Of a DNA stretch of 64,000 nt, positions 1 through 64,000 are shown in pieces (position 1 is the stretch's first letter; the number at the start of each line of letters is the position of its first letter). The stretch spans positions 416,001 to 480,000 of the forward strand of contig CAVUKB010000004.1 of NCBI GenBank assembly GCA_963741955.1, in the 5' to 3' direction. The DNA comes from an uncultured Acidobacteriota bacterium. GTDB taxonomy: Bacteria > Acidobacteriota > Thermoanaerobaculia > Gp7-AA8. Below the pieces are notes generated by a model. It worked only from the letters and a program-made list of their open reading frames with translations. It was not told where the DNA came from and made no database searches. Position numbers and translations under genes: made by a program.

Positions 1-238
1 GGAAGCGGAGGAGCTGCGCGATCATCGCGTCGAGGACCCGCCGGTGGTACGTTGCCTCGTCTTCATCCGCGTTCTTCGGGATCACGCGGAGGTTGATGAT
101 CTGGTTGACCTCGGAAAGGGTGATCACCTCCTGCTCCACCACCGCCGCGATGCGGTCGATGATCTCCGCCCGCGCGGGGATCGCGGCGACGGAGATGAAG
201 ATGAAGGCGGCCAGAATCGCTGTTGCGCTCTTTCGCAC
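1..238 (-). CDS. SurA N-terminal-domain periplasmic chaperone-like protein (partial, runs off the left edge)
   Basis: Manual translation from GTG at 238: MRKSATAILAAFIFISVAAIPARA-EIIDRIAAVVEQEVITLSEV. This is a signal peptide followed by the DRIAAVV..EVIT.SE motif typical of SurA_N. Not in the ORF track. Confidence 0.7.
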   Translation of the reverse strand, partial: MRKSATAILAAFIFISVAAIPARAEIIDRIAAVVEQEVITLSEVNQIINLRVIPKNADEDEATYHRRVLDAMIAQLLRF

Positions 239-429
239 GTCTCTATTGTACCGTCGGGGGCGGCGTCATCTGCGAGCTCCCGTCGCTTTCGTGAACCTGC
301 GCTTCGAATACCTGCCGCCGCAGCCGGCCGGGCCACGCCGCAGACTCCGAGACTGCTGCAAATTTCGATCACAGCGGACTTTACACTTCGGAACGGCGGG
401 AATCATCGGGCGTGGCGTTCCGGTTCTTC

Positions 430-458
430 TTGACACCAGACGTCTATATTTTTAGATT
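430..458 (+). promoter_or_regulatory. sigma70 promoter of the hrcA operon
   Basis: TTGACA (430-435), 17-bp spacer, TAGATT (453-458). Confidence 0.8.
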
Positions 459-483
459 AGCACTCGAGCACGAGGAGTGCTAA
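457..483. promoter_or_regulatory. CIRCE element (HrcA operator)
   Basis: Perfect TTAGCACTC-N9-GAGTGCTAA directly upstream of hrcA. Confidence 0.97.
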
Positions 484-488
484 GACCG

Positions 489-1559
489 ATGACAGCCAAA
501 TCCCCGAATCAGGACGAAGTTCTCGAAGGCCGCTGGCGTGAGGTCATGCGGGAGATCGTGCTGCAGTTCATCGCCCACGGCGAGCCGGTCAGCTCCCGTT
601 CGCTCTCGAAATCCGGCCGCTTCAACCTCTCGCCCGCGTCGCTTCGCAACGTGATGGCGGACCTCGAGGATCTCGGCTTCGTCCAGCAGCCGCACACCTC
701 CGCAGGCCGCATCCCGACCGATCGCGGCTACCGCTTCTTCATCGACCACCTGATGCGCTCGCACCGGCTCCAGCAGGTGGAGCGATCCGCGATCGAGGAA
801 GGGATGGCGAGCGCGACGGAGCTCGACCACGTGATGCACATCGCGTCGAAGGTGCTTTCGCAGCTGAGCGATCAGGTGGGGCTCGCATTCATTCCGACTC
901 TCCACCAGCTCTCGATGCGGAGCATCGACTTCATCCCCGTCGCCGAGCGGAAGATCATGTGCGTCGTAGTCGGAACCGACGGGGTAGTGGTGAACAAGAT
1001 CGTCGACACGACCGAGCCCTATTCACGGGAAGAGCTCGAGAGGATCGCACATCAGATCACCGACGATTATCACGGGATGACGCTCTCGGAGATCCGGGAG
1101 AAGCTGCTGGCGGCGATCCGCGAGGAGCGGGCGAAGTTCGACCGTCAGTACGTCCGCACGCTCGAGCTCGGCGTCGGCGCCGTGGAAGGGGTCATGCCGC
1201 ACGAGCAGGAGCTGGTGCTCGAAGGAGCCTCGTCGATCTTCAACAAGCCCGAGTTCTCGGACGTCGATGCAATGCGGAAAGCGATGCTCGCGTTTCAGGA
1301 AAAGGAGAAACTCGTTGCGATTCTCAATCGCTGCCTGAACGAGGATGGTCTCCGGATCTTCGTCGGTTCGGAGTCTCCCTACACGCAGGACTACAATTTC
1401 AGTATCGTGGCGACGCGCTACGGTTCCGGCAGAGTGCCGCTCGGGCTGGTCGGAGTCATCGGGCCGACCCGGATGGAATACGCGCGCGTCTCGACGATCG
1501 TCGACTACCTGGCGCAGGTCATGACCAGGAGAATCGAAGAAGCACAGGAGAATGGGTAA
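489..1559 (+). CDS. hrcA: heat-inducible transcriptional repressor HrcA
   Basis: PVSSRSL, SPASLRNVMADLE, PHTSAGRIPTDRGYR and GVIGPTRMEY motifs. ATG at 489 follows GAGGAG; upstream of grpE. Confidence 0.96.
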   Translation: MTAKSPNQDEVLEGRWREVMREIVLQFIAHGEPVSSRSLSKSGRFNLSPASLRNVMADLEDLGFVQQPHTSAGRIPTDRGYRFFIDHLMRSHRLQQVERSAIEEGMASATELDHVMHIASKVLSQLSDQVGLAFIPTLHQLSMRSIDFIPVAERKIMCVVVGTDGVVVNKIVDTTEPYSREELERIAHQITDDYHGMTLSEIREKLLAAIREERAKFDRQYVRTLELGVGAVEGVMPHEQELVLEGASSIFNKPEFSDVDAMRKAMLAFQEKEKLVAILNRCLNEDGLRIFVGSESPYTQDYNFSIVATRYGSGRVPLGLVGVIGPTRMEYARVSTIVDYLAQVMTRRIEEAQENG

Positions 1560-2183
1560 GTGAGTGACGAGAACGACCGCCCCGAAGAGCAGGACGAGGA
1601 CGTCTATTTCATCGATGGCGACGACTCCTCCCTGCAGGAAGCTTACGACCAGGCTTTGAAGAGCTCACCCGAAGAGGACGAAGCATCGACCGGTCCCGCC
1701 GTCGAGACGGACCCCGGCTCCGCCACAGAGGTCGAGCAGCTCAGGAATCAGCTGCTCCGCTCCCGGGCGGATTTCGATAATTTCCGCAAACGGATGGAGC
1801 GCGAGAAGGGGGAGTACCGCAAGTACGCCCTCTCCGAGCTGATCCGGCAGATCCTCCCGGTGATCGACAACTTCGAGCGCGCCCTTTCCTCTCCCCACTC
1901 CGAGGGAGAAGAATTCCGAAAAGGCGTAGAATTGATTTACAAGCAACTCCTGGACGTGCTGAAGCGGGAAGGAGTCCGGCCTGTCGAAGAGGCTCCCGTC
2001 CCGTTCGATCCGACTTTTCACGAAGCGATCACACGGGAAGAGAACACCGGCTTCGAGCCGCACACGGTCATCGACGTGCTCCAGAAAGGATACTTCCTGC
2101 ATGACCGGTTGCTGCGCCCGGCGATGGTCCGGGTGGCAGTGGACAGTGAGCCGGCCGGAAGCCAGAACGAGAACGCGGAGTAA
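1560..2183 (+). CDS. grpE: nucleotide exchange factor GrpE
   Basis: ADFDNFRKR, LPVIDNFERAL, FDPTFHEA and QKGY..DRLLRPAMV motifs. Confidence 0.96.
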   Translation: MSDENDRPEEQDEDVYFIDGDDSSLQEAYDQALKSSPEEDEASTGPAVETDPGSATEVEQLRNQLLRSRADFDNFRKRMEREKGEYRKYALSELIRQILPVIDNFERALSSPHSEGEEFRKGVELIYKQLLDVLKREGVRPVEEAPVPFDPTFHEAITREENTGFEPHTVIDVLQKGYFLHDRLLRPAMVRVAVDSEPAGSQNENAE

Positions 2184-2207
2184 GCGCCGCACCAACGGAA
2201 CTCGGGC

Positions 2208-4052
<1,845 letters not shown>

Positions 4053-4142
4053 TCCTTTTTTCTTCGAGCCGATCGGCGTCCGGCGAAGCCGGAGTCGCTC
4101 CTCATCATCGATAACGCCCTGAACCCGGAGGTCGAAACCGAA

Positions 4143-5267
4143 GTGGCTATGGCAGGTACCCAGAAACGAGATTACTACGAGGTCCTCAGCGTCGAGCGCA
4201 GCGCGTCTGTCGAAGAGATCAAGAAGTCCTACCGCAAGCTGGCGATCCAGTATCACCCCGACAAGAACCCGGGCGACGCGACCGCGGAAGAGAGATTCAA
4301 GGAAGCCGCGGAAGCCTATGCGGTTCTCTCCGACAGCGAGAAGAGGGCGCGCTACGATCGATTCGGACATCAGGGGATGAACGGCGCCGCCGGCTTCGAT
4401 CCCTCCCAGTTCGTCGACTTCTCGGATATCCTCGGGGACCTTTTCGGCTTCGGCGATTTCTTCGGCGGCGGTGGCCGGCGTCGCGCGAACCGCCCCGCCC
4501 GGGGTGCCGACCTCCGCTACGACATGCGGCTCACGTTCGAAGAGGCGATCCGCGGAACCGACTCCGAGATCCGGATCGCACGCGCCGCCGCTTGCGGCAC
4601 CTGCAGCGGTTCGGGCGCCAAGCCGGGAACTTCGCCCACCGCATGCAACACGTGCGGCGGCCGGGGTCAGGTCCGCTTCAGCCAGGGATTCTTCGCCGTG
4701 GCGCGCACCTGTCCGAGTTGTGGAGGAACGGGGCGGATGATCTCCGATCCCTGCCCCTCGTGCAGCGGGACGGGGCGAGTCCACGAAGAGAAGAAGCTCT
4801 CGGTCAAAGTTCCCGCCGGTGTCGACGACGGCACCCGTCTCCGCGTTGCCGGCGAAGGTGAAGCGGGATGGAACGGCGGTCCTCCCGGGGATCTCTACGT
4901 CTTCATCTCCGTCGAGGAGGACGACCACTTTGTGCGGCGCGACTACGACATCCACGTCGAGCTTCCGCTCACGTACACCCAGGTGGCGCTCGGCACCGAG
5001 ATCATGGTGAAGACCATCCACGGCGAGGAGAAGCTGAAGGTCCCCGCCGCAACGCAGCCCGACCGCGTCTTCCGCTTCAAAGGGAAAGGCGTGCCATTCG
5101 TCGACGGATCGGGTCGCGGCGACCACTTCGTCCACGTCAAGCTCCATGTCCCGGGAAACCTCTCCGCGCGTCAGCGCGAGCTGCTCGAAGAGCTCGCGAC
5201 GCTGGAGGGAGAAGCTCCGGGAGAGCGGGGCGTCTTCGACAAGATGAAGGGTTTCTTCCACGGCTGA
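4143..5267 (+). CDS. dnaJ: chaperone DnaJ (class A)
   Basis: J-domain HPD, G/F-rich region, four CxxCxGxG zinc motifs. The start could alternatively be ATG 4149. Confidence 0.96.
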
Positions 5268-5288
5268 CACGGAAGGAGCCGCACTCCG

Positions 5289-6161
5289 ATGACCGATCAC
5301 GTTCTGGAGATCGTCTGGGCCGCGTCGCGGACGGACCTCGGCGAGCGGATCGAAGCAGAGCTCTACCTCTTCTCGCCGGGCGGCTGGGCGATGGAGGAGG
5401 AAGGGCCGATGATGGTCGCCCGGGCCTGGTTCGCCGGGGCAGAGGAGCGATCACGCGTCGCAGACGCCCTCGGCGCGATCGAGGGAGTGGCGGTGGACGC
5501 GATCGAGCGCCGCACGATCGACTGGCTCGAGCATTACCAGCAGTCGCTCCACGCGCTGACCATCGGGACGCGATGGATCGTCGCACCCGACGCCGCGCTG
5601 GTGGGGGAGAGTGATCGGATTCCGCTGATCGTTCCGCAGGAGCGGGCGTTCGGGACGGGTTCGCACGAGAGCACCGCGCTCTGTCTGGAGATGCTCGAAG
5701 AGCTGCCGCTGGAAGGGCGGGAAGGACTCGACATCGGAACGGGAAGCGGAATACTCGCCATCGCGATGGTCAAGCTCGGCGCGCGGCACGTCGTTGCATT
5801 CGACAACGACACGGAGACGATCGACATCGTCGGACCGAACCTCGCGCGCAACGGCATCCCGGGCGATCACATCGGCTTCTTCGTCGGCGCGCCGGAATCG
5901 ATTCGGGCGCGGGAGTTCGCGCTGGTGACCATGAACATCCTCCCGGAAGTGATCGTGCCGCTGCTGCCGCAGGTGCGGTCGTTTCTGGGGCCGGACGGAA
6001 ACCTGATCGTCAGTGGAATCCTCCACTCCAGACGCGAGGACATCCTCTCCGCCGCAAGCGCTGAAGCCCTGACCCTCGCGAGCGAGTCGACCCGCGGCGA
6101 ATGGTGGTGCGGCCTCCTCCGGAACGATGAAGCCCGGTTGGCCGTCCCTCCGGAACGATGA
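5289..6161 (+). CDS. prmA: ribosomal protein L11 methyltransferase
   Basis: AFGTGSHEST, LDIGTGSGILAI and MNIL motifs; canonical position after dnaJ. Confidence 0.9.
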   Translation: MTDHVLEIVWAASRTDLGERIEAELYLFSPGGWAMEEEGPMMVARAWFAGAEERSRVADALGAIEGVAVDAIERRTIDWLEHYQQSLHALTIGTRWIVAPDAALVGESDRIPLIVPQERAFGTGSHESTALCLEMLEELPLEGREGLDIGTGSGILAIAMVKLGARHVVAFDNDTETIDIVGPNLARNGIPGDHIGFFVGAPESIRAREFALVTMNILPEVIVPLLPQVRSFLGPDGNLIVSGILHSRREDILSAASAEALTLASESTRGEWWCGLLRNDEARLAVPPER

Positions 6162-6162
6162 G

Positions 6163-6303
6163 GCCAGGTGGGTCGTTCCTACGGGACGATGAAGGGCGGC
6201 GTCCCGCGCCGGCCTTCTCTTTGCAACTCACGTATCCCGCCCCCCCGCGAGCCGACCTGTCCATGAATAGCGAAGCCTCATCGCCGTCATAGACCCACCT
6301 GGC
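6163..6303. repeat. solo degenerate REP/REPIN-like unit related to the 13.7-15.4 kb array
   Basis: 12-bp terminal inverted repeat GCCAGGTGGGTC / GACCCACCTGGC. Internal GATGAAGGGCGGCGTCCCGCGCCGGCC matches hairpin 2 of the array unit. Confidence 0.65.
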
Positions 6304-6519
6304 GAGGTACAATCACCTTGAATGGGTCTCCGTCCGTCTCTGTTCGGACAGCGAAGAGGACGGGTCCCTCCGGCGATGCCCGGGAGCCGAGTGGATTGGG
6401 AGCGGAAAGACTCGGAGATCGAACAGTGGGAACAGCGGCCCTGCCGCGACTCGCGCGTTGCGATTTTCGAAACAGGACCGAGGCGGTGCAACGTCCGGTT
6501 CGTGAGGTGGCCTGTGTTG

Positions 6520-7170
6520 ATGAAAGTCCTGATCGTACTCGCAATGGCGCTCAACTTTTCGCCGACTCTGCTCGGCGCGTGCGCGCCCCGCAAGATGCTG
6601 CGGATCGTCACGCAAAACGAATCTCCTGACCTCGTACCGGGAAGCTTCGGCGCTCTCCCGAAGACGATCTACCGGCTGGGCAACCGTTATGCCCGAATCG
6701 AAGAGCAGCCGGATCGTGCTGCAGGACTCCATCAGCTGATCGTCGTCAATACACCGGACACCTGGGTTGTGAACCTCACAGATCGTACCGCGCGTCACTT
6801 CGTGGATGCCGATCCCGAAGGTGACCTGTCGGTATTGCTCTTTCCGCCGGGAACATTCGGCGAAACGTTCCCGAACGAGCTGGAGCGGATCGAGATCGGT
6901 TGCGAGGTCGCTTTCTTCGATTCCCACGGGAGTCCGAAGACGGTGCTGAAGACCGAGAACGGCACGAAGATCACGCAAGCAGTCGGGCTGACCGGTTGGC
7001 GTCTCGTGCTGGTGCGGGACCGTGAGAGCGGTCCTCCTGTTCTTCTTTTCGTGTTCGAAGGCGACGAGATCGTGTCGGCGATCCGGTATCTCACGTGGGA
7101 AGAGCTCGAACCTGACGAGAAGCTGTTCTCCAGGCCGAAAGACGTCACGATCACGGCGCCCGCCGACTGA
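6520..7170 (+). CDS. secreted hypothetical protein
   Basis: ATG at 6520 after GAGG. N-terminus MKVLIVLAMALNFSPTLLGAC is a signal peptide or possible lipobox; the rest is beta-rich. Confidence 0.65.
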   Translation: MKVLIVLAMALNFSPTLLGACAPRKMLRIVTQNESPDLVPGSFGALPKTIYRLGNRYARIEEQPDRAAGLHQLIVVNTPDTWVVNLTDRTARHFVDADPEGDLSVLLFPPGTFGETFPNELERIEIGCEVAFFDSHGSPKTVLKTENGTKITQAVGLTGWRLVLVRDRESGPPVLLFVFEGDEIVSAIRYLTWEELEPDEKLFSRPKDVTITAPAD

Positions 7171-7455
7171 CTCGGCAGTCCAGCCAACGGAGCCCGCAGA
7201 AGAGTCGCGTCGATCAACAGTGTCAGGCTCTCGAGCTTCCAGCTCTCACCGACGATCGAGGATGCCTCGAACGCGTGCGTCAGCTCAACCGTTACGCGCT
7301 TCGAAGATCGAGAGCGCGGAATCTCTTCGGAATCGATCGGTTCGCGGTCTTCATCTCGAACGCTTCCTGCTGTATTCTTGGACCAACCCCGCTCTGTTGC
7401 TCGATTACTGAGCTCAACGACTATTTGGCCGGCAAGGGCCATACCGGGAGGTCGC

Positions 7456-8067
7456 ATGAGCCTTTTCTACAAGTTCCAGTATCTCGTCGGCATGAAACCG
7501 TGGGAGCGGATGCCGTCACTTCCCATTGGGGAGCAGGCCGTCGCGTTTCTCGATCAGGAGGAGAGCGGCCGAGAACCTCCTTACGGTCGCGCGCTCGATC
7601 TCGGATGCGGCACCGGGTTCTGGTCGGTTCGCCTGGCTCGACGCGGGTGGGACGTAACCGGTGTCGACATCGTACCGAAGGCAGTGCGCAGCGCGCGCGA
7701 GCGCGCACGCTCGGCCGGCGTGGATAGTCGATTCTACGAAGGGAGCATCACGGCGCTCACGGACGCAGGCGTTGGTTCGGGATTTCGCCTCATTCTCGAC
7801 TTCGGTGTCGTACATGGCCTCTCTCCCGAGGACGTGCGGGCGGTGAGCCGCGAGGTTACGGCAGTGGCCTCCGAGGACGCCACGCTCCTGATGTATGCGT
7901 TCTCACCGGGGCGGCGAGGACCGCTGCCGCGAGGGATCAGTCGGGAAGAGGTCGAACGGGCGTATGAGGAATGGGCGATCACCGACGACGAACCATTCCT
8001 TTTGACCGGAGCGCCCCGGTTCGTGCAGAAGGCACATCCTCACTTCTACCGCCTTCGCCGCAGATGA
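7456..8067 (+). CDS. class I SAM-dependent methyltransferase
   Basis: ALDLGCGTG and VTGVDI motifs; GGAGG RBS before ATG 7456. Confidence 0.88.
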   Translation: MSLFYKFQYLVGMKPWERMPSLPIGEQAVAFLDQEESGREPPYGRALDLGCGTGFWSVRLARRGWDVTGVDIVPKAVRSARERARSAGVDSRFYEGSITALTDAGVGSGFRLILDFGVVHGLSPEDVRAVSREVTAVASEDATLLMYAFSPGRRGPLPRGISREEVERAYEEWAITDDEPFLLTGAPRFVQKAHPHFYRLRRR

Positions 8068-8180
8068 TCGTGATGGGCCAGTCGCCGGCGGTTTCCATAG
8101 CGCGCCGGCGTCGTGGTCACTCCGGCCGGCTGAGGCAAACTGTGATGCCGCCCATTGGCTGACAACGGTGAGAACCAGTT

Positions 8181-8747
8181 ATGAACGCGACACGGCAGAT
8201 CCTATTCGTTCAGGGAGGTGGCAAGGGCGTCCACGACGAGTGGGATCAGAGACTCGTCGAGAGTCTCCGCCGGGAGCTTGGACCGGACTGCGAGATCCGC
8301 TATCCGCGAATGCCGAACGAAGACGATCCGAACTATGCCTCGTGGAAGACGGCGCTGGAAAGAGAGTTTGCGGAGCTCGGTGATGGTGCAATTCTCGTGG
8401 GCCACTCGGTCGGCGGAACGATTCTGCTCAAAGTGCTCACCGAGCATTGGTCGGGCCGGGAGCTCGGCGCGATCGTTCTGATCGCGACACCGTTCGTCGG
8501 CGATGGGGGCTGGCCAGCCGATGATCTGCAGTTCCCGTCCGACCTTGGTGGGCACCTTCCGGACGGCGTTCCGATTCATTTCTTTCAAGGACTCGACGAC
8601 GGGGTGGTGCCACCATCGCATGTCGAGCTCTACGCGCGCGCGGTTCCGCAGGCTCGCGTTCATCGCCTCCCGGGCCGCGACCATCAGCTCAATGACGACC
8701 TGAGCGAGGTTGCTGCAGCGATCCTGTCGCTCGAAGCGAGACGCTGA
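8181..8747 (+). CDS. alpha/beta hydrolase (RBBP9/YdeN-like)
   Basis: GHSVGG nucleophile elbow, DDGVVP acid, and GRDH histidine. Confidence 0.85.
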   Translation: MNATRQILFVQGGGKGVHDEWDQRLVESLRRELGPDCEIRYPRMPNEDDPNYASWKTALEREFAELGDGAILVGHSVGGTILLKVLTEHWSGRELGAIVLIATPFVGDGGWPADDLQFPSDLGGHLPDGVPIHFFQGLDDGVVPPSHVELYARAVPQARVHRLPGRDHQLNDDLSEVAAAILSLEARR

Positions 8748-8914
8748 GAAGAATGTGGCCACGCGACTCCCGTCGTGACGCTGCCGATCGATCCGCATCC
8801 GCGTCGGTGTCGGCGAGACGTGGTGTAATCTTTCTGCTCTCGGCGCTCATCGGCGCCCGGCCGGCTCGATCAGTTCCGGTGCAGAACGAGTCTTTGCGGG
8901 AGGTGAAACAATTC

Positions 8915-9259
8915 ATGCAGGTTCAATATCTGGAGATCGTGACGAACGACGTCGATGCGGTCTGTGCGGCCTACACCGCAGCGAGCGGGTTGCGTTTCAC
9001 TGAGCCTGACGTCGGCCTCGGAAACGCAAGAACATCTCTCCTCCCGGCGGGCGGCATGGTGGGTGTCCGGGCGCCAATGCACGAAACGGAAAGCCCCACG
9101 GTCCGTCCGTACTGGCTGGTGCCGGACATCGAGGCGGCGGTCGCCGCAGTGGTCGCGGCCGGCGCGGAGATCGCTCATCCGCCGCTCGAGATCCCCGGTC
9201 GTGGAACATTCGCGATCTACATTCTCGGCGGAGTGCAGCACGGCCTGTGGCAGTTGTAG
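8915..9259 (+). CDS. VOC/glyoxalase family protein
   Basis: YLEIVTNDVDA, PYWLVPDIEAAV and GRGTFAI motifs; GGAGG RBS. Confidence 0.82.
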   Translation: MQVQYLEIVTNDVDAVCAAYTAASGLRFTEPDVGLGNARTSLLPAGGMVGVRAPMHETESPTVRPYWLVPDIEAAVAAVVAAGAEIAHPPLEIPGRGTFAIYILGGVQHGLWQL

Positions 9260-9508
9260 CGACGCGGCCGGCTCCGTGCGGTGATCCGCGCGGCGGATTG
9301 CGAATCCGCACTCCAGGCGGCGGGCCCAGGAGCGCAGACTGCTCGCAACTCGCAACCCACCACCACAGGCTGAACTCGTCAGAGGGCATACCGGTCCGGG
9401 TGTTCGGAACAGGATCTGCACGATCATCAGAGTCATACGACCTCAGTCGTATTCGCCGCTCGAGGCGGTCCGCAGGACAGACGAACGAAAGAGAAGAGGA
9501 AACCCCGC

Positions 9509-9907
9509 ATGAAAGAGATCGCAAATGCCCGGTTTGCCATCAAGAGCTGGAACGAGAGCACTTACAGTGAGGGGGAGGGTCAGCCGAAGCTCACTCGGGC
9601 TACGGTCACCAAGAGCTACACCGGCGATATCGACGGCGAGGCGTCGGTGGAGTACCTGATGATGTATCGCAGCGACGGCTCGGCGACGTTCGTAGGGCTG
9701 GAGCGGGTCAGTGGAAAGATCGGCGGCAAGAGCGGATCGTTCGTGCTCCAACGCACTGGAACATTCGAAGGCGGCGAGGCGAGGGAGTCCTACAGCGTGA
9801 TCCCCGGCTCCGCAACCGGAGATCTGCAGGGCCTCGCGGGCGAGGGGAGCTCCGCCGTCGGTCACGGGGGGGAGCATCCTTTCACTCTCAATTATGAGTT
9901 TGCCTGA
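9509..9907 (+). CDS. DUF3224 domain-containing protein
   Basis: KSYTGDIDGE, GKSGSFVLQ and GSATGDLQGLAGEG patterns. Confidence 0.82.
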   Translation: MKEIANARFAIKSWNESTYSEGEGQPKLTRATVTKSYTGDIDGEASVEYLMMYRSDGSATFVGLERVSGKIGGKSGSFVLQRTGTFEGGEARESYSVIPGSATGDLQGLAGEGSSAVGHGGEHPFTLNYEFA

Positions 9908-10337
9908 CTCTGCAGAAACCTCCTGCCGCGGACGGAGCCGAGTCGGACGCCCCGCGCTCCGCGGCGACGTCCGACTCGGGGGTGCGAATCCTCCGATTCG
10001 CCTCGTAGATCTTGTCGAGTGCGACGAAGACGGCGGCCGCGGCTGAACGCGGAGCGTCGGTGGCGCTGGTGAGCAGCTCCGCTTCTGCCGCGGGGCTGAG
10101 TGATGCTGCGGTCGCTCACGTGCCGTGATCCGCGCCGCGGATTGCGGCGAGAAACGTGATCCCGACGAGGAGCGCAGCACCGGTTCACCAGCTCCTACAA
10201 CGTCCGTGTCCTCGAGCTGCATCGCTCGAAGCGTGCCGGATCCGCAAGCGTTGCAACATTGCCACGAGGAACGCGTATTCGTCGGGTGCGTTGAACTGTC
10301 CAGTCTGGTAGTGTTCGTCTCCTCAGGAGGTCTCGTC

Positions 10338-13300
10338 ATGCGCCACTCGCGACTCACCCTCTTCACGCTCCTCCTCGCCGCCCTCTTCGTCGTACCGGCG
10401 ATCGCCCGGGCAGCGGATCCTGCGCTCTGGTTGCGCTATCCGGCGATCTCGCCCGATGGCCGGACGATCGCGTTCAGCTACGGCGGCGATCTCTGGACCG
10501 TTCCGGCGACGGGCGGCGTGGCGACGCCGCTGACCGTCGAAGACGCGTACGAATTCTCGCCCGTCTGGTCGCCGGACGGCAGCAGCATCGCCTTCGCTTC
10601 CGATCGCTACGGCGACTTCGACGTCTACGTCATTGCGGCGTCCGGAGGAAAGGCGACCCGCCTCACCTTCAACTCTGCCGACGACACTCCGACCAGCTTC
10701 ACGCCGGACGGAAAATCCGTCCTCTTCGAGTCGGCCCGGCTCGACGCGGTCACCAGCGTGCAGTTCCCCACCCGGGCCCAACCCGAGCTTTACCGCGTCG
10801 CTCTCACGGGCGGCATGCCCGAGCAGGTACTGACCACCCCGGCCGAATACGCGGTGTGGAACCGCGCTGCAACGGTGCTGGCCTACTCGGATCGGAAGGG
10901 TTACGAGATGCCGTGGCGCAAACACGACGACTCCTCGTTCGCGCGCGACGTCTGGATCTACGACCCGGCGAGCGGACGGCACACCCGCCTCACGCAGTTC
11001 GGCGCCGACGATCGCCAGCCGGTGTGGAGCCCCGACGAACAGTCGCTCGATTACCTCTCCGAGCGCAGCGGCAGCTTCAATGTCTGGCGTCTGTCGCTCG
11101 CTCATCCGGAGAAGCCGGAGCAGATCACGCACCACACGGTGCACCCCGTGCGTTTCCTCTCGATTTCCCGCCAGGGAGATCTCTGCTACACATTCGACGG
11201 CGAGATCTGGCTGGAGCCGGCCGGTGCCACCGAACCTCACAAGGTCGCCGTGCAGGTGGCGACGGAGCCGCGTGGTGACGTGGTCGAGTGGACCGACGTC
11301 GGCGACCAGCTCTCCGAGTTCGACGTTTCGCCGAGCGGGAAGGAGATCGCATTCATCGCCCGCGGCGAAGTGTTCGTCACGGCCACCGACTACAAAGTCA
11401 CCAGGCGCATCACCAATACTCCGGAGCAGGAGCGGTCGGTCAGCTTCTCGCCGGATGGCCGGAGTCTGATCTACGCCAGCGAGCGTCACGGCAGCTGGAA
11501 TCTCTACCGCAGCGATCTGACCGATCCGAACGAACCGAACTTCTTCAATGCCACGGCGATCGTCGAGCGACCGGTGCTCGAGACCGCCGACGAAACGTTC
11601 CAGCCCCTCTTCTCACCCGACGGAAAAGAGGTCGCATACCTCGAGAACCGGACCACTCTGAAGGTCCTCGATCTGGCGAGTGGCCGCAGCCACCAGGTAC
11701 TCGCCGGCGACCGCAATTACTCCTACGCCGACGGCGATCAGTGGTTCCGCTGGTCCCCGGACGGCCGGTCGCTGCTCGTGACGTTCCTCAGCGACGGACG
11801 CTGGTCCTCCGAGGTCGGGCTGGTGCCGGCGGACGGAAAGGGAGAGCTGGTCAATCTCACCCGGAGCGGCTACGAAGACGAGATTCCGCGCTTCAACAGC
11901 GACGGCACGATGATGTATTGGGCCACCGACCGACAGGGAATGCGACGCCATTCCGGCTCGGGCAGCCAGGACGACATCTACGCCATGTTCCTGACCGAGA
12001 AGGCGTGGGATCGATTCAACATGACCCCTGCCGAGTTCGAACAGCTCAAGGCGAAGGAAGAGAAAGAGAAGAACAAGGACAAGAAGGCGAGCACCGCCGG
12101 CAAAGAGAAAGGCGACAAGGCGAAAGAGAAGAGCGACGAAGGCGACGAAGCACCGACGCTCGCGAAGCCGGTGACGCTGGAGCTCACCGGTCTCGAGGAT
12201 CGCACTGCGCGTCTGACTCACGCACCGGCGAATCTCGCCGACGCGGCGCTGACGCCGGACGGCGAGACTCTCGTTTACCTCGCCCGTTTCGAGAAGGGCT
12301 TCGATCTCTGGCTGACCACGCCGCGCAAGGACGAAGTCAAGCTCGTGGCGAAGCTCGACGCGGATCGCGCCGGGAACCTCCTGCTCGGTAAGGACGGCAA
12401 GAAAGCCTACCTCCTCGCGGACGGAAAACTCACCACCGTGGAGCTCGACGGCGGTAAGGTCAAGCCGGTCGCGCTCCAGGCGAAGATCGAGCTCGACGCG
12501 GCTGCCGAGCGCAGCTACCTCTTCGAGCACATCTGGCGCCAGACCAAGGAGAAGTTCTACGTCGAGGACATGCACGGCGTCGACTGGAACTCCATGAAGT
12601 CCACGTATGCGCGCTTCCTGCCGCACATCAGCAACAATCGAGACTTCGCCGAGCTCATCTCGGAGCTCCAGGGCGAGCTCGATGCGTCTCACACCGGCGG
12701 CCGTTTCCGTCCGAAACCGGAGAACGCGGACGCCACGGCATCCCTCGGGTTTTTTCCGCAGGCTGCGTATCACGGTCCCGGAGTCCAGATCGCCGAAGTG
12801 CTGGAGGGCGGCCCGCTCATGAAGGCGGGCAGCAGAATCGCGCCCGGTGTGGTCATCGGCGCGATCGACGGCGAGAAGATCGCTCCCGGCGCCGACTGGT
12901 ATCCGCTGCTCAATCACAAGGCGGACACCATGGTGCGCCTGAGCCTTCTCGATCCGAAGAACGGCAACCGCTGGGAGGAGACGGTCAAACCGGTCTCCGA
13001 TCGGAAGGAGTCGGAGCTGCTCTATCAGCGGTGGGTCCACTCGCGGCGCGACGCGGTCGACCGCCTGTCGAAAGGACGCCTCGGCTATGCGCACATCCGC
13101 GGCATGAATGACGCGTCGTACCGCGAGATCTTCGAAGAGATCTTCGGCCGTGCGGTGAACAAAGAGGCGATCATCCTCGATACCCGCTTCAACGGCGGCG
13201 GCAACCTGGACGAGGCCTTGACCGTGTTTCTCACCGGCAGAGTGTTCGCACGCAACGTGCCGCGTGGTCGGAGCATCGGGACGGAGCCGTCACTGCGTTG

Positions 13301-13637
13301 GACCAAGCCTTCGATCGTGGTCATGAACGAGGGCAACTACTCCGACGCGCACTGCTTCCCCGAGGCGTACACGGAGCTCGGGATCGGACAGACGGTCGGG
13401 ATGCCGGTGCCGGGCACCTGCACCTCGGTATGGTGGGAGCGCCTGCAGGACCCGACGCTGGTCTTCGGAATTCCGGAGGTCGGTCTGGTCGACAATGCCG
13501 GCGACTATCTGGAACGTAAACACCTGGCCCCCGATTACCAGATCGACAACGATCCGGCGCTCGAGGCGAAAGGGCGCGACCAGCAGCTCGAGGAGGCGGT
13601 GCGAGTTCTGCTCACGAAGCTCGACGCAGCGAAGTAA
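10338..13637 (+). CDS. tricorn-like S41 family protease (PD40 propellers, PDZ, S41 domain)
   Basis: Signal peptide, repeated P.(W/F)SPDG motifs, DTRFNGGG and GNYSDAHCFP catalytic region; AGGAGG RBS. Confidence 0.92.
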   Translation: MRHSRLTLFTLLLAALFVVPAIARAADPALWLRYPAISPDGRTIAFSYGGDLWTVPATGGVATPLTVEDAYEFSPVWSPDGSSIAFASDRYGDFDVYVIAASGGKATRLTFNSADDTPTSFTPDGKSVLFESARLDAVTSVQFPTRAQPELYRVALTGGMPEQVLTTPAEYAVWNRAATVLAYSDRKGYEMPWRKHDDSSFARDVWIYDPASGRHTRLTQFGADDRQPVWSPDEQSLDYLSERSGSFNVWRLSLAHPEKPEQITHHTVHPVRFLSISRQGDLCYTFDGEIWLEPAGATEPHKVAVQVATEPRGDVVEWTDVGDQLSEFDVSPSGKEIAFIARGEVFVTATDYKVTRRITNTPEQERSVSFSPDGRSLIYASERHGSWNLYRSDLTDPNEPNFFNATAIVERPVLETADETFQPLFSPDGKEVAYLENRTTLKVLDLASGRSHQVLAGDRNYSYADGDQWFRWSPDGRSLLVTFLSDGRWSSEVGLVPADGKGELVNLTRSGYEDEIPRFNSDGTMMYWATDRQGMRRHSGSGSQDDIYAMFLTEKAWDRFNMTPAEFEQLKAKEEKEKNKDKKASTAGKEKGDKAKEKSDEGDEAPTLAKPVTLELTGLEDRTARLTHAPANLADAALTPDGETLVYLARFEKGFDLWLTTPRKDEVKLVAKLDADRAGNLLLGKDGKKAYLLADGKLTTVELDGGKVKPVALQAKIELDAAAERSYLFEHIWRQTKEKFYVEDMHGVDWNSMKSTYARFLPHISNNRDFAELISELQGELDASHTGGRFRPKPENADATASLGFFPQAAYHGPGVQIAEVLEGGPLMKAGSRIAPGVVIGAIDGEKIAPGADWYPLLNHKADTMVRLSLLDPKNGNRWEETVKPVSDRKESELLYQRWVHSRRDAVDRLSKGRLGYAHIRGMNDASYREIFEEIFGRAVNKEAIILDTRFNGGGNLDEALTVFLTGRVFARNVPRGRSIGTEPSLRWTKPSIVVMNEGNYSDAHCFPEAYTELGIGQTVGMPVPGTCTSVWWERLQDPTLVFGIPEVGLVDNAGDYLERKHLAPDYQIDNDPALEAKGRDQQLEEAVRVLLTKLDAAK

Positions 13638-13669
13638 CTGGAATCCGGTATCCAAGGCGGGGCGGCCCG

Positions 13670-15404
13670 GTGGGTTGGACGTCCCGTCCGATGCAGGGCG
13701 GCGTCCCGCGCCGCCCTGTCCGGGTGCGAGATACGAAGATCGTCCCGCGAGAGAAGAGACGAACGGACGGCAGCGCGAGAGGAGCGTTTCGCGTTTGGTT
13801 GACGCCATCGCTCCCCGGCAGGATGCCGGGGAGCCTCGCGCGAGACGCGCGACCCACTTTCGCGCAATCCACAGGGCGCGACCCACATGTGGGTTGGACG
13901 TCCCGTCCGATGCAGGGTGGCGTCCCGCGCCGCCCTGCCCGGTGCGAAACGCGAAGATCGTCCCGCGAGAGAAGAGACGGACGGACCGCGGGCGAGAGGA
14001 GCGATGTGCCTGTTCGTTGAGGCGATCGCTCCCCGGCAGGATGCCGGGGAGCCTCGCGCGAGACGCGCGACCCACAGAGTGGGTTGGACGTCCCGTCCGA
14101 TGCAGGGTGGCGTCCCGCGCCGCCCTGTCCGGGTGCGAAACGCGAAGATCGTCCCGCGAGAGAAGAGACGAACGGACGGCAGCGCGAGAGGAGCGATTCG
14201 CGTGGCGTTGACGTCATCGCTCCCCGGCAGGATGCCGGGGAGCCTCGCGCGAGACGCGCGACCCACTTTCGCGCAATCCACAGGGCGCGACCCACATGTG
14301 GGTTGGACGTCCCGTCCGATGCAGGGTGGCGTCCCGCGCCGCCCTGCCTGGTGCGAGATGCGAAGATCGTCCCGCGAGAGAAGAGACGAACGGACCGCGG
14401 CGCGAGAAGAGCGATGTGCGTGTTTGTTGAGGCCATCGCTCCCCGGCAGGATGCCGGGGAGCCTCGCGCGAGACGCGCGACCCACTTTCGCGCAATCCAC
14501 AGGGCGCGGCCCACAGAGTGGGTTGGACGTCCCGTCCGATGCAGGGTGGCGTCCCGCGCCGCCCTGTCCGGTGCGAGATGCGAAGATCGTCCCGCGAGAG
14601 AAGAGACGAACGGACCGCAGCGCGAGAGGAGCGTTTCGCGTTTGGTTGAGGCCATCGCTCCCCGGCAGGATGCCGGGGAGCCTCGCGCGAGACGCGCGAC
14701 CCACTTTCGCGCAATCCACAGGGCGCGGCCCACAGAGTGGGTTGGACGTCCCGTCCGATGCAGGGTGGCGTCCCGCGCCGCCCTGTCCGGTGCGAGATGC
14801 GAAGATCGTCCCGCGAGAGAAGAGACGAACGGACCGCAGCGCGAGAGGAGCGTTTCGCGTTTGGTTGAGGCCATCGCTCCCCGGCAGGATGCCGGGGAGC
14901 CTCGCGCGAGACGCGCGACCCACTTTCGCGCAATCCACAGGGCGCGACCCACAGAGTGGGTTGGACGTCCCGTCCGATGCCGGGTGGCGTCCCGCGCCGC
15001 CCTGCCCGGTGCGAGGTACGAAGATCGTCCCGCGAGAGAAGAGACGAACGGACGGCAGCGCGAGAGGAGCGATGTGCGTGTTTGTTGAGGCCATCGCTCC
15101 CCGGCAGGATGACGGGGAGCCTCGCGCGAGACGCGCGACCCACAGACGCGCGACCCACTTTCGCGCAATCCACAGGGCGCGACCCACATGTGGGTTGGAC
15201 GTCCCGTCCGATGCAGGGTGGCGTCCCGCGCCGCCCTGCCCGGTGCGAAACGCGAAGATCGTCCCGAGAGAGAAGAGACGAACGGACCGCAGCGCGAGAG
15301 GAGCGATGTGCGTGTTTGTTGAGGCCATCGCTCCCCGGCAGGATGCCGGGGAGCCTCGCGCGAGACGCGCGACCCACAGACGCGCGACCCACAGACGCGC
15401 GACC
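13670..15404. repeat. tandem array of 8 ~219-bp multi-hairpin REP/REPIN (BIME-like) units
   Basis: GTGGGTTGGACGTCCCGTCCG starts at 13670, 13889, 14079, 14298, 14518, 14737, 14956 and 15190. Each unit has four palindromes. The array lies between convergent genes. Confidence 0.93.
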
Positions 15405-15418
15405 GCACGAAAAGCCCC

Positions 15419-18400
15419 CTACTGCGCCGGCACGTACGTCGGATCCTGAGTCTGCATGTCGATCACGGAACCGTACGCAGTGATCTTCCCGCTGCCCGAT
15501 ACCACTCTCACGGAGATGCGCGCGTTGTAAGCGGTCGTCATTCCCATCGATTTGAGGACCTGCCCGAGCTGCGTGAATCCGTTCGCCGGCAGGTCGACCG
15601 TCATCTTCGCGGTCGTCAACGCGCCGGGGACGGTCGCCGAGATCTCGACCGTGACCGGGTTGCCGGTGACTTCAGTGATCCCGAGGTTCGTGCGGAAACG
15701 GTCCGACTGCTCGACCTGGAGGATCTGCAAAGGACGATCCCCCGCGGCGATCGCGTCATCCGGCATCACCGCCGGGATGAACTGGCCGTAGGTCCCGTTG
15801 GAAGTCTGGTTGTAGGTCCGCGCGGTGACCACCAGGCTGCTCGGTTCCGCGGTGGTGATCTGAACCGCACCGCCGGCACCGGGAGACTCGAAGAGCGACT
15901 GAACGACATTGTTCAGTGCCTTCTCCTTCCCCGCGTCGAGGATGACTTCCTTCGACACGGGAGCTCCTCCTCCGGTCGGATAGAGGGTCATGTCTGCAGT
16001 GACGCCGGACGCGCCACCATTGAAGATCCTCATGTCGGTCTGCCAGTTCGCGATCCCGTTCTTCAGATCCGCGACTCCCGGCACGACGTACTTCGTCTCG
16101 TGGATCGCGCCCGGGATCGCAGGTGCGATCAGGATCGGGTCACCGGTCTTCATGTCGATGGTCGATGCGTATGCGGTGACTTTTCCGGTGTCGGAGAGAA
16201 CCGAGACCTCGATCCGGCCGTCGTCGAGGGAGATCCCCTTCGTTGCGAGAACCTGATCGAGCTGGCGCTGCTCTCCCGGCTGGAGGTCTTCGGTGAACTC
16301 GGTCAGTGTCGTTCCCGAGGGGTCGAAGACCTTCACCAGCACAGTTGCCGGCTCGCCGGCCCCTTCGACCAACCCGAGGTTCGTGCGGTATGCGGATGAC
16401 TGAGCGATCTGCTGAAGGCTGATGGTGGTGCCCTTCGAGACCATGTCGGTGAAGCGCACTCCGGGGATGAACTGCCCGAACGTGCCGGCGGAGGTGTCGT
16501 TGTAGGTGCGGCTGGACGCGAGGGTGGTGAACCCGAGCGAGCTCGAGACGGATGCGGTACCTCCGGAGCTCGCAGAGACGGGGCGGACCTCGAGCACTCC
16601 GGTGGAGCTCTCGCCGGCGCTTCCCTTTCCGAACCAGTTGGCGAGAACGTCGTCGAGCGCGCCGGTTTGTCCCGGTGCGATGTCGAGCGTCGCGGAATAC
16701 CCGCTCGTGGTCCCATCCTGGCCGGAGGGAGTGAAGTAGAGCTGGTAGTGCATGGTATCGGTCGAAAGATTGCTCACCCGTACATCCGAGACCCACTTCG
16801 AGCTCACCCCGTCCGCATGCGCGACGGCCGGAATGATGATCGATTCCGCGGTCGGCGCGGTCTTCCCCGACGGCGTCGCGGGAGTGACGAGACTGAGAGA
16901 GATGGGAATGGTGGTGGTGCCGCCATCCATCGCCGAGATCGCGCCCGACTTCGCGGACGCGGTGGTGATGTTGACGGTCGAGGTGTTCGCTCCGGGGTCG
17001 AGCCGGCGCGGGTCCATCGAGATGGTGAGGGTCGCACCTTCAGGAGGGATGGTTCCGCTGGAGGGAGAGATGCTCAGCCACGGGTCGTCGCTGGTTGCGG
17101 TGAACGTTGCGGAGTCGGCGTTCTTCCCGGAGGAGCCGGAGCCGGGGAGGAAGATCTTCTGGGTGATCTTCTCCTGTTCGCCGAAGAGCGCGATGAACTT
17201 CTGATCCTTGCTGGTCGCATCCGGGGGCGGCGCGACCACCACCCGCACTGCGGCGGAGAACGCTCCGCGCTCGCCGCTGCAGTCGGCGATCGCACGGACG
17301 CGGTAGTACCAGGAGGTGGGACTCGTCGCGTCGTGCTGATACGAGGTCTGGAGGCCGGAGACGGTCCGGCTCGACGGATCGCTGAACGCCTCGTCGGATG
17401 ATTCCTGAATCTCGTAAGTCGTACTTCCGGGGAGAGGTGTCCACTGCACCGGATATCCGTCGCCGGAGAGGACGTGTCCCATGCTTCGAGCCCGGGGTTG
17501 GGACGGAGTGTCACAAGGAGCGGTGGGCAGCGCGGTGAATTGTGAGACGGGAGTGATCACGGATGCGCATCCGTCGATCATCGCCTCGACCGCCCAGAAG
17601 ATCCGGCCGGGCGGTACTTCGGTGACCAGCTGCGGGTCTGTGGTGGTGCCGAGGAGTGCGGGAAGGGCGCCGTTGACGGACGCATAGACGTTGTAAGCGC
17701 TGGCGCCGTCGACGGGAGTCCAGAGGAAGTCGGCGACGGGGCCGGTCTCCGCTCCGTCGGGCGGCGAGACCTGCATCGGCTGCGGGCGGATGCAGGCGGG
17801 ATCGATGGTCACCGTGCAGGTGCGAGAGTCGGATGTCACCGGTTTGCATCCAGGGAAGAGCGCGAAGGTGCGCCACCGGTACGATCCGGGCGGAAGGCGG
17901 CGGTCGGCAGCGGTCTGGGTGGTGATTCCGATCGGTGTCCACACGCCGTCGCCGCGCTGCGCCATCAACTCGTACGCGACTGCGCCGGAGACCGGATTCC
18001 AGGCGAAGCTCATCGTCGGATCGCTGGAGGTCCAGCCGTCGGGAGGCGAGGTGAGCTCCGGAGCCGGGTTCGCACAGTCGGACGATTCCGCGACCGTGAC
18101 TGCGACGGGTTGCGAGTGCGTGGCTGGACAGTCGCGGAAGAGCGCCTGAACGAACCACGTCAGTTTGCCCGGCTCGACGAGGACGGAAAGCGAGGTGTCC
18201 GGAGTCTGGCCTGCGACGCGCGGGACTCCGTTGGTGTAGACGATCCAGAGACGGTACGCGACGGCTCTGTTGACGGCACTCCAGGTGAATGTCGCGGGAG
18301 AATGGACCGTCGAACCAGCCGCAGGAGAGATCGGGAGAGGAGAAGCGTTGTCGCAGTGATCGACAGCGGCGAGGGTGAAACCCCGTTTCGCCGTTGTGAT

Positions 18401-19621
18401 CGGAGGACATCCGTTGAAGAACGCCTGGACGAACCAGCCGATGGTCCGGGCATCGAGCGGAACTTCGACGGCGGTTGCGCTGGTGGTTCGGATGTCCTCG
18501 AAGGGTCGCCCGTCGATGGAGACCCACAGCTTATAGGCGAACGCGCCGGGTGCGGCATTCCAGGAGAGCGTCACCGGAGAAGAGAGGCCGGTCGCACCTG
18601 CAGCGGGCGCGACGAGATCCGGTGCGCTGTTTCCGTTGCACGACGCCGACTCCGTCACCGTGAAGCTCGCGTGTGCGGAGACGACCGCGGGACAGCTCCT
18701 GAAGACCGCTTCGACCCACCAGGCGATGGTCCCGCTCGGGACGGGTGAGCTCAGCGTCGTCTCGCCGGACGTCTTGCCGAGAAGAGCCGGTGCGTTGCCG
18801 TTGACGGAAGCCCAGACGCGGTAGCCGATGGCATCCGGAACCGCGGACCATTGGAACGTCACCGGAGGCTGTACGTCCGATGTGCCGTCGGCCGGTGCGA
18901 GGAGCGTCGCAGCCGCGTGATCGCAATTCGGCGCCTCCGTCGTGAAATGCCCGAGCGTCGATCGTGTCGAAGGGCAGTCGGGGAACACTGCATCGACCCA
19001 CCAGACGATGTTTCCGACCGGGATGGTCGCGGTGAGGGAAGTCTCCGTCGTCTCGCCGGCCTTCTGGGGCAGTCCGGCGTCGACGGAAAACATCACCACG
19101 TACTTCGAGGCTCCGGAGACGGCGCGCCAGGAGAACGTGACGTCCGGATCGACGGTGGAGCCGGTCGCGGGTGAGGCGAGTGAAGGACCGTCGCTCGGAC
19201 AGTTGCTGGTGGTTTGCACCGTGAAGCGGGAGCAGAGACTGGAGCAGAATCCGGTGAAGGACGAGGCGGAGACCACGCGCCAGATGTACGTGTGTCCGGC
19301 TCTGATTGCGTTCGGATCGGGATTGAATGTGGTCTGAGTCCCGGGAACGGTGGCGACGGGCTGAATCGAGCCGCAGCTGCTCAGCGACGCATCGCCGAGA
19401 TAGATGTCGTAGTGATCGATTGCGCCTGGAGCCGGCGACCACTCGAGCTGGATCGTGCCGGAGACAGACGCTCCGTCGGCCGGGGACGTGGGTTGCGGAG
19501 GAGTGCATTGTCCGCTGGCGCTCCGGGCGATCCCGGAGAGGGAGAGAACCAGGACGCACGAAGCGATTCGGAGCAGTTTCCTGCTCGACGAAGAGACACG
19601 GGGCGTCGAAGACAAAGCCAT
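15419..19621 (-). CDS. large secreted/surface protein: 8 Cys-paired Fn3-like repeats, BACON-like domain, duplicated C-terminal module
   Basis: Signal peptide and GGAGGAG RBS. ~95-aa repeats C..P.L.SP.DG..V.F.W..V.GA..Y...W.V.A.F..C; SDDPWLSISPSSG; two copies of RTYN..GT(F/Y)GQFIP..RTNLG..AY.S.ID..T.DP. Confidence 0.85.
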   Translation of the reverse strand: MALSSTPRVSSSSRKLLRIASCVLVLSLSGIARSASGQCTPPQPTSPADGASVSGTIQLEWSPAPGAIDHYDIYLGDASLSSCGSIQPVATVPGTQTTFNPDPNAIRAGHTYIWRVVSASSFTGFCSSLCSRFTVQTTSNCPSDGPSLASPATGSTVDPDVTFSWRAVSGASKYVVMFSVDAGLPQKAGETTETSLTATIPVGNIVWWVDAVFPDCPSTRSTLGHFTTEAPNCDHAAATLLAPADGTSDVQPPVTFQWSAVPDAIGYRVWASVNGNAPALLGKTSGETTLSSPVPSGTIAWWVEAVFRSCPAVVSAHASFTVTESASCNGNSAPDLVAPAAGATGLSSPVTLSWNAAPGAFAYKLWVSIDGRPFEDIRTTSATAVEVPLDARTIGWFVQAFFNGCPPITTAKRGFTLAAVDHCDNASPLPISPAAGSTVHSPATFTWSAVNRAVAYRLWIVYTNGVPRVAGQTPDTSLSVLVEPGKLTWFVQALFRDCPATHSQPVAVTVAESSDCANPAPELTSPPDGWTSSDPTMSFAWNPVSGAVAYELMAQRGDGVWTPIGITTQTAADRRLPPGSYRWRTFALFPGCKPVTSDSRTCTVTIDPACIRPQPMQVSPPDGAETGPVADFLWTPVDGASAYNVYASVNGALPALLGTTTDPQLVTEVPPGRIFWAVEAMIDGCASVITPVSQFTALPTAPCDTPSQPRARSMGHVLSGDGYPVQWTPLPGSTTYEIQESSDEAFSDPSSRTVSGLQTSYQHDATSPTSWYYRVRAIADCSGERGAFSAAVRVVVAPPPDATSKDQKFIALFGEQEKITQKIFLPGSGSSGKNADSATFTATSDDPWLSISPSSGTIPPEGATLTISMDPRRLDPGANTSTVNITTASAKSGAISAMDGGTTTIPISLSLVTPATPSGKTAPTAESIIIPAVAHADGVSSKWVSDVRVSNLSTDTMHYQLYFTPSGQDGTTSGYSATLDIAPGQTGALDDVLANWFGKGSAGESSTGVLEVRPVSASSGGTASVSSSLGFTTLASSRTYNDTSAGTFGQFIPGVRFTDMVSKGTTISLQQIAQSSAYRTNLGLVEGAGEPATVLVKVFDPSGTTLTEFTEDLQPGEQRQLDQVLATKGISLDDGRIEVSVLSDTGKVTAYASTIDMKTGDPILIAPAIPGAIHETKYVVPGVADLKNGIANWQTDMRIFNGGASGVTADMTLYPTGGGAPVSKEVILDAGKEKALNNVVQSLFESPGAGGAVQITTAEPSSLVVTARTYNQTSNGTYGQFIPAVMPDDAIAAGDRPLQILQVEQSDRFRTNLGITEVTGNPVTVEISATVPGALTTAKMTVDLPANGFTQLGQVLKSMGMTTAYNARISVRVVSGSGKITAYGSVIDMQTQDPTYVPAQ

Positions 19622-19861
19622 CGCTCCTCCAGGCCTCGCGAGGGAGGCAGACCAATCTCCGGTTCACGCCTCACGGCGCGATATCTCTTGGACGGAGATG
19701 GACCGAGTTTGCTTACCTGCCGGACCATTGTAGCGCCGGAGGGGCGACGGCCGCATCGCGTCGCCCGGTCGTTTCGCTGCCCCGAGGATTCGGCAGCATC
19801 CGGCGGCGTCCGGCCGAAAGGCAGCTCACGCTTCCCGAGAAGGGTCCGGCCGGGTGAAGAA

Positions 19862-20040
19862 GGGGTCAGGCCGTTTTTCCTCTGTCCGGTCGCGGGCGGG
19901 ATCGAAGCGCGGGGTCGGAGGGAGCGGGGTCAGGCCCGCTTTCGGCTCTCTTGTCCGGTCGAGCGGGGGGAGCGGGGTCGAGCGGGGGGAGCGGGGTCAG
20001 GCCCGTTTTCGTCTCCGGGGAGGGGCGGGGTCAGGCCCGT
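19862..20040. repeat. G-rich short repeats GGGGTCAGGCC(C)G, 4 copies
   Basis: Copies start at 19862, 19926, 19993 and 20027, with intervening GAGCGGGG runs. Confidence 0.75.
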
Positions 20041-20076
20041 TCTCCGCTCCGGCCCGGCGCCGGCGTCTCGGCATTC

Positions 20077-20169
20077 TGTCACGAACTGGGAAATAGTGAG
20101 GATATGTGACCTTTATTGTCTACCAGTGTCCATGAATGTCTTTACACGGCAGGCGGCTCCGCGTACGAT
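20077..20169 (+). promoter_or_regulatory. 10-bp-phased TG(TC) direct-repeat array followed by a sigma70 promoter
   Basis: TGTC/TGGG/TGAG/TGAC/TGTC/TGTC/TGTC at 20077, 20087, 20097, 20107, 20117, 20127 and 20137. Then TTTACA (20141-20146), 17 bp, TACGAT (20164-20169). Confidence 0.65.
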
Positions 20170-20186
20170 CTCGTGACGGTCACGCG

Positions 20187-20936
20187 ATGCCCGATTCCGA
20201 GATCCTCAACATCCGCCAGCTTGCCGAGTACCTGATGGTGTCGGAAAAGACCGTCTACCGGATGCTCGACCGCAACCAGCTTCCCGCTTTGCGGGTGGGC
20301 ACCCAGTGGCGCTTCCGTCGTCAGGACATCGACGCCTGGCTCGAACAACAGGTGCAGCGCCCGGCGAGCGCCGGGAATCCGGAAACGCTCGACACGTTCG
20401 CTTCGTCCGAGCTCTCGATCCATCCGCTTCTCTCCGAGCAGAATGTCTGGCTCTCGATCGAAGCGGACTCACGCGACGCTCTTCTGGAGCGGATGCTCCG
20501 GGAGGGAGATCTCGACCCGGACGTGGATCGCGACCAGCTTCTCCGGTCGATCCTCGACCGCGAGGCGATCTGCTCGACGGCGCTCGTCGAGCAGGCGGCG
20601 TTTCCCCATCCCGTCGATCCCCGCCCGTTTCATTTTTCGCGAAAGAGGGTCCTGATCGCGACGCTGCGGGAACCGCTCGAGTTCAACGATCCTCACGGTC
20701 ACCAGCCGAGCGTGATCGCGATGATTCTCGCCCGCCGCATCCAGGGTCACATGCTCGCATTCTCCCGTGCGCTCAAGATCTTCGCCGACCCGGTGCTGAT
20801 CGATGCACTCCTCAGCGTTGGCACTCCTGCCGACGCGATCGAGGCGATCCGGATCGCCGAGGAGCCGCTCGACGCGATGAATGAAGGGGTGCCGGGAGAG
20901 GAGAAGGGAATGAGCCCGAAGGAGCCCGGATCGTGA
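20187..20936 (+). CDS. excisionase-type HTH fused to PTS EIIA (Fru/Ntr-type) domain
   Basis: LNIRQLAEYLMVSEKTVYRM..LPALRVGTQWRF HTH; REAICST..AAFPH EIIA region. Confidence 0.85.
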   Translation: MPDSEILNIRQLAEYLMVSEKTVYRMLDRNQLPALRVGTQWRFRRQDIDAWLEQQVQRPASAGNPETLDTFASSELSIHPLLSEQNVWLSIEADSRDALLERMLREGDLDPDVDRDQLLRSILDREAICSTALVEQAAFPHPVDPRPFHFSRKRVLIATLREPLEFNDPHGHQPSVIAMILARRIQGHMLAFSRALKIFADPVLIDALLSVGTPADAIEAIRIAEEPLDAMNEGVPGEEKGMSPKEPGS

Positions 20937-21601
20937 AGCTCACCGTCGGCGAAGCGGCGACGATGCTCGGCACGACCGACCAGCGGATCTACGACTGGAT
21001 CGAGGACGAGAGCCTTCCGGCGCAAAAAATCCGAGGAGAGTACCGGATCAACCGTGCGGAGCTCCTGGAGTGGGCCACGGAGCGGGATCTCACGTTCGCC
21101 CCGCGGGGATTTCAGCGCCTCGCCAGCGAGAACGATGTTCCGTCGCTCTCCCGCGCCCTCCGCAGCGGCGGCATCCATCGCAGCGCAGGAGGGTCAGGTC
21201 TCCACGAGATCCTCGGGGGGGTCATCCGCGAGCTTCCTCTCGCCGGCGACGAGGACCGCGACGCGCTTCTGCAGGTGCTCGTTGCGCGCGAAACGCTCGG
21301 GACCACGCCGGTCGGAGAGGGAATCGCCATTCCTCACGTCCGTCATCCGATCGTCCTCGCTCCGGGAGAGGCCATCGCCGCGCTCGTGCTCCTCGACCAT
21401 CCGCTCGCTCTGCGAGGTCCCGACGGCGTCGCCGTCGACACGCTCTTCTTTCTCGTTTCGCCGACCGTGCACGCGCATCTCGCGACGCTCGCGCGGCTCG
21501 CATATCTCCTGCGGAAGCCGGAGCTGAAGCAACTCCTCCGGCGCCGTGCACCCGACAGCGAAATTCTCGCAGCCATGGAACGGCTGGAGGCTTCGGCATG
21601 A
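20933..21601 (+). CDS. second excisionase-type HTH / PTS EIIA (PtsN-like) fusion
   Basis: LTVGEAATMLG..IYDWI..YRINRAEL HTH; RETLGTT.VGEGIAIPH EIIA signature. GTGA overlap with the upstream gene. Confidence 0.88.
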   Translation: MKLTVGEAATMLGTTDQRIYDWIEDESLPAQKIRGEYRINRAELLEWATERDLTFAPRGFQRLASENDVPSLSRALRSGGIHRSAGGSGLHEILGGVIRELPLAGDEDRDALLQVLVARETLGTTPVGEGIAIPHVRHPIVLAPGEAIAALVLLDHPLALRGPDGVAVDTLFFLVSPTVHAHLATLARLAYLLRKPELKQLLRRRAPDSEILAAMERLEASA

Positions 21602-23535
21602 CCGCGGTGCTGATCCTCGCCGGGATCGTCCTCTGCGCCGTCAGCGGCATCCCCGCACTCTTCTCCACCCGCAGTGGCGCGCGCGCATCGACGATGCTCA
21701 TCGCGCTGGGCGGGATCGCCGGAATCGCCGGCAGCATCTTCGCGCTCCGCGGCGAGATCGGGATCATCAGCGAGCCGTGGGCGATTCCGGGTGGTGCGTT
21801 CCACCTCCGCGTCGACGCCCTCTCGGCGTTCTTCATCATCCCCGTCTTCGTCGTCGCCTTCTCCTGCTCGCTCTACAGCGAGAGAAGCTGGCCGCAGTCG
21901 GTGCGAGGTGCGGGCGTGCTGCGCCTCTTCTTCGGTCTGGTCGCCGGCGCGCTTGTCCTTCTGATGAGCGCCGCGAACGCCATCCTCTTTCTCGCTGCAT
22001 GGGAGATCGTCGCAGTCGGTGCTTTCTTCCTCATCGGGGCGGGAAGCGAATCGGACGAGGTCCGGAAGGCGTCGTGGCTCTACCTCGCGGCGAGCCACAT
22101 CGCGACACTCGCTCTCTTCACCCTTTTCTCCGTGATCCACGCCGCGACGGGGAGCTGGGAGCTCGCAACGATCCACACCGCGGCGCACACCGGAATCCTC
22201 CCCATCGTCTTCGCCCTCGCCGTGACCGGATTCCTGATCAAGGCCGGCGCGATGCCGTTTCACGTCTGGCTCCCCGGCGCGCATGCCGGAGGTCCGAGCC
22301 ACGTCTCGGCGCTGATGTCCGGCGTGGTAATCAAGATGGGGATCTACGGACTGGTGCGCGTCCTCTCGCTGTTCGACACCACCCCCGGCTGGTTCGGATC
22401 GACCATCCTTCTGATCGGAATCGTCTCCAGCATCCTCGGCGTCGCGTTCGCGCTCGCGCAGCACGACTTCAAACGCCTTCTCGCATACCACAGCATCGAG
22501 AACATCGGGATCATCCTGATCGGGATCGGCACGGGCTTGATCGGAAAATCGATCGGAAGCCCCGCGCTCACGATACTCGGTTTCGCCGGGGGTCTGCTTC
22601 ACGTCTGGAACCACGGGATGTTCAAGTCGCTCCTCTTCCTCGGCGCGGGATCCGCGGTGCACTCGAGCGGCACCCGTGAGATCGACCGGATGGGAGGGCT
22701 CGCACACCGGATGCCGTGGACCGCGGGGGCGTTTCTCCTCGGGGCGGTGGCGATCTCCGGTCTTCCGCCACTGAACGGTTTCGTCAGCGAATGGCTCCTC
22801 TATCTGTCGAGTTTCACCGGGGCGATCGATGGGCGTTCGCTCCTCGTTTTCGCGGTCGCTCCCGCGCTCGCGATCACCGGCGCGCTCGCCGTCGCCTGTT
22901 TCGTGAAGGCGTTCGGAGTCGTCTTTCTCGGCGCGCCGCGTACGGCCGCTGCGGCTGCGGCGCACGAGTCGCCCCGCTCGATGCTCGTCGCGATGGCGCC
23001 GCTCGCCGTCGCATGCATCGCGATCGGACTTTTCCCGCAGCTCGTCGTTCCTGCGCTCGCCCCGGCGGTCGCAGTCGTTGCAGGGCACGCTCTTTCGGCC
23101 GATCTCGGTGCGTCGCTCCTTCCGCTGCAACTCGCTGCGATCGCGCTCGCGATCGCGCTCGGCGCCGGTTTCCTCCTCCTCCGCAAGCGGGTCAAGAATG
23201 CCCGACGGTCGGTCACCTGGGACTGCGGCTACGTGGCGCCGACTGCACGGATGCAGTACACGGCATCGTCGTTCGCGGCCACTCTGGTGAGTCTCTTCGC
23301 GTGGGTTCTCCGTCCCGTCAGCCACGCTCCCGGCAACCTTCCGCTCTTTCCCTCCGACCGCCGGTTCGAGAGTCACGTGCCCGACGTGGTGCTGGAAGGA
23401 GTGGTCGGTCCCGTGGTCTCGCGCGTCTCCCGGATCTCGCGGGTCGGCCGCGCGATCCAGAGCGGACGCCTTCACGCCTATCTCCTGTACGTGGGAATCA
23501 CCCTGGTGGTGCTCCTGATCTGGAGCTTCCGATGA
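21598..23535 (+). CDS. HyfB-like proton-conducting antiporter-like membrane subunit (Ehr complex)
   Basis: KAGAMPFHVWLPGAH, KRLLAYHSIENIG, GLPPLNGFVSE and TWDCGY..RMQYT motifs; ATGA coupling. Confidence 0.9.
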   Translation: MTAVLILAGIVLCAVSGIPALFSTRSGARASTMLIALGGIAGIAGSIFALRGEIGIISEPWAIPGGAFHLRVDALSAFFIIPVFVVAFSCSLYSERSWPQSVRGAGVLRLFFGLVAGALVLLMSAANAILFLAAWEIVAVGAFFLIGAGSESDEVRKASWLYLAASHIATLALFTLFSVIHAATGSWELATIHTAAHTGILPIVFALAVTGFLIKAGAMPFHVWLPGAHAGGPSHVSALMSGVVIKMGIYGLVRVLSLFDTTPGWFGSTILLIGIVSSILGVAFALAQHDFKRLLAYHSIENIGIILIGIGTGLIGKSIGSPALTILGFAGGLLHVWNHGMFKSLLFLGAGSAVHSSGTREIDRMGGLAHRMPWTAGAFLLGAVAISGLPPLNGFVSEWLLYLSSFTGAIDGRSLLVFAVAPALAITGALAVACFVKAFGVVFLGAPRTAAAAAAHESPRSMLVAMAPLAVACIAIGLFPQLVVPALAPAVAVVAGHALSADLGASLLPLQLAAIALAIALGAGFLLLRKRVKNARRSVTWDCGYVAPTARMQYTASSFAATLVSLFAWVLRPVSHAPGNLPLFPSDRRFESHVPDVVLEGVVGPVVSRVSRISRVGRAIQSGRLHAYLLYVGITLVVLLIWSFR

Positions 23536-24443
23536 ACGTTCTCGCCGCCGTGATCCTGAATCTGGCCGTGGTGCTGGTGGTCTCTCCGCTGATGCTCTCG
23601 GTGATCAACCGGACCAAGGCGATGGTGGCCGGGCGCACGGGGCAGCCGCTCCTCCAGCCGTATTTCGAGATCGCGAAGCAACTGCGCAAGGGAACCGTCC
23701 TCAGCGAGACCACCACGTTCGTCTTCCTTCTCGGGCCGGTCATCTCGTTCGTAGTGGTCCTCTTCGCCGCGCTCCTTCTTCCCCTGGGCGGGGTCAGAGC
23801 TCCAGTGGCCTTCAGTGGTGACGTGATTCTCTTCGTCTACCTCTTCGGGCTGGGCCGCTTCTTCACCACCGCCGCCGCGCTCGACACCGGTTCTCCGTTC
23901 GAGGGGATGGGTGCGGCCCGCGAGGCGACGTTCGCCTTCATGGCCGAGCCGGCGATCTTTCTCGGAATGCTCGCCCTCGCACGGATCTCGAAGACGCTCT
24001 CCCTTTCGTCCATGCTCTCGGTCTCCGGCGCGGAGCTCCGCACGGCGAGCGCCGCGGTGGTTCTGGTCGTCGCGAGCTGGTTCATCGTGCTGCTGGTCGA
24101 GAACTCGCGTGTTCCGTTCGACGACCCGAACACCCATCTCGAGCTGACCATGATCCACGAGGTGATGGTGCTCGACCACAGCGGCCCGGCGCTCGGTCTG
24201 ATCCTCTGGGGGAGCGCGATGAAGCTCTTCGTCTTCGCCGCCCTGATCGTGCACGTGGTCCTTCCGCGCACCGGCTCCACGGTCTTCGATGCCGCCGCAT
24301 CGGCCGGCGCGACGCTTCTTCTCGCGGTGGTGGTGGGCCTGGTCGAGAGCGGGATGGCGCGTCTCCGGCTCGTCCGCATCCCGCAGCTCCTGATCACTGC
24401 GAGCCTCGCTGCGACGTTCGCCGTAGTCCTGGTGGTGAGGTGA
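23532..24443 (+). CDS. HyfC/HycD (NuoH-like) membrane subunit
   Basis: GRTGQPLLQPY, DTGSPFEGMGAARE and ENSRVPFDDPNTHLELTMIHE motifs. Confidence 0.9.
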   Translation: MNVLAAVILNLAVVLVVSPLMLSVINRTKAMVAGRTGQPLLQPYFEIAKQLRKGTVLSETTTFVFLLGPVISFVVVLFAALLLPLGGVRAPVAFSGDVILFVYLFGLGRFFTTAAALDTGSPFEGMGAAREATFAFMAEPAIFLGMLALARISKTLSLSSMLSVSGAELRTASAAVVLVVASWFIVLLVENSRVPFDDPNTHLELTMIHEVMVLDHSGPALGLILWGSAMKLFVFAALIVHVVLPRTGSTVFDAAASAGATLLLAVVVGLVESGMARLRLVRIPQLLITASLAATFAVVLVVR

Positions 24444-25081
24444 ACATGAGCCACGCCGTCGACGGAATCCTGATCCTCCTCCTCCTGACGAACTTCTTCA
24501 TTCTCGGGACGGCGTCGCTCCGCGCCGCGATCCGGGCGGTTGCGATTCAGGGTCTGATCCTCGGGGTTCTCTCCCTCTGGGGCGAGAGCGAGCTGACTGT
24601 GCGTCTCGCCCTCTTCGTCGCTGCGACCGTGGCGGTCAAGGCGATCCTGATTCCGGGACTGCTCCAGAAAGCGATCCGTGACGTCCACATCCGGCACGAG
24701 GTGGAGCCGTTTCTCGGTTTCGTCCCATCGCTCTTTCTCTGTGCCGTCGGGACGGGGCTGGCAATCCTCTTCGCCGACCGTCTGCCGCTCGCGACGATGC
24801 ACCGCGGATCGCTCTTCGTTCCCGCTGCGCTCGCGACCGTCTTCGCGGGCTTCCTCGTGCTCACCACCCGGAGGAAGGCGATCTCTCAGGTCACCGGGTA
24901 TCTGGTCCTGGAGAACGGCGTGTACGTCTTCGGACTCCTCCTCTATCAGGCGATGATCATCGAGGTCGGCATCCTCCTCGACCTCCTGGTGGGCATCTTC
25001 ATCATGGGTATCGTCCTGAACCACATCCGTCGCGAGTTCTCGTCGCTCGACACCTCGCGCATGTCGAAGCTGAAAGAGTAG
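24440..25081 (+). CDS. HyfE-like membrane subunit
   Basis: AIQGLIL, VKAILIP, SQVTGYLVLENG and EVGILLD motifs. Confidence 0.87.
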   Translation: MNMSHAVDGILILLLLTNFFILGTASLRAAIRAVAIQGLILGVLSLWGESELTVRLALFVAATVAVKAILIPGLLQKAIRDVHIRHEVEPFLGFVPSLFLCAVGTGLAILFADRLPLATMHRGSLFVPAALATVFAGFLVLTTRRKAISQVTGYLVLENGVYVFGLLLYQAMIIEVGILLDLLVGIFIMGIVLNHIRREFSSLDTSRMSKLKE

Positions 25082-25083
25082 AC

Positions 25084-26514
25084 ATGACCCTCTGGCTCAT
25101 TCTCGCACCACTGATCGGCGCCCTTCTGGCGTTCGTCGTTCCTTCGGAGCGGCTGCGCCCGTCGATCGTCGCCGTCGCGGCCGTGGCGCATACGGCGCTC
25201 ACCGTCGGGGTGATCCGGAGCGGTTCGCACGGAAGTCTGATGGTCGAGTGGCTGCGTCTCGATGCGCTCGGCACTCTGGTCCTGCTGGTGATCAGCACAC
25301 TCTTTCTCGTCTGCGCGATCTACGCCGTAGGCTATCTCCGGAGCCGATCCGACCGGCCGAACCGGGTCTTCTGTACGTCGCTCCTTCTCTTCCTGGTCAC
25401 CACCACCGTCCTCACCATGGCCCAGCAGCTGACGGTGATGTGGGTGGCGATGGAAGCGACGACGCTCTCCACCGCGCTCCTTCTCTACTTCAACCAGAAC
25501 GAGCGATCACTCGAGGCCACCTGGAAGTACCTGATGATCGGATCCCTCGGCATCGCGTTCGCGCTGCTGGGCACCCTCTTCATCGCATATGCGACGTTCC
25601 TCGGGTTCGGCGACTCGAATCTCGACTATCCGCTCCTCGTCCATCGCGCTGCCGGACTCTCCGTTCCGTGGCTGCGTGCGGGTTTCGTCTTCCTCCTGGT
25701 CGGTTACGGGACCAAGCTCGGTCTCGCACCGCTCCACACCTGGAAGCCGGATGCTTATGGCGAAGCGCCGGGGGTGGTCGGTGCTCTCCTGGCCGGAGGG
25801 ATGACCAGCGCCGCGCTACTCGCTCTCCTTCGTGTCTATCGGATCGTCGATGCCTCCGGAGACGGCGTGTTCGCCCGAGGGCTGTTCGTCACTCTCGGGC
25901 TCCTTTCGATCGCCACGGCTGTGGTGATGATGGTCGGCCAGCGCGACCTCAAGCGTCTCCTCGCGTACTCCAGCGTGGAGCACGTCGGCGTGATCGCGGT
26001 CGGGATCGGGCTCGGCGGAGTGGGGATCTTCGGCGCACTTCTCCACATGGTGAACTACGCGATGACCAAGGGTGTGCTCTTCCTCTCTGCGGGGAACATC
26101 CATCGTGGCTACCGCAGCAAGAGAGTAGGGGAGGTGACCGGCGCATTGATCCGGCTTCCCGTTTCGGCGGGTCTCTTCCTCGCCGGGTTCTTCGCCATCA
26201 CCGGTTCACCGCCGTTCGGGCCGTTCGTGAGCGAGCTGACGATCCTCAACGCCGCGACCGGGCAGCACCGCGTCGCAGTCGCCGCGATCTACGTCACTCT
26301 CCTCGTCCTCGTCTTCGTCGCCATGGGCGCTTCGCTCATGCCGATGGTCGAAGGCGCGCCACCGGTTGACGGCGAGCCGCCCGTGCTGCGCGAGAAGTCG
26401 CTCGAGACGGCACCGCTCTTCGTCGCACTCGCACTGGTTCTGATGATGGGGATCTGGATTCCCGCCCCGCTTCAGAAACTTCTCCACGACGCGGCGAAGC
26501 TCCTGGGAGGATAG
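25084..26514 (+). CDS. HyfF-like antiporter-like membrane subunit
   Basis: WVAMEATTL, LEATWKY, GYGTKLGLAPLHTWKPDAY and KRLLAYSSVEH motifs. Confidence 0.9.
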   Translation: MTLWLILAPLIGALLAFVVPSERLRPSIVAVAAVAHTALTVGVIRSGSHGSLMVEWLRLDALGTLVLLVISTLFLVCAIYAVGYLRSRSDRPNRVFCTSLLLFLVTTTVLTMAQQLTVMWVAMEATTLSTALLLYFNQNERSLEATWKYLMIGSLGIAFALLGTLFIAYATFLGFGDSNLDYPLLVHRAAGLSVPWLRAGFVFLLVGYGTKLGLAPLHTWKPDAYGEAPGVVGALLAGGMTSAALLALLRVYRIVDASGDGVFARGLFVTLGLLSIATAVVMMVGQRDLKRLLAYSSVEHVGVIAVGIGLGGVGIFGALLHMVNYAMTKGVLFLSAGNIHRGYRSKRVGEVTGALIRLPVSAGLFLAGFFAITGSPPFGPFVSELTILNAATGQHRVAVAAIYVTLLVLVFVAMGASLMPMVEGAPPVDGEPPVLREKSLETAPLFVALALVLMMGIWIPAPLQKLLHDAAKLLGG

Positions 26515-28020
26515 ATGGCCACCGATCGGATACGACTCAGAAACGGAGAGGCAGCGCGGCTCGATGACATTCCTCGGCTTCCGATCGCGGAGCTCCGTCG
26601 TGGCGTGATCGAGAGCGTCAACGAAGGGGAGAGGATCGCTTCGCTCTTTGCATACCAACGAAGCGATGGACTGGAGCTCGTCGCGGTTCTCGCCAACGAC
26701 GCCACCGGTCGCCTCGGCATCTTCCGCGCCGGATTGCCCGACCTGTACGAGTCGATCACCTCCGAGTGTCCGCAGGCGCAGGCATTCGAGCGCGAGATCG
26801 CGGAGCAGTTCGGCGTGCGTCCTTCCGGTCATCCGTGGCTCAAGCCGGTCCGCTATCACGATTCGTGGCGCCCGGGTCACTCCGTGTTCGACGAGGGTAC
26901 GGTTCCGGCCGAGACGAAGCTCTTCCGCGTCGAAGGCGACGAGATCCACGAAGTCGCGGTCGGCCCGGTCCACGCCGGAGTGATCGAGCCGGGACATTTT
27001 CGTTTTCAGTGTCACGGCGAGACGGTCTTCCATCTGGAGATCGCGCTCGGGTACCAGCACCGCGGAATCGAGCGAAGCCTGATCGGCGGTCCATCGAAGC
27101 GATCGTTCCATTACCTCGAGACCGTTGCCGGGGACACCACCATCGGACATTCGGTCGCATTCGCACAAGCCATGGAGTCGCTCGCGGGGGTCAGGGCACC
27201 GGTCCGTGCGGACTCGCTTCGCGGAATCGCTCTCGAGCTCGAGCGCCTGGCGAACCACACCGGAGACCTCGGCGCGCTGAGCGGCGACGTCGCGTTTCTT
27301 CCCACCGCGTCATTCTGCGGGCGAATCCGAGGAGATTTCCTGAACCTGACCGCAGAGCTATGCGGATCGCGTTTCGGGCGCGGGATGGTGGTGCCCGGCG
27401 GGGTACGCTTCGATCTCGCGAAGGAGCAGATGGAAGGATTCGCGTCGCGGCTCGCTGCTGCGACGCGGGATGTAGTGGAAGCGGGGAAACTTCTGTGGAA
27501 CGCGCCGACGGTGATCGAGCGGTTCGAGAACACCGGTGAGGTGGCGGCGGAAGAATGCGATGCAATGGGTCTGGTCGGAGTGGCGGCGAGGGCATGCGGA
27601 AGATCGATCGACGTGAGGCACGATTTTCCGTCCGGCATCTACCGCTTCGCGCACGTTCCGGTGATGACCGCACACGTCGGCGACGTGAACGCGCGCGCGT
27701 TCGTCCGGTTCATGGAGATCCAGCGCTCGTCGGCCTTCATCGCGCGTCAGCTCGACGCGCTCCCTTCGACTCCGCTTCGGACCACGGTCGGCGCGCTGCG
27801 CCCGGAGATGATCGTCGTGTCGATGACCGAAGGATGGAGAGGCGAGATCTGTCACGTGGCGATCACCGACCAGAACGGGACGTTCGCGCGATACAAGATC
27901 ACCGATCCGTCGTTTCACAACTGGTTCGGTCTGGCCCTCGCACTGCGCGAGGGTCAGATCTCCGATTTCCCGCTCTGCAACAAGAGCTTCAATCTCTCGT
28001 ACTGCGGTCACGATCTCTGA
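26515..28020 (+). CDS. HycE/HyfG-like (NuoCD) large subunit lacking NiFe-binding CxxC motifs (Ehr large subunit)
   Basis: VGPVHAGVIEPGHFRF, ELERLANH and EGWRGE motifs. The L1 site reads ETVAGDT and the L2 site reads NKSFNLSYCGHDL. Confidence 0.9.
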   Translation: MATDRIRLRNGEAARLDDIPRLPIAELRRGVIESVNEGERIASLFAYQRSDGLELVAVLANDATGRLGIFRAGLPDLYESITSECPQAQAFEREIAEQFGVRPSGHPWLKPVRYHDSWRPGHSVFDEGTVPAETKLFRVEGDEIHEVAVGPVHAGVIEPGHFRFQCHGETVFHLEIALGYQHRGIERSLIGGPSKRSFHYLETVAGDTTIGHSVAFAQAMESLAGVRAPVRADSLRGIALELERLANHTGDLGALSGDVAFLPTASFCGRIRGDFLNLTAELCGSRFGRGMVVPGGVRFDLAKEQMEGFASRLAAATRDVVEAGKLLWNAPTVIERFENTGEVAAEECDAMGLVGVAARACGRSIDVRHDFPSGIYRFAHVPVMTAHVGDVNARAFVRFMEIQRSSAFIARQLDALPSTPLRTTVGALRPEMIVVSMTEGWRGEICHVAITDQNGTFARYKITDPSFHNWFGLALALREGQISDFPLCNKSFNLSYCGHDL

Positions 28021-28029
28021 GGGCGCCCG

Positions 28030-28797
28030 ATGCTGAAATCACTTCTCGCACGCGCCCGGCAGGGCCACCGCACTACGGCGTTCCCGGAGGGAGACGCGCC
28101 CTCTCTGCCGGCGCGCTTCAGAGGCCGCCCGGAGATCGACGTCTCGAAGTGTCCGGACGGATGCCGCGAATGCGCAGAGGCGTGCCCCGAAGAGGCGATT
28201 CTCCCGGGCGACGGCGGCGTGCGCGTCGACCTCGGGCGTTGCACCTTCTGTCCCCTGTGCGAAGAGGCGTGCCCCGAGGGGGCGATCTCGTTCAGCCGGG
28301 ATTACCGGCTCGCGACATCCGGCCGGGAAGATCTGCTCGTCGGGCCGGACGAAGAGCTGCGGCTCGCATCGGCTCTCGATGGTGAGCTGCGACGACTGTA
28401 CGGGCGTTCTCTCGATCTTCGTGTGGTGAGTGCGGGCGATTGCAATGCGTGCGCGGCCGACGTCAACGTCCTCACCACCATCGGCTGGGACATCGGACGT
28501 TTCGGGATCCGCATCGTCGCCTCGCCGCGCCACGCGGACGGGCTGCTGGTGCTCGGACCGGTCACCCGGAACATGGAGCTCGCGCTGCGGAAGACGTTCG
28601 ACGCGATCCCCGACCCGAAGCTCGTGATCGCCGTTGGGGCCTGCGCCATCTCGGGCGGGATCTACGCCGGCCACGACGAGACGCGCGGGATCCCGGCGGA
28701 CATCCCGGTCGATCTCTACATCCCCGGCTGCCCTCCACACCCTCTGACGATTCTGGACGGGCTCCTCCGGCTGCTCGGGCGCATCCCGTCGCGCTGA
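28030..28797 (+). CDS. 2x[4Fe-4S] ferredoxin fused to NuoB/HycG-like small subunit
   Basis: CxxxCxxCxxxCP and CxxCxxCxxxCP, then DCNAC, SPRHAD, GACA and PGCPP. Confidence 0.9.
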   Translation: MLKSLLARARQGHRTTAFPEGDAPSLPARFRGRPEIDVSKCPDGCRECAEACPEEAILPGDGGVRVDLGRCTFCPLCEEACPEGAISFSRDYRLATSGREDLLVGPDEELRLASALDGELRRLYGRSLDLRVVSAGDCNACAADVNVLTTIGWDIGRFGIRIVASPRHADGLLVLGPVTRNMELALRKTFDAIPDPKLVIAVGACAISGGIYAGHDETRGIPADIPVDLYIPGCPPHPLTILDGLLRLLGRIPSR

Positions 28798-29233
28798 AGC
28801 CCCTTGATGGGGGCTCGCATTGAATTCAGAGCAGGCGGACCCAGGACCTTCGCGCCCGGCTAAACAAAGTGACGCCCTTCGGGCTCCGGGGAGCAGGAGC
28901 GTCCGCAAATCGCGCAAATGAAATGGTCATCGAAGCCACGGGCCGCTGAGTCGCGGCACTTGTTACTGCGGAAGACGGGCGTCAGCGCTAAGGTAAATTG
29001 CGCGAGAGGGAGTGCCGCCCCCTGACGGGGGCTCCCGCTGGAGTCCGCACGCGCGGATCCGGGCCCTTACGGGCCCGGCTAAACAAAGTGACGCCCTTCG
29101 GGCTCCGGGGAGAGACGCGACGCGCGCTCTGGCTATGGCAAATCGCGCAAATGGAGTCGTTCTCGAAGCCACGGTCCTCTCCGTCACCGCACCCATTCCT
29201 GTCGAACGCGCCCGAACGGGCTATGGCAAATCG
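28797..29233. repeat. composite repeat: REP-like module plus 88-bp unit with core (TATG)GCAAATCGCGCAAATG, two sets
   Basis: GGCTAAACAAAGTGACGCCCTTCGGGCTCCGGGGAG is duplicated. Cores at 28905/28993 (degenerate) and 29138/29226. Confidence 0.8.
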
Positions 29234-29297
29234 TTTCTGACCTCGAGAGTGGTACTCTTTTCCCGTTCCTTACAATTGAAATCGCAGGAGGATCGGT

Positions 29298-30893
29298 ATG
29301 CCCCGGACCCCGCTGTTCCGTCTCCTCGGACGCGCTCTGCGCGAGGCGCAGGCGGCGAACCACCTCGGCATGAGCAGCAGCGAGATGGTCGACGGCCGTC
29401 GCGTCCATCGCGTCGACCGTCGCGAGTTCCTTGCGGTCACTGCCGCGGCAACAGCAGGTCTGGCCCTAAGCGGCTGCAAGACGGCCGCACCGGTGGAGCC
29501 GCCAGCAGACGAAGGCGACCCGGTTCTCATTGTCGGAGCCGGCATCGCCGGTCTCACCGCGGCGTACCGGCTCGGGCAGAAGGGCATTCCGGCTCGGGTG
29601 ATCGAAGCCCAAAGCCGCGTCGGCGGCCGCATGTACAGCATCCGCAACTTCTTCGCCGACGGACAGGTGGCGGAGCTCGGGGGAGAGCTGATCGACACGA
29701 ACCATACCGAGATCAGGAACCTCGCCGCGGAGCTCGGGATCGCGCTGGACGACCTCTCGCTCGAGTCTCCCGGAATTCACGCCGACATCTTCTATTTCGA
29801 CGGGGCGGTGCGCACGGAGGAGGAGGTGGTCGAGGCATTCCAGCCGATCGCGGCGATGATCGAGAGGGATCTCGCGACGCTGACTGGCGACGACGTCACG
29901 TACCGCGCTCCGAGCAACGCCGAGGCGCTCGACCGGAGGACCATCGCGCAGTGGCTCGACCAGAACGGAGTGAGCGGATGGATCCGAACGCTGCTCGATG
30001 TCGGATACACCACTGAATTCGGACTGGAGCTCGACGAGCAGTCGTCGCTCAATCTCCTCACCATGATCGACACGAACCCCGATCCATTTCACATCTTCGG
30101 CGAGAGCGACGAGCGCTTCCACACTCATGACGGGAACGACACTATCCCCACCGCACTCGCACGCCGGCTGGAGCGCGACGTGGAGACGAACACGTTTCTC
30201 GAGTCGCTGTCCGAGCGTGCGGACGGCTCATTTCTCGCTTCGGTGCGCCGGAATGGATCGAGCACCACGATCCGCGCTCCGCAGGTGGTGCTCGCGATTC
30301 CGTTCACCATCCTCCGCGATGTGCGGATCGACGTGGAACTGCCACCCGCAAAGGAGGCCGCGATCGCAACCCTCGGATACGGTACGAATGCGAAGGTGAT
30401 GGTGGGATTCGAACGGCGCGTCTGGCGCGACGAGTACGGGTCGAACGGGAGCGTGCTCACCGATCTCGCGTTCCAGCTCTCATGGGAGACGAGCCGGAAG
30501 CAGGAGGGGCGGTCCGGAATCCTGACGAACTTCACCGGCGGAAGACACGGCGTGGAGGTGGGGGAAGGAACGGATGCGGAACAGGCGCGGAAGTTCGCGG
30601 AGGATCTCGATCGCGTTTTTCCCGGGATCGCCGCAGCCCGCGGTGATTCGAAGGCAGTTCGCTTCCATTGGCCGACGTTCCGTTTGACGCGTGGGAGCTA
30701 CGCGACGTACCGTCCGGGGCAATGGACGACACTGCGGGGCGCGGAGGGAGAAGCGGTTCGCAATCTCTTCTTCGCCGGCGAGCACTGCTCGCTCGAGTTT
30801 CAGGGGTTTATGCAGGGCGGCTGCGAAACCGGAGAAGCGGCGGCGCGCGCAGTCGCGGCTGCGCGGGGAGTTGCTGCGCGAGGCGTCGCGTGA
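29298..30893 (+). CDS. flavin monoamine oxidase family protein with Tat/lipoprotein-like signal
   Basis: VGAGIAGLTAA, RVGGR, ELGGE and FFAGEH..GFMQGG motifs; DRREFL..LSGC; AGGAGG RBS. Confidence 0.9.
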   Translation: MPRTPLFRLLGRALREAQAANHLGMSSSEMVDGRRVHRVDRREFLAVTAAATAGLALSGCKTAAPVEPPADEGDPVLIVGAGIAGLTAAYRLGQKGIPARVIEAQSRVGGRMYSIRNFFADGQVAELGGELIDTNHTEIRNLAAELGIALDDLSLESPGIHADIFYFDGAVRTEEEVVEAFQPIAAMIERDLATLTGDDVTYRAPSNAEALDRRTIAQWLDQNGVSGWIRTLLDVGYTTEFGLELDEQSSLNLLTMIDTNPDPFHIFGESDERFHTHDGNDTIPTALARRLERDVETNTFLESLSERADGSFLASVRRNGSSTTIRAPQVVLAIPFTILRDVRIDVELPPAKEAAIATLGYGTNAKVMVGFERRVWRDEYGSNGSVLTDLAFQLSWETSRKQEGRSGILTNFTGGRHGVEVGEGTDAEQARKFAEDLDRVFPGIAAARGDSKAVRFHWPTFRLTRGSYATYRPGQWTTLRGAEGEAVRNLFFAGEHCSLEFQGFMQGGCETGEAAARAVAAARGVAARGVA

Positions 30894-30898
30894 AGCGC

Positions 30899-31225
30899 AG
30901 TGCCGCCCCCTGACGGGGCTCGCACTGATTCGAGCACGCGCGGCCCCGTGCTCTTATGGGCCTGGCTGAACAAAGTGGCACCCCTTCGGGCGCGTGCCGT
31001 GGCGTCTGCAAATCGCGCAAATGAAATGGTCATCGAAGCCGCGGTCCGCTCGTTCACCGCGGTCGTTCCTGCGGACGACGCCCGGCAGGATTATGGCAAA
31101 TCGCGCAAATGAGATCGTTCTCGAAGCCCCAGCCCTTTCCCTCACCGCACCCATTGCTGCCGTACGCGCCCGCACGACCTATGGCAAATCTGGAACGCGC
31201 CCGACCGAGGGATGGCAAATCGCGA
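30899..31225. repeat. third copy of the composite REP + 88-bp repeat
   Basis: AGTGCCGCCCCCTGACGGGGCTC; cores at 31008, 31096 and 31184 (88-bp period) and at 31215. Confidence 0.8.
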
Positions 31226-31242
31226 GCGACCTTCGTGCGCCG

Positions 31243-32328
31243 TCAGCCGTGCCGGATCTCCATGATGTCGCCGTCGCGGACTTCATAATGCTTTCCTTCC
31301 AGTCGCCAGTGGCCGACTTCCTTCGCTTTTGCGAACGAGCCGTCCGCGGCGATGAAGTCGTCGTAGTGCACCACTTCGGCGCGGATGAAACGGTCGTAGA
31401 AGTCGGAGTGGATCACCCCGGCCGCATCCTGTGCGGTCATCCCGTCGCGGATGGTCCAGGCGCGGCATTCGTCTTCACCGACGGTGAGGAACGAGCGGAG
31501 CCCGAGGAGTGCGTAGGCCTCGCGGATCAGAGTGTCGAGCGCGGACTCGCGGATCCCGTACTCGTCCATGAACATCCGCGCGTCCTCGTTCGAGAGCTGC
31601 GAGATCTCCATGTCGATTTTTCCGAAGAATGCGGAGACGCGCGTCCGCAGCCCCGCTTTCGCACCGGCCACGCGGGCCACTTCATCCGCCATGATCTCCT
31701 GCTGGCTCTCGTCGAGGTTGAGAGCGATCAGCATCGGCTTGAGTGAAAGGAGCTGGTACGTCTTGAGGAGCTGCAGCTCTTCGGGTGAGAACTCCTCGTT
31801 GCGAAGGACCTTCTCGTCCTGAAGTGCGGCGAGACATCGCTCCAGTACCGGAAGCTCGCGTTTCGCGATGTCGTCCTGCGCGCGGCCGAGCTGTTTGTGG
31901 ATCCGCTCGATCCGCGGCTCGACGACCGCCATGTCGGCGAGGATGAATTCGGTGTCGAACGTTTCCACGTCGCGGAGCGGATCGATCTTCCCGTCGGGGT
32001 GGGGGACGGCGGGATCGTTGAAGAGGCGGACGACGTGAACCAGGGCGTCGTTGTTTTTCACCGCGGAGAGGAAGGACGTCGTGAACTGGGTGCTGCCGGC
32101 GCCGCCCTTTTTCAGCCCGACCGCGTCGACGAACTCGATCGTGGCGTGGACGGTCTTCTTCGGAGAGAAAATCTCGGAGCAGCGCTCGAGGCGCGGGTCC
32201 GGCACTTTCACCACCCCGACGTGCGCCTCCATCTTCGCCAGCGCCGCTTCGTCGAGATGAGTTCTGGTGACTGCCTGGAAGAGGGTCGATTTACCTGACG
32301 TGGGAAGCCCGACGATTCCGATCTGCAT
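31243..32328 (-). CDS. ychF: Obg-family ATPase YchF
   Basis: GLPTSGKST, VPDPRL, NLDE and TVGEDECRAWTI..AAGVIHSDF..FIRAEV motifs; start at MQIGIVG after GAGGAG. Confidence 0.9.
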   Translation of the reverse strand: MQIGIVGLPTSGKSTLFQAVTRTHLDEAALAKMEAHVGVVKVPDPRLERCSEIFSPKKTVHATIEFVDAVGLKKGGAGSTQFTTSFLSAVKNNDALVHVVRLFNDPAVPHPDGKIDPLRDVETFDTEFILADMAVVEPRIERIHKQLGRAQDDIAKRELPVLERCLAALQDEKVLRNEEFSPEELQLLKTYQLLSLKPMLIALNLDESQQEIMADEVARVAGAKAGLRTRVSAFFGKIDMEISQLSNEDARMFMDEYGIRESALDTLIREAYALLGLRSFLTVGEDECRAWTIRDGMTAQDAAGVIHSDFYDRFIRAEVVHYDDFIAADGSFAKAKEVGHWRLEGKHYEVRDGDIMEIRHG

Positions 32329-32441
32329 GGGACGATCTCCTCGATATTCAGATACGCGATTGCCGTGCAGTCCAACCCTATCGCATTCCGGGGGTGGAGG
32401 GTGAATCCGGAGCGCGCGTGGCTCGCGGCGACGCAGGACAC

Positions 32442-33056
32442 TCAGTGCATCCGGATGGCGGTCACCAGCTGCCAGACGCCGATCGCAGCGAGGGCCGCGG
32501 CGGACATGGCCATCAGGATACGGCGGGCGCGGGGGCCGAGAATGTGCGCGGTTCCGAACAGAAAGATGATCGCGGCGAGCGAGACGAGCATGGTGAGGTA
32601 GAACGCCGCGACGAGAGCGACTCCGTTCGATGGCGCGCGATGCCACGCGGCGATGATCAACGGCCCGAGGACCAGGCTCCATCCGAGCCAGGCATTCGGA
32701 TTGAGGAAGTTGACGGTCGCCGCCTCGAGGACGGTTCGGGGAGCCGAAGAGGTGGCCGTCGCGTCGAGAGCAGCGGCGGGCTTTCGGAGATCGCGCAGAG
32801 TCATCACCGTGAGGTAGAGGAGGAAGAATCCTCCTGCGAATCGAAGCCCTCGCTGCATCGTGAGGGTCAGGTGTTGAATGACGGTGAGGACGATGATCGC
32901 GATCGGGCCGTCACTGACCAGCGGCGAGAGTGCGGCCGGCATGGTGGCCCGCCATCCGCGGCTCGCTGCGCGCGAGAGAAGGAACGCGAGGAGCGGCCCC
33001 GGCTGAACGGCGGCGGCGAAAGCGAATCCGGTGCCGATGAGGATCGATTCGAGCAT
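32442..33056 (-). CDS. LysE family translocator
   Basis: QPGP, SDGP and NFLNPNAW motifs; multiple transmembrane segments. Confidence 0.85.
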   Translation of the reverse strand: MLESILIGTGFAFAAAVQPGPLLAFLLSRAASRGWRATMPAALSPLVSDGPIAIIVLTVIQHLTLTMQRGLRFAGGFFLLYLTVMTLRDLRKPAAALDATATSSAPRTVLEAATVNFLNPNAWLGWSLVLGPLIIAAWHRAPSNGVALVAAFYLTMLVSLAAIIFLFGTAHILGPRARRILMAMSAAALAAIGVWQLVTAIRMH

Positions 33057-33257
33057 GGGCGAGAGACCGCGACGGCGGCGGAGGGATTGTAGCGCCGGCC
33101 CGGATTATTCACGAGATTTCGTCGCTTCGCAGCAGAAGTCCCGTGAATGATCCGGGGTGGTGAGTCTTCGCGCGCCGTGCCTCCAGCATGAATTCACCCG
33201 AAGCTCCAAGGCGTGACGCGGGAGTTTTACACGGAGGCGCGGTTCATCGGACGCGGC

Positions 33258-34265
33258 TCACTCTTTCCGGCTGATCTTCGCCGTGGTGATGTGCCAGCGA
33301 CGCTGGGCGGGAGTGGAGCCCTCGATCACGGTGCGCCGCATCGTGTAGCTGCCGCGGAAATGCTGCGTTTCGCCCTCTTTTGTCGTGGCGGTGATCTCCA
33401 CCGGAATGCCGACGTAGCGTGAGCCGGCCGCTCCCTCCACGCGGCCGGGCGGGCCGGTCACCACAGCCGTCCTGGCCGTGCTCGCGAATCCGCTTCGGAA
33501 CTGGTCGAGCGTCTTCCCGCTGGCCTGTCCCGAATTACCCCAGTCGTGGTACGCAGTCTCGTAATCACCGCGGCCGATCGCGGCATAGTAGGACTCGACC
33601 ACCGCGGCCGCTCCGAGCGCATCGCCGCCGGAGGGAGTGCGGGGAGCGGAGCTCCACCAGCCGGAGATTTTCCATCCGTCGCCGGTGTGATCGAGCTCGA
33701 TCGCGACCGGCACTCGATCGACCGGTGCGCCGCCGCCTGCGCTGGAGACTTCCACCACGTCTCCGAAGAGGAGTGTTCGATCGGCACCGGATCGGTTTCG
33801 ATCGGTCCGAAGGATGTCGATGTGATCGGGCCACGGACTCGACGTGAGCCGGCCGGGAGCCTCTCCGGGATCGGTAATCCATCGGTTCAGGAGATCCGGG
33901 GTCACCAGCGCGCCGTACTCTTTCCGGATCGACGTACGAAGAGTCTCGGGAGGAGCGAGGAGGGAGACCTTCGCGAGCTTCCGCCCGAACGCGCGCACCG
34001 TCTGTTCCACTTCGTCCGGTGGTGTTTCCGTCGACGTGGCGGTCGCGGGAGCGGAGGATTGCACTGGAGCGGTCGTCGTCGATGGCGGCGCGGGGCGGGC
34101 GGTCGTCTCCGGCTGCCCGGCGGGAGATTCAGGTACGCTGGAGGAGCCTGCGCCGGCTCCGCATGCGATCGCGGAGAGAATCCCAGCCGCGAGCAGCACC
34201 TCGATGAGCGTGAGGGAGATGGATCTGCATGCTGTCTTTGCGGCCGGTCTCGCGCGATCTCGCAT
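33258..34265 (-). CDS. putative lipoprotein, hypothetical
   Basis: GAGGAG RBS, hydrophobic segment ending in AIAC, Pro/Thr/Ala linker, two NTF2-like-looking domains (VVESYYAAI..DYETAY). Confidence 0.7.
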   Translation of the reverse strand: MRDRARPAAKTACRSISLTLIEVLLAAGILSAIACGAGAGSSSVPESPAGQPETTARPAPPSTTTAPVQSSAPATATSTETPPDEVEQTVRAFGRKLAKVSLLAPPETLRTSIRKEYGALVTPDLLNRWITDPGEAPGRLTSSPWPDHIDILRTDRNRSGADRTLLFGDVVEVSSAGGGAPVDRVPVAIELDHTGDGWKISGWWSSAPRTPSGGDALGAAAVVESYYAAIGRGDYETAYHDWGNSGQASGKTLDQFRSGFASTARTAVVTGPPGRVEGAAGSRYVGIPVEITATTKEGETQHFRGSYTMRRTVIEGSTPAQRRWHITTAKISRKE

Positions 34266-34370
34266 CGGATCTCCTCATGAATGGTTGCGGGTCTCTTTCA
34301 TTTGCGCCGGGCGGAAAGAGTGCAAGGAGCGTGCGGAACCGGCGGTTGGTCCGGAGCCGGATCGATGCGC

Positions 34371-35507
34371 TCAGTCGTGATACTTGTTCGCGCCGGTATT
34401 GAAGAGAACGATGGTCTCGTCTATGCGGATCTCTCCGCGCTCGACGAGGATCCGAAGCCCGGCCAGAACGGCGCCTCCTTCGGGACCGGCGTCGATTCCG
34501 TCGCGGGTGCGGATCTCGGCGGCGGCGGGCTCGATCGCGTTCTCGGGAACCGCGACGGCACCACCGTTCGACGCGCGCAGTGCGCGCAACATCAGCCGGT
34601 CGCCGACCGCTCGCGGGACGCGCAGTCCCCAGGCCGACGTGTTCGGTGACTCCCATGCAGGCGCATGGTCGAGCCCTTCTTCGAATGCGCGGACGATCGG
34701 GGCACAACCTGCAGACTGCACGGAATACATGCGCGGCCGCTCGGATCCGATCCAGCCGAGTTGCTCCATCTCGTCGAAGGCCTTCCACATTCCGATCAGG
34801 CCGGTACCTCCGCCGGTCGGATAGAGGATCGCGTCGGGGAGCCTGCCGAGGTCGTCGAGAAGCTCGTAGCCCATGGTCTTCTTTCCTTCGACCCGGTAGG
34901 GTTCCTTGAGGGTCGAGAGGTCGAAACCACCACTGCGGGCGATGAACTGCTGGACCTTCTTCGCCGCGTCGGTGATCACGCCCTGGACCAGCTCGACCTC
35001 CGCGCCATAGCTGCGGCACTCGTCGACGATCGATCGGGGCGTGTCGACGGGCATGGCGACGTAGACCGGAAGGGAAGCGCGTGCTCCATATGCGGAGAGC
35101 GCGCACCCGGCGTTTCCTGCGGTGGGAGCGGCGAGACTCTTCGCGCCGAGGTGCCTGGCCATGGTCACGGCGGCAGACATCCCGCGGGATTTGAACGAGC
35201 GGGTCGGATTCTGCGACTCGTCCTTGTAGAAGAGGTGCGCGAATCCTTCATCGCCGGCGATGGCCATGGAAGGAAGGAGCGGCGTGACGCCCTCTCCGAG
35301 CGAGACGATCCCGGTCTGATCCCGCATCGGCATCAGCTCGGCGAATCGCCACATGGTGGCGGGCCGCGTCCGCACCTCGTCGCGCAGTGACGGAGCGGGG
35401 GAGAGATCGTATCGGACGAGGATCGGCGCACTGCATTCGGGGCAGAGCCCGTACAGCGCATCGATCGGTGACGACCAGCTGCATTCGGAGCAGTGGAGAT
35501 CGGGCAT
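34371..35507 (-). CDS. thrC: threonine synthase
   Basis: N-terminal CxxC..CxxC; SLGEG.TPL, NPTRSFKSRG, PYRVEGKKTMG and YPTGGG motifs. Confidence 0.88.
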   Translation of the reverse strand: MPDLHCSECSWSSPIDALYGLCPECSAPILVRYDLSPAPSLRDEVRTRPATMWRFAELMPMRDQTGIVSLGEGVTPLLPSMAIAGDEGFAHLFYKDESQNPTRSFKSRGMSAAVTMARHLGAKSLAAPTAGNAGCALSAYGARASLPVYVAMPVDTPRSIVDECRSYGAEVELVQGVITDAAKKVQQFIARSGGFDLSTLKEPYRVEGKKTMGYELLDDLGRLPDAILYPTGGGTGLIGMWKAFDEMEQLGWIGSERPRMYSVQSAGCAPIVRAFEEGLDHAPAWESPNTSAWGLRVPRAVGDRLMLRALRASNGGAVAVPENAIEPAAAEIRTRDGIDAGPEGGAVLAGLRILVERGEIRIDETIVLFNTGANKYHD

Positions 35508-35608
35508 GGTGTGCCTCCCGTGGCGGGTCGAGTCGGGGATGAGGGATGAGGTGGACGCCAACTGGCGTGGCGTCCACCTCTGGATGCTCAGTGAGGTGAA
35601 TCCGGAGC

Positions 35609-36400
35609 TTACTGGGCCTGTTTCTTCGCGTCGGAAGCGGCTTTGTCGAGCTTCTGCTCGAATTCGTTCACTTCCTTCTTCGATTCTTCTTCGTTGCCGC
35701 TCCACTTGGTCATTTCTGCGGCGAGGGCATTGAGCTCGTTGTCGTACTTGTTCAGGAGCTGCCGGTTATACACCACTGCCGGGTCGGGCTTCTCCTGTTC
35801 GCTCCGGGCGTCCTCCCTGTTCTTGTCGTACTGAGCGAGCATGTCGGCGTACATCTTCCTGGTGGTGTCGTCCTTCGCCTCGTCGTAGGCCTTCTTCATC
35901 TGCTGATAGGCCGAATCCGCCATGGCGGACGTTGCCTGCTGCAGCTTCTCCTGCATGGCATAGGTGGAGACTGCGAGGACCTGACCCTTCACCCACTGGT
36001 ATTCGGCGGTGTTGTAGCCGAGGTCCTTGGCGGCGCGGAGGTCGGCGGTTGCGATGTCGGCAACGGATCCGAGACCCTTGAACGCTTCCATCATTCCGGA
36101 GATCGATTTTTCCCCGCTCTCTTTCGCCTTCTGCTCGTGCTCGGCAAGCTCCTTGTGAGCGACCTTCGCGATCTCCTTCTCGTGTTCGCGGACCTTCAGG
36201 TACATCTTGATCTGGGCATCGGTCAGTTTGCCGTCCGCGGGGGGATCGTACTTGTCATCGGCGATCTCCTTCATGAGATCGGTGGTGCCGCGCTTATCGA
36301 GATCGTGTGAGATCGCGGCTGCATCGAGGGCTTTTTTGGCCTTGCATCCGAACGTGAGAACGAGAAGCAGCGAGACTGCGACAACGGTAAGACGACGCAT
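35609..36400 (-). CDS. helical lipoprotein, hypothetical
   Basis: AGGAGG RBS; MRRLTVVAVSLLLVLTFGC lipobox; charged helical body. Confidence 0.8.
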   Translation of the reverse strand: MRRLTVVAVSLLLVLTFGCKAKKALDAAAISHDLDKRGTTDLMKEIADDKYDPPADGKLTDAQIKMYLKVREHEKEIAKVAHKELAEHEQKAKESGEKSISGMMEAFKGLGSVADIATADLRAAKDLGYNTAEYQWVKGQVLAVSTYAMQEKLQQATSAMADSAYQQMKKAYDEAKDDTTRKMYADMLAQYDKNREDARSEQEKPDPAVVYNRQLLNKYDNELNALAAEMTKWSGNEEESKKEVNEFEQKLDKAASDAKKQAQ

Positions 36401-36510
36401 GATTCCTCCTGGGAAATAATCGGTGATTCTGGCATCGAGCGGGTGGCCGCGCAATGGGATTGTCGATACGGAAGTGTGAGTCGGGATTCTCCAGCCGGGA
36501 GTGATGCGGG

Positions 36511-37707
36511 TCACGAACGATCGACGATTTTCCGGATGTCGGCCAGGGCCCGGGAAAGGACGTCCGCGATGGCCTTCTGATCGCGACGGAGGGCGTCGAG
36601 ATCCTGCCGGACGGCGGCGAGCTCCGCCGAGAGGGTTGCCGCGTCTTCGCTCGAGATTCCGCCCGGGGAAGCGGTTTCGCCGGTCTCGAAGGGGACGACG
36701 GTATCGTCGTGATCCGACTCGGGCTCGACGATCATCGCTTCGTCGAGAGCCTCGATCTCCTCGTCGGGCTCTTCAATGGTTTCCTCGTCGACTTCCTCGG
36801 CGGCCGGTTCCTCGAAAACTTCCTCGATCTGAACGGGAACGGGCACGTCGCCGCTCACGGTGGACGGACGATCGCGACCTTCGAGAAGCTGTTCGAGCGA
36901 GACTTCTTCCACCCTCTCGTACTCGCGTTCCATCGGCGTCTCTTCGGCCTGGGGAAAGGGGAGCGATTCCGCGAACGGACTCTCGAGGGGCTCCTGTTCC
37001 CCCTCCGACACGGCGGCGCCCACTGCGACCGGTTCCGGCTCGGCTTGCACCGGCTTCGGCTCGGAACGCTCTTTCTTCGTGGATTTCCGCAGTGGTTCGG
37101 GCTTGCTGCCGGACTTCGGTTTCAGCTTGTTGATCAGATGTTTCGCGGAGATCTTCGAGACGAGCTTGAAGGTTTCCATCACGCCGTCGCCATTGATGGC
37201 GGCAGCTTCGACGTAGGGATAGCCGTCGAACTCGAGCTTCTCCTGGAGATCATCCACCGGGAGGACTCCCGGGATGTCCCGCTTGTTGTACTGGATCACG
37301 ATCGGGATCTCGTTCGGGTCGATCTGGTTCTCTTCGAGATTCTCGAAGAGGTTCTGAAAGCTCTCCCGATTCGACTCGATCATGCTCGGTTGCGAGTCGG
37401 CTACGAAGACGACTGCGTCGGCTCCCTTCAGCACCAGCTTCCGCGTCTCGTTGTAGAACACCTGACCGGGGACGGTGTAGAGCTGGATCTTGAGACTGAA
37501 CGGTCCCACTTTTCCGATGTCGACCGGGAGGAGATCGAAGAAGAGAGTGCGGTCGGTCTTCGTGGCGAGGGAGAGCATCTTCCCGCGGTTCGACGGATCG
37601 AGCTTGTCGAAGATCACCAGCAGGTTCGTCGTCTTTCCGCACAGACCGGGACCGTAGTACACGATCTTGGCGGTCATTTCACGGGTGGCGTGATTGAACA
37701 GGACCAT
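36511..37707 (-). CDS. MglA-family small GTPase with long acidic C-terminal extension
   Basis: KIVYYGPGLCGKTTN, TDRTLFFD, LYTVPGQV and QYNKRD motifs, followed by ~200 aa of low-complexity acidic tail and a terminal coiled coil. Confidence 0.9.
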   Translation of the reverse strand: MVLFNHATREMTAKIVYYGPGLCGKTTNLLVIFDKLDPSNRGKMLSLATKTDRTLFFDLLPVDIGKVGPFSLKIQLYTVPGQVFYNETRKLVLKGADAVVFVADSQPSMIESNRESFQNLFENLEENQIDPNEIPIVIQYNKRDIPGVLPVDDLQEKLEFDGYPYVEAAAINGDGVMETFKLVSKISAKHLINKLKPKSGSKPEPLRKSTKKERSEPKPVQAEPEPVAVGAAVSEGEQEPLESPFAESLPFPQAEETPMEREYERVEEVSLEQLLEGRDRPSTVSGDVPVPVQIEEVFEEPAAEEVDEETIEEPDEEIEALDEAMIVEPESDHDDTVVPFETGETASPGGISSEDAATLSAELAAVRQDLDALRRDQKAIADVLSRALADIRKIVDRS

Positions 37708-37812
37708 CGCAGGAACCCTTCCAGTGGATTCGGATGAGACAGTATTACACATCGGGCACGAGCGTGCGAGTGGCGAGCGCGGTCGTGGCGATGCGAGCCC
37801 GGCGTGGTCCGC

Positions 37813-38091
37813 TCACGTGGTCGGGGCGAGGAGGACCACCGTCGCGCCCCATCCTCCACCGCCGGGGTCGGCGTCGTGGAATTCTTCGACCCAATCGAGG
37901 GAGGAGAGAAGGGAGCGGATGATCTCACGCTGCACTCCGATGCCGCGGCCGTGGATCAGGCGCACCTGCCGGTAGCCCTTCTCCCGCGCCGCGACGAGGT
38001 AATCGAGAGCGACCTCGCGGGAGTCGGAGGGGCGGAAAGAGTGGAGGTCGAGCACGTCACCGATCTCGATCCGGAATGGTTCTTCGTCCAT
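37813..38091 (-). CDS. stand-alone Smr domain protein
   Basis: LDLHSF, RLIHGRGIGV and GGWGATVV motifs; AAGGAG RBS. Confidence 0.88.
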   Translation of the reverse strand: MDEEPFRIEIGDVLDLHSFRPSDSREVALDYLVAAREKGYRQVRLIHGRGIGVQREIIRSLLSSLDWVEEFHDADPGGGGWGATVVLLAPTT

Positions 38092-38198
38092 TTGAGAGAT
38101 CTCCTTTCGAGAGCGACGGTTCGGGCCGCGTGCGAATTTCACCGCGGGTGATATTGTTACCGAGGCGTCCGAGCGGTAGAAGGAAATCAAGCCAGACT

Positions 38199-39233
38199 AT
38201 GTCGACTCTATTCGAAGAACTCCAGCGTGTACGGACATTCCAGTACACGGAAGAAGACGCCCGTGAATTCCAGGAGCTCCACGAGGAGATCCGGGAGCTG
38301 AAGAAAGAGCGCAACGCGGTGGTGGTGGCACACAACTACTACCGACCCGAGATCCTGAAGGTCGCGGACTTCGTGGGCGACTCGCTCGAGCTGTCGCTGA
38401 TGGCGGGGAAGGTCAAGGAAGCGGACGTCATCGAATTCTGCGGCGTCCACTTCATGGCGGAGACGGCGAAGATCGTGAATCCGAGCCGGACGGTGCTGCT
38501 GCCGAATCTTCTCGCTGGATGCCAGCTGGCGGATGCGGCTCCCGCGGAGGACGTCGCTGCGAAAATCGAGGAGTTGCGCGCCGACTATCCCGACCTTGCG
38601 GTGGTGAGTTACGTCAATACCACCGCCGCGACCAAGGCGCTCTCGGACGTGGTCTGCACGTCGTCGAACGCCGCACGAGTCGTGCGTGCGCTTCCGAATC
38701 AGCACATCCTCTTCCTCCCGGACCGTAACCTGGCCGCCCACGTCGCCCAGCAGGTGCCGGAGAAGACCATCATTCCGTGGGAAGGCTTCTGCTACGTACA
38801 CCAGCAGATCACTCCGGGGGAGATCAGCGAGATCCGGGAGAACGATCCGGAGCTGAAGATCCTGGTCCATCCGGAGTGCCGGCCCGACGTCGCCAGGCTC
38901 GCGGATGCGGTCCTCTCGACCTCCGGGATGGTGCGCTATGCGAAAGAGAATGCCGCGTCGCGCTTCCTGGTGGTCACCGAGTGCGGCCTGTCGGATCGTC
39001 TGGCGATGGAAGTCCCCGACAAGCAGTTTCTCAAGGGCTGCAAGCTCTGTACGTTCATGAAGGTCACCTCGCTCGAGGACGTGCGCGACTCACTGAAGCT
39101 GATGCGCTACCCGATCGAGGTTCCGGAAGAGATCCGGGTGGCGGCCGCGCGGTCCCTGAACCGGATGTTCGAGATCGAAGAAGCGGCGGGCGGAGAGGCC
39201 GCCCCAGCGCCCGCGATCCCGGCACACTGCTGA
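38199..39233 (+). CDS. nadA: quinolinate synthase
   Basis: AHNY, GDSLEL, FCGVHFMAETAK, YVNT, CTSSNA and HPEC motifs. Confidence 0.95.
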   Translation: MSTLFEELQRVRTFQYTEEDAREFQELHEEIRELKKERNAVVVAHNYYRPEILKVADFVGDSLELSLMAGKVKEADVIEFCGVHFMAETAKIVNPSRTVLLPNLLAGCQLADAAPAEDVAAKIEELRADYPDLAVVSYVNTTAATKALSDVVCTSSNAARVVRALPNQHILFLPDRNLAAHVAQQVPEKTIIPWEGFCYVHQQITPGEISEIRENDPELKILVHPECRPDVARLADAVLSTSGMVRYAKENAASRFLVVTECGLSDRLAMEVPDKQFLKGCKLCTFMKVTSLEDVRDSLKLMRYPIEVPEEIRVAAARSLNRMFEIEEAAGGEAAPAPAIPAHC

Positions 39234-39297
39234 GACAGAGCGCCGCATCAGTTCCGCCACTCGAGACCCACAATTGCCGGCCCGCACTGCGGGGCGG

Positions 39298-41748
39298 TCA
39301 CTTCCCGCAGATCGTCGCGTTGGTTCCGACGTAGTCGTCCTGCACGTCGTCGAGATCGCTCTTCATCTTCGCGAGGTTCCGCTGAAACTCGGGATCGCTC
39401 TGGAGCGACTCGAACCAGGGATGCTTCACGAAGAAGTACCAGCTGTGGTTCCCGAGCACCATCGCCTTCTTCATCCAGGCAATGGCTTCGTTCCGGTCTC
39501 CCAGCTTCGCGTAGCAGAGTGACGCGCGGAGAGCCGCCCAGTGGTTGCGGCTGGTGTCCGTCCGGATCTGGGCGAGGCGCCGCTCGACTTCGGCCCGGTT
39601 ACCGCGAGCGGCTGCGATCATGGCCGCCAGGCTGCGGGGGATGTAGTGTTCGGGAACGAGCTTTTCCGCCGCCTGCTGCTCGCGTTCGGCAGCGTCGAGA
39701 TCGCCGATCACCAGCCAGGCGAGGGCGCGCATGTCGTGCCCCGCGAGCGCCGTGTCGGGAGAGGCGAGCGCGTATTGCGACTCGCGGAGCGATCCTTCGG
39801 CGTCGACTGAGTTGACCTTCCAGTAGCCACGCGTTCTCGCCTCGTTCGACGAAGGGTCGAGCCGCACCAGACGCTCACCCGCGCATTGGGCTTTCTGCGT
39901 CTCACCGGTCGCCACGAAGTACGTCACCATGGTCCAGAGGGCCTGCGGATCGTTCGGATTGAGGCGCAATGCGGCGAGAGTTTCTCTCGCTGATTCCCTG
40001 AAGCGGTCGGGGAAGCGAACCAGGGCCCGACCGAGCGCGAGGTGTGCCTCGGCGAGATTGGAGTCGAGACGGATCGCCTGGCGTGCGTACCACTCGGCGC
40101 GCTTGTACTGCTCGGTCGTCGTTCCGAATCCGCGGACCTGCCGGAGCGAGAGGGCGATCGCCATGTCGGCGTACGCCGCGGCGAACTCCGGATCGAGCTC
40201 GATCGCCTTCGACAGCAACGCGACCTCCTCACTGCTCTCCTCCGGGCGGAGACTTCCCGCGATGGCTCGCGCGCGCACGTAGTACTCGAACGCCTTCGGA
40301 TTGGAGCTCTTCGGCTCGGAACGGATCGAGGGGGGCCGCATCGCGGCTTCCCGATCGAGCGCCGACGCGGTGCGGCCGGAGACGTCGTCGATCAGAGTGA
40401 GGAGATTGTCGCGGCTCCCCTCGACCGTGTCGGCCCAGACGCCGTACCCGCTGCGGGTGTCGGTCAGCTGCAGCGTGACCCGAAGCCGGGAGCCAGCGCT
40501 GAGAAAACGCCCCTCGAGGACGCCGTCGACGTCGAGCTGTTTTCCTCTGCTCTGCGCGTCGAGCCTCTTCCCTTCGAGCTGCACGGTGGACGAGGTCGGA
40601 CGGACCTGGAGAGCCGGATTCATCTGCAGTCGGGTGACCAGCGCGTCGGCCAGCCCTACGGAGAGGAATTGATCCTCCTTCTGCCCCGAGACATTCTCGA
40701 ACGGCACGACCGCGATGGAGTGGATCGAGCTCGGATCGGCCGGAGGCTCGGACTTCTCGCCGCCGGCCTGGTGCAGAAACCATCCGATCGCACTGCCAAG
40801 GATCAGCACGAGAAGGAGTGCGAGAAGTCCGATGATGCCGGTTCGACGGCGCGAAGCCCGCACCGTCTTTCCCAGCGTGGAGACGCGCCGGCTCTCGCGC
40901 ACGGTGTCGGAGGCCGGCCGCTCCGCCCCCTGCAGCGCGGTGAGATCCGCCGCCAGTTCTTCGGCCGACTGGTAACGGTCCTCGGGTGATTTCTGCAGGA
41001 GTTGCTCGATGATGCGGGTCGCTTCCGGAGGAAACTCGTCGATCGCTGGCTCGAACCGGTCCGGTTCGTCGTCGCGGATCCGTTCGAGGATCTGGAGTGG
41101 CGTGTCGGCTTCGAACGGAAGCTTTCCGGTGGCGAGCTCGTAGAGCACCACGCCGGTGGAAAAGAGATCGCTTCGCGCGTCGACGCGTCTTCCGGTCGCC
41201 TGCTCCGGCGAGAGATAGGGGATGGTGCCGTAGAAGTGGCCTCCGGTCGTCGCGAGACTGGCAGCGTCGGAGACGAGCTCGCGGGCAAGCCCGAAATCGA
41301 GAATCTTGATTCCGGAAGGGGAGGCGACGATGTTGGCGGTCTTGATGTCGCGATGGATCACGCCATTGCGGTGGGCGGCCGAAAGCCCTTCCGCGATCTG
41401 TCGTGCCCAGCGGAGAAAATCTCCCCTGCTGATCTCCGAGTCACGTCGCAGCTGCGCGAGAGTCGGTCCTTCGCAGTACTCCATGGCGATGAAGGGAAGG
41501 CCGACGTCGGTCTCGCCGATCTCGAAGATGGTCGCGACGTTCGGATGCGAAATGGAGGCGGCCGTCCTTGCTTCGCGCAGAAATCTCGAGCGCTGTTCAC
41601 TCCCTTCCAGATCCGAGGCGGTCAGCACCTTCAGGGCGACCTGCCGGCCGAGCTTCGAGTCGCGTGCGAGATAGACGACTCCCATCCCGCCGCGTCCCAG
41701 GATGCGGAGAACGTCGAAGTGTGCGATGCGCTGGGGAGCTCCGTACAT
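39298..41748 (-). CDS. Ser/Thr protein kinase with TM segment, TolB-N-like domain and TPRs
   Basis: GRGGMGVVY, VALK, HRDIKTAN, DFG and YLSPEQ motifs; TM; SIAVVPFEN; TPRs. Start uncertain. Confidence 0.9.
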   Translation of the reverse strand: MYGAPQRIAHFDVLRILGRGGMGVVYLARDSKLGRQVALKVLTASDLEGSEQRSRFLREARTAASISHPNVATIFEIGETDVGLPFIAMEYCEGPTLAQLRRDSEISRGDFLRWARQIAEGLSAAHRNGVIHRDIKTANIVASPSGIKILDFGLARELVSDAASLATTGGHFYGTIPYLSPEQATGRRVDARSDLFSTGVVLYELATGKLPFEADTPLQILERIRDDEPDRFEPAIDEFPPEATRIIEQLLQKSPEDRYQSAEELAADLTALQGAERPASDTVRESRRVSTLGKTVRASRRRTGIIGLLALLLVLILGSAIGWFLHQAGGEKSEPPADPSSIHSIAVVPFENVSGQKEDQFLSVGLADALVTRLQMNPALQVRPTSSTVQLEGKRLDAQSRGKQLDVDGVLEGRFLSAGSRLRVTLQLTDTRSGYGVWADTVEGSRDNLLTLIDDVSGRTASALDREAAMRPPSIRSEPKSSNPKAFEYYVRARAIAGSLRPEESSEEVALLSKAIELDPEFAAAYADMAIALSLRQVRGFGTTTEQYKRAEWYARQAIRLDSNLAEAHLALGRALVRFPDRFRESARETLAALRLNPNDPQALWTMVTYFVATGETQKAQCAGERLVRLDPSSNEARTRGYWKVNSVDAEGSLRESQYALASPDTALAGHDMRALAWLVIGDLDAAEREQQAAEKLVPEHYIPRSLAAMIAAARGNRAEVERRLAQIRTDTSRNHWAALRASLCYAKLGDRNEAIAWMKKAMVLGNHSWYFFVKHPWFESLQSDPEFQRNLAKMKSDLDDVQDDYVGTNATICGK

Positions 41749-42039
41749 GGACGTGAGGGTCGGGGGTAATTCTAACTCAGGAGGCGGTCCGACTCTATGG
41801 AAGCGTCCGCTGACGGAGCAAACCGGACGGTCGGTTGGGAACCTCGAGAGCGTCAGGTCCTTATGGGTCAAAAGTTGCGCTGAACGCGGGGGGATTTGTT
41901 TCCGGAATTCTACGGGGCCTCGGCGACGCCTAGCGGACTGCGCTGGCAAGTGCTGGAAAGGCGGCCGTTTGCGTCGAACCGCTCGGAAGGGTTACTCTTG
42001 CACCCACGGCCACCTCCTTGTTACATCTCAGAAACGCTC

Positions 42040-45000
42040 ATGACTGAAGCGGTTCAGACTTCGATCCAGCTTCCTGCCGCGTATGAGCTGCGCGGTACGT
42101 TGAAGGAGAGCAACTCGACCTCGGTGTACCGGGTCCGCGACCTGGTCCACGACCGCGAGGCTGCGATCAAGATTCTACGCCACGAATTCGATGCTCCCGA
42201 AGGCCTGCTGCAGTTCAGAAGCGAGTTCGCCACCCTCGCCTCCCTCGACCATCCTGCGATCATCAAGGTCTACGACTTCGGTCTGATCGAGGAGCGATAC
42301 CCGTACTTCACGATGGAGTACTTCGAAGGGAAGAAGATCACCGATTTCTTCGACGGGCGGGACTGGAACGGCCTGTTCGACGTGATCGTGCAGATCGCGT
42401 CCGGACTCCATCACATTCACCAGCTCGGGATCATTCATCTCGACGTCAAGCCCTCGAACATCCTGGTGAACGCGCGTGGAAAAGTGAAGATCATGGACTT
42501 CGGAGTTTCCGCCGAAGCCCACACTCTGTTCGACCGGAGAATCCGCGGGACTCTGCACTACATGGCGCCCGAAGTCCTCCGGCAGGATCAGGTCGATCTT
42601 CGCGCCGATCTGTTCGCGCTCGGAATGACGCTCTACGAGACGGTGACCGGAGCGCTTCCGACATTCGGCCGTCCTTCGATCGAGATCATCCGCCACCGGC
42701 TCGACGAAGCGGTACGCAAACCGTCCGCAATCAATCCCCACGTTCCCGACCGTCTGGAGCAGATCATCCTGAAGCTCCTGGAGCCGGATCCCCGTCACCG
42801 CTACTCTTCCGCGGCGATGCTTCTGCACGACGTGGCCAGAGCGGCGGCGATCGAAGTCACGCCGGGAGAGCTTCTGCTCGGGAGCGGCGAGCTTCTCGCG
42901 GCTCCGCTGATCGGCCATCAGGAGGAGATCGACCGGCTCACCTCCGCGATTCAGGGGGCGAGGGAGGGGAAGGGCGGCGGAGTGATCGTCCTCGGACCGG
43001 AAGGGATGGGGAAGAGCCGGATCGTGCGGGAAGCGACGGTCCGGGCGCAACTCGACGGCGCACGCGTTTTCGTCGGCCGTTGTCCGGTGAACCGGAAGAG
43101 TATCTACGCCCCCTTCTTCGAGATCTTCCAGCAACTGGTCCGTGCGCTGAATCCCGTCGCCGATGCGACCTCGGAGATCCGGCGCATCCTCCGGACGGTG
43201 ATCTCTTCTCCGGAGGAAGGGAAGCTCCGGCGCGGCGAGAAGTTTCGCCTTTATAACCGGGTCGTGCAGTCCATCCAGGATTTCTACGGCTATCTGAAGG
43301 CGGTCGGCGACGCCGGCTCGTCACCTCTGATCCTGATCGTGGAAGATCTTCAGTGGGCCGACCCGTCCAGTGCCGAGCTTTTCACCTTCCTGGTCGGTGA
43401 AGCACGGCAGTCGAATTTCCTGGTGGTGGGGACCCTCACGACCGGGAAAGACGCCGAACCGATGGTCGACGATGGCGCATCGACGAGCGTGGGCCAGTGG
43501 GAGCAGAGGGCACGCGAGAGCGGCATGACGCTGATCGAAGTCGGTCCGCTCTCGGAGGATCTCGTACGAGAGTACGTCGAAAGTCTGCTCGGAGAGGAGA
43601 GTCTCCCCCACGATCTGATCCGGTGGATCATGTGGGAATCGGGCGGCTCTCCGATGCTGGTCCGGCGCGTAGTCGACTTTCTCGCCACCCACGGTTACCT
43701 GCGCCTCGGCGTCGACGGGTGGTCCGCGGATCTCGAACGCATCCAGAATCTCCGGATTCCGGGAGGATCCGCCGCGGTCTGGAGCGAGAAGCTCGAACAA
43801 CTCTCCGAGGAGCACCGCCGGCTGCTCGAGACTGCGTCAGTGATGGGGGATCACTTCGAGACCTCCGTCCTCACCCGAATCGCGGGGGCGGACGCCGAGC
43901 ACGTTTTTCATCTGGTCCGACAGCTCTCGGCGAAGAATCTTCTCGACACGTCCGCCGATGGACGGGTCCTCGCGTTCCCGCAGGGAAGTCTTCGCGAGGC
44001 CGTATACGCACAGATGCCGGGCGACCTGCGGATCGCCGTGCATCAGCGGGCGGCGCGGGTTCTGGAAACGCTCCTGCTGGAGGGGGCGGCGGAGCTGCTG
44101 GGTCAGGTGGCGTATCACTACGCGCGCGGCAACGATCACATGAAGGGAATCGAGTACTCCATCCGGGCGGGAGTCCAGGCAGCTTCCGCTCTCGCACACG
44201 AGCAGGCGGCGGAATTCTACCGCATCGCCCTCGAACTGATGGACCTCTCCGGCGATCATGCGAGGCGACTGGAGATCCGCGAACGTCTGGGTGACGCGTA
44301 CTACCGGAACAACAACTTCAGGGGAGCAATGCAGGTCTATCAGTTCCTTCTCAAGAGCATTCAGTCTCGTGAAGCGGATGAGGAGAGTCAACTCGCGGCG
44401 GCCGGGATCATGAGAAAGATCGGAAAGCTCCTGGCGCGACGGGGAGAGAGCGATGCGGCGCTGACGTACTTCCAGGACGCGATGCAGATTCACGAGCGAC
44501 TGGGCTCGGCAACCGATGTCGCCGAGCTCCTGAACCGGACCGCGTGGATTCATCGCGATCGCGGCGAGTTCGCCGAAGCGGAGAGAACCGCGCAGCAGGC
44601 GTCTCGCATGATCGGTGGAGATCCGCTCTCGCCGCTTCACGGCTACGTCGAGGACATGCTCGGCGAGATCGCGTATGGGCGCGGCGACTGGGAGACCGCA
44701 CGCGTGCACTTCGAAAAGGCGTTCGAGACCGCGGAACGACTCGACTGTGAACAGCTTCGCCGAGTCTCGTCCCGACACCTCGGAAACGTTCTGTGGAAGG
44801 TGGGGGAGTGGGATGCTGCGTTGCAGCATCATCGGCGCAATCTCGACAAGTCGGAGACGGATGGTGATCTGTGGGACCTGGTGACGGCCTACAACAACGT
44901 CGCGGTGATCGAGCTGAGTCGCGGAAACTTCCATGCCGCCGCGCAGCTTTTCCAGAAGAGCTACCACCTCGGTGAGAAGCTCGGATCGCCGGAAAGCGAA

Positions 45001-47325
45001 TCAGTCGCGCTCGAATATCTGGGGCAGTCGCTCGAGCGTCTCGGGCGGTGGAACGACGCGATGGCCCGCTACCAGCAGGCGGTGCGTCTCGAAGGTTTCG
45101 ACGAGAATCGCCCTTCCCGAGTCTCGGTGTACGTCCCTCTCGCCAGACTCACGGCCCGGCGAGGCGACATCGCCCGGGCGTTGCAGTACGCGCAGAGGGT
45201 GTACGACCTCGCCGAGCGCACCCGGGACGAGAATCTCCTGGCTGAGGCGTCGTATGTGCTCGGCGTGATCGAAAAGAGACGGGAGAACTACGAAGAAGCG
45301 GCAGAGCACATCGAATCGGCCATGGAGCTCTTCACCCGGAACGGAACCCGTCACGGGATCGCGAGGACTCATGCGCTGATGGCGGATGTCGCAGTCCTCC
45401 GGCAGCGCTTCGACGACGCCGTCCATCACGCACGGGAAGCGATCGCGATCGCCACCGGACTGGGTGATCGATTCACGGTAGCGACGAGCGACTGGATGCT
45501 GGGCCGCGCGCTCTCCTTCTCCGGTTCGCGCGAGGAAGGAGAGGAGCGTTTCGCCGCGGCGCAGCGAGCCTTCGAAGATCTCGATACGCCGTACGAGCTC
45601 GGACGTCTGCTGTTCGATCTCGGACTCCTGCGCGACGATCCGGAAGAGGCGACTCAGATCATCCGTCGAGCCGTGTCGATCTTCGAGCGGCTGCAGGCGA
45701 CGCCCGATCTCGAACGTGCCCGCGGTGCGCTCTTCCGCATCCGTCCTTCGGGACGTGCTGCGGAGAACAGCGTGGTCGGCCTTTACGAGATCGTCAAGAT
45801 CATCAACTCGACTCTGAGGGTCGAGGACGTCCTCAATCGGGTCCTGGAGATCGTTCTGAAACGGATTCGTGCGGAACGGGGAATGATCCTGGTGATCGAC
45901 CCGATCACCAGTGCGCTGCGGACCCGGGTGGTCAGGAACATCCGCGAGGAAGACGGTTCGAAGCGCTCACCGCAGGCCGTGGTGCGCGACGTGATCGAGA
46001 CGGGCCGCTCGGTCATTTCAGCCGACGCCCGCGCAGACGAGCGGTTCGTCGACTCGGAGACGGTGATCTCCGAGAACATCGTCTCCATTCTCTGCGTCCC
46101 TCTGGTGATCCGGGAGCGCATCGCCGGAGCGATCTACGTCGACCACCGTGAGGCGAGACACCTCTTTTCGCAACGCGACCTGAGCTTCCTCGAAGCGTTC
46201 GCCGATCAGGCTGCGATCGCGATCGAGAATGCGCGGCTCTACGAAGAGCTCGAGCAGGCACGGCTACGGCTCTCTCTGGAGAACGAATCGCTCCGAAAGG
46301 AGGTGCTGGTCGACAAACATCTCGACTCGGTGGTCGGCCAGTCCGAAGCGGTGGCCCGGATCCAGTTCACGGTGCGGAAAGCCGCGGCGTCCGCGTCGAC
46401 GGTACTGATCCGCGGTGAATCGGGGACCGGCAAGGGGCTCGTCGCGCGGATCATCCACAACATCGGTCCGCGCCGCAACGGGCCATTCATCAAGTTCAAC
46501 TGCGCGGCGCTCCCGGAGACCCTCGCCGAGTCCGAGCTGTTCGGCCATGAGAAGGGTGCGTTCACCGGAGCGGAGCGGAGGAAGCTCGGACGGTTCGAGC
46601 TCGCCAACGGCGGGACCATCTTCCTCGACGAGATCGGGAAAGTGAGTCTTGCCATGCAGGCGAAACTCCTCCGGATCGTGGAGGAGAAGGAGTTCGAGCG
46701 GGTTGGCGGCACACAGACCATCCAGTGTGACGCGAAGATCATCGCAGCGACGAACCTGGACCTCGAAAAGGCGATCGAAGAGGGCGTCTTTCGTGAGGAT
46801 CTCTTCTATCGGCTGAATATCATTCCCATCCTCCTTCCTCCGCTGCGTGACCGGAAGGAAGACATACCTCTGCTGGTCGAACACTTCATCCGGAAGATCT
46901 GCTACGACCTCGGCATCGAACCGAAACCGATCGAGCCGGGAGTGCTCGACCTGTTCAACGCGTGTGAGTGGCCGGGTAACGTCCGGGAGCTCGAAGCGAC
47001 CCTCCACCGGGCAATCGTCATGTCGAACGACGACATTCTCACCCGACGCGACTTCTACGGGCTGATCAGCGATCCGAACAAGTCGATCCCGGAGATTCCT
47101 CTGGAGTCGATCTCGAACGACCTTCTCCTCGGCATGATCCGGAAGATGGAGATCACGTCCGACGTCTATGACGATCTGATGCAGCGGGTCGAGAAACATC
47201 TGATCGAGCAGGCTCTGTTGTTGGCGAAGGGAAAGATCCGGGAGACCGCCAGGCGCCTCGGACTCGCGCGGAACACGCTCAAGTCCAAGATGCAGAAGTA
47301 CAACCTCGCTGGAAACGGCAGCTGA
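42040..47325 (+). CDS. multidomain Ser/Thr kinase - STAND AAA ATPase - TPR - GAF - sigma54 enhancer-binding protein
   Basis: HLDVKPSN/DFG/APE; GPEGMGKSR and VEDLQWAD; TPR array; GAF (ILCVPL..GAIYVD); GESGTGK, GAFTGA and WPGNVRELE; Fis-type HTH. Confidence 0.93.
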   Translation: MTEAVQTSIQLPAAYELRGTLKESNSTSVYRVRDLVHDREAAIKILRHEFDAPEGLLQFRSEFATLASLDHPAIIKVYDFGLIEERYPYFTMEYFEGKKITDFFDGRDWNGLFDVIVQIASGLHHIHQLGIIHLDVKPSNILVNARGKVKIMDFGVSAEAHTLFDRRIRGTLHYMAPEVLRQDQVDLRADLFALGMTLYETVTGALPTFGRPSIEIIRHRLDEAVRKPSAINPHVPDRLEQIILKLLEPDPRHRYSSAAMLLHDVARAAAIEVTPGELLLGSGELLAAPLIGHQEEIDRLTSAIQGAREGKGGGVIVLGPEGMGKSRIVREATVRAQLDGARVFVGRCPVNRKSIYAPFFEIFQQLVRALNPVADATSEIRRILRTVISSPEEGKLRRGEKFRLYNRVVQSIQDFYGYLKAVGDAGSSPLILIVEDLQWADPSSAELFTFLVGEARQSNFLVVGTLTTGKDAEPMVDDGASTSVGQWEQRARESGMTLIEVGPLSEDLVREYVESLLGEESLPHDLIRWIMWESGGSPMLVRRVVDFLATHGYLRLGVDGWSADLERIQNLRIPGGSAAVWSEKLEQLSEEHRRLLETASVMGDHFETSVLTRIAGADAEHVFHLVRQLSAKNLLDTSADGRVLAFPQGSLREAVYAQMPGDLRIAVHQRAARVLETLLLEGAAELLGQVAYHYARGNDHMKGIEYSIRAGVQAASALAHEQAAEFYRIALELMDLSGDHARRLEIRERLGDAYYRNNNFRGAMQVYQFLLKSIQSREADEESQLAAAGIMRKIGKLLARRGESDAALTYFQDAMQIHERLGSATDVAELLNRTAWIHRDRGEFAEAERTAQQASRMIGGDPLSPLHGYVEDMLGEIAYGRGDWETARVHFEKAFETAERLDCEQLRRVSSRHLGNVLWKVGEWDAALQHHRRNLDKSETDGDLWDLVTAYNNVAVIELSRGNFHAAAQLFQKSYHLGEKLGSPESESVALEYLGQSLERLGRWNDAMARYQQAVRLEGFDENRPSRVSVYVPLARLTARRGDIARALQYAQRVYDLAERTRDENLLAEASYVLGVIEKRRENYEEAAEHIESAMELFTRNGTRHGIARTHALMADVAVLRQRFDDAVHHAREAIAIATGLGDRFTVATSDWMLGRALSFSGSREEGEERFAAAQRAFEDLDTPYELGRLLFDLGLLRDDPEEATQIIRRAVSIFERLQATPDLERARGALFRIRPSGRAAENSVVGLYEIVKIINSTLRVEDVLNRVLEIVLKRIRAERGMILVIDPITSALRTRVVRNIREEDGSKRSPQAVVRDVIETGRSVISADARADERFVDSETVISENIVSILCVPLVIRERIAGAIYVDHREARHLFSQRDLSFLEAFADQAAIAIENARLYEELEQARLRLSLENESLRKEVLVDKHLDSVVGQSEAVARIQFTVRKAAASASTVLIRGESGTGKGLVARIIHNIGPRRNGPFIKFNCAALPETLAESELFGHEKGAFTGAERRKLGRFELANGGTIFLDEIGKVSLAMQAKLLRIVEEKEFERVGGTQTIQCDAKIIAATNLDLEKAIEEGVFREDLFYRLNIIPILLPPLRDRKEDIPLLVEHFIRKICYDLGIEPKPIEPGVLDLFNACEWPGNVRELEATLHRAIVMSNDDILTRRDFYGLISDPNKSIPEIPLESISNDLLLGMIRKMEITSDVYDDLMQRVEKHLIEQALLLAKGKIRETARRLGLARNTLKSKMQKYNLAGNGS

Positions 47326-47635
47326 CCGCCCGCCCCGGATTTCGCACTACCGGATCGTCTCATTCCCACCGGCGATACCTACCGCGCCGACTTCGAGCCC
47401 GGGCGCGGCCGCGTAGCGTCAGCTGCTCGGGGCCGCCGCGCTTCTTCCGCCGCCGGCGGGACGGCAGAAGCGGCGGAGGGGGAATGTGCATGGTGGAGCG
47501 TCCTGGCTTTCCATGAGTGATTCGTTCTCGGGACGGAACGGAGCCGCGAGCGTGCGGTGTATGATGACGTCATCTCGAGGCTCCGTCCGGGATTCACGGG
47601 GTCAGGATTACAGTTGCAATGTCACGGAGGAACGC

Positions 47636-48064
47636 GTGAGTCACGAATTGTTCAGTGAACCATGGCTCGCGGACTGGGTCGATAAGATCCGCGCGAGTGA
47701 GAAATACAAGGTCGCGGCGAGAAACTGGCAATGGCCGATGATTCTGATCATGGAACGGGATCCGAGTCTCGGGTTCCCGCAGGACCGGGCTCTCTATCTC
47801 GATCTGTTCAAAGGCGATTGCCGTGAAGGAAAGCTCGCCGGTCAGACCGAGATGGAGTCGACTCCGTTCATCATCAGCGCGGACGCGTTCACATGGAAGC
47901 AGGTGCTGGAACGGAAGCTCGAGCCGATCTCCGGTCTGATCCGCGGGAAGCTCAAACTGAAGAAGGGGAATCTCGCCACGCTCATCCCGTACGTGCTCGC
48001 CGCGAAGGAGCTCGTGAACACGGCCACTGAGGTTCCGACGTCGTTTCCGGAGGCGATGGCGTGA
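47636..48064 (+). CDS. SCP2 sterol/lipid-binding domain protein
   Basis: GGAGG RBS then GTG; LFSEPW, YLDLFKGDC and W..VL...L.PI.GL..GKLKLK motifs. Confidence 0.78.
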   Translation: MSHELFSEPWLADWVDKIRASEKYKVAARNWQWPMILIMERDPSLGFPQDRALYLDLFKGDCREGKLAGQTEMESTPFIISADAFTWKQVLERKLEPISGLIRGKLKLKKGNLATLIPYVLAAKELVNTATEVPTSFPEAMA

Positions 48065-49101
48065 AGGCCGTCACCTGGCAGGACGTGCGCGACGTGCGGC
48101 TCGACGACGTCCCCGAGCCGGAGCTCGAGTCGCCGGGCGACGTGATCATCCGCGTCACGTGCGCCGCGATCTGCGGCTCCGACCTCCACGTCTTTCACGG
48201 CGAAGTCCCGGGGATGCTTCCGGGGACGATCTGCGGACACGAGTTCACCGGCGTCATCGAATCAGCCGGCGATCAGGTGTACGGATTCTCGAAAGGGGAT
48301 CGAGTGGTCGGCCCCTTCACCATCTCGTGCGGTCTCTGTCCTCCCTGCCGGCGTGGCGAGTATCACCTCTGCCGGGAGAACATCGTTCTCGGATGGGGGA
48401 TGGTGTTCGGGGGAGTGGCGGGGACACAGGCGCAGTACGCGCGGATCCCGCACGCCGACATCAATCTTCGGCGAATCCCCGACGGGATGGATGACGAGAA
48501 GGCGATCTTCTGCGGCGACGTTCTGACCACTGCGTATGGCGCGGTGAGAAATGCGGATCTCCGTCCGGGTGACACCGTCGCGGTGGTCGGCTGCGGACCG
48601 GTCGGCATCATGGCCGTCCAGAGTGCTCTGGCGATGGGAGCCTCCCGCGTCTGGGCGATCGACCTGGTCGAGGAGCGTGCGGCTCTCGCCGCGAGCGCGG
48701 GCGCGGAGCCCATCGTCTCGAGCCGGACCAATCCCGTCAGCCGGATCAACGAAGCCACGGACGGCGAAGGTGTCGACGTGGTGATCGAGGCGGTCGGCGG
48801 AACGAAGACCCTCGAGCTGGCCTTCGATCTGGTCCGTCCCGGAGGACGCATCGCTGCGGTCGGCATCAGTGCCGCGGAGTCGTTTCAATATCCGCTGATG
48901 AGTGCTCTGGCGAAGGACGTGAGCTTCCGAATCGGAGTGGCGAACGTCCTGCGGGACATCGATGCGACATTGAAGCTCGTCGAGACGGGACGCATCGATC
49001 CACTCCTGGTGGTCAGCCATCGAATCCCGCTCACCGACGCGGTCGAGGGCTACCGCCTCTTCGACGAGAAGAAGGCGAACAAGATCCTGATACATCCGTG
49101 A
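48061..49101 (+). CDS. zinc-dependent alcohol dehydrogenase (formaldehyde dehydrogenase-like MDR)
   Basis: ICGSDLH, GHE, CGxCxxCxxxxxxxC and GCGPVG motifs. Confidence 0.92.
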   Translation: MKAVTWQDVRDVRLDDVPEPELESPGDVIIRVTCAAICGSDLHVFHGEVPGMLPGTICGHEFTGVIESAGDQVYGFSKGDRVVGPFTISCGLCPPCRRGEYHLCRENIVLGWGMVFGGVAGTQAQYARIPHADINLRRIPDGMDDEKAIFCGDVLTTAYGAVRNADLRPGDTVAVVGCGPVGIMAVQSALAMGASRVWAIDLVEERAALAASAGAEPIVSSRTNPVSRINEATDGEGVDVVIEAVGGTKTLELAFDLVRPGGRIAAVGISAAESFQYPLMSALAKDVSFRIGVANVLRDIDATLKLVETGRIDPLLVVSHRIPLTDAVEGYRLFDEKKANKILIHP

Positions 49102-49111
49102 GGGCCACGCG

Positions 49112-50608
49112 ATGACCGTGACACTGGAATCACCTTTCGTTTTCGATTCGGTCCGGCAGTTTCTCGCCTCTCCCCGGCGCATCCTCATCGGCGGACGGTG
49201 GGTGGAAGCGCAGAGCGGGCGCACCTTCGACGACATCGATCCCGCGACGGGAGAAGTGCTGGCGACGGTATGGGAAGCGGGGAAGGCGGAGGTCGATCTC
49301 GCGGTGACCGCCGCGCGGAGAGCGCTGGAGGGGACCTGGGGTTCTCTTCCTCCGGCCGAGCGCGCGCGGGTTCTTCTGAAGCTCGCGGATCTGATGGAAC
49401 AGAACGCGGACGAGCTCTCCCAGCTCGAGAGCCTCGACACCGGCAAGCCGCTCACCGAGGCGATGCTGGCGGATGTCCCACTCGCCATCGAGCACTTCCG
49501 ATACTTCGCGGGGTGGGCCACGAAGCTCACCGGCGAAGTCCTCCCGGTCTCGGTACCGGGACACTTTCTCGCCTATACCCGGCGTGAGCCGGTGGGAGTC
49601 GTCGGCGCGATCACTCCGTGGAACTTCCCTCTGATGATCACGTCGTGGAAGCTCGCTCCCGCCCTCGCGACCGGGAACACCGTCGTGCTCAAACCGAGCG
49701 AGCTCACGCCGCTCACTGCGCTCCGGCTTGGGGAGCTGATCGCCGAAGCCGATTTCCCTCCCGGTGTGGTGAACATTCTTCCGGGATTCGGGCCTCAGGC
49801 CGGGTCGGCGCTGGTGCAGCATCCGGACGTGAACAAGATCTCGTTCACCGGCTCTCCGCGGGTGGGTCGCGAGATCCTCCGCCATTCCGCGACCGATCTG
49901 AAGCGGGTGACACTGGAGCTCGGAGGAAAATCGCCCAACATCATCCTTCCCGACGCCGATCTGGACGAAGCGGTGGGCGGGGTGATGATGGGTATCTTCT
50001 TCAACCAGGGAGAGGTCTGCTGTGCGGGATCCCGCCTTTTCGTGCCGCGCCGGAGCTTCGATCAGACCCTCTCCGCCGTGGTCGAGAGGGCGCGCTCGAT
50101 CCAGCAGGGCCCGGGCGTCGACCCGGCCACCCAGATGGGAGCACTGATCAGCCGTGCGCACATGGAGCGCGTTCTGTCGTACGTCGATGCGGGGATCGCG
50201 GAAGGCGCCGAGCTCCTCACCGGAGGGAAGCGCAACGAGGCGGCGGGATCGGGATGGTTCGTGGAACCGACGGTTCTCCGCGCCCGCGACGAGATGACGA
50301 TCGCGCGAGAGGAAGTCTTCGGACCGGTGCTCTCCGCGCTCTCGTTCGATGATCTCGACGAAGTCGCGGAGCGTGCGAACGCGTCGACGTACGGACTGGC
50401 GGCCGGGATCTGGACCCGCGATCTCAAGCAGGGGATCCGTCTCGCGGAGAAGCTGAAGGCAGGAACGATCTGGATCAATGGATACAACCTCCTCGATGCG
50501 ACCAGCCCGTGGGGTGGATTCAAGCAGAGCGGCATCGGACGCGAGATGGGGCGCCACGCGCTCGATGCCTACACCGAAGTCAAGAGCATCTGGGTCAATC
50601 TGACCTGA
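49112..50608 (+). CDS. aldehyde dehydrogenase
   Basis: PWNFP, FTGS, LELGGKSP, NQGEVCCAG and EEVFGPV motifs. Confidence 0.95.
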   Translation: MTVTLESPFVFDSVRQFLASPRRILIGGRWVEAQSGRTFDDIDPATGEVLATVWEAGKAEVDLAVTAARRALEGTWGSLPPAERARVLLKLADLMEQNADELSQLESLDTGKPLTEAMLADVPLAIEHFRYFAGWATKLTGEVLPVSVPGHFLAYTRREPVGVVGAITPWNFPLMITSWKLAPALATGNTVVLKPSELTPLTALRLGELIAEADFPPGVVNILPGFGPQAGSALVQHPDVNKISFTGSPRVGREILRHSATDLKRVTLELGGKSPNIILPDADLDEAVGGVMMGIFFNQGEVCCAGSRLFVPRRSFDQTLSAVVERARSIQQGPGVDPATQMGALISRAHMERVLSYVDAGIAEGAELLTGGKRNEAAGSGWFVEPTVLRARDEMTIAREEVFGPVLSALSFDDLDEVAERANASTYGLAAGIWTRDLKQGIRLAEKLKAGTIWINGYNLLDATSPWGGFKQSGIGREMGRHALDAYTEVKSIWVNLT

Positions 50609-50701
50609 GAGACGGGGTCATGTCTACAGTCTGTCCTTCGTGGAGAGCCGTGACTGCACGAGCGGTCGCCGCGGGGCGCCGACCCTTCATGGAGCTTTGG
50701 A

Positions 50702-50888
50702 CTGGCCCACATTTCTCACACCATCTCTGCTGCGGAGCCGGATAGCGGCCTGTCTGCTGCGTTGAGCCCCGCTTCGGCTCCTCAACACATAGTCACCACT
50801 ATGCCTTCGTCGCCGAAGCGGGGCGCGCCTTGCATCCAGGCCACTCTCCGCCTCCTCGCGACGGGATGGTGTGAGAAATGAGGGCTGG
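50702..50888. mobile_element. putative MITE, ~187 bp, 24-bp terminal inverted repeats
   Basis: CTGGCCCACATTTCTCACACCATC ... GATGGTGTGAGAAATGAGGGCTGG (21/24 match, inner 16 bp perfect). Internal palindrome CCCCGCTTCGGC..GCCGAAGCGGGG. No credible gene inside. Confidence 0.65.
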
Positions 50889-50959
50889 GAGTCTGCGCGT
50901 TCCGGGCCGGTCGGGAAGAGGAAGCGCTGTGAGAGGGTTGGCTACCCCGTACCTGAGGG

Positions 50960-51511
50960 GTGAGGTGCCGGACGAGCGAGACAGTCCCGAAGTACGTCAC
51001 CCGGGAGGATTTCTTGGAAGATCAGGCGTTCACACTGGTGGAGGATCACATCCCTCTCGCTGGCCTCGAGGAGACCGCGCGCGAGCTGGTGGGAATCTTC
51101 GGTGGAACGATGAAGTCCGTCGGCGACGACGAGATGCGATTCATCCTTCCCGAACGACGAGGCGTCGCGGCCAGCGGCGGAGTCGAATTCCATCTGAGAT
51201 GGGAAGAAGGGGGAAGCGAAGGGGGAACCGTCACCCTCACCGGTGAGCGCGAGGTCGCTGCGCCGAAGCTGCAGAGCATCGCGGTGCTGCTGGTGGGAGT
51301 GGTCGGCGCGCTCTTCTTCCTCGTCTGGCCGTTCTTCCCGAACCTCGGCGCGGTATCGTGGGTCGGCGGCATCCTCGCGCTCGGCGCGTACTTCATCACC
51401 CTGCGGCACAGCAAAGCGGGTGTGGCCGCGGATCTCCTCTCCCGGCTGGCGGATACGCAGCGCGTCGGGAGGAATGAAGAGGAGACGCCGGAGAGCGAGC
51501 CGCCGGCATAG
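50960..51511 (+). CDS. hypothetical membrane protein (two C-terminal TM helices)
   Basis: Protein-like composition and two hydrophobic segments. Start uncertain. Confidence 0.65.
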   Translation: MRCRTSETVPKYVTREDFLEDQAFTLVEDHIPLAGLEETARELVGIFGGTMKSVGDDEMRFILPERRGVAASGGVEFHLRWEEGGSEGGTVTLTGEREVAAPKLQSIAVLLVGVVGALFFLVWPFFPNLGAVSWVGGILALGAYFITLRHSKAGVAADLLSRLADTQRVGRNEEETPESEPPA

Positions 51512-51579
51512 CGCGCAGACCCCGGGGTGCGGACCCCGCCCGGCGGGATCCGCTTCGAGATCGTGTTCTGTGCGACGGA

Positions 51580-52758
51580 TCAGAGCTTTTCGGTGAGGAT
51601 CGTCTTCGCGATCGTGGCGAGCTGCATGTTCGACGTTCCTTCGTAGATCTTTCCGATCTTCGAATCGCGCCAGAACTTCTCCACCGGATACTCCTTCGTG
51701 TAGCCGTTCCCGCCGAAGATCTCCACGACCAGCGATGTCACGTGCTCGCAGACCTGTGACGAGAAGAGCTTGGCCATCGCCGCCTCCCGGACGAACGGCT
51801 GACCTGCATCCTTGAGCCGCGCGGCGTTGTAGACCATCAGACGGGCCGCTTCGAGATCCGTCGCGGCCTGGGCGATCTGGAACTGGATGCCCTGGAAATC
51901 GGCGATCGGTTTTCCGAACTGGCGTCGTTCCTTCGAGAACGCGACCGCGTGCTCGAGCGCACCGCGCGCGATGCCGATCATCTGCGCCCCGATGCCGATC
52001 CGTCCTTCGTTCAGCGTCTCGATGGCGATCTTGTAGCCGCGACCGACTTCGCCGAGGACGTTCTCCTTCGGGACGTGGCACTCTTCGAGAATCAGCTCGC
52101 AGGTGGAAGAGGCGCGGATGCCGGTCTTGTCTTCCTTCTTACCGACAGTGAAGCCGGGGAAGTCACGTTCGATGAGGAACGCGGTGATTCCCTTGTATCC
52201 GGCGTCGGGATTCGCGTTGGCGAAGACGATGAAGAGCTGAGCCTCGCCGGCGTTGGTGATCCAGAGCTTCTGGCCGTTGAGAACCCAGTGGTCACCCTTG
52301 TCCGCTGCCTTGCAGGAGAGGGCGAACGCGTCGGAGCCCGAACCGGCCTCGGAGAGTGCGTATGCGCCGACCCACTCGCTGGCGAGCTTCGAGAGGTACT
52401 TCGCCTTCTGATCTTCCGAGCCCCAACGGATCACGGCATTGTTGACCAGAGTGTTCTGCACGTCGACCAGAACGCCGCAGGAGGCGTCGACGTGCGAGAG
52501 CTCCTCGACGACCAGGACCGCGTTGAAGAAGCTCGATCCGGCGCCGCCGAACTGTTCCGGTGTTTCGATCCCCATGATTCCGAGCTCGAAGAAGCTGCGA
52601 ACCAGATCGGGATCCATCTTCGCATCGTGATCCATCTTGTGGACCAGCGGGCGGATTTTCTCGACGGCGAAATCGCGCACGCTTTCCTGGAACATCTGCT
52701 CTTCCTCTGAGAGGGAGGTCAGGGGAAGGTGGGTTGTTTCGAGAGTTTCGACAGACAT
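51580..52758 (-). CDS. acyl-CoA dehydrogenase (short/branched-chain type)
   Basis: YALSEAGSGSDA, LNGQKLWITN, GRIGIGAQ, RRQFGK and KIYEGTSNMQ motifs. Confidence 0.93.
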   Translation of the reverse strand: MSVETLETTHLPLTSLSEEEQMFQESVRDFAVEKIRPLVHKMDHDAKMDPDLVRSFFELGIMGIETPEQFGGAGSSFFNAVLVVEELSHVDASCGVLVDVQNTLVNNAVIRWGSEDQKAKYLSKLASEWVGAYALSEAGSGSDAFALSCKAADKGDHWVLNGQKLWITNAGEAQLFIVFANANPDAGYKGITAFLIERDFPGFTVGKKEDKTGIRASSTCELILEECHVPKENVLGEVGRGYKIAIETLNEGRIGIGAQMIGIARGALEHAVAFSKERRQFGKPIADFQGIQFQIAQAATDLEAARLMVYNAARLKDAGQPFVREAAMAKLFSSQVCEHVTSLVVEIFGGNGYTKEYPVEKFWRDSKIGKIYEGTSNMQLATIAKTILTEKL

Positions 52759-52901
52759 GAGGGGAACCTCCGCGGCGGCCGCGGAGGCGGCCATCCAGTG
52801 ATTTGGAGTGTGATTCTTTCCTGTTTGAAAGAGCGAGTCAACGTCGAGCTCGCAACGGACGGAACCGAGTGATGTCGGTACTTCGGGGACAGCATTGCCG
52901 G

Positions 52902-52990
52902 TGGTGCCCCGGGCCGGAATCGAACCGGCACGCCGCTCACGCGACTCGGGATTTTAAGTCCCGTGCGTCTACCAGTTCCGCCACCGGGGC
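52902..52990 (-). tRNA. tRNA-Leu (anticodon TAA)
   Basis: GCCCCGGTGGCGGAACTGGTAGACGCACGGGACTTAAAATCCCG..long variable arm..GGTTCGATTCCGGCCCGGGGCACCA; encoded CCA. Confidence 0.97.
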
Positions 52991-53105
52991 CTTTACTGAA
53001 TCGTGGAGCCTCGAGCGGCGCCGGAATCGTTTCAGTTCGGCAGGACGATGATATCCCAATCCGGACCGGCGCCGGGAGCGCATTCCGAGGAAGGATGGGG
53101 AGGGG

Positions 53106-53137
53106 AAAAATGAAAAGGGCGCCGAAGAACGGCGCCC
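53106..53137 (-). terminator. intrinsic terminator
   Basis: GGGCGCCG-TTCTT-CGGCGCCC followed by TTTTCATTTTT on the minus strand. Confidence 0.8.
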
Positions 53138-53462
53138 ATGGGGTGGGGTTACGAGCTACTTACCCCCGAACTATTAGAATCTTCCATCGAACCTAGTACC
53201 TCCTCCCCACTGAATTTCCGGCGGACCCACGTCAGCGAGACATGCCCGGTGGACGTGCCTCCCACCCCGCCTGCAGCGTGGACCGGATCGACCGCTCCTA
53301 CGCACCCTGTGGTGGAAGGGAGGAGCGGGAACTCGAATTCGTATCAAAGAGCGACGCGCTGCGACACCGGCGGCCACATTGCTGAGAACGCATCCGGCAT
53401 CAGTTCATTCCAACCAATTTCGGGAAGGGGCGTTCGGGAAGTTTTTTTGTACATCGGATTGC
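53106..53462 (-). ncRNA. candidate small RNA or small-peptide transcript
   Basis: Bounded by extended -10 TGCTATAAT (53469-53477) and an intrinsic terminator. No credible long ORF. Family not recognised. Confidence 0.4.
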
Positions 53463-53557
53463 GAAGACATTATAGCAACAATTTTTCGCAGCAGTATCAG
53501 AAAAATTCGCGACTGCAAAACTGCTCCGGTCCGGTCCGAATGCATCCGTCATACCAG

Positions 53558-53592
53558 AAAAAAGCCGCGGCTCATCGAGGAGCCGCGGCTTT
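53558..53592 (-). terminator. intrinsic terminator after rpoD
   Basis: AAAGCCGCGGCTC/GAGCCGCGGCTTT stem with a U-tract on the minus strand. Confidence 0.85.
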
Positions 53593-53617
53593 CGATTCTG
53601 TCATTCAGTGACGCCGA

Positions 53618-55390
53618 TCAGAACGTGGCGTCGAGAAAGGGCCGGAGCTTCTTCGACCGCGACGGATGACGGAGCTTGCGGAGCGCCTTCGACTCGATCT
53701 GCCGGATCCGCTCACGGGTGACGTTGAACGAGCGGCCGACTTCCTCCAGGGTGTGCTCGGAGCCGTCGCCGACGCCGAAGCGCATCTTCAGGACCTGCTC
53801 CTCGCGCGGAGTGAGGGTCCGAAGCACCTTGTTCGTCTGCTCCTTGAGGTTCGACACGATCACGTGATCGATCGGTGAGACCGCGCTGCGGTCTTCGATG
53901 AAATCGCCGAGATGCGAATCTTCCTCTTCGCCGATCGGCGTCTCGAGGGAGATCGGCTCCTGGGCGATCTTCATGATCTTCCGCACCTTGCTGACCACCA
54001 TGTCCATCCGCTCCGCGATCTCCTCGGCGTTCGGCTCGCGGCCGAGCTCCTGAACCAGAGCGCGCGAAGTGCGGGTCAGTTTGTTGATCGTCTCGATCAT
54101 GTGTACCGGAATCCGGATGGTGCGCGCCTGGTCGGCGATCGCGCGGGTGATCGCCTGACGGATCCACCACGTCGCGTACGTCGAGAACTTGTAGCCGCGG
54201 CGGTACTCGAACTTCTCGACCGCTTTCATCAGCCCGATGTTCCCTTCCTGAATCAGGTCGAGAAACTGCAGGCCGCGATTGGTGTACTTCTTGGCGATGG
54301 AGACGACCAGGCGGAGGTTCGCGACGATCAGCTCCTGCTTGGCCTGTTCCGCGTCGTCCTCACCCTGGCGGATCTCCCGGATGGTCTTCTTGATGTCTTC
54401 GTGGGACGAGCCGTACCGCTCCTCGAGCTCGACCAGTCGGTCCTGGTACTTGTGAATGCGGCGCTTGTAGAAGTCGCGACGGGTCTTGTCCTTCTCCCGC
54501 TTGAGCTGCTGGTCGTCGTTGCGGACCATCGCCACGGTCTGGGAGAGCTCGGAGTCGATCTCGCGGAGCTTGTTGATCATCCGATTGCGGGTCTGAGGAG
54601 TGAAGTCGACCCGGCGCATCAGATTCGCGAGATCTTCCTTCCATCGCTCGATGTTGCGCTCGACGGTGGCCGGCTTCTTCGCGTCGGCCAGCTTCGCCTT
54701 GCCGTCCTTGATCTTCCGGTCGAGTTTCGCAATCTGATCGAAGATCTTGGTGATCTCGGCGATCTTGTCGGCGCCGGTCGCATCGCCGTCCATCTCGTCG
54801 TCGTTCGCGGCGAGATTGATCATCTCCTTGAACACCCGCGAATCCTTCCGGGCGCTCTCGTTGATCTTCAGGATCTCTTCGAGAATGATGCGATTCTGCG
54901 AGAGCGCCTTGTAGACGCGGCGCTCGCCGGCTTCGATCCGTTTCGCGATCTCGACCTCTCCCTCGCGATCGAGAAGCTTGACCGTACCCATCTCTCGCAG
55001 GTACATGCGGACCGGGTCGTTGGTCTTGTCGACGATCCCTGCAGCCGCTGCAGCGATCTCGGCCTGGATCTCCTCACGCTGGTCGACTTCCTTCTCTTCG
55101 CCGGAGTCGTCCATCGCCCCTCCCTTCTGGGAAGGGAGCTTCTCCGCGTCTTCGACCACTTCGATGCCGAGGTCGTTGAATCGGATGTAGATCTCGTCGA
55201 GCTCTTCCGGGATACTGGTGACTTCCTCGGGAAGGGTGTCGTAGATCTCGTCGTAGAGGAGGTATCCTTTTTCTTTGCCGATCGAAATGAGCTGTTTGAC
55301 CTCAGCGTACTTCTCTTCCACGCTCACATCGCCGACGCCCTGATCGATTGAATCTTCCAGTTCGAAGTCCGCTGAACCAAGACGTGACAT
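53618..55390 (-). CDS. rpoD: primary sigma factor RpoD
   Basis: [38 protein letters not shown] and TRERIRQIE motifs; GGAAGGAG RBS before ATG 55390. Confidence 0.97.
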
Positions 55391-55534
55391 ACGTTCCGTA
55401 GCTCCTTCCTCTGGTCGCGCTGAGGCTGTTCTGCCTCGATGGGGCCGCATCCCGGGTGCCGGGCCGCGCGGGCGCGCAGACGCATATTGCGGCCTTTGGG
55501 CGAGGACACCTTCGTAATCGCTGGAGGACAATAA

Positions 55535-57277
55535 TTATTTCAGTTTGTGCAGCTTTCGCGAGAGCTCACTCTTCTCGCCGAGCAGGCGGATCTCCTTCTC
55601 TCCATCACCTTCCCTCTGGGCCTCTTGCAGTGCGCTCTGGATTTCCCGGAGCTGCCGGTTGATGAACCGTCGCTCCAGGTGTTGGATGGTCGTCTCGAGA
55701 GAATCGAAACCACGCTCTTCGCTTTCTTCCCCTAGTGCAATCTCGGAAAGTCGCGTCAGAACAGCCTCGCCCCTAAGATGGGTCGCGATTTTCGAGAAAT
55801 CAAGAGGCTCCGTAGCTGGAAGTGAGTCTTTGATGGTAAGATAGATCGTTTTGCAGGCATCGTCCTCGAAATATTCTTCCCGCAATCTTTCAACCGTTTC
55901 CGCCGGCATCCCATTTCCGAGAACCGCCGCGAGGACTCTTCGCTCGCCATCCGCGACCGGCGCCATCGCGACCTTTTCCCGTGTCGAGCCCTGCCCCCCC
56001 CGCCCTCGAAGCATTGACCAGACCGTCTCGAATTCCAGCCGGAGTCCGTCCGCGATCCGCTGCGCGGCGTCATTTCGCGACACGCCGGTCACCGCCGAGA
56101 GGAGAGGGACGAACGATTCGAGCTTCTCCTGCTTTTCGCGCGATCCCATCGCCGAGGGATTCGGCGCGAACTCCCGGAGCGCGAACTCGAAGACGTCATC
56201 GGCGTTTCCGAGCGCCTCCATGAACGCTTCCAGTCCGTGCTCGCGCAGGTAGCTGTCCGGATCGGAACCGCGCTCCAGCGCGAGCACTTCCACCGCCACC
56301 CCCGCGGAGAGAAGGATCGGTGCGGCGCGGAGTGCGGCCTTGCGTCCGGCATCGTCTCCGTCGTAGGAGATCACCACCCGGCGACAGAGCCGGCCGAGGA
56401 TGCTCGCCTGCGCCGGAGTGAGGGCGGTACCCATCGAAGCGACGACGCCGTTCACTCCTGCTGCGTCGAGAGTGATGCAGTCGAAGTACCCTTCGACCAG
56501 AATCGCGCGATCCATCCGGCGGATCTGATCCTTCGCCCGGTGAAGATTGAACAGTAGCTGCGACTTGTTGAACAGCTGCGATTCCGGCGAGTTGAGATAC
56601 TTCGGATCACTTCCGTCCAGCGACCGTCCGCCGAAGCCGAGGACCGTTCCTGATTCCGAGTGGATCGGAACGATCAGCCGGTTCCGGAAGCGGTCGTAGT
56701 GCCCCGATCCGCTCTTGCGCGGGAGAATCAGCCCGGCCGCTTCGAGCCGCTCGGCGTTGTGCTTCCGTCCGAGCCGCCGCAGGAGATAGTCCCACGCGTC
56801 GGGGGCGTAACCGAACCCGTACTTCTTCCACACTTCCCGCGCGACTCCGCGCGTGGCGAGATATTGAATGGCGGGATTCGGTTCCCACTCCAGCGCCTGG
56901 TGGAACGCTTCTGCAGCTTCCTCGACGATCGATCCGAGCTCGTCGCGCTCCCGGTTCTCCTTCTCCCGCACCCGGCGTTTGGGAAGTTCGATTCCCACCC
57001 GCTCCGCGATGGACGCAACGGCCTCCGGAAACGTCATCCGTTCGGTCAGCATGAGGAACTTGAAAACGTCACCTCCGGCCTGGCAGCCGAAGCAGTAGAA
57101 GAGCCCTTTTTCGCGATCGACCGTGAAGGATGGAGTCTTCTCGCGATGGAACGGACAGAGCCCCTTGTGCCGGCGTCCCGCCGACTTGAGCGGCGTGACC
57201 TGACCGACGATCTCCACCAGGTCGGCCGACTGCCGCACCTGAGAGATGATCGCGTCGTTGAGATCTACGAAAGACAT
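55535..57277 (-). CDS. dnaG: DNA primase
   Basis: CPFHREKTPSF..CFGC, DRFRNR, PKYLNSPE, VEGYFD and YDGDDAG motifs. Confidence 0.97.
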   Translation of the reverse strand: MSFVDLNDAIISQVRQSADLVEIVGQVTPLKSAGRRHKGLCPFHREKTPSFTVDREKGLFYCFGCQAGGDVFKFLMLTERMTFPEAVASIAERVGIELPKRRVREKENRERDELGSIVEEAAEAFHQALEWEPNPAIQYLATRGVAREVWKKYGFGYAPDAWDYLLRRLGRKHNAERLEAAGLILPRKSGSGHYDRFRNRLIVPIHSESGTVLGFGGRSLDGSDPKYLNSPESQLFNKSQLLFNLHRAKDQIRRMDRAILVEGYFDCITLDAAGVNGVVASMGTALTPAQASILGRLCRRVVISYDGDDAGRKAALRAAPILLSAGVAVEVLALERGSDPDSYLREHGLEAFMEALGNADDVFEFALREFAPNPSAMGSREKQEKLESFVPLLSAVTGVSRNDAAQRIADGLRLEFETVWSMLRGRGGQGSTREKVAMAPVADGERRVLAAVLGNGMPAETVERLREEYFEDDACKTIYLTIKDSLPATEPLDFSKIATHLRGEAVLTRLSEIALGEESEERGFDSLETTIQHLERRFINRQLREIQSALQEAQREGDGEKEIRLLGEKSELSRKLHKLK

Positions 57278-57283
57278 GAGAGT

Positions 57284-57348
57284 GATCGCGGATCGCGGAT
57301 CGAGGATCTGCGATCTGTCGTCGGCTGTCGCTTATCTGTCATCGGTCG
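57284..57348. repeat. degenerate heptamer tandem repeat
   Basis: GATCGCG GATCGCG GATCGAG GATCTGC GATCTGT.. with 7-nt period, immediately upstream of dnaG. Confidence 0.6.
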
Positions 57349-57438
57349 TGGCCGAGTGGATTTCCAATAATCTTAATGTCGGATCCGGCGTCTGTCTCAC
57401 GGAGGCGACCGCGAATCGCGATGCTCCGGCCCGCGATC

Positions 57439-59895
57439 TCACGTATCCAGCACGGCGACGGTCGCGCCGTCGCCTCCTTCGCGCTCGTTGCCGGGACGGA
57501 AGGAACGGACGCCGGGATGCGATCGGAGCTGCTCCCGCAGCGCCTTCCGAAGTGTTCCGGTTCCGAAGCCATGGATCAATCGGACCGCGCCGCGTCCCTC
57601 CAGAAGAGAGCGGTCGAGGAACCGATCGGATTCCTCCAGAGCGTCCTCCACCCTCTTGCCGATCAGATTCAGCTCGGCGCTCACCGAAGGCTCGGAGAGT
57701 GGCTCGTCCGATCCGCTCTTCTTTTTCGGGACAGCCGCACGTTTCGCGGCTTCCTTCTTTCCGGCGTTCTGTACCGAGAGAAGATCGTTCCGTTCGACCT
57801 GGATCTTCTTTCCGCCGACTGCAAGGGTGACCCTGTCGCCGTCGATGGCGTCAATCCGCCCCTTGATTCCGAAGTGCCGGTGCTCGACCTCCTGGCCGAT
57901 CTCGATCTGCCCGAGCGGCTCTGCGCGAAACTCCGCCGGCTCGCTCTCTTCGACGATGGTCTCCGCGATCCTGCGCGCGCTCGCGTGCTCGCGCTCCTCG
58001 CGATCGGCCTCGCGCAGCCGGCGCAGCTCGCGGGTGATCCGCGCCGAGACGTCGCTCTTGAACTGCTCCATCTCGCTCCGCATCGCGCGCGCGATGCGGC
58101 TACGCTCCTCATCGAGCTTCGCCCGCTCGGCGGCGTTCTCTTCGAGTCGTTTCGAGAGCTCGTCCCGGTCATGCCGGATCCGTTCTTCAGTGACCACCAC
58201 CTCGGACATCTTCCGTTGAAGCTCCGACACGAGGGCGTCGAGCTCTCCGTAACGCTCACCCAGTCGCGCGCGCGCCGATTCCACGACCGCTCGCGGGAGG
58301 CCCATCATCTGCGCGATGTCGATCGCCCGGCTCCGCCCCGGCACGCCGGGGATGAGCCTGTAAGTCGGACGTCCCGTCGCACCGTCGAACTCCATCGCCG
58401 CGTTCGCGACGTGCACGTCCCCGACTGCGAAGCTCTTCAATGCCGAAAGATGTGTGGTCACGATGGTGAGACATCCGACCCCCACCAGGTGCTCGATCAC
58501 TGCGGCCGCCAGCGCGGAGCCTTCTTCCGGATCCGTTCCGCCGCCCAACTCGTCGAGGAGGACGAGCGAGCGTTCCGTCGCGCGCTCCAGGACGTGCCGC
58601 AGCCGGACCAGGTACGCCGAGAACGTCGACAGGTGTTCGAGGACGTCCTGATCGTCGCCGATCAGAACGAACGAAGAGTCGACGACCGGGACGATCGAAC
58701 CTTCGGCCGCCGGAACGGGGAAACCGGCGGCGGCCATCGCGGTGAGGAGGCCTGCGGTCTTGAGCGCGACGGTCTTCCCTCCCGCGTTCGGACCGGTGAC
58801 CACGAGAGCGCGCTGTTCGGAGAGGACCTCAATGGTCAGCGGCACGACGCTGCTCGCATCGCGCTCACCGAACGCCGTCTCGCGCATCGAGGCGATCCGT
58901 TCGTCGATCAGAGGGTGCCGTGCGTCGATGAGCTTCATCCGCCGCTCGGTGGTGAAGGACGGACGGTTCGCTTCGAGGTGCCGGTGCATCACCGCGCAGG
59001 CCTGAATCCCGTCGAGAATGCCCGCTCCCTCGATCGAGGCGAGGATCTGCGGGGATGCCGCGATCAGGTTCTGCGCGATGTGCCGCGTGATACGCGCGAT
59101 CTCTTCCCGTTCCTGGATCAGCAGCTCCGCCAGATCGTTGTTCGTCTCCACGACCGCCATCGGCTCGATGAAGACCGAAGCGCCCGAGCCGGAGCGTTCA
59201 TGCAGAATTCCCGGAATTTCGCTTCGCCGTTCGGTGCGGACCGGGATGCAGTAGCGGTCGTTACGAAGTGTGACGATCGGATCCTGGATCGCCTCGGCGT
59301 GGCGATTCATCAGATCGCTCAGCGTTTTCTGGATTGCACTCCGCTTCGCATGGATTCGGCTGCGGATCGAGCGGAGCTGCGGCGAAGCGTCGTCCCGGAG
59401 TTTGCCTTCGCGACTGAAAAACTTCCCGATGTTCGAGATCACCGGACCGAGATCTTCGATTCCTTCCGCGATCGGAATCAGATGGGGGAGCGGCGTCGTG
59501 AGCCGGAGGATGGCTTCCCGCACTGCCTGGGTTCCTCGCATCGCGCGGAGCACGATCCACGACTCAGGGATCTCGAGAGGCGCCGATCCGGTCAGCAGAG
59601 CCTCGACGTCCGTCACTCCCGCCAGGGGGAGATATCCTTCCCCGGAGATGAAACGGATCATCTCGCTCAATTCGGCCTGGCGCCGTTCACACTCTTCGAG
59701 CGTCCGTGCCGGCGTGCGGGCGAGAACGGCCCGGCGGCCCGGCTCGCTCTTCGCTTCGAGAGCGACGAGGCGAGCCACACGATCGAATTCGAGAGATTGC
59801 AGCGAAGATGCGGTCCGTCCCGGCGGTTTCGGGCCCTCGGAGCTCACGTCTGCCGAAACCAGGGGACGACTGGTTTCCTTCCTTCGAGGAGCCAC
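57439..59895 (-). CDS. mutS2: MutS2 (ATPase, coiled coil, KOW, Smr)
   Basis: SLEFDRV, SGSGASVFIEP, TGPNAGGKT, LSTFS, LDELGGGTDPEEG and IHGFGTG motifs. Start uncertain. Confidence 0.93.
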   Translation of the reverse strand: MAPRRKETSRPLVSADVSSEGPKPPGRTASSLQSLEFDRVARLVALEAKSEPGRRAVLARTPARTLEECERRQAELSEMIRFISGEGYLPLAGVTDVEALLTGSAPLEIPESWIVLRAMRGTQAVREAILRLTTPLPHLIPIAEGIEDLGPVISNIGKFFSREGKLRDDASPQLRSIRSRIHAKRSAIQKTLSDLMNRHAEAIQDPIVTLRNDRYCIPVRTERRSEIPGILHERSGSGASVFIEPMAVVETNNDLAELLIQEREEIARITRHIAQNLIAASPQILASIEGAGILDGIQACAVMHRHLEANRPSFTTERRMKLIDARHPLIDERIASMRETAFGERDASSVVPLTIEVLSEQRALVVTGPNAGGKTVALKTAGLLTAMAAAGFPVPAAEGSIVPVVDSSFVLIGDDQDVLEHLSTFSAYLVRLRHVLERATERSLVLLDELGGGTDPEEGSALAAAVIEHLVGVGCLTIVTTHLSALKSFAVGDVHVANAAMEFDGATGRPTYRLIPGVPGRSRAIDIAQMMGLPRAVVESARARLGERYGELDALVSELQRKMSEVVVTEERIRHDRDELSKRLEENAAERAKLDEERSRIARAMRSEMEQFKSDVSARITRELRRLREADREEREHASARRIAETIVEESEPAEFRAEPLGQIEIGQEVEHRHFGIKGRIDAIDGDRVTLAVGGKKIQVERNDLLSVQNAGKKEAAKRAAVPKKKSGSDEPLSEPSVSAELNLIGKRVEDALEESDRFLDRSLLEGRGAVRLIHGFGTGTLRKALREQLRSHPGVRSFRPGNEREGGDGATVAVLDT

Positions 59896-59900
59896 ACGAC

Positions 59901-59933
59901 AAAGAAAGAGAGGAGCCTTGCGGCTCCTCTCTT
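59901..59933 (-). terminator. terminator-like hairpin between rpsU and mutS2
   Basis: AAGAGAGGAGCC/GGCTCCTCTCTT 12-bp stem with a T-rich 3' side on the minus strand. Confidence 0.7.
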
Positions 59934-59956
59934 CAACGGTTCTTTTTTGAGACGGA

Positions 59957-60163
59957 TCAATATCCGGTGCGACGTTCCTCGGCCAGCTTACGGAGGACCT
60001 TCTTACGAGCTGCGATCGCTTTCCGCTTCCGCTTCTCGCTCGGCTTCTCGTAGTGCTGCCGTTTCTTCAGCTCCGACAGAATGCCGGATTTCTCGCACTT
60101 CCGTTTGAAGCGCCGTAGCGCATTCTCGAATGATTCGTCTTCTTTGACGACGACGAGAGGCAA
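59957..60163 (-). CDS. rpsU: 30S ribosomal protein bS21
   Basis: [15 protein letters not shown] and HYEKPS motifs; TTG start. Confidence 0.96.
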
Positions 60164-60221
60164 TTCCCATCCCCCCCTTCTGTGTGGCGCTGGACCTCTC
60201 GAACCACCATGACTCCAGGTG

Positions 60222-60251
60222 ATTCTATTGAACGGTCGGGGCGGTGGTCAA
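60222..60251 (-). promoter_or_regulatory. sigma70 promoter of the rpsU operon
   Basis: TTGACC, 18-bp spacer, TAGAAT on the minus strand. Confidence 0.65.
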
Positions 60252-60492
60252 TCGAGTTGAAGCCCGAGCTGACCGCCGGCTCATCCCTCAACCGGTGGCG
60301 TTACCGCGAGATTCCCAGCGGTCGATTATTGGTTCAAGACTCTCTGCAGGCGAGACTTACGCGCCTGAATCTCCCGCGGGCGCTCCTGTCGGAGGAAAAA
60401 GGACGGATGCAGATTTTCGAGCTTACCGGCTCCTCGATTCCGAATCCGGTGGGTGATCAGGGCGTCAGGACCGTCGTCCTCGAGTCCGGTGG

Positions 60493-61113
60493 TCAGGCGG
60501 CGAGGAGATGCTCGACCCGGGAGATGATCGCGTCGAGAGCGACCTGATTCTCGCCTCCTTCGGGGATGATCAGATCCGCGTACCTCTTCGACGGTTCGAC
60601 GAATTCTTCGTGCATCGGTCTGACGGTGCGGAGGTATTGGTCGATCACGGATGCGACGGAGCGTCCGCGGGATTCGATGTCCCGCCGAAGCCGCCGGAGG
60701 AACCGGATGTCAGGTGGAGTGTCGACATAGAGCTTGATGTCGATGCGACGCCGGATCTCCGGTTCCGCCAGCACCAGAATGCCTTCGACGATGATCACCT
60801 TGCGCGGGCGAACGAGGCGCGTCTCGGGACAGCGGCTGTGCATGCTGAAGTCGTAGATGGGGACTTCGATCGGTTCACCCGTCATCAGCCGGTCGAGATG
60901 GCGGACCAGGAGCTCGGTCTCCAGCGAGTCGGGATGATCGAAGTTGATCTGGTGTTTCGCCTCCGGGTCGAGACCGGTGAAGTCGCGGTAATAGGAGTCG
61001 TGCGAGACCCATTCGATGCGGTCCCGGCCGACGCGGTCATAGATCGCCTGCGCGACAGTGGTCTTGCCGGAGCCGGTTCCTCCGGCGATGCCGATGATGA
61101 CGGGGCTGCTCAT
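60493..61113 (-). CDS. udk: uridine kinase
   Basis: GIAGGTGSGKTT, DSYY, NFDHPDS, VEGIL and FVEPSKRYAD motifs. Confidence 0.95.
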   Translation of the reverse strand: MSSPVIIGIAGGTGSGKTTVAQAIYDRVGRDRIEWVSHDSYYRDFTGLDPEAKHQINFDHPDSLETELLVRHLDRLMTGEPIEVPIYDFSMHSRCPETRLVRPRKVIIVEGILVLAEPEIRRRIDIKLYVDTPPDIRFLRRLRRDIESRGRSVASVIDQYLRTVRPMHEEFVEPSKRYADLIIPEGGENQVALDAIISRVEHLLAA

Positions 61114-61126
61114 GGGGGGAGGATTG

Positions 61127-61285
61127 TTACTCCTGTTCGTCGAGCTCCGTCTCGGTCATGAACTCCGACGGGTCGTCATTGCCGCAGGTGGTGCAGATTG
61201 CGGAGGTGATCTTTCCATCCTCCCATTCGAACACGTAAGTGGGCGTGTCGCACGAGAGACAGATCAGATACTCGGGCTCGCTCAT
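61127..61285 (-). CDS. 52-aa CxxC..CxxC zinc-ribbon-like microprotein
   Basis: Manual translation MSEPEYLICLSCDTPTYVFEWEDGKITSAICTTCGNDDPSEFMTETELDEQE. GC3-rich codons; co-oriented with neighbours. Confidence 0.75.
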   Translation of the reverse strand: MSEPEYLICLSCDTPTYVFEWEDGKITSAICTTCGNDDPSEFMTETELDEQE

Positions 61286-61336
61286 TCCGGGAGAAGGATA
61301 TCTCCGGGCGACGGCGAATTCCAGACGTTTCCGGCA

Positions 61337-62107
61337 TTACGGAAACGTGGAAGCCGGCGAGGGGCCGACGAATACGGCGTCATTCGAACCGTTACGGATC
61401 ACCGAACCATAGAAGGAGCACGCCGGGTTGGATGCGACGGCGGCGACGGAGAAGCCCGACCCCTCCGAGACGAGAGGGAAGAAAAACTGGAGTGGTGCCT
61501 GGATGAGAGATTGTGGGCCGAGGCGAAACGTCGTTTCGGCGAGCACCCGTCCCTCGACGCGCTGGAGGATGAGCGAGACCACCGCCTCCTCCTCGCCGAG
61601 GTTCGCCACGCCGATGTTGGTGCGATGAGTCTCGTCGATGAGAAGCCCCGACACGCGCTGAGGAACCTGCATCGGTTCGTCATAGACGATCGCGAGATCC
61701 TCCGCCGTGCCCGGCCCGTTCGCATCGACCGGGTACGCGGTCGCGCGGACGCTCACCGGAATGTTGCCGGTGTTTCGGATCTCGAGAGGAGAGAGCCTCC
61801 CCGGACTTCCGAACGTCTCGGTGGCAATGTTGGTGTAGGTGATCACCTGTCCCGGCTGCATGGAGATGAACGTGACCGGCTGTTCGGGAGCTGCGACCAT
61901 GGTCAGCACGACGATGGTGTCGCGGCCGGTGTAGTTCGCGACCGTGACGTCGGTGCGCCACTGGATTCCCCCGGGGCCCGGGACCGTACCGATCACCGGG
62001 ACCCATGTCCTGCTCACCGCGCCGTCTCCGCCCAGCTCGATCTGTGCGGATCCCGTCTGTGCGACGAGTGCCAGAGCCAGCAGGAGGAGAAGGGCTCTGA
62101 ATCGCAT
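61337..62107 (-). CDS. secreted protein consisting of one copy of the C-terminal module of the 1400-aa protein
   Basis: Signal peptide MRFRALLLLLALALVA; WVPVIG...WRTDVTVAN, HRTNIGVAN and FYGSVIRNGSNDAVFV motifs. Confidence 0.78.
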   Translation of the reverse strand: MRFRALLLLLALALVAQTGSAQIELGGDGAVSRTWVPVIGTVPGPGGIQWRTDVTVANYTGRDTIVVLTMVAAPEQPVTFISMQPGQVITYTNIATETFGSPGRLSPLEIRNTGNIPVSVRATAYPVDANGPGTAEDLAIVYDEPMQVPQRVSGLLIDETHRTNIGVANLGEEEAVVSLILQRVEGRVLAETTFRLGPQSLIQAPLQFFFPLVSEGSGFSVAAVASNPACSFYGSVIRNGSNDAVFVGPSPASTFP

Positions 62108-62211
62108 CGCAGTCGATTGTAGGAAGCCGCGGCGCAACCGGCAACCGATCGGTTCCATTCTCACGTCTGGTTCGACGGGCGCGGCAGCTCCGGGGTTCCC
62201 GAATGAGTCGA

Positions 62212-63084
62212 TCAGACGAATCGCGGATTGAGCAGTCGCCCCGCCACCACCGAGATCTTCGCCGGAAACGACAGCGCCACGCGACGGTGGAGCGGAGCGA
62301 ATGGATTACGGCGGATCCGGCGGAGGACGGTGGAGTAGACACTCCCCATCAGGAGTGTCGGGAAGCGCGAATCGAACGAGAGCTCCTCGAGGAGCGGCTC
62401 GGCGGCTCGGAAGTATTGCTCGGCGCGATCGACCTGAAAGAGGATCAGTTGCCTCACGTTCTCGGTTTCGCGCCGCTGCACCAGATCCGACTCGGTCACC
62501 TCGAATCTCTCCATTTCGTCGGCGGGAACGTAGATGCGATCGCGCTCGAGATCGTCGCCGATGTCACGGGTCACATTCGTGAGCTGGAGAGCGGTGGAGA
62601 GATTGCGGCCGTACCGGGGAGCCTGGCCGGTGCGATGGCCGAAGATGGAGAGCGAGATGTCGGAGATGGACGAGGCAACCAGATCGCAGTAGTGGAGCAG
62701 TTCGTCGAACGTCTGGTAGCGGCTCTTGGTCATGTCCTGCCGGCAACCCTCGATCAATGCACGAAACGCGCTCTTCGGGATCGCGAAGTGCTGGAGGGCA
62801 TCCGCAAGGGCGATGGTGATCGCGTGCCGCGGCTGCTGGGCGTAGCAGGAATCGAGCTCGCGCTCCCACGCATCGAGGCGAGATGCGATGTCCGTTCCGG
62901 GATCGTCCGCGATGTCGTCCGCCCATCGGCAGAAGGCATACGCGGCGTACACCGCACGCCGCTTCACCGTGGGGAGGAAACGGAATCCGACCGAGAAGTT
63001 CGCTCCGTGCTTGTGGGTGATCGCCCTGCAGAGAGCATAAGCGTCGCTCGAGCTCATCGGACCCTTCGAAACAGCGCCGCTCAC
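62212..63084 (-). CDS. squalene/phytoene synthase family protein (HpnD/CrtB-like)
   Basis: YAFCRWADDIADD and LQLTNVTRDIGDD..RIYVP motifs; GTGA overlap with the upstream gene. Confidence 0.9.
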   Translation of the reverse strand: MSGAVSKGPMSSSDAYALCRAITHKHGANFSVGFRFLPTVKRRAVYAAYAFCRWADDIADDPGTDIASRLDAWERELDSCYAQQPRHAITIALADALQHFAIPKSAFRALIEGCRQDMTKSRYQTFDELLHYCDLVASSISDISLSIFGHRTGQAPRYGRNLSTALQLTNVTRDIGDDLERDRIYVPADEMERFEVTESDLVQRRETENVRQLILFQVDRAEQYFRAAEPLLEELSFDSRFPTLLMGSVYSTVLRRIRRNPFAPLHRRVALSFPAKISVVAGRLLNPRFV

Positions 63085-64000
63085 GATCGCTCCTCCGCGG
63101 GTCCGAGCGGCGGGGTCTTCATCTCCGTGTCACGGGCGCGGCACCAGTGCTCACCCGGTTTGTGCTGGCAGCGTCCCTTCTGCTTCCAGAGTCGCTCGAC
63201 GAGGGGGAGAAGTGGTCGCTTCCACCAGCTGTACCGGTGCCATCCCGCGAGGTAGCGCCGGAAGTCCTTCGCGCCGCCTGCCTGCCGGATGAAGAGCGAC
63301 AGTCCGGCGTTCCCTCCGCTCTCGTAGAGGAAACGATTGACCAGGCCGGTCTTCTGTCTCGCGCCGATCTCGGCCATCCAGAGCTCGTCGTAGCTGCGGT
63401 TCTCGAGAATGCTCCTCGCGGCGAGATGGCCGGTGGTGATGGCGTATCGGATTCCGAGGCCGAACAGATAGTCCTGAAATCCGCCGGCCTCGCCGACGTA
63501 TCTCGAACCATTCTTCGAAGCGTGCTCTTTGAGGTGAAAGTTCATGTACGAATAGCCGGTGCGGAGCTCGCGCCCATGATCGAACGGACGAATCGCCTCC
63601 GCCGCAGCGAGTGCCCGCTCGAAATATCCGTCGATATTGCGGAAGTCGGAGACGATCGCGCAACCGAACGTTCCGACGCCATCGAGGATGAAGAGATACG
63701 AGTATCCCCCCGGAGAGACGCGGTGATCGAAGTAGACTTCGACCCGTTCCGCTTCGCTCGAGACGAACGTGATCTCACGGGCCAGCCCGTCCGGAGTGGC
63801 CGGACCGGTGGCGACGATCGCAGCCTCGTCGGGCGCGAGACGGCTGCCGAAGCGGACGTCGACCCCGAGGGCGAGAGCCTGCGCGAGGAGCCCACGGTCG
63901 AGCGAACCTTCGATCGGTCCCCGCCGGATGAAATATCCGTACGGCACGCTGCTGCGAATCGCGCGTGAGCGGCCGCGGTGATCGTAAAACCTCGCCTCGG
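63081..64000 (-). CDS. FAD-dependent oxidoreductase, geranylgeranyl reductase-like (partial, 5' end outside window)
   Basis: PGGYSYLF and VGEAGGFQDYLFGLGIRYAI..G.LAA motifs; frame stays open to the window edge. Confidence 0.8.
   Translation of the reverse strand, partial: EARFYDHRGRSRAIRSSVPYGYFIRRGPIEGSLDRGLLAQALALGVDVRFGSRLAPDEAAIVATGPATPDGLAREITFVSSEAERVEVYFDHRVSPGGYSYLFILDGVGTFGCAIVSDFRNIDGYFERALAAAEAIRPFDHGRELRTGYSYMNFHLKEHASKNGSRYVGEAGGFQDYLFGLGIRYAITTGHLAARSILENRSYDELWMAEIGARQKTGLVNRFLYESGGNAGLSLFIRQAGGAKDFRRYLAGWHRYSWWKRPLLPLVERLWKQKGRCQHKPGEHWCRARDTEMKTPPLGPAEERS

Follow-up and report, generated by a model that had tools for sequence, protein, structure and literature searches.

This locus raises the question of what governs a hydrogenase-like membrane complex that has no [NiFe] site, and why two DNA-binding proteins with PTS-type EIIA domains should be encoded at the head of its operon. 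The window, i.e. the whole stretch of DNA that was analysed (64 kb), carries on its plus strand, between positions 20187 and 28797, eight densely packed genes, the regulator genes G1 and G2 followed by the Ehr genes G3 to G8; all features described here lie on that strand. The junctions from G1 to G8 measure, in order, -4, -4, -4, -4, +2, 0 and +9 nt, as had been described in the earlier sequence-only reading (overlaps or gaps below 10 bp), and because of this tight packing we regard the locus as one operon. As the start of G1, 20187 fits the orthologue alignment, which opens with M-P, better than the in-frame ATG at 20136. Ehr, the Ech-hydrogenase-related or energy-converting hydrogenase-related complex, was first named in Geobacter sulfurreducens, where GSU0739-45 encode EhrA-1, A-2, B, C, D, L and S; in their passages on the complex, the published accounts (PMC7894505, PMC6349859, PMC10284858) neither establish a function for it nor mention an HTH-EIIA regulator in Geobacter.

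By sequence similarity, G3 to G8 encode the EhrA/B/C/D/L/S-like components of an Ehr complex, which is related to hydrogenase-4 and complex I. G3 (21598..23535, 645 aa) is the EhrA or HyfB-like, antiporter-like membrane subunit (Proton_antipo_M, Pfam E 3.5e-51; NCBIfam hydrogenase 4 subunit B, E 3e-168, below the model cut-off), and G6 (25084..26514, 476 aa) is its EhrD or HyfF-like, likewise antiporter-like counterpart (Proton_antipo_M, Pfam E 4e-47; NCBIfam hydrogenase 4 subunit F, E 2e-94, below the cut-off). Between them lie the NuoH/HyfC-like EhrB (G4, 23532..24443, 303 aa; NADHdh, Pfam E 9e-31) and the HyfE-like membrane subunit EhrC (G5, 24440..25081, 213 aa), assigned from an NCBIfam match to the hydrogenase 4 membrane subunit (E 2e-23, below the cut-off) and a weak Pfam match to Oxidored_q2. 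The large subunit EhrL (G7, 26515..28020, 501 aa) joins a NuoC-like to a NuoD/HycE-like part (Pfam Complex1_30kDa and Complex1_49kDa), and EhrS (G8, 28030..28797, 255 aa) fuses a 2x[4Fe-4S] ferredoxin (Pfam dicluster domain, residues 34-87) to a NuoB/HycG-like small subunit (Oxidored_q6, residues 138-247), a fusion already recognized from the letters alone and spanning both halves in 67 of the 74 G8-like genes of related loci. The Geobacter complex is alike in subunit set, gene order, loss of the NiFe cysteines and ferredoxin-small subunit fusion, with 55-58% identity to G7 in the Geobacteraceae loci L016, L022, L039 and L040; it differs in that the window has a single EhrA-like gene, preceded by two regulator genes. 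E. coli hydrogenase-4 (Hyf) and formate hydrogenlyase (Hyc; PDB 7Z0S) are built from homologous subunits (order HyfB, C, E, F, G, H+I); the complex of the window, however, lacks the NiFe ligands and has its ferredoxin and small subunit fused, and no equivalents of HyfA, HyfD or HyfJ, no FdhF and no hyp genes were seen among the window ORFs scanned. Hyf and Hyc are under the control of sigma-54 activators (HyfR/FhlA).

The best solved relative of G7 is E. coli HycE (7z0s_E; phmmer E 2.9e-41), and the alignment to HycE that had been proposed as a check bears out the description of the complex as NiFe-less. HycE RVCGICGFAHS lies over ETVAGDTTIGHS of G7, and the HycE C-terminal sldpcy, where the alignment ends, lies over sfnlsy; the residues of G7 at the four [NiFe] ligand positions are A, T, S and G, its L1 site reads AGDT and the protein ends in NKSFNLSYCGHDL. 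In a broader alignment of 101 sequences (the query and 100 cluster representatives), 81 were Ehr-type and four NiFe-type, and the C-terminal NKSFNLSYCG of G7 stands against NKSF[EN]LCY[SA]C in the four NiFe-type representatives. Lacking the [NiFe] site, the complex therefore neither makes nor uses H2. That Ehr might be a working hydrogenase all the same, binding a metal centre through other residues, could be argued from its overall homology to HycE and HyfG, from the one Cys close to the G7 C-terminus (NLSYCG) and from a passage reporting that Ehr subunits are more abundant in formate-grown Geobacter (PMC7894505). Against this, which we consider exceedingly improbable, the 80 aligned sequences (G7 and 79 locus homologues) are without exception devoid of Cys at the four ligand positions, and the Cys of NLSYCG is one residue out of register with its ligand position and gives way to Ala or Ser in 12 of them; moreover, Ehr is treated as a non-hydrogenase where it is discussed in PMC6349859, PMC10284858 and PMC13194489, and a Pfam scan of 43 other selected ORFs of the 64-kb window found no hyp, maturation-protease or PTS genes, so that the absence of the former two, remarked upon before, holds for these ORFs.

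Each of the two leading proteins begins with a MerR-like winged HTH resembling those of Xis, BldC and RacA and ends in an EIIA-Ntr-like domain; an Xis/BldC-type HTH joined to an EIIA domain had already been read from their translations. G1 (20187..20936, 249 aa), of a G1-type subfamily, matches the Pfam families HTH_17 (E 2e-17) and PTS_EIIA_2 (E 3e-14), as does the G2-type protein G2 (20933..21601, 222 aa; E 1e-12 and 3e-15). The structures matched by the HTH model (pLDDT 88) include DNA-bound RacA, SoxR and BldC as well as RdfS and Xis; against BldC 6amk_B the TM-score by target is 0.85 and the rmsd 1.2 Å. The Foldseek E-values (0.02-0.2) are weak because the domain is short. For G2, the closest solved structures are those of PtsN, both by sequence (E 1e-11) and by fold (E 5e-6; predicted model with pLDDT 84), and its score against the NCBIfam PtsN model is 56.6 bits, the cut-off being 138.7. 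SLC4 anion exchangers, whose regulatory domain has the EIIA fold, are also among the fold matches of G2. The sequence GEGIAIPH of G2, with His135, aligns with GEGVAIPH of PtsN (3urr), including the PtsN active-site His, and AAFPH of G1, with His141, aligns with VAIPH of 2a0j. The retention of these histidines, claimed from the window, extends well beyond it: across phyla, none of the 50 sequences compared departs from His135 or His182, and all 65 G1 orthologues keep His141. Within the two-paralogue clade, His135 is replaced by Gln or Asn in 7 of 65 G2 orthologues, and such losses are confined to cases in which the other paralogue retains its His.

The association of these proteins with Ehr is no local accident, and it is a new result; our literature search found no published report of an HTH-EIIA/Ehr link. 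Of the 80 Ehr loci in public genomes that resemble this one most closely, 46 have an HTH-EIIA gene within or beside the cluster, 15 do not and 19 cannot be judged because their contigs end too early, which makes 46 of 61 judgeable loci. Of 51 candidate ORFs scanned, 45 have both domains and 46 have HTH_17. The regulator-bearing loci belong to Verrucomicrobiota, Planctomycetota, Acidobacteriota, Geobacteraceae and relatives, Spirochaetota, Hydrogenedentota, Fibrobacterota, Omnitrophota, Cloacimonadota, Actinomycetota and Gemmatimonadota, and the 15 loci without the gene to Riflebacteria, Geothrix/Holophagaceae, Myxococcales and others; from these 15 it follows that Ehr can function without the regulator. 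That the adjacency might be incidental, both HTH-EIIA genes regulating other targets and merely sitting 5' of ehr, finds some backing in the occurrence of the same architecture away from Ehr (a copy about 8 kb off in L007, and Atlas clusters in which Chlamydiota or Myxococcota are the commonest phylum); it is nonetheless very unlikely given retention across so many phyla, where every other neighbour family occurs in at most 9 of the 80 loci, and given the 4-nt overlaps between the genes of the window. The sequence-only reading, which a lack of conservation of HTH-EIIA genes next to Ehr operons was to refute, is thus not refuted on this count. The pairing of two HTH-EIIA genes that it envisaged is not general, however: most loci have a single G2-type gene, and the two-gene arrangement appears limited to a Thermoanaerobaculia subclade; the hetero-oligomer of the two paralogues suggested there is a conjecture. 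The G1-type proteins are a subfamily of their own, which in other loci occupies other positions, and a quick tree (SH-aLRT 99) places G1 together with the additional copies from L076, L079, L061 and L007. The best explanation is that the original partner of Ehr was the G2-type, which is widely conserved, and that the G1-type is a second paralogue placed ahead of it by the Thermoanaerobaculia lineage. A regulator conserved with Ehr across phyla provides a first handle on the purpose of this enigmatic complex.

Upstream of G1 lies a putative operator of tandem direct repeats (20105..20141), with TGTCT at 20117, TGTCC at 20127 and TGTCT at 20137 in a 10-nt period, preceded by a degenerate TGTGA at 20105; TGTCYN5TGTCY has only two matches in the window, both in the ehr promoter region. 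Tandem TGTC[CT] with 10-11 nt spacing occurs upstream of 13 of the 36 HTH-EIIA-led ehr operons, the window included, as against 0.11% of 35332 background windows, 0 of 36 opposite strands and 0 of 24 control promoters, and under a relaxed rule 15 of the 36 regions qualify against a background of 0.8%. The distance from the repeats to the start codon is 35-51 nt in the majority of the 13 positive regions, L015 and L018 being exceptions (74-128 nt), and the Geobacter-type upstream regions have other sequences in place of this tandem. A sigma-70-like promoter candidate (20141..20169; TTTACA, a 17-nt spacer, TACGAT), a consensus match only, is the sole such match in 19400-29400 (shuffle mean 0.6), and the true -10 of the window could instead, to judge from other loci, lie just 5' of the repeats. 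Conserved direct repeats of this kind would fit a DNA-binding autoregulator, although their presence in no more than 13-15 of the 36 regions speaks against it.

Taken together, these patterns in genes and promoters lead us to favor, at somewhat better than even odds (about 0.55), the reading that a one-component autoregulator of BldC/Xis fold, switched by phosphorylation through a regulatory PTS, controls expression of the Ehr operon. The HTH domains would bind the TGTC[CT] repeats at their own promoter head to tail, the 10-nt period placing the sites on the same face of the helix, as BldC binds direct repeats according to PMC5859096; the tandem sites of the window, one helical turn apart, would be comparable. 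BldC and the Xis/RacA-type proteins share this small winged HTH fold; BldC, however, is free-standing (68 residues) and recognizes a different repeat, AATTxxxxC, whereas the HTH of the window is joined to a sensor domain of EIIA type. The phosphorylation of the EIIA histidine may be set by a regulatory PTS (EI-Ntr or EI-R, then NPr/HPr) and may in turn alter oligomerisation or DNA affinity, so that ehr expression would track cellular PEP/pyruvate and carbon/nitrogen status. PtsN has the same fold, with its active-site His aligned to that of G2, but is free-standing (about 150-160 aa), usually encoded beside rpoN and acting by protein contact, whereas the EIIA domain of the window forms one protein with an HTH, and its gene belongs to the ehr operon. 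The principle proposed is that of MtlR, LicR, CelR and AtxA, in which phosphorylation by the PTS of built-in PTS-like domains (PRD with EIIA/EIIB-like) sets the activity of a DNA-binding protein; G1 and G2, in contrast, have no PRD or EIIB-like domain, another HTH type, a much smaller size and a non-sugar target operon. As to the complex itself, its peripheral arm would consist of EhrL and EhrS with three [4Fe-4S] clusters, and its membrane part of two antiporter-like subunits, one NuoH-like and one HyfE-like; judging by homology, electrons most likely reach an acceptor from ferredoxin or another donor of low potential, a transfer coupled to ion translocation.

The same proteins might instead act mainly after translation, the EIIA domain docking on Ehr, e.g. 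on the EhrA-type subunit, its phosphorylation state gating ion or electron flow much as EIIA-Ntr acts on TrkA and KdpD, and the HTH being autoregulatory or secondary; this is compatible with the favored reading, though we give it only a minor chance. Known EIIA-Ntr proteins, which relay PTS phosphorylation state to ion transport, do work by protein contacts in the cases described in PMC4635465 and PMC9239096, and the 4-nt overlaps in the window permit translational coupling. In six Verrucomicrobiota loci the regulator gene lies inside the structural operon, flanked by two EhrA-like genes; L061 has a second copy between EhrD and EhrL, and L076 and L079 have a G1-type copy 3' of EhrS. Such inner positions, unusual if the protein were a plain autoregulator, would be in keeping with a role like that of a subunit. 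The Geobacter-type loci have a single regulator gene immediately 5' of the EhrA-like gene, in line with the operon in L039, and this order persists where the pair is split off and divergent (L016, L022) and across a gap of about 0.8 kb in L038. However, a regulator that is the first gene would precede EhrA anyway, the inner positions can be explained by later rearrangement, and the strongly conserved HTH domain (HTH_17 in nearly all ORFs scanned) and the repeats upstream speak for action on DNA.

Another possibility, which we likewise hold to be unlikely, is that the EIIA-like domain is no PTS phospho-acceptor at all and serves as a ligand-binding or oligomerisation module sensing a metabolite, redox state or an anion. 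EI, HPr/NPr and HprK are found neither in the window ORFs scanned nor as conserved neighbours of related loci; some G2 orthologues have lost His135; SulP anion transporters adjoin the cluster in seven loci, and the regulatory domain of SLC4 exchangers shares the fold. The invariance of both EIIA_2-typical histidines across phyla and of His141 in G1 nevertheless argues for phosphorylation, as does the restriction of the losses to genomes with an intact paralogue, and regulatory PTS chains have been reported from the phyla concerned: PMC2405797 and PMC13104625 describe them in Geobacter, Planctomycetes, Chlamydiales and Leptospira, which lack PTS transporters.

Two further features lie at the ends of the gene cluster. 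A weak terminator-like hairpin (28942..28957) lies 3' of the last gene, G8, and is not significant alone, the region having eight terminator-like sites against a shuffle mean of 5.4. At the other end, the palindrome ATCTCGTGAC / GTCACGCGAT (20168..20188), an inverted repeat with 10-nt arms that are 90% complementary and 1 nt apart, overlaps the start codon of G1.

The eight genes G1-G8 (20187-28797, + strand) form a tightly packed operon, with successive junctions of -4, -4, -4, -4, +2, 0 and +9 nt, in a window of 65% G+C whose remainder is ordinary chromosome (hrcA-grpE-dnaK-dnaJ, rpoD, dnaG, nadA, mutS2 and others). The closest proteins in the databases bear organism names that assign the DNA to Thermoanaerobaculia (phylum Acidobacteriota). 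Pfam and NCBIfam assign to the two leading proteins, G1 (249 aa) and G2 (222 aa), an N-terminal HTH_17 and a C-terminal PTS_EIIA_2 domain each, and describe G3 (EhrA) as HyfB-like, G4 (EhrB) as NuoH/HyfC-like, G5 (EhrC) as HyfE-like and G6 (EhrD) as HyfF-like; the large subunit G7 (EhrL) fuses NuoC- and NuoD/HycE-like parts (Pfam Complex1_30kDa, Complex1_49kDa), and G8 (EhrS) joins a 2x[4Fe-4S] ferredoxin domain to a NuoB-like small subunit (Pfam Oxidored_q6). The NCBIfam matches all fall under the curated equivalog cut-offs, and therefore no textbook Hyf or Nuo protein is found among them. The sequence-only reading had noted that the small subunit is fused to a ferredoxin and that neither hyp nor maturation-protease genes lie nearby; the Pfam domains of G8 bear out the former and a Pfam scan of 43 other ORFs chosen from the 64-kb window, which returned no hyp, maturation-protease or PTS gene, the latter.

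G7 and G8 are homologous to the group 4 [NiFe]-hydrogenase and complex I NuoD/NuoB subunits (Complex1_49kDa, Complex1_30kDa, Oxidored_q6), the best PDB relative of G7 being E. coli HycE (7z0s_E, E 2.9e-41). The HycE segment RVCGICGFAHS aligns over ETVAGDTTIGHS in G7, and the C-terminal stretch of HycE, displayed up to 'sldpcy', aligns over 'sfnlsy'; the fourth ligand position was read from an alignment with NiFe-type representatives, which end in NKSF[EN]LCY[SA]C where G7 has NKSFNLSYCG. G7 thus carries AGDT in place of the CGxC of hydrogenases and SYCG in place of CxxC, and has neither the L1 (RxCGxC) nor the L2 (DPCxxC) ligands of group 4 enzymes (Hyf/Hyc/Ech). In an alignment of the query and 100 cluster representatives (440-700 aa, drawn from the 150 best matches), the pattern xGD[ST] plus SYxG appeared in 81 of the 101 large subunits and both CxxC motifs in 4, while 16 were variant or truncated, none of them with the full Cys set. 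Likewise, all 79 EhrL homologues of the loci fetched from public genomes show [AGS]GD at L1 and NKSF..SY[CAS]G.D at the C-terminus, and residues G206, D207, N489, K490, S491, Y496, G498 and D500 of the replaced ligand site are invariant in alignment A1. The claim that the large subunit lacks the [NiFe] cysteines stands, and the two CxxC motifs are likewise absent from all 80 large subunits aligned with the loci. The lack is a family trait, and the strong conservation of the replaced ligand site speaks for a retained non-hydrogenase function more than for decay.

The membrane arm unites NuoH-like, HyfE-like and Mrp/NuoL-like antiporter subunits in one cluster, and the gene order matches that of Geobacteraceae loci; judged by its sequence, the window complex corresponds to what the literature calls Ehr, a widespread relative of group 4 hydrogenases without NiFe ligands whose function is described as unknown (PMC6349859, PMC10284858, PMC7894505, PMC13194489, bioRxiv 10.1101/765248). 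At least 597 Ehr-related stretches occur in species-representative genomes and 853 protein clusters (50% identity) match G7 at E <= 1e-30, both counts including NiFe-type and other relatives. In one Geobacteraceae locus the Ehr cluster is followed by another, more distantly related set of six hyf-like genes (L022:13380-20557; G7-like, E 2e-79), and two Planctomycetaceae loci (L013:177-3253, L027:10013-12369) hold EhrL-EhrS with no membrane-subunit genes adjacent.

The regulator gene travels with the Ehr genes. A search of species-representative genomes with 42 aligned Ehr-type large subunits from diverse sources gave at least 600 matching stretches, 597 of them confirmed, and the 80 best loci were fetched; all their ORFs were searched with G1-G8 and candidate regulators were verified by Pfam, which found both HTH_17 and EIIA domains in 45 of 51 scanned candidate ORFs. 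An HTH-EIIA gene lies in or beside the Ehr cluster in 46 of these 80 loci, a sample that is biased to relatives of the window EhrL and in which the subclade of the window itself (G7 identity >=63%) is not represented. The gene heads the cluster without a break in 34 loci (in L013 it stands immediately before EhrL), lies between two EhrA-like genes in six Verrucomicrobiota loci, and occurs nearby in four more: in L016 and L022 as part of a divergent regulator-EhrA pair, in L038 as part of a regulator-EhrA pair followed by a gap, and in L005 as a fragment in a frameshifted assembly. L078 holds an HTH-EIIA fragment and L079 a G1-type copy 3' of EhrS. In 19 loci the contig ends too near the cluster for regulator presence to be judged, and 15 have no HTH-EIIA gene. 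The refuting case named in the sequence-only reading, HTH-EIIA genes that are not conserved beside Ehr operons, is thus not what these 46/80 loci, spanning more than 10 phyla, show. In an all-against-all clustering of flanking ORFs (>=100 aa and 55-140 aa), every other family was confined to at most 9 of the 80 loci, so that only the regulator accompanies the six structural genes widely; the commonest of the other families comprised histidine kinases, sigma-54 activators, SulP transporters, a zinc-ribbon protein, ABC ATPases and integrases. The same clustering over the 80 loci gave no conserved electron-donor module or PTS partner beside Ehr and no recurrent HPr-like family.

Several features of individual loci may be recorded here. 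The embedded Verrucomicrobiota regulator genes lie at L061:9228-9989 and at about 4040-5090 in L052, L053, L058, L062 and L071, and L061 has a second, G1-type HTH-EIIA copy between EhrD and EhrL. Three loci without the regulator (L037, Candidatus Rifleibacterium, and the unclassified MAGs L029 and L033) have a common promoter-like stretch (TTGACA..., then GGTGGTAGAACG) before the first EhrA-like gene, a sequence likeness suggesting that Ehr is under different control there. SulP-family anion transporters occur in seven Ehr loci (L046:2336-4243, L068:2582-4381, L050:9991-11952, L013:10383-12371, L052:36-1766, L058:1660-2223, L062:12107-14020), directly adjoining the cluster in L046, L068 and L050, and the four scanned carry a C-terminal STAS or P-II-like domain; the G2 fold is also similar to the regulatory domain of SLC4 bicarbonate exchangers. 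Together, these neighbours and this fold give a weak hint of a link between Ehr and anions or bicarbonate.

As regards the DNA-binding half of the regulator, the HTH model (pLDDT 88) resembles MerR-like winged HTH structures determined in complex with DNA, namely RacA, SoxR, NmlR, BldC (6amk_B, TM 0.85 by target, rmsd 1.2 A) and the excisionases RdfS and Pukovnik Xis; owing to the shortness of the domain, the Foldseek E-values are weak (0.02-0.2). These matches of a predicted fold agree with the Xis/BldC-type HTH that had been read in both leading proteins. BldC is a small free-standing winged HTH of the MerR-like kind, without coiled-coil or effector domain, whereas here the domain is fused to EIIA; BldC is described as bound head to tail on direct repeats one helical turn apart (PMC5859096). 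Upstream of regulator-led operons we found tandem TGTC[CT] pentamers spaced by 10 (rarely 11) nt, the repeat unit being approximately aAATGTCCAaa. A strict rule detected them in 13 of 36 regulator-led upstream regions and in 0/36 of the same regions on the opposite strand, and a relaxed rule in 15/36 and 2/36, respectively, against a background of 0.11% (strict) and 0.8% (relaxed) over 35332 stretches of 150 nt from the loci; where no regulator leads the cluster, the strict rule found the repeats in none of 24 promoters. The positive loci belong to Verrucomicrobiota, Planctomycetota, Thermoanaerobaculia, Hydrogenedentota and Geopsychrobacteraceae, and Geobacteraceae loci have other conserved sequences in the divergent intergenic region. 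The distance from the repeats to the start codon is 35-51 nt in most of the 13 positive regions (L015 and L018, at 74-128 nt, are exceptions), and the repeats often lie directly 3' of a TTGACA-17-nt -10-like element, which is where a repressor would bind. The window copies at 20117, 20127 and 20137 (70, 60 and 50 nt before the ATG) are the only tandem-pattern matches in 64 kb and abut the -35 of the single sigma-70-like match of the region 19400-29400 (20141-20169). A near-perfect palindrome, ATCTCGTGAC-G-GTCACGCGAT (20168-20188), overlaps the G1 start codon and could be a second operator.

Several features fit a phospho-acceptor role of the EIIA half. In G2, whose predicted structure (pLDDT 84) has PtsN structures as best matches, His135 aligns with the His of the PtsN segment GEGVAIPH, and both His135 and a second His (182) are invariant in 50/50 sequences from the window and the loci; G1 His141 is invariant in 65/65 sequences of the two-paralogue clade, so that the expected histidine was indeed kept in both domains. 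Within that clade, 7 of 65 G2 orthologues (P0123, P0128, P0134, P0165, P0166, P0189 and P0233 of alignment A3) have Gln or Asn in place of His135, a pattern that would fit paralogues with divided tasks as well as a weakened constraint on G2. G1 and G2 have in common with EIIA-Ntr (PtsN) the EIIA_2 fold and a phosphorylatable-type His, but their scores against the PtsN equivalog TIGR01419 (25.6 and 56.6 bits, respectively) fall short of the cut-off of 138.7, and they carry an HTH domain in addition, PtsN being a single-domain protein. They also differ from PRD-containing PTS regulators, Pfam giving no PRD match in either. Flanking-ORF clustering placed no PTS gene near the 80 loci. Transporter-less regulatory PTS chains are described for Geobacter, Planctomycetes, Chlamydiales and Leptospira (PMC2405797, PMC13104625), and the lineages so reported are those where the ehr-linked regulator was found here; the EIIA domain would presumably be phosphorylated by such a chain.

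The two regulators belong to separate subfamilies, G1-type and G2-type sequences being separated at SH-aLRT 99 in a quick tree with this support value only. Every leading copy falls in the G2-type group; G1 clusters in the G1-type group with its homologues from Thermoanaerobaculia and with the additional copies of L076, L079, L061 and L007. G1 has 203 database relatives at E <= 1e-5, of which the 119 listed are 58-69% identical, and those named by organism are all Thermoanaerobaculia or Acidobacteria. The longest-contig values 23549, 42573 and 18818 recur in the match lists of G1, G2 and G7, and others, such as 83793, 39721, 142781 and 10658, in two of the three, indirectly suggesting, from equal contig values only, that the G1-G2-ehr arrangement is kept in the window's subclade. 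L021, the only Thermoanaerobaculia locus with upstream sequence (57% EhrL identity), has a single G2-type gene. A complex prediction for G1 with G2 (65-sequence alignment each) scored 0.00, which speaks neither for nor against a heteromer.

From these elements we infer a simple circuit in which the regulator would bind the TGTC[CT] repeats and autoregulate, a PTS would set its state, and Ehr would take ferredoxin electrons through three [4Fe-4S] clusters and move ions. The regulator may also have a second, post-translational role on the Ehr complex itself, because its gene occupies inner-operon positions in some phyla. An extended reading would make the HTH-EIIA protein a seventh, phospho-switchable Ehr component, at once a repressor of its own operon and a ligand of the complex after assembly, with the regulatory PTS directly gating a respiratory-type ion pump and, in the two-paralogue clade, with G1 (His always kept) sensing PTS state and G2 (His lost in some lineages) turned into a DNA- or complex-binding partner; we consider this reading unlikely. 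Were it true, Ehr control would be an ancient, perhaps the original, job of the transporter-less PTS of Planctomycetota, Verrucomicrobiota, Spirochaetota and Geobacter.

Ehr itself is already known, and what is added here is its link to a candidate PTS-linked one-component regulator. We found no publication in which Ehr is associated with an HTH-EIIA gene (a mention of it in Coppi 2005 or Marreiros 2013 is possible) and none describing HTH_17-EIIA regulators; 'DNA-binding', 'fused' and 'hydrogenase' are each absent from the text of a 2026 PTS-Ntr review, and the database names are generic ('PTS sugar transporter subunit IIA', 'excisionase family DNA binding protein'). The practical value of the link lies in finding the role of Ehr, a dedicated regulator across more than 10 phyla being a concrete way into its function: the signal (PTS phosphorylation state, mirroring PEP/pyruvate and carbon/nitrogen balance) and the candidate DNA site would indicate when Ehr is made, and therefore Geobacter regulator mutants could reveal the conditions and thereby the substrate. 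HTH_17-EIIA proteins would also add a simple, so far undescribed type of PTS-controlled transcription factor and widen the connection of EIIA-Ntr with ion transport, known for K+ systems, to a machine resembling complex I.

The divergent neighbour of the operon is a 1400-aa ORF (15419-19621, - strand) with weak BACON_2 and GH85_C matches only, and the 565-nt gap between it and G1 holds four direct copies of GGGGTCAGGCC(C)GYTTY (19862-20043, + strand; 64, 67 and 34 nt apart). Allowing one mismatch, the motif has five matches in the window, four of them in this stretch, against 0.01 expected, and a perfect 19-nt tandem lies at 19957-19994. Folding of the 19850-20070 region gave no RNA structure signal (z = -0.8), and Rfam at gathering thresholds matched a single tRNA in the whole window but neither the ehr leader nor these repeats. 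Elsewhere in the window, an 1809-aa protein (41896-47325, + strand) unites a Ser/Thr kinase, an AAA_16 ATPase, TPR and GAF domains, a sigma-54 activator and a Fis-type HTH, an unusual kinase-to-enhancer-binding-protein fusion, and divergent from it is a gene for an 883-aa Ser/Thr kinase with TPR repeats (39298-41949, - strand).
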